Assembly: GCF_001194135.2 (NCBI RefSeq) | Contig: NC_068986.1 | Span: 103,730,620 to 103,791,444, forward strand | Direction of reading: 5' to 3' | Length of the DNA: 60,825 nt | Origin: Octopus bimaculoides | Lineage: Eukaryota | Part shown: positions 1-60,825 of the stretch, piece by piece | How the letters are laid out: each line of letters begins with the position of its first letter | How positions within the stretch are numbered: the stretch's first letter is position 1 | Made by a program: the position numbers and the translations under genes | Notes under the pieces: generated by a model | Told to the model about the DNA's origin: nothing | The model's database searches: none | What the model saw: the letters and a program-made list of their open reading frames with translations, nothing else

Positions 1-113
1 ATGGCATTTCTGCTTAAATGAAGAACTAGAGTCTTGTTTGCTTAAAAAAGGAAAATCAGTGGATTGGACTATTAAGAAGTGAAAGTCTTTTAAATGGTGG
101 TAATTCAGCAGAA

Positions 114-470
114 GTGGAGGCGCAATGGCCCAATGGTTAGAGCAGCGGATTCGCGGTTGTAGGAACGCGGTTTTGATTCCCGGACCGGGCGTTGTGAGTG
201 TTTATTGAGCGAGAACACCTAAAGTTCCACAAGGCTCCGGCAGGGGATGGTGGCGAACCCTGCTGTACTCTTTCACCACAACTTTCTCTCACTCTTACTT
301 CCTGTTTCTATTGTCATGCTCTGTGTCACGCTGAATCTCCCCGAGAACTGCGTTAAGAGTACACATGTCTGTGGAGTGCTCAGCCACTTGCACGTTAATT
401 TCACGAGCAGGCTGTTCCGCTGATCAGATCAACTGGAACCCTCGTCATCGTAACCGATGGAGTGCCGACC
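114..470 (+). mobile_element. tRNA-derived SINE family A, full length
   Basis: Head gtggaggcgcaatggcccaatggttag with A/B boxes; ~12-bp TSD aattcagcagaa / aattcactagaa. Confidence 0.9.
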
Positions 471-519
471 AATTCACTAGAAGTAAAGTAAGTATTGTCT
501 TAAGTCTTCAAACTTTTAG

Positions 520-752
520 GGCTGGTTACCCAATTTCCATGGCGTATGAAGGGCAGAGATCACAACCTAACTGTCCCCACCGAACGGGATATCAACACAA
601 CGCAGGGTTATTCATTTACCATTGAGTTCAGTGGAGCAGCCTGAATTGACGTGTTTTGTTCAAGAGCAAAATTCACCGTCCGTTCCGGGAATCGAAAGTA
701 CGGCGTTGAGATCGTGAGTATAAAACCCTTACCACTAAGGCCACGGGCCTTC
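520..752 (-). mobile_element. tRNA-derived SINE family F
   Basis: Head gaaggcccgtggccttagtgg; body ending tacgccatggaaa. Related copies at 42250-42480 (-), 54030-54190 (+), 3522-3720 (+) and 36047-36170 (+). Confidence 0.65.
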
Positions 753-774
753 ACAATTCAGCAAAAAGTGTTTT

Positions 775-1285
775 AGGAGTGGCTGTGTGGTAAGTAGCTT
801 GCTTACCAACCACATGGTTCCGGGTTCATTCCCACTGCGTGGCATCTTGGGCAAGTGTCTTCGACTATAGCCTCGGGCCGACCAAAGCCTTGTGAGTGGA
901 TTTGGTAGACGGAAACTGAAAGAAGCCTATCATGTGTATGTATGTATGTGTGTGTATANNNNNNNNNNNNNNNNNNNNNNNNNNNNNNNNNNNNNNNNNN
1001 NNNNNNNNNNNNNNNNNNNNNNNNNNNNNNNNNNNNNNNNNNNNNNNNNNNNNNNNNNNNNNNNNNNNNNNNNNNNNNNNNNNNNNNNNNNNNNNNNNNN
1101 NNNNNNNNNNNNNNNNNNNNNNNNNNNNNNNNNNNNNNNNNNNNNNNNNNNNNNNNNNNNNNNNNNNNNNNNNNNNNNNNNNNNNNNNNNNNNNNNNNNN
1201 NNNNNNNNNNNNNNNNNNNNNNNNNNNNNNNNNNNNNNNNNNNNNNNNNNNNNNNNNNATGACTGAAACAAGTAAAAGAGAGAAA
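775..1285 (+). mobile_element. SINE family B (head, internal microsatellite/gap, tail end)
   Basis: Head ggagtggctgtgtggtaag...gaaagaagcc; tail gactgaaacaagtaaaaga after the gap. Confidence 0.85.
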
Positions 1286-1530
1286 AAGAGTAAAGAATTT
1301 CAAAACATTTCACTAAGGTGGTGAGCAGGGCAAAAGGCCCTACGTTCTGAGTTCAAATTCTGCCGAGGTCTATTTTGCCTTTTCTTCTTTTGGGGTTGAT
1401 GAAATAAGAACCTATTGAACGCTGGGGTCGATATAATTGCCAAGCCCCCACCTCCGAAATTTCAGGCCTTGTGCCAGTAGCAGAAAGAACTTTATGATGT
1501 GCACACAGAGTAGCAAGAATCCAAACGACC

Positions 1531-1568
<38 letters not shown>

Positions 1569-2059
1569 TTCTTAATACTTTCTGGTTGAATCGAATGTGA
1601 ATATCTGAACGCCTTTTAGACAATGCGAATTTATAACACGCGCGATTCACCGGTCAATTTCGTAAAAGGTTTGGAAATTTTCAAAACTACGAACTTAAAT
1701 AATGCATAAACAAACAACATTCTAATTTGAATCTAGATGGAGCTCTTAATCTCTTGCAATTCGCGTTAATTACATTATAATTTCAAATTAAATAGCTAAT
1801 CTATTTCAGAATCCTACTTCAGAATTATATAAATGCTATATAAATACGGGGGAAATATTGACTTTTGAGAAACCACGCACTGAATATTGTGTCGCTGTTT
1901 TCAAACAAAAAAAGCGAACAATTTTTAACATTAAATTTAGTTAGACATTAGCTGCATGCTAGACTTATGAATGATAGTTCAGCAAAACGATTAAGAATTG
2001 CCCCGTAATTAGTCCTAGCTGACATTTGTGGGGTTTTCTAAATTAAGCAAAATTGACTT

Positions 2060-3490
2060 TCATTAAAATCTAATATTAAATTTCCTTTGAAGGTGTATTC
2101 CGTGGTGCCTTTAGTATTTCTGAATCTAAAATCCATTCTATTACAAGCACAGGGCTTGGAAATTGAAGGGAGGGGGCAAATCGATTACATTAGCCCCAGT
2201 GATCAGCTATTACTTATTTTATCGAACCCGAAAGCATGAAAGGCAAAGTCGACCTCTGTGGAGCTTGAACTCAGAATGTCAAGATTGGCGAAATACCAGA
2301 GCGCATTTTTTCCAGCTTGCTAACAATTCTTTTCCACTCTAGGCACCGGCCCAAAATCTTTGGGGAGAGGGCCTGTCGATTACATCGACCCCACTATGCA
2401 ACTGGTACTTAATTTATCGACCCCGAAAGGAGAAAAGGTAAAGTCGACCTCGGCGGAATTTGAACTCAGAACGTAGCGGCAGACGAAATACTTGCTAAGC
2501 ATTTCGCTCGGCGTGCTAACGATTCTGTCAGCTCGCCGCTTTTTATTAAAATGTAAAACTGGTTGCAAACTTTGGCACAAGGCCAGCAATTTTGGGTTCG
2601 TGGTAAGTCGATTGCATCGTCCCCAGTGCTCAACTGGTACTTACTTTATCGCCCTCAAAAGTTTGAAAGGCAAAGGTGACCTCGGCGGAGTTTATACTCA
2701 GAAACTAAAGACAGACGAAACACCGCAAGGCACTTTGCCCGGCCTGCTAATCATTCTGCAAACTCGTCGCCGTTAATAAAAATATAAAATTAAAGTTCCT
2801 TTGATTTCGTGGTGTCTTTAATATTTCTGAATNNNNNNNNNNTTATTAAAATGTAAAACTGGTTGCAAACTTTGGCACAAGGCCAGCAATTTTGGGTTCG
2901 TGGTAAGTCGATTGCATCGTCCCCAGTGCTCAACTGGTACTTACTTTATCGCCCTCAAAAGTTTGAAAGGCAAAGGTGACCTCGGCGGAGTTTATACTCA
3001 GAAACTAAAGACAGACGAAACACCGCAAGGCACTTTGCCCGGCCTGCTAATCATTCTGCAAACTCGTCGCCGTTAATAAAAATATAAAATTAAAGTTCCT
3101 TTGATTTCGTGGTGTCTTTAATATTTCTGAATTTGAAATACTTTCTACAGGGTCTTAAATTTTGAAGAAAGGGGTATTCGATTACATTAACCCCAGTACT
3201 TGACTGGTACTCGAAAGGATGAAAGACAAATCAACCTCAGTAACATTTTTAAAGTTCCTTTGATTTCGTGGAGTCTTTAATATTTCTGAATTTAAAATAC
3301 TTTCTACAGGGTCTGAAATTTTGGAGAAAGGGGTATTCGATTACATCAACCCCAGTACTTGACTGTTACTCGAAAGGATGAAAGACAAATCAACCTCAGT
3401 GACATTTGAACTCAGCACGTAAAGATAGACGATAAACCGCTAAGCATTTTGTCCGGCGTGCTAACGATTCTGCCAGTTCGCCCCCTTGCT
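2060..3490 (-). mobile_element. Tandem array of family-C SINEs with a repeated AT-rich spacer
   Basis: About six copies of gtcgattacatc..cccag..ctggtac..gaaaggatgaaaggcaaagtcgacctcggcggaatttgaactcag; one is an assembly duplicate. Confidence 0.85.
2543..3132. other. Probable assembly artefact: identical 290 bp on both sides of a 10-N gap
   Basis: 2543-2832 equals 2843-3132. Confidence 0.8.
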
Positions 3491-4129
3491 ATTTCTGCAT
3501 TTATAATATTACAGCTCACTGTGAAGGTGTGTAGCCAAGTGGTTAGGCTGTTGCACTTACAAGCATAAGATCATTGTTTCGATTTCTGAAACGGGTGGCG
3601 CGTTGTGTTCTTGAGGAAAACAATTAATTTTATTTGCACCTCTCCACTCAATTGTAAAGGAGATCCAATACTGTTTGGCAAATTAAACCTGCAACGGGTT
3701 AAGCACCAGCATTACGGGATCTATGTCACACAACAGATCGACGTTCTAAGTATCTAATAAATCAATGTATTATGTTATAGGCTAATTAATACTGCACTGT
3801 ATGATCATAGGCATATCTACAGGTTTCTAAAATTAAGTTCATTATTTACCTCAACAGATATGTTCCAGAGGCTCGGAATCACAAGCAGTTCATCTTTGGA
3901 ATCAAAATGTTCATCAATCCCGCATCTGAGCGGCCGCTCGATCAGCTAAAGATAGCAAATTTCCCTCAAATCACACCCCGTTTCAATACCAGCAGATGAC
4001 AACGTTTCTCTAAAAGAAATGGAAAAACNNNNNNNNNNNNNNNNNNNNNNNNNNNNNNNNNNNNNNNNNNNNNNNNNNNNNNNNNNNNNNNNNNNNNNNN
4101 NNNNNNNNNNNNNNNNNNNNNNNNNNNNA

Positions 4130-4620
4130 CCTGTAACCAGCAGAACTGAGAAAAACATCGCAGATGTCCGTGAAGCTGTGGGGAAAAATCGTCGAATCAC
4201 CAACCATGAGTTACCAGAGGATGCACAGATTAGTGGCGGTTCAGTTCAGTCCATTATCACTGAAGATTTGGGTATGAGACGCGTGTCTGCCAAGTTTGTA
4301 CCAAAACTGCTTTCAGCTGACCAAGAGAAACTCGGGTTTCAGTTGGATAACATATTGTTGATTGTGTCGAGAATGCTGAAGACTTTTTGAAAATTTTGCT
4401 TAGGCCTCTGAGCAGGTATCGCCAAGCTTTTGGCAAAATTTGATGCAGATTCTCTGCTCAACTTTCTCTGTCATGGTCAATGCGATGATCACACGCTACA
4501 CACGTTCCTTCCAAGCACTGCTGTGAATAGCGGAAGTGAGCTAGAATGTTAAAACTTAGTGCACATGCACAGCAGAATTCAAGGTCAAATTGTGACAAAC
4601 GGCTTCACTCTGCGTGTTTT
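4130..4620. mobile_element. Rearranged mariner transposase remnant
   Basis: + strand TSRTEKNIADVREAV...LGMRRVSAKFVPKLL (HTH and WVP-like linker) joined to - strand N-terminus MTEKVEQRICIKFCQKLGDTCSEA. Confidence 0.9.
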
Positions 4621-4846
4621 AGCTTTGCTACTATGGCAACAGTCCGGAAACGTGTGTTATTCCTGGTTTTGAAGACGTCAGGATATGATTTGTGAAATAC
4701 TTAACTGCTTCTTTTAGCAGATTCATCACCAGTATAAGTTTTGTAACTATAGGCAAATATGAATAATTGTCAAAGTTGTATATAAATAATATTCTTTTCT
4801 CTCGGCAACTGTTATCTGTAGAGCAACAGCTGTTGAAAACAAAACG

Positions 4847-4882
<36 letters not shown>

Positions 4883-5010
4883 CAAATATACATAATCACA
4901 CACATATATATATATATGTGTGTGTCTGTGTGTTTATATATGCACACATACATAGATACACACACACATATACACGCACGCATATGTACATATACATACA
5001 TATATATATT

Positions 5011-5377
5011 ACTCGACTTCGTTTGTCACGGATAACCATGGGTGCACCTAACAGGTTCCCCTCTGAGGTACAATCTTGGTGGAAAGTCGCCTCACCGGCG
5101 AGCGCACACCCTAGGGTTGTTTTTGTGGAATACCAGCAGTCACCCATGCATACCAGCCTCCCCTCTCCACGCCACCAGTGTTATCCAAGGGAAAGGCAAA
5201 GGGGCCGATACAGCTTGGCACCTGTGACGTCGCAACTCATTTCTACAGCTGAGTGAACTGGAGCAACGTGAAATAAAGTGTCGTGCTCAAGAACACAACA
5301 CGCAGCCCGGTCCGGGAATCCAACTCACAACCTCGCGATCGTATGCTCGATGCTCTACCACTGAGCCTTGCGCCTTC
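5011..5377 (-). mobile_element. tRNA-derived SINE family D
   Basis: Head gaaggcgcaaggctcagtggtagagc; core cacgttgctccagttcactcagctgtagaaatgag; a second copy lies at 14104-14430 (+). Confidence 0.8.
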
Positions 5378-5872
5378 ACACACACACACACTTACATACT
5401 TGAGAATGGATTCGTGGCGTTCAATCATATAATAATATAAATAAATAATATTTAAATATATCCATATATACATACATATATGTACGNNNNNNNNNNNNNN
5501 NNNNNNNNNNNNNNNNNNNNNNNNNNNNNNNNNNNNNNNNNNNNNNNNNNNNNNNNNNNNNNNNNNNNNNNNNNNNNNNNNNNNNNNNNNNNNNNNNNNN
5601 NNNNNNNNNNNNNNNNNNNNNNNNNNNNNNNNNNNNNNNNNNNNNNNNNNNNNNNNNNNNNNNNNNNNNNNNNNNNNNNNNNNNNNNNNNNNNNNNNNNN
5701 NNNNNNNNNNNNNNNNNNNNNNNNNNNNNNNNNNNNNNNNNNNNNNNNNNNNNNNNNNNNNNNNNNNNNNNNNNNNNNNNNNNNNNNNNNNNNNNNNNNN
5801 NNNNNNNNNNNNNNNNNNNNNNNNNNNNNNNNNNNNNNNNNNNNNNNNNNNNNNNNNNNNNNNNNNATATAT

Positions 5873-6245
5873 AGGCGCAGGAGTGGCTGTGTGGTATGTA
5901 GCTTGCTTACCAACCACATGGCTCCGGGTTCAGTCCCACTGCGTGGCACCTTGAGCAAGTGTTTTCTACTATAGCTTTGGCTCGGCCAAAGCCCTATGAG
6001 TGGATTTGGTAGGCGGAAACTGAAAGAAGCCCGTCGTATATATATATATATATATATAATTATATACTCTTTTACTTGTTTCAGTCATTTGACTGCGGCC
6101 ATGTAGGAGCACCGCCTTTAGTCAGAGAAATCAACCCCAAGAGTTTGTAGGCCTAGAACTTATTCTATCGGTCCCTTTGCCGAACTGCTAGTTGACGGTG
6201 ACATAAACACACCAGCATCGGTTATCAAGCGATGTTGGGGGACAA
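5873..6245. mobile_element. Family-B head (+) facing a family-B tail (-) across (TA)n
   Basis: 5873-6040 matches the B head; 6065-6245 is the reverse complement of the B tail. Confidence 0.8.
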
Positions 6246-6744
6246 ACATATACACACACACACATACATATATACATATATATATAAAGGAAATGTGTGT
6301 GTGTGTGCGCGCACGCGTGTCTGTCTGTCTGTCTGACTGTATGTATGTATATATGTATGTATGTATGTACAGTGTTTATTTTGTGTTTAAAAAATGACAA
6401 AAATTAGAATTAGTTAAAAATTGTTTTATTTACAAAGATATCCGATAGCGTGTTGATTACATAATACGTTATTTCGACCTCGTCTATGATCCCAATTTCT
6501 TGATTTTGATTACCAAACCTTAACTTTATCGGCAGAACATCAAGTCGAATATGTAGAAAATAGCAGAAATCCTCCCAACTGTGATAAAATGGAAAAGAAA
6601 ATTCAAGGGAGATGACTTTAATAAAATTTACGAGATGGATAGAGTTATTTCCCTTAAATGGCTTCTGCAACTATAAAACAAATTGAAAACAATTGCAGTG
6701 TGAAGAAACACGCAAAAACCGTTAGATTCACTTCAACATTTGAA

Positions 6745-6795
6745 TTTCCCAAAATATTTTCGTCACTTTGAGACCGTGACCTGTGCACTGACAAA
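6745..6795 (-). ncRNA. Second, degraded copy of the G3:C8 hammerhead-like motif
   Basis: UUUGUCA GUGCACA G GUCAC...GUGAC GAA AAUAUU; A6-to-C change and a broken stem I 3' strand. Confidence 0.4.
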
Positions 6796-7027
6796 ATTCC
6801 GTGCTAGACGGAACATATATATATATGTTATGTATTTCGTTTTATTCATTAGATTGTGGCCACGTGACTTGAAGAATTTTAGTCGAACTAATCAACCCCA
6901 GTATTTATATTTTTTGTAAAGCTTGATACTTATTCTAGTGGTCTCTTCTGCCGAACCGCTGGATCAGTCATTGGCAGGTTGGAAGTTTGAATTTTAGATC
7001 AAAGAGTAACGATGACAATTCACAGAG

Positions 7028-7760
7028 ACAGGTGTGGCTGTGTGGTAAGAAGTTTTCTTCTTAACCAGATGGTTTCGGGTTCAGTCCCACTGTGTGGCAC
7101 CTTGGGTAAATCTCGTCTGCTATAATCACACTCGGACCAAAGCTTAGTGAATGAATTTCATTAAAGGGAAACTGAAAGAAGCCCAATATATATATATATA
7201 TATANNNNNNNNNNNNNNNNNNNNNNNNNNNNNNNNNNNNNNNNNNNNNNNNNNNNNNNNNNNNNNNNNNNNNNNNNNNNNNNNNNNNNNNNNNNNNNNN
7301 NNNNNNNNNNNNNNNNNNNNNNNNNNNNNNNNNNNNNNNNNNNNNNNNNNNNNNNNNNNNNNNNNNNNNNNNNNNNNNNNNNNNNNNNNNNNNNNNNNNN
7401 NNNNNNNNNNNNNNNNNNNNNNNNNNNNNNNNNNNNNNNNNNNNNNNNNNNNNNNNNNNNNNNNNNNNNNNNNNNNNNNNNNNNNNNNNNNNNNNNNNNN
7501 NNNNNNNNNNNNNNNNNNNNNNNNNNNNNNNNNNNNNNNNNNNNNNNNNNNNNNNNNNNNNNNNNNNNNNNNNNNNNNNNNNNNNNNNNNNNNNNNNNNN
7601 NNNNNNNNNNNNNNNNNNNNNNNNNNNNNNNNNNNNNNNNNNNNNNNNNNNNNNNNNNNNNNNNNNNNNNNNNNNNNNNNNNNNNNTATATATATGACGG
7701 TGGGGAGTGTCTGTCTGTCCTCACCACCACTTGACAACCAATGTTTGGTGAAATTCGGTT
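7028..7760 (+). mobile_element. SINE family B, diverged, with internal gap
   Basis: B head, then (TA)n/N run, then ccaccacttgacaacc tail start. Confidence 0.7.
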
Positions 7761-7944
7761 GAGAATTGTGGGAATGTAAATGTTAGTCATTATACACACA
7801 CGTACTGTGATTTATATAGGTGGACAATGGAGATAGACAAAATCATTTCACTTCGATAAAAAGCTTTAACAAGTATGGAAAACCCTACATACAAAAAGAA
7901 AAACTATGTCCATTTATGTCCATATATGCAGGAGCTCTGGACCA

Positions 7945-8042
7945 AATGTTGCGTCTGTGGAGTGCTCAGCCACTTGAACGTTAATTTCATGAGTAGGTTG
8001 TTCAGTTGAACGGATCAACTGGAACACTCGCTGTCGACGGAG
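7945..8042 (+). mobile_element. SINE family A 3' fragment
   Basis: gtctgtggagtgctcagccacttg...actggaac matches the A 3' part. Confidence 0.75.
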
Positions 8043-8152
8043 TATCACTTGTTTCAAAACCAAAGGATAATATTTATATATGCACAAAGGAAAATAATCG
8101 AAGAGAAATAAAATGGCTACTTGATTTTCGTTTTTCATGAATATTTAGGCAA

Positions 8153-8265
<113 letters not shown>

Positions 8266-8267
8266 TA

Positions 8268-8474
8268 TTCGTTTATATTTATATAAGGGGCATTACTCTA
8301 GATTCATTCTAGTAATCGCGAAATCGGTCGATACATAGTTCAGTTATTTAATAGAAAGTTGGTCTTCTTCTGTTGGTTGTTTTTCCTCGCATTCGGTACT
8401 AAATTTGTTTATTTTGGGAAGTCCAGTGTGTGGCATTATTCTGTAGTAATGCCCCTTATATAAATATAAACGAA
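8268..8474. mobile_element. 207-bp MITE with perfect 30-bp TIRs and TA flanks
   Basis: ttcgtttatatttatataaggggcattact (8268-8297) is the exact reverse complement of 8445-8474; TA on both sides. Confidence 0.8.
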
Positions 8475-9034
8475 TAATTATATTCTTGGGAATAGAAATT
8501 TCCCTTATGAATTTTTTTACACACTGGCTTCTAAAAGATTTTTATCCTTTTATGAATTTATTAATCATATATATATATACAAAAAATGTGTAACGAAGAG
8601 ATGGCGGCGTGGGTTTTATCGTGGCTACCGAATAATTGTCACATATCTTTACAGATAAATTCCTCTATTTACATAATATCGAGGTCTCTTTCTTTCTTTT
8701 GTTGTCTTTTCTAATCGTTGACCAAACACCATTCAATTTTTTTTCTCCGTGCTTTTCTCCTTGTTTTTTCCTTGTTGACATTTAAAAAGTTTTTAAGCAT
8801 TTTAAGACAATATCGACCTCGACGTAATTCGAACTCAGAACGTAGCTACGGGTGAAATACCGCCAATAATTCCGTCCTGCGTGCTAACGATTCTGCCAGC
8901 TCGCCGTCTTAAAAAAAAATAATAAATAAGCGATTGTAATAATATTTTGACATTTAAACATTTTTAAGCATTTTACAAGTACTGAGTCTATGGATATTAT
9001 CCAATCATCACGTTCTTAGTCTCCCCCCATCCAC

Positions 9035-9345
9035 CCACCCACTCCATGTTTCCTGCCGGTTGGCTCAGCTTGAAGAATCCATTTTGTCATTCTTTCCTGC
9101 GACGTTCAAATCACGTGGCCGTAGTTGCGAAGTTGCGATGTCGTTATACGGAGAAAGAGGCTCGTCCTGAAGAGACTCCCTAATTTCCGAGCTATGCCCC
9201 TTGTCATGTAACAAGGTTCCAGAGATCCTTCAGAGAAATCCCACCTCGGCCGCTTGCATTCGAGATCATACTCTTTTGAACATTACCCAGCATTCATAAC
9301 CTTATAAGCGAGTCCGAGTAAGGAGAACGGGTCTTCTGTTCCATA
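9035..9345 (-). mobile_element. RTE-clade LINE RT C-terminal fragment
   Basis: Frameshifted translation YGYECWVM...RMQAAEVGFL.RISG...SSEIRESLQ.EPL...SQLRNYGHVI...ERMTKWILQAEPTGR. Confidence 0.8.
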
Positions 9346-9646
9346 TTACTGTCTTCACCTTCGTGCATTTTAGAGAAGAATAAAGATATACTTCGGTATA
9401 TCAGTTTCATGGCAGTCGCTAATATTTCTCAGAATAAATGAAATGGAAACTGAAAATTACAAGCAATACTGTTCAGTTTCTTCTAATACTTGTAAATAAA
9501 CGACTTTGGTTGTTTCGTTACCATAGATACATACTACCTTTCATTGATTACTTCACAATATTTGAAAACGATGCTAATATTCAATAAGTATTTTTTTTCT
9601 GAAATCTATCTGTCCACGACATAACTTCCGATTTGATTTGCAAGCA

Positions 9647-9647
9647 C

Positions 9648-9728
<81 letters not shown>

Positions 9729-9910
9729 TGTGTGAGTATGTGTGTGTGTGTGTGTATGTGTGTGTGTGTGTGTGTGTATGTACACAGACACCACATATTT
9801 TAAAGACATTAAGCTACTACTTTCGAATAATAAATTTCTGTCTGTCAGCCCTCTATCTATCTATCGATTTATCTATCTATTTAGCTAACTAGCTAGCTAG
9901 CTATTTCTCC

Positions 9911-9977
<67 letters not shown>

Positions 9978-10015
9978 ATCTATCTATCTATCTATCTATC
10001 CATCCATCCATCTAT
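9647..10015. repeat. (CT)n, (TG)n and (TATC)n microsatellite cluster
   Basis: Direct reading. Confidence 0.95.
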
Positions 10016-10019
10016 TTAG

Positions 10020-10200
10020 TGGAGGTGTGGGGGGGGGGGCAATTCACAAAAGACGAAGATAGGTGGTGTAGACAACAAACACATGTATTAGTTTAACGCT
10101 CGGGAAGTGAAAAAGTCTTTAACGTTTCGAGCCTATGCTCTTCGACAGAACAGAACACAGAAATAAACAGGGAGAGAAAATAGAGAAAATAAAGAAGGAG
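10020..10200 (-). mobile_element. Penelope-like terminal remnant with a degenerate hammerhead-like motif (10115-10150)
   Basis: CUGUCGA A GAGC-AUAG-GCUC GAAACGUU; weak stem I. Confidence 0.35.
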
Positions 10201-10659
10201 AGAAAAAGTGAAAGGATACATTCGTTTGTATACAGTACAAAACTAATATCAAACTACAAGTACTACCTTTTCCCAAGGATGGGGCTAAAAACAAAAGGAC
10301 CAAAGAAATTGCCTTAACGTAAAGATGATCCCTAAAATTTAACTATCTATCTATCAGTCTGTCTGTCTGTCTGTTTATCTGTCTGTTTGTCTGTCATTGA
10401 TTTTACATTAATCACTCACTTTACTAAAATGTTCACACATAGTCAGTTGTATGCTGCTCTCTGTGGAGAGCTTGACAACCGTTGTTGGTTTGTTTACGTC
10501 CCCGTAAATCAGCAGCTCGGTAAAATTAGACCGATAGAATAAGTTACCGAGCTTTAAAAACAGAACAATTACTGAGATCTATTTGTTTGACTCAAACTCT
10601 TCAAGGCAGTACCCCAATATGGCCGTAATCCAATGACTGAAACAAGTGAAAGATAATCG

Positions 10660-10870
10660 GTCGCCATATCGCGGTTCAGCTATCGCGGTTCAGCTATCGC
10701 GGTTTATTAATTAAGCTTGCATCGATTCCTCTGTGGTGTTGTTTTGCATTTATGATAAAATAAATATATACAAATTATAAAAATAATAAAAACATATATA
10801 TATATATACTGTTTCTACTTCGCGGATTTTCACCTATCGCGTGGGGTTTTGGAACGTGACACTAATCCCC
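10660..10870 (+). mobile_element. Tigger-type MITE remnant
   Basis: Repeated tatcgcggtt motif (14-bp unit, ~3 copies) and ctacttcgcggattttcacctatcgcg subterminal motif. Confidence 0.45.
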
Positions 10871-11387
10871 CCCCACCCTTTTTTTTTTCTTACTTCGTTT
10901 CTTCAGTGTAACAAAACTACTCGTTCCGGACATAAACATCTGGTCATGTATTGATATCAATAAGGAAAATGTGTGAGAGATGCATATGAGAACCTTTCCT
11001 ACAAACGCCCTCATCGTCTTCTCTATTATGTTCAATATAGAGAAACAATGGTACGCTTAATATTGATTACTTCTGATCGGAATGAAATCGATAAGATGAA
11101 AGTATAAAGCTTTTAGTAAGCATCGTTCAAATATGTAAATTCTTTTAATATTAGTTGAGTCGTTTGCCGTTACCATTAGTTACGTATAACGTTTCATTTA
11201 TGACGTCAAAGCATTAAACAATTTGTTTAATGTTAATTCATCAAATCTTCTGTTACGTCTATCGACATATTATAGACACAAACATATTATTGATACATCA
11301 ATAGATATTCTTTTAAAGTGATTTATTGTATTTTCAATAACATTTGACATGATATAAAATGATACTGGTTAACAATATACATTATAG

Positions 11388-11389
<2 letters not shown>

Positions 11390-11448
<59 letters not shown>

Positions 11449-11477
11449 CATTATTATTATTATCATCATCATCATCA

Positions 11478-11532
<55 letters not shown>

Positions 11533-11553
11533 CATCATCATTATTATTATTAT
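11390..11553. repeat. Compound (TAT)n/(CAT)n microsatellite
   Basis: Direct reading. Confidence 0.95.
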
Positions 11554-11779
11554 TCGGGTTGGAATCTTGGGGTTAGAAGCTCGCGCTCTTAACCACTATG
11601 CCATATGCCCGTGGGCGTAGTGGATAAGNNNNNNNNNNNNNNNNNNNNNNNNNNNNNNNNNNNNNNNNNNNNNNNNNNNNNNNNNNNNNNNNNNNNNNNN
11701 NNNNNNNNNNNNNNNNNNNNNNNNNNNNNNNNNNNNNNNNNNNNNNNNNNNNNNNNNNNNNNNNNNNNNNNNNNNNNNN

Positions 11780-12156
11780 GATGATGATGATGATGATGAT
11801 GGATGATGACGGATGATGATGGATGATGATGATGGATGGTGGATGATGGATGATGGATGATGATGATGATGGTTGATGATGATGATTGATGATGATGATT
11901 GATGATGATGATGATGGATGATGATGATGCATGATGATGGATGATGGTGATGGATGATGATGATGATTGATGATTGATGATAGTGATTGATGATTGATAT
12001 TGATGATTGGTGATTGATGGTTGATGATGGTGATTAATGATTGATGATTGATGGTGATAATGGATGATGGATGATGATGATACTGATGATGATTGATGAT
12101 GATTATTGATTGATGATGATGATGATGGATGATGATGATGATGATTGATGATGATA

Positions 12157-12200
<44 letters not shown>

Positions 12201-12452
12201 TGATGATGGATGATGATGATGGATGATGATGGATGATGATTGATGATGATGATGATGATGATGATGATTGATGATGGATGATTATGATTGATTGATGATG
12301 ATTGATTGATGATTGATTGATGATTGATGGTTGATTGATGATTGATTGGTGGTTGATTGATGATTGATGATTGATTATTGGTGATTGGTGATTGGTGATT
12401 GGTGATTGATGATTGATGATTGATGATGATGATTGATGATGATGATGATGAT
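11780..12452. repeat. Degenerate (GAT)n / GATT / GGAT complex microsatellite
   Basis: Direct reading; source of the spurious His/Ser/Ile ORFs. Confidence 0.95.
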
Positions 12453-12600
12453 ACCTTAGGAATCGAAATTCCCTCAAGACACCTGATGAAGTTTGGAGGG
12501 TATATCAGCCGAAACGTTGTGTTAACAAGATGAGGCAAATATCCGTCAAATGTAAATAATGTAAATAATGTACATAATTCCTCATCTCTCAAATATAGAA
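12453..12600 (+). mobile_element. Penelope-like element terminal remnant
   Basis: Contains the cctgatgaag...ccgaaacgttg motif typical of PLE termini, followed by an aatgtaaat repeat. Confidence 0.55.
12478..12523 (+). ncRNA. Minimal type I hammerhead ribozyme motif, canonical core
   Basis: Stem I GACAC/GUGUU, CUGAUGA, extra A, imperfect stem II GUUUG/CAGCC, GAAA, loopless palindromic stem III ACGU, triplet GUU. Confidence 0.6.
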
Positions 12601-13084
12601 ATGGTTAACAATATGCCTGCAAGGCCTCAAGCTGGCAGAATCTTTAGCATTTCTGTCCAAATATGGACCCTGTGAGTCAGAGTGACCCTTGAGGCGCATC
12701 TCCTTCGCCATCCTCTGTGGTAACGCCATTTCCATTTTGTCCGTTAGGACAATGATGCGGGTTGAGAAGTCTTTTTATAGAAAGAGGAGAGCTATGATGA
12801 TTTAAACAAAGAGGGGGCCAACATAGAGGGGGACAATGCAGCTTGATTTGGGGTCAGACACACACAATGAGTTTTAAAATTTACAACGAAATCGAATGAA
12901 AAATCGGATGGTAACACAAATCACAAGACAGATTAGCAAACATAAAATGGGACAGAACAGGTTTTAGCTCCGACCCCACGAGTCCTGTTCCACTACCGAC
13001 ACCTTTTGGTAAGCCTTAGGACATTTTTACGCAGTGTCTTTCACACAGAACATTCATGCTACACGTGTCCATCTGTCTTTGCAC

Positions 13085-14080
13085 ATTCTCGCGGAGAGGC
13101 ATCTCCTCTTCATTTTCAAGTAAAATGCTTAATGGTGTTTGTTCTAGCTCTTTACGTTCCGAGTTCAACTTCCAACGTGATCTACATTGCTTTTCATCTT
13201 TTCAATCATCAATCATCATCATCATCCATCACCATCATCCATCATCATGCATCATCATCATCATCATCAATCATCATCAATCATCATCATCAATCATCAT
13301 CATCAATCATCATCATCAACCATCATCATCATCATCCATCATCCATCATCCACCATCCATCATCATCATCCATCATCATCCATCATCATCCGTCATCATC
13401 CAATAAAATAAGTACCAGCTGAATACTGGGAGCCGATGTAATCGACACATCGATAAATCTTTTGTTAGAATATTTTATACGGTCTCTTGTCTTCCTCCGT
13501 GAAATCAAACGTCCCACGCTGTTTACAAATGCATATAATGTGAAACGAATAAATTACCTATAACCATTGACGCAATAAATAAAACGTTAATCGTAGTCAT
13601 GGCAACAAAAGAATAACATATAACAAGTCTTAAATTTTTGTATATTTGAATGAGATTGTTTCTAATTTTACGACTTTCAATTTATTTTTCCGTATCAGAT
13701 CAATAATATTCAACAAAAGGCGGCGAGCTAGCCGAAACGTTAGCACGCTGGGCGAAATGCTTAGCGGTATTTCGTCTGCCACTGCGTTCTGAGTTCGAAT
13801 TCCGCCGCGGTCGACTTTGCCTTTCATCCTTTCGGGGTCGATAAATTAAGTACCAGTTACGTACTGGGGTCGATATAATCGACTTAATCCGTTTGTCTGT
13901 CCTTGCTTGTCCCCTCTGTGTGTAGCCCCTTGTGGGCAGTAAAGAAATAGGTATTTCGTCTGTCTTTACGTTCTGAGTTCAAATTCCGCCGAGGTCGACT
14001 TTGCTTTTTATCCTTTCGGGGTCGATAAATTAAGTACTCCACCTATTCCGCCAGCTCGTCGCCTTATTCGGATTTAAATA
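13085..14080 (+). mobile_element. Cluster of family-C SINEs (13085-13450 interrupted by a CAT block; 13717-13950 full length; partial copy to 14080)
   Basis: Head ggcggcgagct..gcagaaacgttagcacgc, B-box gagttcaaattcc, core ttcatcctttcggggtcgataaa. Confidence 0.85.
13202..13401. repeat. Degenerate (CAT)n block, inverted copy of 11801-11977
   Basis: Shares rare interrupts (atgcat, cacc, caacc, ccgtc) in the same order as the reverse complement of 11801-11977. Confidence 0.85.
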
Positions 14081-14103
14081 TTACTTGTTAATATCACTAG
14101 CAA

Positions 14104-14430
14104 CGGTTCATGGCTCAGTGGCTAGAGCATCAAGCTCACAATCATAAAGTAGTGATTTCGATTCCAGGCCCGGTCCACCTGTTGTGTTTTGAAGCAAGAC
14201 ACTTTATTTCACGTTACACTAGTTCACTCAGCTGTAGAAATGGGTTGTGATGTCACTGGTGTCAAGCTGTATCGGCCTTTGCTTTTCCCTTGGATAACAT
14301 CGGTGGCATCGAAAGACTGCTGGTTTTCCATAAACAACCTTGCCCGGGTTTGTGCAAACCCATGGTCATTCATGACCAAAGTGAGCCTATTCATATACCT
14401 AATATCGCTTAAATGCAGAAGGGTGCGTCA
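14104..14430 (+). mobile_element. SINE family D, diverged
   Basis: Matches 5011-5377, including gctgtatcggcc.tttgc.tttcccttggataaca. Confidence 0.75.
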
Positions 14431-14581
14431 TTGAAGGGAAGTAATTCTAAAGAAATACGAAGTTATCTCCCTTGCAACAGTAATAGTTCTTGGCTGCATT
14501 TCCAAATTAGTGGCACTAACAAAAAAGAATAATGATTAAGAGATTAGATTCGTTGTATGTATAATTAATATAGCACGTAGA

Positions 14582-14964
14582 GCGGAGGCGCAATGGCCCA
14601 GTGGTTAGGACAGCGGATTCGCGGTCGTAGGATCGCGGTTTCGATTCTCAGATCGGGCGTTGTAAGTGTTTATTGAGCGAAAATACCTAAAGCTCCGCTA
14701 GGCTCCAGCAGGAGATGTTGGCGAATCCTGCTGTACTCTTCCACCACAGCTTTCTCTCAATCTTTCTTCCTGTTTCTGTTGTGCCTGTATTTCAAACGGC
14801 CAGCCTTGTCACCCTCTGTGTCACGTCGAATCTCTCCGAGAACTACGTTAATGTACACGTGTCTGCGGAGCGCTCAGTCACTTGCGCATTAATTACACGA
14901 GCAGGCTGTTCCGTTGATCGGATCAACTGGAACCCTCGTCGTCGTAACCGACGGAGTGCCACAA
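14582..14964 (+). mobile_element. SINE family A, full length
   Basis: Aligns end to end with the other A copies. Confidence 0.9.
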
Positions 14965-15324
14965 GTATGTAGTCTTACATCTAACGTACTTAATGAATAT
15001 TTACCGTAAGGTACGATGATTTTTATCATACAAGACTTAAAATCAACAAAGCTTTTTAATGTTTACATTGATTTGTAATTCTGCGTAAAGAAATCATTGA
15101 TATCCTTTCGACTGCAGCCATGCTGGAGCAGCGGCTGGAAGGATTTAATTGAACTAATCGGCCCTAAGTGCTTATTTTATTGTGTTACGTCTGGTCATTA
15201 CTCTATAGAATCTTTAGTCGAACTGCTAGGAAACGGGGACGTAAACAAATCAACACCGGTTTCAAGCGGTGAGAGAACAAGCAACAAAGATGTGGACATG
15301 TCCCTGCGCGCGCAGGTGCACACA

Positions 15325-15503
15325 TACACACATACATACATACATACATACATACAAACACACACACACACACATACATACATACATACATACATGCATG
15401 CATACATACATACATGCATACATACATACATACATACATACATACATACATACATGCATGCATCCATGCATACATGATGTATGTGTATGTCTGTGCGTGC
15501 GTG

Positions 15504-15545
<42 letters not shown>
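15325..15545. repeat. (CATA)n and (TG)n microsatellites
   Basis: Direct reading; similar tracts at 8160-8260, 15900-15980, 19155-19210, 23575-23780, 26895-27005 and 45120-45260. Confidence 0.95.
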
Positions 15546-15548
<3 letters not shown>

Positions 15549-15550
<2 letters not shown>

Positions 15551-15840
15551 AGGCTTATGGCTTAGTGGATAGGGTGTTGCACTGTCAATTTCAAGATTGC
15601 GGGTTCGATTCCCAGACCGGGCGTTGCATTGTGTTCTTGAGCAAAGCATTTCATTGAACGTTGCTCTGCGATCATTTTGCCATCTGACATGTGGCACCCA
15701 GTTGCACCTGTACAGGTAATGTTGATTTGATGGCGGGAGTGAGCTTGTGTCTACACAAACATTTCATCACTATAAGCAAATCATCTGTGTGGTCATTCGG
15801 CAAGAAACTGCCCAACCCTCATATGTCGTCTAACGACAGG
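15549..15840 (+). mobile_element. tRNA-derived SINE family E
   Basis: A-box tggcttagtgg, B-box ggttcgattcc, then tgtgttcttgagcaa core and a distinct body. Confidence 0.65.
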
Positions 15841-15886
15841 TGAGTCCATAATGTATATATTATATATGCATACACATGTATATATA

Positions 15887-15984
<98 letters not shown>

Positions 15985-16959
15985 ACAGATACAGAGACAG
16001 ACAGACTGAGAGACATACAGATACTAGCTTTAAAGCCGCACACCGAGCGAGGGATAATTGAACTTGCGATCCAAAACTAAACAAAGCTATAGAGAATGAC
16101 TATAATACGTCTACAATCATTATATATTCCGGTGGCGTTTGATCAGAGGATAAGGACGGATGAAAATTAATTCTTTAATGCAATTATTTTATTGTTCCAG
16201 TCTCAAGTTGAATTCCAACTGTTGGCCAATTTGTCCCAAAGTTCTTCTTTCGACGCAAAATTAACAAAGCAAATGTCATTTATTTCCTCCTTGAGCTCTG
16301 ACGTCTTTTGACAAACACCAGCCAAGATGGCGTGAATCAGCCAAGCTTTACCTACTAAAAATAGCAACCCAAATGCTCTTAAATCAGATCCCAATGGTAG
16401 ACGTTCAAGAACCAAATGAAGGGCAGATTTTCAATTCTGGGATAATCCTTGTTCCAAAAAGGTATATGCCTGTGTAGAGAAAATGTAGACTGAGATACAG
16501 TGGTCCCAGACAGATAGAAAGAATTTTGCTTTTTTAAATAATATATATATATACATATATATACACACACACATATAAGTACTAGGCTTACAAAGAATAA
16601 GTCCTGGGGGCGATTTGCTCGACTAAAGACGGTGCTCCAGCATGACCACAGTCAAATGACTGAAACAAGTAAAAATCTAATTGTACTTATCACCAGTGGG
16701 GTGGAGGTCTACATCAACTTGACCAATTCCCAAGCAAGTAATCAGCCAATATGTTTATATTCTCAACAATTACAGTAGATACAGAAAACTGGTACATCTA
16801 ATTTGCATATCATAAGTGTTAATAGTTTATTTTTAAATATTACACTAAAGTCCTTTTGAAAGAAAAAGAAAGTGAAAAAACGCTGTGGCTTGTCGAAGAC
16901 TTCGTCTTCAGGTTTGCTTATTTTCTCTTTAGAGGAATATGAAGACATTGTAATCGAAA

Positions 16960-17035
16960 CGGATATGAGAAGTAATTAAGACGAATATGAAAGGCAATTA
17001 AGATGGATATGAAAGGCAATTAAGACGGGTATGAG
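16960..17035. repeat. 22-bp minisatellite, ~3.5 copies
   Basis: Unit aattaagacgaatatgaaaggc. Confidence 0.8.
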
Positions 17036-18797
17036 AGAAGCCACATTATAAGAATATATCTCTTGCCGTTTACCACCATCCAAAAAGGAGAGACAGGAAA
17101 AAACCTCCCATATTTTAGACGGCCATAGTTAAGCAGACGATAATAGTACCTTCATGTAGCTTATGTTTTATGTCCTTTTTTTTAACATAATTTGAATCGG
17201 TGCACAGTATGCGTGTGCTTACTGTTGAAATATTTAAGAAAGATGAATTTGGGAGGGGCATTGTTACCCCCTGTACAGTACGGGTGCAAAAGAAAAATAT
17301 TTAACAGTATTAAAACGCTGGGAAATTTTGCAGAATATTTTTATCATTTATAAACACAAGATGTCAGTTTGTGTCCGTTAGTTCATATGAGTGGGCCAGT
17401 ATTCGAAACGTGTTTACACATTTATTAAGATAAATAAAAATACAAACAATCTATTGTAGTTCACGAAAAGATATTTTTAAATAGGTTCTTACCTTCAGAG
17501 ATAAGACAATGTGTATATTTACACCTGACAGAAAGTTTATATCTACTATCAGAGGTTTGTTCTCAGCATTCTGACACCAATTATGTCGGTGCTTAACACC
17601 TTTGTTATCTTTGTTTAAGAATAACGACAGCCATGACAGAGGTGAAGGTATCTGCGTCCGAATGTTATATAACTTCTCACTATTTCTCTACAACAACTAC
17701 TACCACTACAACTACTGCACTCCATACAGTCAACACTGTTCTCCCGCGTATTGTCCATGTTGTTCATTAGACCCTCCACATATTCTTCCCTATACCTGCG
17801 TATTCTTTACCACACCTTCCACTGTTCACTGGATGCGGAGCCATGAGGTCCCCAGTTGCCTAGGAAACTCATTGGTCTAGTGACTCAATACTGTTGTATA
17901 CATGCTGAGGTCTGCTGTCAATAAATAAATACTATCGATTCCAGTGCACTGGTTAACCCGTGGCCTCAACAGCCTAGGAGTCCAGTTCTGATCTATGCAT
18001 GCCGTCACTTGCTGTCAATAAATAACTACTATTGCACCCAGGGGGCTGAACTGACCGCGGGCCTATAATGCTAGCAGGACGAACCTGACTGGACATTTTC
18101 GTAACGGATTTCACTAAACATTCAACGCATGACTCAGAACAACTAAACATATTTGAAGGAGCAATATACTTTCCGATCAGAGAGAGGTGATAAGGTATTA
18201 GTTCTGGGGGTCCATGATAACTTTTGAAATGTGAGTGATAGAAATGAACATGAAAGGTGGTCCCTAATCAGTATTTCGAAGACGTGTATTCTGTCCCTGG
18301 TGTTGTGTTGAGTTATGTCAATTGACAAATGGTCAATGTTTCTGTTTTGAGTATACAATTACTAACATTTTGAGTGTACAATTACCTTTGGTACATACGT
18401 GTATATGGTTTTGGAAAATATTATTAATACTAAGAGTCAGCCAACATCAATATCTCTGAGGGGGTAGAAAGAAAAGCTTTCTATGCATAACAAATAAACC
18501 ATGATGAGAATAAATGTAAATATGTACATAAGGTGAGTTCGTAGAATGTTCAATAAATTCATTAACTTCGAAACCTTCAGCTTCTATATCCAGATCACAA
18601 ATTCACATTAATGACAATAATAACCGGTTATCTTGGTTTTGTGAGTAAAAGCTTTAGGAACAATCTAGAAAGCTGAAGTTTGCAGGAAAATAAATCTTCC
18701 AGCTAACACGCACAGTGACAAGAACAATCTTGAAGCGAAACAGTAAAATATGCGCGTCTATTCTTAAGTTCAAAATGTGACATCGATTTGTTATATA

Positions 18798-18907
18798 CGA
18801 GGTGTGTATGAAAAGTCTTGAGCCTCAAAAAACAAAGCAAAACATGGTACACGACTTCTGATGAAGGTACAAGACTTCAAGGTTCAAAACTTTTCATACA
18901 CCCCTCG
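18798..18907. mobile_element. 110-bp mariner-type MITE
   Basis: cgaggtgtgtatgaaaagtcttgagcct versus reverse complement cgaggggtgtatgaaaagttttgaacct (25/28); TA TSD. Confidence 0.85.
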
Positions 18908-18924
18908 TACATTTCAAAGATGGA

Positions 18925-19015
18925 GCTTCGTATATTTGTTAGAAACCAGCTCTTTCCTTACAGGAAGATTTCAAATAATTAAAAAAAGAAGTCATACATA
19001 CATACATATATGCAT
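18925..19015 (+). mobile_element. Solo 3' end resembling the tail of the 43.8-45.4 kb element
   Basis: ttagaaaccagctctttc...catacatacatac resembles ttagaaaccggctctttc...catacatacatac at 45320-45390. Confidence 0.45.
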
Positions 19016-19152
19016 GCATGCATCCGTGCACAGCTTGGGTTGGTGTCTGAATTGTGGAACCTTAATTCTCGGAAAGAAACCAGGTCTTTCCCTAAACTAG
19101 AAAATCATAAATACATATTGAAAGACATTTTGTTTCTTGAGCCCCAGAAGTC

Positions 19153-19210
<58 letters not shown>

Positions 19211-19417
19211 TACAAGGCTGAACACAGAGGGGACAAGTTACAAAGTAGAGCTTTTCTTTTGAAGCGAGGAGAAGGAAGGAAAAAAAGTGGGGCGTAGATT
19301 TTCGATCAAATGGGTCTTTAAAAAAAACCATCAATAGGGATCGTGTATCACAGAGATATACAGACAGACAGATAGATAGATAATATATGCATGCATACAA
19401 TGACACATACATACATA

Positions 19418-19475
<58 letters not shown>

Positions 19476-19944
19476 GCAAATACATGTATACTGTATTGAA
19501 CACAATGCGCATGCCAATTCACTTTACAGACATAGATAGAGCTCTTTCTTACTTGCTACACCCAACAGATTAGTGTCCAGTAACATCTATTTGTTTTCCA
19601 TACTTTATGACTAATTCAAGCTATCATTTGTACACAAGCACGACATTCTTCGCATTAACAAGATAATAATGACATCTTCTATCACTCTCCCACGTTTGTT
19701 TGAACATTCATATATCAGGATTTTTTTCCCTTCCAACTGAACAGCAATCATTTAAACATGGACGTTAGATAAGAAAAAAGTAGAGTCGAGTGCCATCAGC
19801 AACGTAATGAGTGAAGAGGCCGCCCACATCAGAATAGAACTTCTTTAAGCCATGTGTTAAACATCTATCGTATAAACTCATGCGATAGTTTCCAATTTTT
19901 CTAAGCTACACGTGGTTCTTTTATTACAAAGTAATGACAGCATA

Positions 19945-20286
19945 GGAGGCGCAATGGCCCAGTGGTTAGGGCAGCGGACTCGCTGTCATAGGATCGCGAT
20001 TTCGATTCCCAGACCGGGCGTTGTGAGTATTTATTCATCGAAAACACCTAAAGCTCCACGAGGCTCCGGCAGGAGATGGTGGCGAACCCTGCTGTACTCT
20101 TCCACCACAACTTTCTCTCACTCTTACTTCTTGTTTCTGTTGTGCCTGTAATTCAAAGGGCCAGCCTTGTCACACTCTGTGTCACGCTGAATACCCCCGA
20201 GAACTACGTTAAGGGTACACGTGTCTGCGGAGTGCTCAGCCACTTGCACGTTAATTTCACGAGCAGGCTGTTCCGTTGATCGGATC
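19945..20286 (+). mobile_element. SINE family A (runs into a gap)
   Basis: Aligns with the other A copies. Confidence 0.9.
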
Positions 20287-20569
20287 NNNNNNNNNNNNNN
20301 NNNNNNNNNNNNNNNNNNNNNNNNNNNNNNNNNNNNNNNNNNNNNNNNNNNNNNNNNNNNNNNNNNNNNNNNNNNNNNNNNNNNNNNNNNNNNNNNNNNN
20401 NNNNNNNNNNNNNNNNNNNNNNNNNNNNNNNNNNNNNNNNNNNNNNNNNNNNNNNNNNNNNNNNNNNNNNNNNNNNNNNNNNNNNNNNNNNNNNNNNNNN
20501 NNNNNNNNNNNNNNNNNNNNNNNNNNNNNNNNNNNNNNNNNNNNNNNNNNNNNNNNNNNNNNNNNNNAC

Positions 20570-20950
20570 GTAACGTTAGACGAAATACCAATTTCTTTAT
20601 TGCCCACCGGGATTTTCTTTAAAGGAAAAGTAGACCTCGGGAGGATTTGAACTCAAGATAAAGACGGTCGAAATACCGTTAAGCATTTCGCCCAGCGTGC
20701 TAACGATTTCGCCAGCTCGCCGCCCCCGTAATGACAATATGTAATCCTTTCTGCTATAGGCTCAAGGCCTGAAATTTTGAGGGAGGAGTATAGTCGATTA
20801 GATCGACCCAAGTACTCAACTGGTACTTAATTTATCGACCCCGAAAGGATAAAAGCCAAAGTCGACTTCAGCGGAATTTGAACTCAGAACATAGCGGCAG
20901 GCAAAATGCCGTTAAGCATTTCGCCCGACGTACTAACGGTTCTGTCAGCT
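20570..20950 (-). mobile_element. Two family-C SINEs
   Basis: Reverse complement of the C consensus. Confidence 0.8.
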
Positions 20951-21944
20951 TTACCTTAAAACGGTACAACAGTTATTGAATGAGAATAATATAATCAGTA
21001 TCTGATGTCTCATTGATTTAAGTGTCGACAGTTTGTATCCTCTCTCTCACACACACACATGCTTTTTTTTTCCTTTTACTAGCTTCAGCCAGAGACTGGG
21101 GCCATGTGGAAGCAGGGCAGAAAAGCCTATGGGAAGGGTTTCTTTTTATCTGTTGTACTATGAATTAATAAATCACACTTCGTGTTTGAACTCACTCTTC
21201 CAGACTTGCAATTAAATCATAAAAATCCTGTAGAATTTCCAACAGAAAAAATACTGATTAGCAAAATAATACATTTTGTTTTCGCCTGTAAAGTGTTCCG
21301 AGTAATTTTACCAGTGAGAGGACACCATTAATCGGTTTTGTCGAACGTATTCTCTGTTTGCAAAAAGTTCTCCGTTAATGGATTTATTAAATTCATTTAA
21401 AAATTTCCCGACAGAACTGTTTACAAATAATTTACACACATTTTCATTGCTCTCGTGTGTGAGCCGCAAATGAGCTCTCACATTTCATGCCTTGTTCGAA
21501 AGTATAAGATACCTGAAACGATGTTCTCCATTAATTCATTTAGAAAACATCATGAAATTTTATTTTAGTGATTGTCATTGGTTGTTTTCTTTATTTTTCT
21601 CACCAACATCGCGATTGTTCATGTTGTTTTTGTTGCTGTTGCTTTGCATTCAGTAATTTTGTCGTAAACAGTTTAATGGAATAAAAGATACTTGAATTAG
21701 TACACTGTTTTCATTTGTTTAATTAATTAACTAATTTATTAATTTTTATTGCTATGCAATGAAAGCTACGAATTGACAGAGTCGTAAGAACTTTCTTATA
21801 GAATGGCATGTGGTTTTTGTTCTGGCGTTCTGTGTCCAAATCCTGCTGAGGTCAGATTTGCCCTTTCATCTAGGACAATACTTTAGCGGGAATATAAGAG
21901 CGCCAGACGAAATGTTTTGCGCTGTCCGTTTTAGTTCTGTCCAT

Positions 21945-22084
21945 TCAGGTGTAAGTTCTGCAACCTGATCTTTTCATGGCGGGGAAACAGCTCTTCAGAA
22001 CCCTACTAAAGGTGATAAACCTGCGACAGCTCGATGCATCGACTGGCGCATCTATTTTGGTAGCATCAATACAATGAGCGGTCC
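21945..22084 (-). CDS. Candidate alternative terminal exon
   Basis: Good acceptor (tttttatcccattttgtgcag); phase-1 frame open to TGA: TAHCIDATKIDAPVDASSCRRFITFSRVLKSCFPAMKRSGCRTYT* (4 Cys). Confidence 0.25.
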
Positions 22085-22473
22085 CTGCACAAAATGGGAT
22101 AAAAACATCAGACGAAAAGAATTGTTCTGTTGCTAACTGCGGTGAAATATATCTGTACAGATGTCTACAAGAGTACATGTGACATTTATCCAACAGATGT
22201 TTTGTAGAAGAAGATAATATCTAACAAACTCTGTCAATTATTCCCTATACGGGTTGGGCTGTCCAATACTGATAGCTGTTCTGATCCGCTCTGCCAAACA
22301 ATTAATTAAGAAACTCTATTTTTAATTAAGAAATGCTACGCTATTTAGCAATCAGCCTAATAAGACTAATTGTGCTGCGCAGCAATGTTTCTTTTGATGG
22401 ATAACCTGTTGGTTACAGTCTTCCCTCTGTGAGAAACCGTTTCGTTCTTCCACGGGTTTTATTTCCTACGAAG

Positions 22474-22850
22474 GATGGAGGCGAGCTGGCAGAAATGTTA
22501 GCACGCCGGACGAAATGCATAGTGGTATTTCGTCTGCTATTACGTTCTGAGTTCAAATTCCTCCGAGGTCGACTTTGCCTTTCATCCTTTCGGGGTCGAT
22601 AAATTAAGTACCAGTTACGCACTGGGTCGATGTTATCGACTTAATCCCTTTGTCTGTCCTTGTTTGTCCCCTCTATGTTTAGCCCCTTGTGGGCAATAAA
22701 GAAATAATAAACGATAGCATGCCGGGCGAAATGCTTAGTGGTATTTCATCTGTCTTTACGTTCTGAGTTCAAATTCTGCCGAGGTCGACTTTGCCTTTTA
22801 CCCCCTCCCCCCAACCGAAAATTTCAGGCCTTGTGCCTGTATTAGAAAGG
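22474..22850 (+). mobile_element. Two tandem family-C SINEs with different 3' tails
   Basis: First ends ccccttgtgggcaataaagaaata; second ends aaatttcaggccttgtgcct. Confidence 0.85.
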
Positions 22851-23774
22851 ATAGTGGTGGTGGTGGTGGTGGTGGTGTGGGTGCTGACATGCCTGACAAT
22901 GACGGTGGTGGAGTGTCGGTGAGGATTGGTATTAGTATTATTAACAATGGGATGGTGAGTGTAATGGTAAAGATTCTGGTCGTGAATGCAGTGATGATGA
23001 TGATGATGATGACGACAACGATGATTATGATGATGATGATGACAATGATGATGATGATTATGATGATAAGAGGGAATAAATAACGATAGGAAGTGGTGGT
23101 GGGGGGGTAGTTATTCAAAGAATATAATACAACATTAAAACGTGTAGCTGGAATGGTGAAGATAAGATAAAGAGAAATAAGATTGAAAACGAGAGTGAAG
23201 ATTCGGGAACTTAGTAATAAGACGAAACAAAGCAAAGCGAAGTGGAAGGTGCAGCACCAAAGAGTGGCGGTAAGAGTGAGAATGATAATAGCGATTGGTT
23301 CGTGCAGTACTTTGCAAAAATAAGAGCCTCTTTCATAAAGTCAACAATACAACACTTTGTGTGGTATTTCAGATAATATGACTAGTATGGGAAAACGGCT
23401 TTGTCTAGAACTAGCAGACAACTGCCGATTCTAAATTATTAAAATATTTGCTTTGTTATTATTGTTGTTGTTGTTGATTTTCTCTGTGTGTGTGTGTGTG
23501 TGAAGGAATCTTCAAGAAAACTCGAATAAAATTTGGAATAAACTTATATTTTACACACATGCATATAGACACGCAAATATACATACATGCATGCATGCAT
23601 ACATACATACATATATACATTCATGCATACATACATGCATGCAAACATACATGCATGCATACATACATGCATAGATAACATGCATACATACATACATGCA
23701 TACATACACACACACACAAATACATACATACATTCATGCATATATACATACATACATACATACATACATACATA

Positions 23775-23940
23775 CATGCATACAGAGCAGACCTGTTATT
23801 GTTCTGTGGGACAGGGAGCAAAATTCCTACACTGTTGTAAGGGTTAACTGCCCAGCAGATGTAAATGTACAATGAAAATTCAGGAAAATAAGAACATTTA
23901 TGGTGAATTAATGCAGAACTTACAGCTCTCGTACCCTGAC
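23775..23940 (+). mobile_element. Isolated RLE-domain fragment related to the 43.8-45.4 kb element
   Basis: Frameshifted RPDI.LWDREQ...CPADVN..MKIQENKNIYGELMQNLQLSYPD parallels RPDIRIWAREG..CPAEV..KISEKENTYAELLRNLQLFYPD; flanked by (CATA)n. Confidence 0.75.
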
Positions 23941-24154
23941 ATACATACATATATATATACATATATACGACAGGCTTCTTTCAGTTTCCTCTACCAAATC
24001 CACTCACAAGGCTTTGGTTGGCCCGAGGCTATAGTAGAAGACACTTGCCCATGGTGCCACGCAGTGGGACTGAACACGGAACCTTCTGGTTGGTAAGCAA
24101 GCTACTTACCACACGGCCACTCGTATGTATATGTATATATATAATCTTTCATTT

Positions 24155-24353
24155 TTTTTGTTTCAGTCGTTAGAATGCGGCCATGCTGGAGAACCGCCTT
24201 ATAGAATTTTTTTGGTCGAATGAATCCACCCCAGGACATTTTTAACCCTAGTGCTTATTCTATTGGTATCTTGTTTTGCCGAATCGCTAAGTTATACAGA
24301 CGTAAACATACCACCATCTGTTGTCAAGCGGTAGGGGAGAACAAACACAAACA

Positions 24354-24393
<40 letters not shown>

Positions 24394-24540
24394 CATATAT
24401 TTACGACAGTCTTCTTTCAGTTTCCCCCTGGTCAAACCGATGTTATAGTAGAAGACACCTGCCCAAGGTGCCGCGCATTGGGACTGAAGCCGGAACCACG
24501 TGGTTGGGATCCAAGCTACTTACGACACAGGCACGCCTGC
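24155..24540 (-). mobile_element. SINE family B, full length, with internal (CA)n; another B head at 23948-24120
   Basis: Tail, microsatellite and head in reverse orientation. Confidence 0.8.
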
Positions 24541-24619
24541 GCATTTTTAAGAGGGTCCCAGTGTGATTTGAAGGAGGTTCTACTGCTCTTTCTGACCTTC
24601 ATATAGGAGTAAATGTTAT

Positions 24620-25560
24620 GATGAAGGAAGAAGAAGAAGAAGAANNNNNNNNNNNNNNNNNNNNNNNNNNNNNNNNNNNNNNNNNNNNNNNNNNNNNNNN
24701 NNNNNNNNNNNNNNNNNNNNNNNNNNNNNNNNNNNNNNNNNNNNNNNNNNNNNNNNNNNNNNNNNNNNNNNNNNNNNNNNNNNNNNNNNNNNNNNNNNNN
24801 NNNNNNNNNNNNNNNNNNNNNNNNNNNNNNNNNNNNNNNNNNNNNNNNNNNNNNNNNNNNNNNNNNNNNNNNNNNNNNNNNNNNNNNNNNNNNNNNNNNN
24901 NNNNNNNNNNNNNNNNNNNNNNNNNNNNNNNNNNNNNNNNNNNNNNNNNNNNNNNNNNNNNNNNNNNNNNNNNNNNNNNNNNNNNNNNNNNNNNNNNNNN
25001 NNNNNNNNNNNNNNNNNNNNNNNNNNNNNNNNNNNNNNNNNNNNNNNNNNNNNNNNNNNNNNNNNNNNNNNNNNNNNNNNNNNNNNNNNNNNNNNNNNNN
25101 NNNNNNNNNNNNAGGAGGGGTAAGAAGAAGGAGGAAAGGAGGAAGAGGAGGAGGAGGAAAGGAGGAAGAGGAGGAGGAGGGGTAAGAAGAAGGAGGAAAG
25201 GAGGAAGAGGAGGAGGAGGAAAGGAGGTAGAGGAAAAGAAGAAGAAGAAGAAGGAGGAGGAGGAGGAGGAGGAGAGGAGGTGGAGGAGGACAGGAAGAAG
25301 AAGAAGAAGAAGGAAGAGGAGGAGGAGAAGAAGAAGAAGAAGAGGAAAGAGGGAAGAGGAGGAGAAGAGTAACCACAACAACCACAACAATAACGAGGAT
25401 GAGGAGGAGAAAAAGAAGAGGAAGAAGAAAAGACAAAAGGAAAAAAGAAAAGGATGAAGAGGTGGGGAGGAGAGTAAAGGGAGGAGAGGAAGACGGAGGA
25501 GGGAATGATGAATAGTAGTAGTAGTAGTAGTAGTAGTAGCAGGAAAAGGAGTAAGGGAGG
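24620..25560. repeat. GA-rich (GAG/GAA)n low-complexity tract with gap
   Basis: Direct reading. Confidence 0.9.
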
Positions 25561-26309
25561 ATGTTATTTTGCTCTGTCCTTCAGCTTCGTAATTTAAGGA
25601 AGATATTTAAAGCAAACAGATAAATGGATGGTGAGATAATGATGAGGGTAGGAGGGAGAGGAGATAAAAGCATTAAAAAGAAAGAGAAAGAAGGGAGAAA
25701 GGTGGTCGAAAAGAGAGAGAGGGGGGAGGAGGAGGAGAAAAGGGAGTGAAAGAGAGAGGAAGGAAATAACGGGGGGGGGGGAGATGTACAAGGATCTGAA
25801 TTGGAAGGGGAGCAAAAAAGAAAGCGACGAAGGAGACATATAAGAAAGGTTAGCGTGCACCCAGACATGGTGAGTAAAGGGGTAGGCCGTTGAATAAGGG
25901 TGGATGTGTGAGAGAAAGAAAGAGAGCGAGAAACAGTAAGTGTGGATAGAGCATGTGTAATATATAACATGTGCGTTGCATTGAGTGGGTGTATAGTCTG
26001 GTATGCGAGAGATCTGTAGAAACTGCATGTGTAATATATGCGCATAAACGCACAACACACACACAGTGTGCGTGCATATGTGTGTGTGCGTGCGTGTGTG
26101 CTTGTGTGTGTGTGTGTGTGTTTGAAGCAGTACCTCCTTTTTCTATCTATCTCTCTCTCTCTATATATATATATACAAAGAATATATATACATGTATACA
26201 CACATATATGTNNNNNNNNNNNNNNNNNNNNNNNNNNNNNNNNNNNNNNNNNNNNNNNNNNNNNNNNNNNNNNNNNNNNNNNNNNNNNNNNNNNNNNNNN
26301 NNNNNNNNN

Positions 26310-26730
26310 NNGCTCTTGTCGTTCGTGAATGGGTTAATACCCACTTCGCCAGGAGATAGATCGATCATCGTGGTCCGCATAAGTAGCCAGCCAGGAATCT
26401 CGACTTAACACCCAGTGACTTTTTTCTTTGGGGTTAGTTAAACAAACAATTCTACTGTACCAAACCAAAGACTTTGGAGGAACTTGAAGGGGAAATGCGA
26501 GAAGTTATATGTCTTCCACCTTACAAGAGGTTTCATGTGACATTAGTTGATGCAATTCCGGAACAATTCATGAAGCTGGTGGCGACATCTGGAGCCCATA
26601 TCGAATTTTAAATAAGACCTCATACTAAATGCTTTCCTCTCATATACATTTTTAAAAATGAAAATTACAAATAATGAATACTTTATAAGTATTTTAAAAT
26701 AGGGAGTTACTTTTCAATCGCCCTGGATAT
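26310..26730 (+). mobile_element. Tc1/mariner C-terminal fragment
   Basis: DLTPSDFFLWG...TKPKTLEELEGEMREVI; ends in an atcgccctg TIR-like terminus. Confidence 0.7.
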
Positions 26731-26890
26731 ATAGTACAGGCTTCTTTCAATTACCGTCCACAAAATCCACTCACAAGAACTCTGTCAGCCCCAGGCTATA
26801 GTAGCAGACACTTACCCAATGTACCGCGCAGTGAGACTGAATAGGAAACCAGTGGTTAAGAAGCAAGCTTCTTACCACAGAACCACATAC

Positions 26891-26921
<31 letters not shown>

Positions 26922-27453
26922 TGTATGTATGTATGTATGTATGTATGCATGTATGTATGTATGTATGTATGCATGTATGCATGCATGTATGTATGTATGT
27001 ATGTATTGGGTTGGTGCATAATTATTGCGGCTTTTCTCAACAAATTTTATTCAACAAAACCAATAACTATATGTAACAAAAAGATCTTTAAATGAGGGTC
27101 TGACCGGCTGCCAAAACCACTGAATATTCATACTGAATTTTGAAAGGTTAGAAAATACAGGTTAAACAATAAATCATCGGAAAGAAAAGAGAAACAGAAT
27201 TCCCTAGAAACTGTTATTATACTGATGTAAACACTAAGGACTTTGTCACTTTTGTCTCGACTCCTAATCTACTAACATTCTATGAAATACTTTCTTAAAA
27301 TACTCAATGAAATAAATCACAGGTTATATTATGCTACTGACTTCTAAAAGGAATAAAATAGTGCTATATGTTATGGATACACGTTTAATGTCAATATTAG
27401 TAGCCTATGTGTAGCACTATGTCAGACAGCGACACCATATATTATTGATACAT

Positions 27454-27459
27454 TTTATT
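27454..27459 (-). terminator. Candidate polyadenylation signal AATAAA
   Basis: tttatt on + strand just downstream of the exon-4 stop; the motif is common in AT-rich DNA. Confidence 0.3.
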
Positions 27460-27501
27460 CTTTACAGAGAGTTCTAACAAAATCATACGCCGAATTTTCA
27501 T

Positions 27502-27569
27502 TTAACATGTAACCAGTTTCTTACGGGTAAAACGTCGTAATTTTAAAGCAATGATTGTCGGGTTGCAAA
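27502..27569 (-). CDS. Probable terminal coding exon 4
   Basis: Very strong acceptor (ctttcctttttctttttcttttatgcag). Phase 1 gives (V)CNPTIIALKLRRFTRKKLVTC*, starting x-Cys like exons 2 and 3. AATAAA ~42 nt after the stop; internal donor CCC|gtaaga at 27525 allows an alternative continuation. Confidence 0.6.
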
Positions 27570-28134
27570 CTGCATAAAAGAAAAAGAAAAAGGAAAGATA
27601 AATGAAAGAAAATCATTAAAGAAGACTTCATATAATTTGTTTCACAGATTGTTTTACAAAGTATCAGAATCGTTTTAGCTTTATCGGTGTATAACAAATA
27701 TATTAAATGTTTGAAACGATGCGGTATACGAGTTAATTCGATAATACATCAAACTTGTGAAGCGTTGAGGATATTGAGACAATGGTGTGGATGTGAGAAA
27801 AATGTTATCAAGTTACGATGGATGATTAGGGTTGCTGTGATTAGAGTTGAGAAATGAAAGATGTATGCAAATGGTATTCTTAAAGGAGAGGACAAATGTT
27901 TCGAATTTTACTAACGTTGATCAGTAAAAATAGATTACATACATAGCGAAGTTAAATTATATATACGTGAACGAATAGAAGAGCTAAGCGAGGGACATTC
28001 ACCCTATGTAATTCGCTGAAATACATTTTAAAAAATCCTATAAAAATATTTTCTCATTACTCCCCCCTCTCTGAAAATATACAAGCGTATAGTATAGTAC
28101 AGCGTACACACACACATATACAAGGAACACACAC

Positions 28135-28502
28135 ATAAAGCTATGACAACCACCGACTTGAGGGGCACTCCATAATACAATAGATACCGTCTTCTTCATC
28201 TAAGATAAGGACCCAGTATTGCAACAGCTTGTGGTTCAGTGTACCACAACTGTTAAAAATCTTACCCAAGAACATACGAGATTTGCAAATGGTAGAAGCG
28301 GAAACGTTCAAGAAGCTCCTGGACAAATTTCTATTTGAAATCCCAGACGAGCCCACATCGTGGCAGGAGGCACAAAGAAGAGCAGCTCCCTCCAGCTCGC
28401 TTCATCACTAAAAACAGTATCGAAAGGAGACGCCAAAACATCGAAAGGCAGTGATCCAGTATGGCCCCAGCCTCTGGCTGAAACCAGTAAAAGAATAAAA
28501 GA
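28135..28502 (+). mobile_element. CR1/L2-group LINE 3' end with 3'UTR
   Basis: NSLWFSVPQLLKILPKNIRDL...FKKLLDKFLFEIPDEPTSWQEAQRRAAPSSSL*; tail ctgaaaccagtaaaagaataaaagaat. Confidence 0.8.
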
Positions 28503-28503
28503 A

Positions 28504-28553
<50 letters not shown>

Positions 28554-28574
28554 ATTTAAATGGTTGGTAGGGAA

Positions 28575-28880
28575 GACTTTTTAAAAGTAGTGGTTTTTTT
28601 ATTGCAGCCCTCTCGTGAAACCCAGCTTTGTGCAGCTCCCAGCGAACAGTTTTGTGGAAACTTGGTTCTCAAAGTGGTCATTAAGATCTGCATTAATTTA
28701 CGGAACTGTATTTTTGCGATCCTTTCTAACAATTTGCGTAAGAGTCCGACGGTCCCTCTCTGAAAGTTTTGGTTTTCTTCCGGAGTTTTGTTTCAATGAG
28801 GAGGTTTTTCCTTCTTTCTCAAAGGCTGTTATTACTTTCGAGACAGTACTTCTTGATACACCAAGCATTTCGGGTGTTAA
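28575..28880 (-). mobile_element. Tc1 transposase N-terminal fragment
   Basis: LGVSRSTVSKVITAFEKEGKTSSLKQNSGRKPKLSERDRRTLTQIVRKDRK...ELHKAGFHERAAIKKPLL. Confidence 0.9.
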
Positions 28881-29254
28881 ATAGAATGAGACAACAAAGC
28901 CAAGGCAGAGTAGAATTTTCAGGACATTTATAAAGAGAAAGTTAGTCTTACAGCTGTTATCTTACAGTGAGATGGTGAGGGAAATATTAGAGTTATTAGA
29001 GTAGAGAAATATGTTATTTTGGAAAAGGAATCAAATAAGGAGTATATAGGGAAATAGGAGAAATGTAGAAACAAAAATAAAAATGTATAAAGATGTTATA
29101 CTTGCATTTCCATTATCCAAGGAAAGTGATGTGTAGAAGTGGTAGAAATGGTTTTTGCCCATGGTATGTAAATTCTAATAGGAGTTCATATCTTGTCATC
29201 ACAAGTGTAGAGACGTAGATTCCACGTGCTATTCATTGAATGAACAGCACATGG

Positions 29255-29795
29255 TATTTACGTCTCCCCTCTTCACGCGTCACCACAGTCACATGTCCCA
29301 GCAGGACAATGCTCCCTCCCATACGGCCAGGGTTACCATAGGCTTCCTGCGTCAGCACAACATCAGAACCATGCTGTGACCGGCTCTCACTCCGGATTTG
29401 AACCTAATTGAAACACCTGAAATACCAGAGATGGCTAAACCAGGTGGTCCCAAGGCCGATAACTCTTGTGGAACTGTAGGCAGCTTTCCTCAGGTTGTGG
29501 ACACAGGTGTCAATGGCTTTTGTGAATCGCCTCATGCACTCTATGTTCCGACGGTGTATGGCCGTTTTGAACACCCAAGTAGGGCATACACGGTATTGAA
29601 TCTGTCACGCCCTACAATCTCGATGTGCTGGATCCCCTCACTACCAGAACACATGACAGTGACCCATACACTGTGGTCAAAATGCATCCAAGAAATTGAC
29701 TTTATCAGATTTATCAAAATGTATCTCTGACATAATGGAATTAAAATATATATTTCAGTGTCACACACGTCTCGCGTTTCTTTTGCGGTTCAGTG
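29255..29795 (+). mobile_element. Tc1 transposon 3' half (DDE C-terminus and right end)
   Basis: QQDNAPSHTARVT...PALTPDLNLIE...SMFRRCMAVL...GHTRY*; ends ttcagtg followed by TA. Confidence 0.9.
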
Positions 29796-30050
29796 TATAA
29801 CTTTACGCTCATCAGAGTTAATCGAAATGGATAGGAATATGGTGACTGCTCTCTATTGTCGGAGGTGGATTAGCACAAGCGGTCAGCGGCTGCTGTGAAA
29901 AAGGTGGTGGAACGAAAAAGAGGCCAGGGGGCTTAGTTTAGGAGTTATGTCCCTTGGTTGAGTATGCTGTGAAGCCGTTAAGAGTTATCTTGAGGTAGGA
30001 AAAGTATGTATTATTAATGTGGTGCTCATATTTACAATTTTTCCGTGTGC

Positions 30051-30092
<42 letters not shown>

Positions 30093-30369
30093 NNNNNNNN
30101 NNNNNNNNNNNNNNNNNNNNNNNNNNNNNNNNNNNNNNNNNNNNNNNNNNNNNNNNNNNNNNNNNNNNNNNNNNNNNNNNNNNNNNNNNNNNNNNNNNNN
30201 NNNNNNNNNNNNNNNNNNNNNNNNNNNNNNNNNNNNNNNNNNNNNNNNNNNNNNNNNNNNNNNNNNNNNNNNNNNNNNNNNNNNNNNNNNNNNNNNNNNN
30301 NNNNNNNGTGTGTGTGTGTGTGTGTGTGGTGGTCTGTGTATATGTGGGGATACAATTTATGTGAAGGAG

Positions 30370-30470
30370 TATTAGGGTTACTGGAAGTTTGAAAATGCAG
30401 TCGAAGGACAGAAACAGTTTAGGAGGGAATTTCAAACGACTCATCCATGCAACTTGCCATCACTCAAATT
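30370..30470 (+). mobile_element. Tc1/mariner N-terminal HTH fragment
   Basis: YWKFENAVEGQKQFRREFQT resembles mariner-family N-termini; short. Confidence 0.4.
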
Positions 30471-30599
30471 AGGAATCAGAGAAGGCATTCTCCGTCGTTT
30501 ATTGCTCAGATGGCCTTACTTGTTGAGAAGTAGAGAAAATCAAGATTCTTATGAGTTCGTTGATATTATTTTTGTCAACCAACGAAATTATTAGCAGCA

Positions 30600-31250
30600 G
30601 TTTGGATGGTGAGATAGCTATGCGCTGTTTGATGTATGAAGTTATCTATCGATTTCTTGTTTTCGACAGTGGTGTTGTTGAAGTCAAGATGTTGGTTGAA
30701 AGGTGCATTATTTTGAGGCATGGGTCAGTTTCTTCTTCTGTTGTTGGGGTTGGCTTTTACCTAGCTGCAGCGCAACTATGAATAAATCACTCGGAGAATT
30801 TAGCGCATTGAGCTTTTGTTGATTGTGGAATGGAGCGGGATGTGTCTAAAATTATCGTTTCAGTCATGTGCTTAGCCGTTTTAAATGGGCCAGGAGTGAA
30901 GCACAAATACAGCCAGAGATTGATGGTATAAAAACTGGTGGGACTCTGATAATTTAGCAGACTTGAAAAGCAATAAGACGCACATGAGAAAAGCGTGTTA
31001 TGTGATACTAGTATATGTGTCGGAAACAGTGATCGGATGACCCCATAGGTGTAGAGAATGTTATAGTATGTTTGAGATTAGGTCTGGAAGCGAGAAAGAG
31101 TTCGAGTATGTTTGGGGTGTCCGAGTGTCAACCTGTGATGATCTGTGTAGAGATTAAGTGAAGTTGATTTTGAGATGAATCAAGTCGATGTAATGAATGG
31201 AGAATTACGAAAGATTCGGTTTCTGAATCGACTGCATCAGTTTGCGATAA
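30600..31250 (-). mobile_element. Old CR1/L2-like LINE remnant (APE C-terminus)
   Basis: LTQII...NILELFLASRP...PMGSSDH matches the C-terminal APE motif (LDLFL...GSSDH); heavily degraded. Confidence 0.45.
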
Positions 31251-31471
31251 GCAGGAAAACTACAAGGAGTGGCACATCTTGTACTGACCGACGTGGCTGG
31301 CTTCGGACTGGTGTGAAGTGATATGCTGGTCATCTGAAGAATTTCCTGGGAGTAGATGGGCTTGTGTGTGTAGAAAGAGTATATGTGTATGTGTATACTT
31401 TGTGAGTGTTTGTGTCCGTGTCAGCTTGAATTTCAACAAACGATAAAATGAAAATATATATATATATATAC

Positions 31472-31603
31472 CTTGTTCGGAGCGTATACCTAAAATAGGT
31501 TGATTATTTTGAATATCGCAGTATTCCGTTACACATAGATTATTGACGGCACCCATCCATGTTTCACCTGCGCTTAAGCAATTTCCGCTGTTAACTTTGC
31601 AAT
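31472..31603 (-). CDS. Coding exon 3, Cys-rich module 2
   Basis: Polypyrimidine tract with ttctaat branch-like site and ctcag acceptor, donor AAG|gtatat, 132 nt, phase 1-1, open: (Y)CKVNSGNCLSAGETWMGAVNNLCVTEYCDIQNNQPILGIRSEQ. Lies within ORF 31260..31661. Confidence 0.85.
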
Positions 31604-33337
31604 CTGAGAACATTAAAGAAATTAGAATTAAAAGAAAAAAATAGTATCTTAATATACACATGTTAACTTCACCTACTAACTCGTTTTCTCTATCTCCACA
31701 TTCATTACTTTTTCTCCCTCACTATCAATCTCCCTATACATAAATAGATATGAAATATATATTTATTTGTTGTTGTACATCTATATATATATATATANNN
31801 NNNNNNNNNNNNNNNNNNNNNNNNNNNNNNNNNNNNNNNNNNNNNNNNNNNNNNNNNNNNNNNNNNNNNNNNNNNNNNNNNNNNNNNNNNNNNNNNNNNN
31901 NNNNNNNNNNNNNNNNNNNNNNNNNNNNNNNNNNNNNNNNNNNNNNNNNNNNNNNNNNNNNNNNNNNNNNNNNNNNNNNNNNNNNNNNNNNNNNNNNNNN
32001 NNNNNNNNNNNNNNNNNNNNNNNNNNNNNNNNNNNNNNNNNNNNNNNNNNNNNNNNNNNNNNNNNNNNNNNNNNNNNNNNNNNNNNNNNNNNNNNNNNNN
32101 NNNNNNNNNNNNNNNNNNNNNNNNNNNNNNNNNNNNNNNNNNNNNNNNNNNNNNNNNNNNNNNNNNNNNNNNNNNNNNNNNNNNNNNNNNNNNNNNNNNN
32201 NNNNNNNNNNNNNNNNNNNNNNNNNNNNNNNNNNNNNNNNNNNNNNNNNNNNNNNNNNNNNNNNNNNNNNNNNNNNNNNNNNNNNNNNNNNNNNNNNNNN
32301 NNNNNNNNNNNNNNNNNNNNNNNNNNNNNNNNNNNNNNNNNNNNNNNNNNNNNNNNNNNNNNNNNNNNNNNNNNNNNNNNNNNNNNNNNNNNNNNNNNNN
32401 NNNNNNNNNNNNNNNNNNNNNNNNNNNNNNNNNNNNNNNNNNNNNNNNNNNNNNNNNNNNNNNNNNNNNNNNNNNNNNNNNNNNNNNNNNNNNNNNNNNN
32501 NNNNNNNNNNNNNNNNNNNNNNNNNNNNNNNNNNNNNNNNNNNNNNNNNNNNNNNNNNNNNNNNNNNNNNNNNNNNNNNNNNNNNNNNNNNNNNNNNNNN
32601 NNNNNNNNNNNNNNNNNNNNNNNNNNTTTCCGAGTGAATAACATATATATTGGGTCGTAAATAGCATATATATATGTCATTTATAAACATATCCATAAAT
32701 ATATACATATACATACACACCAACACACATACATATATATTCAACTACATACATACACAGGTAGAAATATACTGACGCACATATTCATATATAACTACAC
32801 ACACATATATATATATATAGTACATATTCTCGCGGCAACGACATAAAGACATACATATGTTAAAATATACGTTTACGATCACATACTTATACACATAAAC
32901 AAGCGATCATATACATACACAAGAGCATACACATCCCTAAACATCGATAGATCCAAACACATAATTGTATACACATACACATACTTACTTAAGCACATAT
33001 ACATTGTTGTTCATTCACAAAATACTTACATCCGAACAGGGAATGCTAGGAATTTAAAATGGCGTTATAAAAACAGATATTGTGAGAGGAGAAATTGCAT
33101 AGAAAGATAAGGACAGAGAAAGAAAGGAAGGGTAAAACAAAGAGAGAGTGAGACAGAGAAAGAGGGGAGAGGAAAGGGCGAATTGTAAATATAAAAAGAA
33201 TGCATGAAAATAAAAGAAAAGAAGGGGAGAGGGGACAAATTATGGGAAGTAAGATGGAAGAAAAAATAAAATTTGCAGAAATTACTATTAGGTTATGGGA
33301 AGAAATTATTTGAAAGAATTAAAAAGCTATAAATTGT

Positions 33338-33398
<61 letters not shown>

Positions 33399-33854
33399 TA
33401 NNNNNNNNNNNNNNNNNNNNNNNNNNNNNNNNNNNNNNNNNNNNNNNNNNNNNNNNNNNNNNNNNNNNNNNNNNNNNNNNNNNNNNNNNNNNNNNNNNNN
33501 NNNNNNNNNNNNNNNNNNNNNNNNNNNNNNNNNNNNNNNNNNNNNNNNNNNNNNNNNNNNNNNNNNNNNNNNNNNNNNNNNNNNNNNNNNNNNNNNNNNN
33601 NNNNNNNNNNNNNNNNNNNNNNNNNNNNNNNNNNNNNNNNNNNNNNNNNNNNNNNNNNNNNNNNNNNNNNNNNNNNNNNNNNNNNNNNNNNNNNNNNNNN
33701 NNNNNNNNNNNNNNNNNNNNNNNNNNNNNNNNNNNNNNNNNNNNNNNNNNNNNNNNNNNNNNNNNNNNNNNNNNNNNNNNNNNNNNNNNNNNNNNNNNNN
33801 NNNNNNNNNNNNNNNNNNNNNNNNNNNNNNNNNNNNNNNNNNNNNNNNNNNATC

Positions 33855-36046
33855 CCTCCAATTTGAGTTTTTTTTCGATACAGTTACAAATTAAAATTTT
33901 TTTACGTTTGGTATCAACTTCCAGCAACTTCGTTTCTTTTTCTTTCGCTTGTGCGATATATGATATTTGAAAAGAATCATATCACCATTCCATTGGCTCT
34001 TCTATTCTCTTGGGTTCGCTCTCAACTAATCTTTGTGTTTAGTTCATTTATATATCTCTTGTGCACCCATTTTCTTCCTTTTACCAAGTATAGCATTTTT
34101 CCTATGCGTTTGGTAATCACGCTGTCTTCTCAACTTTGCTTTCCGTTCTTATATGTCCTAACAAATGCATTTTCACCAATTTTGAAATATCTTGCTGTAT
34201 TATCAATTGCAATTTTTCTTTTCTTACCAGGTAGTAATTTGTCGAAGACTGATTTTAGTTGACTCGCAAACATCAACTCCACTGGTAATATACCTGGTGG
34301 TGTATTTAGATTTGGAGTCCTTCGATATACTCTTAGGAATATTTGTAGAGCTACTTCGTCCGTGATTTCCTAATTCGACTTTCTTATAGCTCTCCTGACT
34401 GTATCGAGAAAACGTTCTGCCTGTCCGTTAGATCTGGGATGGTGTGGCGCAGTAGTTACATGTTCTACAGCGAACGTTTTACAAAACCTTTTAAACTCAA
34501 AAGACACAAGTTGCATTCCATTATCAAACACTATCGCGGCTGGGACTCCAAATCTCGCAAACATCTCATGTAGAAAGTTTGTCGTAGTTAAGGAGGTTGG
34601 CTTTTTACACTTACAAATTTCTACCATTTAGTGAAACTATCTACTACCACTAAATATTATGAAACGTTTAAGGTGGGCAGCTAAGTCAATGTGGGGTCTC
34701 GACCACGGAACATCTACTTTCGGCCAAGATTCGCTTTTTATCGTCGGTAATTTTGCTGCCAGATCACATCCTATACAGCCTTTTACTAAATTTTCACTTT
34801 CTCTATCCATTTTGGCCAGTACACGTAGCTACGAATTAAAGCTTTCATCCTCGAAATATCAGGATGTCCAACATGGAATTCCCTCAACCGTTTCTTTTGT
34901 AGTGTTTCAGGCATCACTTTCTTCTCTGCATACATTAGTACGCCATCACAAATTAAGTGTAGGTTCACGTCTTAGTTTCATTTCGCATCCATCCTGTTCC
35001 TATTTACTTTCCCTGATCACAGTATTTTAAAAAAATTCTGTTATGAATTTGTCCTTTTCCGCATTTTGTTTTATGTCTTCAAGGGTCCCCGGTAATTCGC
35101 ATACCAAATTCCACATTACATTTTTGATTTCTCCTTCTGATCTTAATGCTGCGATTATCGTATCATCGAATGGCTCACTGTGTTTCGGTATCAGTCTGGG
35201 CGAACCATCTGCATGCCCTTGTTTCTTTGACGGTAAATATTCCATTTTGAAATCATAATTCAATAATGTAATGCCCCATCGCTGTAGTCTATTAGCTGCG
35301 TGTGTTGGTATTCCTGTTTTAGAACCATATATCGACAGTAGTGAGCGATGATCCATTGTAGACAGAAACTTCTCCCATGAATAAATCTATGGAACTTTTT
35401 ACACCGAATATAATTTCTAACGCTTCCTTTTCTATTTGGCTGTAGTTCCTCTCTGCTGATAATAACGATCAGGACGCATGTCCTACACCCTTTTCACTCC
35501 CATCTTCATATTTGTACAGACGCATGGCTCCTATACTGTAATCACTTGCATCTGTAGCCAATATAATTTCCAACTTCGGATCAAAATGCATTAACGATAA
35601 ATTTGATGTTGAAATGTTTTTTAATTTGTCAAATGATTTCTGGCACTTATCAGTCCAGCACCATTTTGCATTTTTCGTTAACAAATCATTTAGCAGAGCC
35701 CTTACATTGTGTATACTGGAATATAAATTTGGTAGTTATTTACTAATCCCCAAAATGCCTGAAGCACGGTCACATTATTCGGTGTGGCTATATTTTTTAT
35801 CGCAGTTACTCTGGATGGATCCGGTTTCCATCCGTTTTTATCTATTATCTGGCTCAAGTATTTAATTTTTTTTCAGAAAGAACTCACACTTTTCTTCATT
35901 TAGCTAAAAACCGTATTCTCTTATTTTTTCAAATACCCTTTTTACGTGTTCTACATGTTGTTCGTATGATTCGTGTTGTATTAGGATACCGTCTAAATAG
36001 GGATTACAAAATCTCAGTCCGCTAGCATTGGATTCATTACTTGTTG
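33855..36046 (-). mobile_element. Ty3/Gypsy LTR retrotransposon pol remnant (RT, RNase H, integrase), degraded
   Basis: Frameshifted translations: YLDGILI (RT YxDD-like), ATDASDYSIG and ERNYSQIEKEAL (RNase H), HVGHPDISRMKALIRSYVYWP (integrase Zn-binding), FGVPAAIVFDNG and HPRSNGQAERF (integrase core). No LTRs seen. Confidence 0.95.
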
Positions 36047-36204
36047 ATTCCTGAACCAGTTGGCGTCTTTTATCCTTGAGCAAGGTGCTTCATTTCACGT
36101 TGCTCCAGTCTACTCGGCTGTAAATGAGTACCAGCTAAGTGCTAGTGCGGCCCTTTCTCCTAGGTCTAAAAGTTGGGAGTGATGCATAGGTATCTATGTG
36201 TAGG

Positions 36205-36544
36205 CAGTGGCGGACTGGCCAGGTTGACACCTTTCCAGATGGCAAGTGGACCATGTGCCATTAGATTCCATATATGGGGGTCCATGTTAGTATCTTAGGG
36301 GCCCACCCCCTAAAATTTGAGAATTTGTTTTATTCACTCCTGGAAGACTGCATTGATTATTTCAGCCTGGATACGTCTGTAGACAGTTGAAAAGAATACT
36401 TTTAACAAAAAAGAAAACAAATTAAATGATTGTATTGTAGTTGCGGGTGGGCCCCCTTGTAGTTGCTGGTGGGCCCCCTCATAGTTACTGGTGGGCCTCC
36501 TTAGTTTCCTGGCAACCAATATTTCTAGACCCAGTCCGTCACTG
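36205..36544. mobile_element. hAT-type MITE
   Basis: 14-bp TIR cagtggcggactgg / ccagtccgtcactg; perfect 8-bp TSD tgtgtagg; three internal gtagttgc.ggtgggcccc-like repeats. Confidence 0.9.
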
Positions 36545-36569
36545 TGTGTAGGTATCTATTTCGCTTCAG

Positions 36570-37238
36570 TAATATGACTGCGGCCATGCTGGGGCATCGG
36601 CTTGAAAGTTTTAGTCGAACAATTCAATCTCAGTAGTTTTCTTTTTAAATCTAGTTATACTTTATCGACCTTTTTGTCGAGCCACTAAGTTACGGATGCG
36701 TAACAAACCAATAACGGTTGTCAATTAGTGAAGGCGGAGTCAAGCACAAACACAAATACAAGTACATTCACACATATGTATATGTACGACGGGTTTCCAC
36801 ATACTTACCATCTACCAAGGCATTGGTTGGCTCCTCGCTATAGTAGTAAACAATTGGTCAGTAAGGTCCTCGCAGTGTGACTGAGTCCGAAATCACGTGG
36901 TTGCAAAGCAAGCTCCGTAACTACACAACCATGTCACAGGCATCGAAAGCAATTAGCGAAAGTATGGTACATTCTACCAGATTATATTTGCTTACCAGTG
37001 ACGGCTATGAATGATCACACACGCACATATATTATGTGGAATGAAATATTAATATTCTATTGCTTGTTTCAGTTATTTGACTGCAGCCATGCTGGAGCAC
37101 CACCTTCAGTCGAGCAAATCGACTCCAGGACTTATTCTTTGTAAGCCTAGTACTTATTCTATCGGTTTTATTGCCGAACCGCTAAGTTACGGGGACGTGA
37201 ACACATCAACATCGGTTGTCAAGCGATGGTGGCGGGGA

Positions 37239-37303
<65 letters not shown>

Positions 37304-37480
37304 ACACACATACACTCACAGACACACACACATATATACTACGGGATTCTTTCAGTTTCCTTCAATAAATCCACTTACAAGGCTTTGGTCAGCCTGAGAT
37401 TATAGTAGAAGACACATGCCCTAGGTACCATGCAGTGGGACTGAAACCGGAAACTTCTTATCACGCAGTCACACTGCGCC
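36570..37480 (-). mobile_element. Two family-B SINEs (36570-36940, 37060-37480)
   Basis: Both show the gactgcggccatgctgg tail, an internal (CA)n and the cagtgggactgaa head. Confidence 0.8.
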
Positions 37481-37699
37481 TAATATATAGAATAAGTGAT
37501 AACGAGTATGAACTAAATAAAAATTACGTGTGACACATTAGATTGTTTGCACAGTCGAAGTCCCAGAGACGTTTCATCGGAGGTGGCCAGCACTGAAATG
37601 TTAATGTGTATTTTTGACGGAAACTTTATCGTTTGTTAAAAACTTTTCCGTTTATTCCCGTCACTAAAACCTCGTGTAAAGACAATCGTTTATTCTTTT

Positions 37700-37908
37700 A
37701 ATTGTTTCAGTCATTTGACTGCGGCCATGCTGGAGCACCGCCTTTTGTCGAGCAAATCGGCCCCAGCACTTATTCTTTGTAAGCCTAGTACTTATTCCAT
37801 CGGATCTCTTTTGCCGAACCGCTTTGTTACGGGGACGTAAACACACCAGCATCGGTTATCAAGCGATGTTGGGGGAATAAACACACAATATAAACATATA
37901 CACACACG

Positions 37909-37973
<65 letters not shown>

Positions 37974-38430
37974 ACACATATAAGTCGGCGATCTGGCAGA
38001 AACGTTAGCACGCCGGGCGAAATGCTTAGTGGTATTTCGTCTGCCGCTACGTTCTGAGTTCAAATTCCGCCGAGGTCGACTTTGCCTTTCATCCTTTCGG
38101 GATCGATTAAATAAGTACCAGTTACGCAATGGGGTCGATATAATTGACTGAATCCGTTTGTCTGTCCTTGTTTGTCTGTCTTTGTTTGTCTGTCCTTGTT
38201 TGTCCCCTCTGTGTTTGGTCCCTCGTGGGCAGTAATGAAATAACACACATATATACATATATGTATACGTTGGGCTTCTTTCAGTTTTTGTCTACTAAAT
38301 CCACTCACAAAGCTTTGGTCGGCCCGAGGGTATAGTAGAAGACACTTGCCCAAGGTGCCACGCAGTGGGACTGTAACCTGGAACCATCTGGTTGGTATGC
38401 AAGCTACTTACCACACAGCCACTCCTGCAT
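37700..38430 (-). mobile_element. Family-B SINE whose internal microsatellite hosts a family-C SINE (37985-38240, +)
   Basis: B tail 37700-37900, (CA)n, full C copy, B head 38270-38430. Confidence 0.85.
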
Positions 38431-38883
38431 AACACTTTCCTCATCCCATCACCTAAATATCTTTAGTTTATTTATAAGCAAACATTAGCTGTTATGGTTT
38501 ATAATTGATAACAGAAATTGAGGTTTCATATAAAGGGCACGTGATCAAGACGAGAGCTTTTCATTGACTGAATTTTTACTCCACCTTTTTACTACATTCT
38601 TTATTTGTCCATTTAACGGTTGCTATTGTCTAATTTCCTCCTGAATTTACCGACACCTTAAGTTTTGCACCAAGTTTTCTATTTTCTTTACGGTTTTTTA
38701 AAATATATATTTCACTCCCACTATTTGTTTGTATAACAACTCTTTGTTTCTCTCTTTGTCTCTGTACACATACACATCCACACACAAATACACACACCCA
38801 CTTCTCCACGAGAGTAACTTTCCCCCACACATTTCCATGTTTCAATCTATAGGTACCAAAAATGATATTTACTTTTTACTTAC

Positions 38884-39006
38884 ACGTCTCAATAGTTGAT
38901 AGTTTGTTCTTTTTGCATTCAAGTTCCTTACATTCATTCTTTCCTATATAAATGCCTTTTTGATTATTGCAGAAGCATTGTCCATCATAGTAACATCCAT
39001 TACATT
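38884..39006 (-). CDS. Coding exon 2, Cys-rich module 1
   Basis: Acceptor tttgcag, donor T|gtaagt, 123 nt, phase 1-1, open: (E)CNGCYYDGQCFCNNQKGIYIGKNECKELECKKNKLSTIET. Confidence 0.85.
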
Positions 39007-39299
39007 CTGCAAACCGATTATAAAGACGAAGTATATTTATCAATAAAAAATAAACAAACGTAGTTTCATTTTTGTCTTCTGATTTTTATGACTGAATGCG
39101 AATCCTTTTAACCTTAGTAAGTTTAAGTTTATGTAAACTGAGAGATTCTAGGTGAGTTTACTTCACTCAAATATTAAATTACCGTATTTAATCGTATATA
39201 AACTGCACCCACTAAATTAGTGTTAAATCTTTGTATAAAATGTCTTTCCTTAATAGTTGAAGCTTTGCCTCTTGCATAAACTTTGCGCCATCCTCCATA

Positions 39300-39344
<45 letters not shown>

Positions 39345-40329
39345 NNNNNNNNNNNNNNNNNNNNNNNNNNNNNNNNNNNNNNNNNNNNNNNNNNNNNNNN
39401 NNNNNNNNNNNNNNNNNNNNNNNNNNNNNNNNNNNNNNNNNNNNNNNNNNNNNNNNNNNNNNNNNNNNNNNNNNNNNNNNNNNNNNNNNNNNNNNNNNNN
39501 NNNNNNNNNNNNNNNNNNNNNNNNNNNNNNNNNNNNNNNNNNNNNNNNNNNNNNNNNNNNNNNNNNNNNNNNNNNNTATATATATGTACCATTTTCTGCA
39601 GAGATATTTCCGGAATTAGCGCGCCAAAACGAAGACATTTGAATTTTACCATTAAGTTGTAATTAGCAGAACCATATACGCGTTCGCCACTAGGGGTGAA
39701 CAACTTGTATAGGATTCTGAAAATTATGCTTTCCTTACAGTTCGTGCTGACGAGAAACAGATATTTTCGGTAAGAGAATATTAATTTCAAAACTAGTACA
39801 CGAATGATAATTTTTTATTTTTTATTTATGTAATTTTCACTGTCTTGCCCGCATACGGTTCGGTATTTCGCTGAATTTAATTTGAGAACTATTAGGTCTT
39901 AGTAGACACATTACATGTGATCTTATTCTAGCACATTAACAGTCCACTTAGTGGTCGTCGTTATATATATATATATACACACACACACATATATATATAT
40001 CTTACTTATTTGTGCAGAAGTTGCCCTTCACTAATGTTTTTTTTTTCTGTTAAAATGAAGTACAAATTAGTTGAACTTATTCACGAGTAAATACGGTAAA
40101 GCTTTCGAAATGGGAGTAAATAGTTTAATAGAACGAATGCAGGGAACATTTTGGGAGGATAAAATGTTTAACAGATATGAGAAAAAAAATGCTTTTTACG
40201 AAATCGGGGAATTTATGTATTGGAAAAGGTTAAGAGAAAAAAATGAAGATTGAATGACTGAGAACAAGGATACCTAGTATCCACAGACAAAAAGAATTAA
40301 GGCATTGATTCGTGGGCCAATGTTTTATT

Positions 40330-41570
40330 AATGCTTTCTACTATGGGCACAAAACCTGATATCTAAGGGAGGAGATGAGTTGATTATATCGACACCACTG
40401 CTCAACTGGAGCTTATTATCGATTATTATCGATTCCTAAAAGGACGACATGCAATGCTTTATAGTGATTTCAAATTCTGACACATGACCAGCAGTTTTTA
40501 AGGGCAGTGGGAGGGAAGTTGATTACTTGGCTGGTACTCCTTTCATTGGCTCCTTAATGAAGGAAAGACAAAGTCAACCTCAGCGGAATCCGAACACAGA
40601 AATCAGAGACGGACGAAATGCAGCGAATGGTTCTACCAACTCCACGCCTTGGGAAATGTTTTAATGTTTATTTGTTTCTAGAAAGAATACAAAAAGAGGC
40701 CACAGTGTAACTCATGAAACTGCGTCCTTATTTGTAGCTCAGGAAGAGCTTTCGAGTACATATAACCTCGTTTATTACAAATTCATTCATCACTGATCCG
40801 AGGTAACACGGTAATTCGGTTGTGGACCATGTTATGTTTACTGCGGATTGATCTATGATAGCACGAGTCGACGATTAGTCAAAGATTCTGCTTGTATCGC
40901 AAAAGCGTGCTGCAGCGTTTACGCACAAAGCTCAGGTAGTTAGAATGCACTGGCTACCGCTTGTGCTTATGCGACCGTACTGAGTCGCTGTGTGTTGTTT
41001 ATACGGCTTTAAGTACTCAAGCTCATCAATATGGCGTCAGTGAACAGAAAATATGCGAAGGCGTCGTATCGTAGCAAACAGCACAGACGAAAGTACTCGA
41101 AGAAAAATCAGAGATGATCAAGAAAATATGTAATGGTGGAAGCTTCGCAGCTGTAGGCCGCGAGTTTGGCGTCAATGAATCTACCATTCGTTCCCTTTGC
41201 AAAATACATGATCATTCACCCAGCATTGATTCATTCATGAGTGCCTTTTTAACCGCATTTCCGTGATAAACGAGAATAGAAGTACTAGATTATTTCTTTC
41301 TATGTGAGTTCCGGAAACCTGGATAGTTTTTAACGCAGGTGATCAATATTATGTTCGAAAGTAAGGCTGCGAGCTAGCAGAACCGTTACCACGCCGAAGA
41401 AAATGCTTATCGGCGTTTCGTCCGTCTTTACCTTCCGTCGAGGTTGACTTTGCTTTCATCGTTTCAGGGGCGAGGAAATAAGTGCCAGTTGAACTTTGGG
41501 ATCGATATAATCGGCTAACCCCGCTGCCCGGAAATTGCTGGACTTGTGCCAAAATTTGAAACTAATATCT
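40330..41570. mobile_element. Diverged family-C copies, (-) 40330-40650 and (+) 41365-41570
   Basis: C core and head motifs; other C copies lie at 1318-1490 (+) and 8805-8910 (-). Confidence 0.65.
40790..41200 (+). mobile_element. Tigger/pogo transposon 5' remnant
   Basis: ATG at 41031; frameshifted ...EEK.EMIKKICNGGSFAAVGREFGVNESTIRSL is a CENP-B/psq-type HTH. Confidence 0.7.
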
Positions 41571-41717
41571 TCGAGAGTAGAGAGCAGGGTTAAGTTTTGT
41601 AGCGGAATCAGAAAAACCTGATTTATGTTGCTTTCTAATGATTTAGACAATAACCTATATTTAAGTCAGCTTGACCACTTTTAGGAGCCCAGATTTAGGA
41701 ATTTGTTGTGGAAGGAT

Positions 41718-42111
41718 TTGTTTTTGTGTTGGCACTCCGTCGGTTACGACGACGAAGGTTCCAGTTGATCTGATCAACGGAACAGCCTGCTCGTGAAATT
41801 AACATGCAAGTGGCTGAGCACTCCACAGACACGTGTACCCTTAACGTAGTCCCCGGGGGAGATTCAGCGTTACACAGAGTGTGACAAGGCTGGCCCTTTG
41901 AAATACAGGTACGAAAGAAACAGGAAGTAAGGGTGAAAGGAAGTTGTGGTGAAAGAGTACAGCAGGGTTCGCCACCAACCCCTGCCGGAGCCTCGTGGAG
42001 CTTTAGGTATTTTAGTTCAATAAACACTCACAACGTCCGGTCTGGGAAACGAAATCGCGATCCTACGACAGCGAGTTCACTGCCCTAACCACAAGACCAT
42101 TGCACCCCCAC
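41718..42111 (-). mobile_element. SINE family A, full length
   Basis: Reverse complement of the A consensus; 11-bp TSD tgtggaaggat / tgtagaaggat. Confidence 0.9.
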
Positions 42112-42790
42112 TGTAGAAGGATGCTGAGTCCCGAAAACCAATTTAGACAACAGTTCACCGTAGTATCAGGAAGTTTGAAATATTGAAGGTGACAAGAAGG
42201 ACAAAGATAGACGGCTTCATCATTAATATCATCAACCCCTGGACATAACTGTCAGTTGTCCTAGGACTCATTGGTCCGGTTATCAGTTTTCCATGGCGTA
42301 TAGATGACAGATTACAACATTCCAACAGCCGTTGTAGGGTTACTTCTTTACGGCTGAGTGGACTGGAGCAACGTGAAATGAAGTGTTTTACTCAAGAACA
42401 CAACATACCACCCAGTCCGGGAAACGAAACTATGACCTAGCGATAGTGAACGCAACACGCTAACCACTAAGCCACACACTAGGGTTTCGAATGGGCTAAA
42501 ATTAGGATCGTATACAGCTAGAAAGATCACTGAAATATAAAAAAAGTTTAAAAAAAGATATTGTTATATCTTGGGATGGTCACTTTTCATAAATGCATGC
42601 ACTATATTATTCGTTCTTCACTTCACCTTTATTATTGTTCTTATTGTTGTGTCCTTTGTCTTAAATCTTTCGTCATACATCCCGTGATATCCTCAGTGAA
42701 TGTCTCCTCCTGTTCTGTTAGTGTCTATTGTGTCTTTTTAAAAAGATTAAGATCATAAAACTTAAAGAGATTAAGATAGTAGATACTTAC

Positions 42791-42863
42791 CTGCAGTGAC
42801 AATGTTATTTGTAACAGCATAAAGGACGAGAAGTGGAAAGAAAGCTATTGAATATATATACAT
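42791..42863 (-). CDS. Coding exon 1 (signal peptide) of a predicted secreted cysteine-rich protein
   Basis: Long polypyrimidine acceptor (ttttgtttctttcttttttttttttacag) directly followed by ATG; 73 nt; perfect donor CAG|gtaagt. Only the ATG frame is open: MYIYSIAFFPLLVLYAVTNNIVTA (hydrophobic core, V-x-A cleavage motif); ends in phase 1. Confidence 0.8.
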
Positions 42864-43156
42864 CTGTAAAAAAAAAAAAAGAAAGAAACAAAAGAGAAAA
42901 GTATAAAATATGTTTTGTATTATCAATCTTGCCTTTTACAATTTTCTTGTTTCAGTCATTTGACTGATGCCATGGTGGAGCACCGCTTTGAAGAAGCCTG
43001 TCGAAAAGTTTTAGTACTAATGTCTAAGGTCTAATGGATATTCTATTGGGAGTCTCTTAGTGGGACACAGATACACACTTGTACATACATACATACATAC
43101 ATACACACCCATATTCATGCGTGTGTGTAATGTATATATATATATATATATATATA

Positions 43157-43288
43157 CAAAATACAATGTTTATATACCAAAAAGATTTTATAACATCTTT
43201 CTAACATTTTTCTTACATTTTTCTGACATAATTTAAATATATACTTTAACCATGTAACACAAGCCTTCTGTAGTTTTTTCACTCTTAT

Positions 43289-43333
<45 letters not shown>

Positions 43334-43463
43334 AAATACAATGTTTATATACCAAAAAGATTTTATAACATCTTTCTAACATTTTTCTTACATTTTTCTG
43401 ACATAATTTAAATATATACTTTAACCATGTAACACAAGCCTTCTGTAGTTTTTTCACTCTTAT

Positions 43464-43500
<37 letters not shown>
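43157..43500. repeat. Exact ~175-bp tandem duplication with (TA)n junctions
   Basis: caaaatacaatgtttatatacc...tattatctttta occurs at 43157 and 43332. Confidence 0.9.
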
Positions 43501-43509
<9 letters not shown>

Positions 43510-43799
43510 CACGTCCTTGTACTTTTGCCACGTCATGTACCCAGTTATGTATCTATATGTACATGTAGATGAACGTATATACATACATGTACATATATAT
43601 GCATATACTCATATATTGTTTATATATATATATATATGTATTTATGTGTGTGTCTGTGTTTGTACCACCACCGCTTGGCAACCGGTGATACATTAATGCA
43701 TACATCTTACAATAGCACCCGTAAAAAAACACGTGTCGCTAAAGTATATTACAGTCGAATAAAGAAAATTTAGACCTCGGGACTCTCTGCATTCAATAA

Positions 43800-45390
43800 A
43801 AAAAACAATGGCCCATAATGGTGTTTGTAATACCAGCATTCATACCAACATTTCGGTTGCTTGATTGGACGCTTGATGAGATGTGAGCCATTGATATGAA
43901 AACCCGGAAGATATTAACAAACACATAATTTCCACATCAAAAGTGACGTAGACCGCCTCTACCTAAAACCAAAACGAAGCGACAATGGCTTAACATTGAT
44001 TCGAACTGTCTTTGAATGTCGTATCCTATCTCTTTGGAAACATCTATTAACCACTAAGTGTCGAAGTGTATCCCTTGACCAACTTTGCATACAAGAGGCT
44101 GATAATATCATAAGATTTGGGAAGCAGCTTCGTGAGCAGCATTCCTTGTCTGATAACCTTAGATACATGGCCAAAGAAGTCGGACGACTCTACCGCAATG
44201 TATCATCAGATGAAAGGATGAGCGTATATCAGCAGAAGACCATAGATGGATATGTTAGTAGAAAGCTCCGAGATGATAGTAACATTGATGATCAAATCAG
44301 TCTATCATGGACCAACAACCGGATTACTACCTCCCACTTTGAAAGGTATGCGTTTGCAATCTAGGAACAGGAAATATCAAACAAATACCTGATGCACAAG
44401 AGGGACAGAGATGCAGAAAAAGCAGCAAAATATGACAACCGATGCAGTCTTTGTGGAGTTAACACCGAAGATATCACCCACATCATAAACAGTTTTCCGA
44501 AAATGTCATCACGGTATTATCTACCGATGAGACATGATGTTGTAACTACAACAGTCTATAATGAAATCCGTCGGAAGGATAATTCCAAGGACAAAGAAAT
44601 AAGAACCCTCAGTATGGCGAAAGCCATAGCCACTCATAATAAAAAGGAGTACTGGTAGAATGTCCTAGTGAAACCTCAGTAAAATGTAAACATAATAGAC
44701 CTGACATAAGGATTTGGGCTAGAGAAGGGCAACTGTGTACGGATGTGGAAATCATCTGCCCAGCAGAGGTTATCATAAAACTAAAAATCAGCGAAAAAGA
44801 AAATACTTACGCTGAACTATTGAGGAATCTACAGCTATTCTATCCAGATTACAAGTTCAGGTTTATACCCGTAATTATTGGGGCACTGGGATATGTAACA
44901 CACTGCCTAAACATCAATCTTGAGAAGTTAGGCTTCTCAAAACCAGAAAGAAGAAAGCTGATTCGAAGACTACCGATCCAATCAATCACTGGAACTGTAA
45001 AAATTTGTAAAACTTTGCAGAAGTTTATCATTTAAGTATATAGGAGCATGTCTAGATATGCAAGTATTTGCATGAGAATACATACATAAAACAAAATATA
45101 CAAATCAGCACATATACATACACACACATACATACATGCATACATACATACATACATACATACATACATACATGCATAATATATACATACATACGTACGT
45201 ACATACATGATGGCTGCTCCACATACATATATACATACATACGTACAGGCATACATTCATACATAGAAAAATACCCTGTTGCTGATGTTCAAATTCCAGT
45301 GAAGGAACCTTGGATCTAGGTTAGAAACCGGCTCTTTCTTTATTGTCAAGAAATCTTGAAATAAAACTGATCAGTGACATACATACATAC
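43800..45390 (+). mobile_element. 5'-truncated R4/Dong-type non-LTR retrotransposon (RT end, CCHC knuckle, RLE), degraded
   Basis: DVDRLYLKPKRSDNGL, RCSLCGVNTEDITHI, RHD, HNRPDI, KENTYAELL, IPVIIGALG; stop at 45035. Probable 3'UTR has a hairpin ATGCAA-GTAT-TTGCAT (45058-45073) and (CATA)n tracts. Confidence 0.9.
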
Positions 45391-46164
45391 GGACTCACAC
45401 GCGCACACATATACATGTGTGTGAGTGTGTAATGTATATATATGTGCATATATGTATCTTTGTGTGTGTCTATCTTCCTCCTGACCACCGGTTAGCAACT
45501 GTTGTTGGTCTATTTACGTCTCAGTAACTTAGTTGTCTAAGAGACCGATGAAATGAGCATCAGACTTCAAAATTAAGTTATGGGGTCGATTTTTTTTCAA
45601 CTAAAATTCTTCAAGGCAGTGTCCCGACATAGCTGCAGTCTAATGACTGAAATAAGTAAAAGGTATATATATCGAGCTTCCACACAATTTCCTTCAACCA
45701 AATTTACACACATTGACCAGCCGAAGTGTATAGAAGTCGCTTGCTGAAGGTGCCAGACAGTAGGATTGAATCTGAAATCACGTGATTGCGAAATGATTTT
45801 CTTAACCACACAAAGAAAATTACTGCTGAGTGAATTTTACATTTTATCTGTTGAAGTATAAACTTTTTGATATTTAAAATATGCAAATTTTCCAAATATA
45901 CAGAAACGACCAATTCATTTAATATCATTAATTATGTATCTCTCCTCTCTATTGAAATAAACTTCAATCAACAGTACACAAACAATGTGAATATAATTAA
46001 CATACAACATAATCTCGTTCAGATGTAGAGAACAATTTCAGCTCAAATAATAATGGCGTATAAGATCAGCGAGAAACCAAACAATATTGTGTCTGTTCAT
46101 TCAAGATGAGTTTTAACATAATTCAGAGTTGTTGCATTTCGTCATCAGACAACGCTTGCTCCCC

Positions 46165-46378
46165 TTAGACTTAAGGGTCCACATAAGGGTTTGTTGCTAA
46201 AATGTATGTGTTCCGGGTTCAGTCCCACTGCGTGGCACCTTGGGCAAGTGTCTTCTACTATAGCCTCGGGCCGACCAAAGCCTTGTGAGTGGATTTGGTA
46301 GACGGAAACTGAAAGAAGCCCGTCGTATATATNNNNNNNNNNNNNNNNNNNNNNNNNNNNNNNNNNNNNNNNNNNNNN

Positions 46379-46432
<54 letters not shown>

Positions 46433-46810
46433 TGTGTGTCTGTGTTTGTCCCCCCAACATCGCTTGACAACCGATGCTGGTGTGTTTACGTCCCCGTAAC
46501 TTAGCGGTTCGGCAAAAAGAGACCGATAGAATAAGTACTAGGCTTCCAAAGAATAAATCCTGGGGCCGATTTACTCGACTAAAGGCGGTGCTCCAGCATG
46601 GCCACAGTCAAAAGACTGAAACAAGTAAAGGAATAAACTGGTTATAATCCTACAATACACAGAATGTTTCAACTATTTGTTTAAATACAATTCCTGATGA
46701 AGTTTAGTTATAAAAATATAATAGGACTTTTTTAAACATCGAATATCTATGAGGGTCTACCCGAGAAAAATCAAGAGGATCCATAGGTAAAAAGTCGTTG
46801 GGAACCACTG
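46165..46810. mobile_element. hAT-type MITE split by a family-B SINE
   Basis: Ends gttgggaaccactg; halves gtccacataag...tatgtg and aataaactggttat...tacaattcct match 53108-53210. Confidence 0.6.
46207..46632 (+). mobile_element. SINE family B, 5'-clipped, inserted in a hAT MITE
   Basis: Near-consensus head, (TA)(TG)n, tail. Confidence 0.9.
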
Positions 46811-46869
46811 CTTTAAACGATGTGTGTTCATAACACACGGGATTCACTGGTTCACCATGTAAGAAGACT

Positions 46870-47860
46870 TTGAGTCACCGCGTTGTTTCGACCTTGTGTT
46901 TCTCCTCAGTAAAAGTTATTCCGTCGAATCGATAATCTGACAAGGAGACAAGCACCTTTTTATAAAAATTAGCTGAATATATATTTACTGAAGCGTACCA
47001 AACTGATAAGAAAGCATTGAATGTATGCAGAATAGAGGGAATCGAAGCAATAACGTGTTTATTCATTATAAATAAGTTCGAACGTAATATAGCTTCCACG
47101 CTGGATTGTATAATACAAGCTCCTGTTTATAGAAATCAGCGAAGAAAATTATTTGCTGATGCCTGTTGAAATCTGCCAAACAAATAATTCATGGTACACG
47201 CGGAACAGCGAGAATCCAAGCAATAACGCATTCTCTTAGACTCTCATACGATTCTACTAATTTACTATAAATGCAGCTACAAATCCATTATATTCCATTT
47301 TCGCCAGAAGCAGTATACACTTCTGTACAAGTACCGCATATAATTTCCTTAGTTTTATACATTTTAGGCGCTTCCTTACCCATATCTACTCTATAATCCT
47401 TTCCTAAGGCAACGTTGTCTAAAGTAAAATTCTGAATTCTTTTTCGATAATGTACTTATTCATTCTTAGTACATTTCATCCCGACAGATTTTATCGTGAA
47501 TATGTTAAGTGCTGTTGTATTTCGTCTTCGGAGAAAACTTTCTTCTTTCATGCTGTACATGTGTTGTCAACGCACTCAATTCATTGACGTAAGGAGACAT
47601 TGAGACACCTGTGTTTCTACCTGGTTGCGTCTCTTCAGTCAAAGCTATTCCTGGATCAATGGAGCTAAACAAGAGCGATGGCTCTTGTAAATAGAATTCA
47701 GCCAACAAATTATTTGCTAATGTATGGTGATGTTAGCCAAATTGATGATCAATTATGATATGCATACTGATTTGGGAAGATAGATTTGACGGAAAGGACA
47801 CACCAAGGTCAAAAAATTGTTGTCTTAAAATCTGCTTACTTTAGGGAATTGTGTGTGTTG
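46870..47860 (-). pseudogene. Unidentified degraded coding-like sequence, possibly a pogo-type transposase C-terminus with a PHD-like Cys motif
   Basis: Long stop-poor frames, including KEIICGTCTEVYTASGENGI*WICSCI; no family confidently recognised. Confidence 0.2.
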
Positions 47861-47900
47861 TCAGTATTCATCGCCTAAAAGGAAAAGATATTTACAGAAG

Positions 47901-48515
47901 ACGCAGGCGTGGCTGTGTGGTAAGTAGCTTGCTTACCAACCACATAGTTCCGGATTCAGTCTCACTGCATGGCACCTTGAGCAAGTGTCTTCTACTATAG
48001 CCTCGGGCCGACCAAACCGTTGTGAGTGGATTTGGTAGGCGGAAACTGAAAGAAGCCCGTCGTATATATGTATATATGTATATATATATATGTGTGTGTG
48101 TGTGTTTGTGTGTCTGTGTTTGTCCCCCCTCCATCGCTTGACAACCGATGCTGGTGTGTTTACGTCCCCTTAACTTCGCGGTTCGGCAAAAAGAGACCGA
48201 TAGNNNNNNNNNNGGCCGACCAAACCGTTGTGAGTGGATTTGGTAGGCGGAAACTGAAAGAAGCCCGTCGTATATATGTATATATGTATATATATATATA
48301 TATGTGTGTGTGTGTTTGTGTGTCTGTGTTTGTCCCCCCTCCATCGCTTGACAACCGATGCTGGTGTGTTTACGTCCCCTTAACTTCGCGGTTCGGCAAA
48401 AAGAGACCGATAGAATAAGTACTAGGCTTATAAAGAATAAGTCCTGGGGTCGATTTGCTCGACTAAAGGCGGTGCTCCAGCATGGCCGCAGTCCAATGAC
48501 TGAAACAAGTAAAAG
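47901..48515 (+). mobile_element. SINE family B, full length (middle duplicated by the assembly)
   Basis: Head acgcaggcgtggctgtgtggtaag through tail gactgaaacaagtaaaag. Confidence 0.9.
48006..48413. other. Probable assembly artefact or haplotype overlap around a 10-N gap
   Basis: 48006-48203 equals 48214-48413 except for the (TA)n length. Confidence 0.8.
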
Positions 48516-48624
48516 TAAGTAAAAAAGGGCAAAATACAAAAGCAATTGACATGTTCCCGTTAAATTCTACAAATATACCGGAACGTATTAAGTACTAATA
48601 CATTTCTCTTTTATCTCTGTCTTT

Positions 48625-60825: not shown

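Follow-up and report, generated by a model that had tools for sequence, protein, structure and literature searches.

Two described groups of small disulfide-rich proteins provide comparisons for LOC106872966, a gene of Octopus bimaculoides. The LU domains of uPAR and the Ly6 genes have similar exon layouts, and Ly6/uPAR proteins such as CD59 resemble the LOC106872966 product in size, in a 10-Cys unit with an N-terminal C-x-x-C, and in being encoded by a signal exon and two domain exons. The second group comprises pairs of fibronectin type I (FnI) modules (8-9FnI, 3EJH/3GXE; 2-3FnI, 2CG6/3CAL; 1-2FnI, 1QGB). Like these pairs, the product is predicted to have two small beta modules in a row, in each of which disulfides brace a hairpin and a three-stranded sheet; unlike them, it has an additional C-terminal tail that is predicted to be closed by a disulfide. 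FnI modules are parts of a large mosaic chordate protein, whereas the product described here is a free-standing 12-kDa mollusc protein. Its own relatives, small secreted proteins that are rich in cysteine and evolve fast, form an unstudied family so far seen only in Octopus, for which we found neither a Pfam model nor a paper.

Gene structure of LOC106872966

LOC106872966 lies on the minus strand of the window, the 60,825-nt stretch of DNA that we analysed, which is identical to that part of CM046606.1 (assembly GCA_001194135.2) even in its gaps. A window position p converts to position 103,748,121 + (p - 17,502) of CM046606.1, and the gene is at about 103.758-103.773 Mb of that chromosome record. 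An earlier note had proposed that four minus-strand exons with splice signals, all in phase 1, join in frame to form a real gene for a small secreted 12-Cys protein. Reading and splicing the minus strand by script gives a coding sequence of 396 nt and reproduces exactly the 131-aa product with its 12 Cys. This product is identical (131/131, 100%) to RefSeq XP_014775640.1 (LOC106872966) and UniProt A0A0L8H3R2, and the match, together with the GT/AG borders, bears out the proposal. The same note had called the gene cryptic and missed, which is not so: RefSeq, UniProt and EukProt have held the same model for years, and it is overlooked only by an ORF track made in the prokaryote style. LOC106872966 is a real gene, already public as an uncharacterised O. 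bimaculoides protein; our gene and the database entries do not differ, and the databases assign no function. The exact 131-aa protein is recorded on one contig only, that of the genome itself.

Coding exon 1 (42863-42791, 73 nt) opens with the ATG at 42863-42861 and encodes the putative signal peptide MYIYSIAFFPLLVLYAVTNNIVTA and the first base of the Glu25 codon. Coding exons 2 (39006-38884, 123 nt) and 3 (31603-31472, 132 nt), both phase 1-1, encode the two predicted beta modules, ECNGCYYDGQCFCNNQKGIYIGKNECKELECKKNKLSTIET with six Cys and (Y)CKVNSGNCLSAGETWMGAVNNLCVTEYCDIQNNQPILGIRSEQ with four. Exon 4 codes over 27569-27502 (68 nt, counting the TAA stop at 27504-27502) for the tail, (V)CNPTIIALKLRRFTRKKLVTC. 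The intron donors are GTAAGT (after exon 1), GTAAGT and GTATAT, all three introns end in a polypyrimidine tract and AG, and every junction is in phase 1. The AATAAA that had been seen downstream is present at 27459-27454, 42 nt 3' of the stop, and is a putative polyadenylation signal read from sequence only. An N-terminal signal peptide is predicted from the hydrophobic stretch at residues 1-17 of the 131-aa precursor, the cleavage pattern V-x-A|E and the conserved separate signal exon, which is common to the paralogues.

Immediately 5' of the ATG, at 42864-42900 on the minus strand, stands a polypyrimidine tract with CAG. This is probably where an intron of the 5' UTR ends, so that a non-coding exon probably lies farther upstream. 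The paralogue LOC106872050 and its orthologue in O. sinensis have ...ttacag|ATG at this place too; in the paralogue models P0016 and P0014 the upstream exon continues through the point that abuts the ATG. A blastn search with paralogue 5' exons returned no homologous 5' exon for LOC106872966.

As assembled, intron 1 (39007-42790) is 3784 nt long, with a gap at 39345-39576 adjoining a (TG)n run; intron 2 (31604-38883) is 7280 nt, with gaps at 31798-32626 and 33401-33851; and intron 3 (27570-31471) is 3902 nt, with a gap at 30093-30307 adjoining a (TA)n run. All four N runs are thus intronic, the closest being 195 nt from an exon, and because they are spliced out their length has no effect on the reading frame. 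As far as coding exons are concerned, colinearity with the paralogues rules out the suggestion that such gaps might hide extra ones: the gap-free family alignment leaves no space for a concealed exon.

A multigene family known so far only from Octopus

LOC106872966 is very probably an intact gene for a protein and belongs, as a divergent and isolated member, to a multigene family of small secreted 12-Cys proteins that is restricted to Octopus. All 24 relatives recovered come from O. bimaculoides, O. sinensis or O. vulgaris, in agreement with the earlier suspicion of a lineage-specific protein, and the 12 representatives (E 4e-23 to 5e-4 among 1.84 billion proteins) are all from Octopus. Profile searches yielded further members exclusively from Octopus; neither these searches nor that of the 1.84 billion proteins found relatives beyond the three species. 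Pfam and PDB sequence searches were empty, consistent with the earlier failure to recognise a named family. The 117-Mb chromosome record with LOC106872966 carries at least 12 O. bimaculoides family loci; the named paralogues are LOC106872050, LOC106869804, LOC106869796, LOC128248058, LOC128248081 and LOC128248166/-167/-169/-170/-177/-178. Relatives in the other species include O. sinensis LOC118763690 and LOC118763715 and O. vulgaris CAI9723912. Placed paralogues lie at 106.80 and 107.17 Mb, and one of the two is preceded, 8.5 kb upstream, by a further tail exon, which shows tandem arrangement.

In the relatives, as in LOC106872966, the signal exon precedes exons of 123, 132 and 68 nt, and every junction is in phase 1; in LOC106872050 and its O. 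sinensis orthologue both the lengths (123/132/68 nt) and the phases are the same. The Cys spacing, C-x2-C-x5-C-x-C-x12-C-x4-C-x11-C-x6-C-x14-C-x4-C-x16-C-x19-C, is common to all, as are the conserved core motifs C-K-D-x-x-G-x-C and G-x-x-x-N-x-C-V-x-x-x-C. The two phase-1/phase-1 exons together encode a 10-Cys unit of 85 residues, and the last exon a 21-residue tail with a Cys at both ends; its 68-nt coding length and terminal Cys are kept in the paralogues. Between the first and the last Cys, about 107 residues in almost every unit, the alignment of 14 paralogous units is essentially free of gaps, although identity is only 23-40%. Across this alignment the 10 unit Cys are invariant (10/10) and the two tail Cys nearly so. 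LOC106869796 (216 aa, 22 Cys) consists of two 10-Cys units and one tail, a layout implying that the unit is self-contained and that the two tail Cys pair with each other.

LOC106872966 nevertheless stands apart from its relatives, with which it shares only 23-40% identity. The closest O. sinensis or O. vulgaris protein does not exceed about 40%; other members have close orthologues there, with one pair that clusters together at 90% identity and one that differs at 29 of 142 residues. The LOC106872966 orthologue may be unannotated in these two species, or lost. Its tail lacks the C-x-x-(D/E)-H motif that opens the tail in most relatives. The basic C-terminus that had been noted holds for this protein, whose tail has a net charge of +6, but is not a family trait, since the other members range from -3 to +4. 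Helical amphipathicity of the tail is not above that of shuffled controls, 345 of 2000 shuffles reaching it.

Predicted fold and proposed role

AlphaFold2 models built on an alignment of only 13-15 sequences have a pLDDT of 76.7 for the full-length protein and 84.7 (pTM 0.71) for the mature protein, with an all-beta core and a short C-terminal helix. The predicted strands of the first module span mature residues 4-7, 10-13, 16-21, 25-32 and 35-44 (pLDDT about 90-94), and those of the second 56-61, 64-73 and 76-83. In both Foldseek runs the top ranks are held by the fibronectin 8-9FnI, 2-3FnI and 1-2FnI pairs (probability 0.8-1.0; E 2e-3 to 0.4, none at E <= 1e-3; rmsd 4.4-6 A; identity 11-16%), and target-normalised TM-scores are 0.34-0.57 for chains made of an FnI module pair or triple. 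Among known structures, the models thus appear most similar to FnI module pairs, moderately and without sequence support.

The likeness could go beyond shape and reflect true, though very divergent, homology with fibronectin type I or VWC-type finger modules; in that case beta-strand addition would let the modules bind extended peptide segments, the mode of binding used by FnI pairs. FnI pairs are the only consistent structural matches of two independent models, and the predicted strand order of the first module (a two-stranded hairpin, then three strands) fits the FnI plan. Each phase-1/phase-1 exon also corresponds to one module, and vertebrate FnI modules are encoded in the same way. We consider homology unlikely, however. 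The protein and 12 relatives have no fn1 Pfam match, whereas a 2-3FnI control scores 1e-29; hhalign gives a probability of 0.25%; and the low Foldseek identities, E-values short of 1e-3 and TM-scores of at most 0.57 argue in the same direction. FnI has four Cys per module, against five to six with a different spacing here, and the two modules show no detectable likeness to each other (hhalign E 0.26). FnI modules are regarded as confined to chordates, which also counts against their presence in a mollusc.

We infer that the product is a secreted, disulfide-braced extracellular binding protein. The precursor would enter the ER and be cleaved after Ala24; the two modules would fold as hairpin/three-stranded-sheet 'finger' modules in an FnI-pair-like arrangement with five disulfides, and a sixth would close the tail into a loop. 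The secreted product (~12.1 kDa, pI 8.5) would act outside the cell, where a target would meet the variable surfaces displayed on its conserved disulfide scaffold and a tail that differs between paralogues and is strongly basic in this one. Between LOC106872050 and O. sinensis LOC118763690, dN is 0.101 and dS 0.138 (dN/dS 0.73; 0.44 for the 10-Cys unit, 1.1 for the tail), aligned intron divergence is 0.10, and all Cys are kept. The near-neutral rate, the strictly kept Cys and the tandem expansion are consistent with a part in some rapidly changing interaction, which might be defence, prey handling, reproduction or chemical signalling.

Alternative readings of the locus

LOC106872966 could instead be a silent or decaying copy, a computational model no longer expressed or useful. 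Its RefSeq entry is 'PREDICTED', a close orthologue is not annotated in two other Octopus genomes, the gene lies about 3 Mb from the placeable paralogues, its tail is without the family D/E-H motif, and the whole family evolves near the neutral rate. This is quite improbable given an intact frame, six canonical splice signals, 12 of 12 Cys kept, unchanged exon lengths and the AATAAA. That the gene has diverged to only about 35-40% identity with any paralogue and yet kept its frame and every Cys implies selection over a long time.

An intact gene could also encode what its UniRef/UniProt name, 'UPAR/Ly6 domain-containing protein', says: a three-finger, LU-domain protein, which would act like Lynx/CD59-type modulators of receptors. 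The 10 Cys in a unit of ~85 residues, the C-x-x-C at its start, its division over two phase-1 exons after a signal-peptide exon and the C-N dipeptide that follows it in LOC106872966 all agree with the name. The Pfam models UPAR_LY6, Toxin_TOLIP and CD59, however, have no match at E <= 10 in the protein or 12 relatives, whereas CD59, as a positive control, matches all three, and hhalign of the family profile against CD59 gives a probability of 0.08%. The CC dipeptide is absent, so there is no CCxxxxCN motif, and the residue following the eleventh Cys varies in the family (T, M, F, L, R or N). Three-finger proteins are absent from the top 50 of both Foldseek runs, the C-terminus has no hydrophobic segment for a GPI signal, and UniProt calls the paralogues plain 'Uncharacterized protein'. 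With Pfam, the CD59 profile comparison, motifs, predicted fold and GPI signal all failing it, the name is unsupported, and we give this reading very little credence.

The chance that the model is a fortuitous concatenation of short ORFs, or transposon-derived sequence, is negligible: the locus is rich in SINE-like copies, microsatellites and degenerate mobile-element ORFs, but no repeat family overlaps any of the four exons, the window holds no second gene copy, and the family alignment, paralogue gene models and homologues in three species whose exons agree in length and phase refute such an origin. Within intron 2 are SINE-like copies, (AC)n runs and, at 35027-35356, a degenerate ORF that resembles a retroelement, and (TA)n or (TG)n microsatellites abut three of the four N runs.

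Structure and identity of LOC106872966

Minus-strand reading and scripted splicing place the coding sequence of LOC106872966 in four exons, at 42863-42791 (73 nt), 39006-38884 (123 nt), 31603-31472 (132 nt) and 27569-27502 (68 nt, including the stop codon TAA), with an AATAAA seen downstream of the stop at 27459-27454 on the same strand. The intron donors are, in order, GTAAGT, GTAAGT and GTATAT; each acceptor has a pyrimidine tract and AG, and all three introns are in phase 1. The spliced CDS of 396 nt encodes 131 amino acids with 12 Cys. Because the coding sequence is split into exons of 68-132 nt, the gene is absent from the six-frame ORF list of the window, where only a read-through ORF of exon 3 (31260-31661) represents it.

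The product is identical over its full length (100%) to XP_014775640.1, 'uncharacterized protein LOC106872966' of Octopus bimaculoides, which is UniProt A0A0L8H3R2 and is also present in EukProt. The window DNA, including its gaps, is that of chromosome record CM046606.1 of GCA_001194135.2, on which window position p falls at 103,748,121 + (p - 17,502). LOC106872966 is a real, intact and already annotated gene, and is not new in itself. An earlier note, made by reading the raw sequence, had the exon coordinates and the spliced 131-residue sequence right to the base, but called the gene cryptic; the identical model is public, and the reconstruction is not a discovery. The same note assigned the protein to no named family, which agrees with our searches. 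Pfam returned no family for the LOC106872966 protein at E <= 10 and, across 13 family members, only four chance matches, each in a single member and at E >= 0.04. The best PDB sequence match to the protein was flavivirus prM (E 0.6, a chance match), and the family profile matched nothing in the PDB. Literature searches with the LOC, XP and UniProt identifiers of LOC106872966 and its relatives, and with peptide motifs of the family, found no relevant paper. Searches on 'Octopus bimaculoides' with Ly6, on lineage-specific cysteine-rich families of octopus and on Octo-SAP, the 11-kDa sperm attractant of O. vulgaris, were equally without relevant result.

Seventeen N runs interrupt the window. Four lie within LOC106872966, all in introns (one or two per intron) and at least 195 nt from any exon, and their length has no effect on the reading frame because introns are removed. 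Three of the four adjoin (TA)n or (TG)n runs, tracts that are a usual cause of unread stretches in assemblies. The earlier note suggested that the gaps might hide further exons. Judging from comparison with relatives, they conceal no coding exon: 15 paralogous units are colinear in an alignment essentially free of gaps, and the exons of a paralogue and its orthologue have the same lengths (123, 132 and 68 nt) and phases.

At its 5' end, the gene has a pyrimidine tract and CAG directly upstream of the ATG (42864-42900, minus strand) that resemble a splice acceptor. The same acceptor-like tract abuts the ATG of the signal exon in paralogues (9981-10000 in locus sequence L002 and 10688-10707 in L004, each in its own coordinates), and some paralogue models continue through this junction from an upstream exon. 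Together, these features suggest that LOC106872966 probably has a non-coding 5' exon upstream of 42864, although a homology search of the window with the 5' exons of paralogues matched only dispersed repeats. In the RefSeq paralogue models P0004, P0014 and P0016, N-terminal extensions result from reading an upstream exon through the acceptor/ATG junction. These extensions look like annotation artefacts, since the signal peptide would be buried.

About 270 nt upstream of the ATG exon, in what would be the 5'-UTR intron or the promoter region, a 175-nt AT-rich unit is perfectly duplicated in tandem (43130-43479; 2.1 copies, identity 99-100%).

A lineage-restricted, tandemly expanded family in Octopus

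An exhaustive phmmer search of 1.84 billion representative sequences recovered 12 relatives of LOC106872966, each of about 70-170 aa, with E values from 3.8e-23 to 4.6e-4 and matches spanning residues 1-131. LOC106872966 itself matches the family profile at E 5.5e-43. Cluster look-ups trace every relative to O. bimaculoides, O. sinensis or O. vulgaris, and two profile searches returned no member outside Octopus, the proteins they added being all from this genus. The O. bimaculoides genome has at least 12 family loci, all on one 117-Mb record. Two of these have been placed, at 106.80 and 107.17 Mb, about 3 Mb from LOC106872966, which is the only family copy in the window; the isoforms P0005, P0011 and P0015 have no entry on record from which to place them. 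An orphan tail exon lies 8.5 kb upstream of one of the two placed loci, O. bimaculoides LOC128248058 (L003, 1439-1504), and a match resembling a 5' exon lies 4.4 kb upstream of an O. vulgaris gene (L005, 5496-5593); both point to tandem arrays with further copies, possibly unannotated or partial. The family is lineage-restricted and tandemly expanded.

LOC106872966 consists of one signal exon, two module exons (exons 2 and 3) and a tail exon. Its exon lengths of 73, 123, 132 and 68 nt compare with 106, 123, 132 and 68 nt in the paralogue LOC106872050 and in LOC118763690, the O. sinensis orthologue of that paralogue. In all three genes, a signal exon with an acceptor at its ATG precedes exons of 123, 132 and 68 nt, and the introns are in phase 1. 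From first to last Cys, the 15 family units align essentially without gaps over about 107 residues in almost all cases; ten of the Cys never vary, and the other two show conservation of at least 90%. LOC106872966 has all 12, including the last residue of the protein. In LOC106869796 (216 aa, 22 Cys), two units, each of exon 2 plus exon 3, precede one tail. This arrangement suggests a self-contained unit of 85 residues and 10 Cys, and a pairing of the two Cys of the tail with each other.

Between LOC106872050 and LOC118763690, dN is 0.101 and dS 0.138, a ratio of 0.73; by part, the 10-Cys unit gives a dN/dS of 0.44 and the tail one of 1.1. Divergence across their aligned introns is 0.10 per site. 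By these measures, the family changes at a nearly neutral rate while retaining every Cys and every exon length. LOC106872966 and LOC106872050 are far more distant (dN 0.67, dS about 1.0), and an intact frame and 12 of 12 Cys in spite of this depth of divergence argue for long-term selection on LOC106872966.

The LOC106872966 tail is the most basic of the family and is without the usual D/E-H motif. The earlier note pointed to a basic C-terminus, a trait that does not extend to the relatives, whose tails carry charges of -3 to +4 against +6 in LOC106872966. Its picture of a secreted, disulfide-rich, lineage-specific protein holds; what falls away is the cryptic gene, the hidden exons and the cationic tail as a defining feature. 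An amphipathic, antimicrobial-like tail found no support either, its hydrophobic moment of 0.72 being matched by 345 of 2000 shuffles.

Predicted fold and database name

AlphaFold2, run with the family alignment, modelled the LOC106872966 precursor at pLDDT 76.7 and the mature protein at pLDDT 84.7 (pTM 0.71); across the two modules, which make up the first 80 residues of the mature protein, pLDDT is about 85-94. In the model, exon 2 forms a hairpin and a three-stranded sheet, exon 3 a second beta module and the tail a short helix of lower confidence. For both models, the top Foldseek matches in the PDB are pairs of fibronectin type I (FnI) modules: 8-9FnI (3EJH/3GXE), 2-3FnI (3CAL/2CG6/2CKU) and 1-2FnI (1QGB). 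Their probabilities are 0.8-1.0, but E values are 2e-3 to 0.4, at TM-scores of at most 0.57 and rmsd of 4.4-6 Å. FnI modules stand in tandem, and each folds into a two-stranded and a three-stranded antiparallel sheet.

The resemblance is one of predicted shape; sequence methods detected no link. None of the 13 family members matches the Pfam model fn1 (PF00039), which a 2-3FnI control matches at E 1.3e-29, and hhalign gives a probability of 0.25% for the family profile against 2-3FnI (query verified against 2CG6). FnI modules of about 45 residues have four Cys each, a C-x-C in the fourth strand and 1-3/2-4 disulfides. By contrast, the two LOC106872966 modules have six and four Cys (plus those of the tail), and C-x4-C in the corresponding strand. 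To our knowledge, FnI module pairs are not expected in molluscs. On the predicted models, the protein would be shaped like an FnI pair, and we do not assign it to the fibronectin type I family. Origin of the two modules by internal duplication was not supported, their similarity to each other being insignificant (hhalign E 0.26), though three Cys align between them.

UniProt labels A0A0L8H3R2 a 'UPAR/Ly6 domain-containing protein' and its paralogues 'Uncharacterized protein'. The features that the LOC106872966 unit has in common with Ly6/uPAR proteins are generic ones: its 10 Cys, the C-x-x-C at its start and its split over two exons. Pfam found no match to PF00021 or any other LU-clan model in 13 family members, while a CD59 control (sequence verified against PDB 1CDQ) matches PF25152, PF00087 and PF00021 (CD59, Toxin_TOLIP and UPAR_LY6). 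For the family profile against CD59, hhalign gives a probability of 0.08%. The CCxxxxCN motif and the disulfides it implies are not found either: the protein contains no CC dipeptide, and the Asn after Cys110 is unconserved in the family. No three-finger, Ly6 or toxin chain is among the best 50 Foldseek PDB matches of either predicted model. A hydrophobic C-terminal GPI signal is common, not universal, in Ly6/uPAR proteins; in LOC106872966 there is no hydrophobic stretch beyond residue 25, and the basic tail has a conserved Cys as its last residue. No test run reproduced the UPAR/Ly6 name, which appears wrong and was probably assigned spuriously by an automatic procedure. In the PDB, the predicted fold comes nearest to FnI module pairs.

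Possible role, and repeats in the window

The precursor would be cleaved between Ala24 and Glu25 and then secreted; five disulfides would brace the unit, and a sixth would close the tail. The product may act as an extracellular binding protein, its scaffold conserved and its surface and tail variable, that takes part in a fast-changing interaction. Secreted cysteine-rich proteins that are lineage-restricted and tandemly expanded are often behind venom, immunity, reproduction and chemical communication, and cephalopod novelties of this kind are, as far as we know, poorly characterised. We consider it possible, if on balance doubtful, that this undescribed family was born or radically remodelled in the octopus lineage, where a self-contained, FnI-pair-like, 10-Cys, two-finger unit with a disulfide-closed variable tail would have been amplified into secreted ligands, at least a dozen of them, that evolve fast. 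Their octopus-specific function could lie in venom or saliva, chemotactile sensing by suckers, skin defence or gamete recognition. The biological value here is modest and lies in the family, with at least 12 paralogues on one chromosome and neither a Pfam model nor a paper found for it. An octopus-specific expansion with this predicted fold, uncharacterised and mislabelled in one database, is mildly interesting.

Much of the surrounding sequence is repetitive. The window has at least 12 copies, at 73-92% identity, of a SINE-like element about 175 nt long, on the minus strand at 781-955, 5885-6055, 7036-7204, 46210-46332, 47911-48079 and 48214-48287, and on the plus strand at 23943-24118, 24429-24530, 26739-26879, 37314-37458, 38201-38420 and 52685-52769; two lie inside intron 2 of LOC106872966. 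In reverse complement, the element begins with a tRNA-like head that has, by eye, motifs like box A and box B. Every copy leads into a microsatellite, either (TA)n or (CA)n, and assembly gaps adjoin several of them. Neither ARAGORN nor Rfam calls the element; scanned for tRNAs and against Rfam, the window gave no match.

Short ORFs at 4019-4390 (plus), 35027-35356 (minus), 43996-45035 (plus) and 59033-59611 (plus) have, by eye, the look of degraded mobile-element proteins, resembling the N-terminus of a mariner-type transposase, the RNase H/integrase junction of a retroelement and C-terminal tails of LINE ORF2; Pfam found no significant match in them. At 11573-13422, both strands of a long low-complexity stretch can be read as 'ORFs' rich in His, Ser and Ile (up to 339 aa), which are no genes but simple repeats of trinucleotide type. 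Intron 2 also carries two minisatellites, one at 36435-36502 with 3.1 copies of a 22-nt unit (TTGTAGTTGCTGGTGGGCCCCC) and one at 38156-38204 with 3.5 copies of a 14-nt unit (GTTTGTCTGTCCTT).
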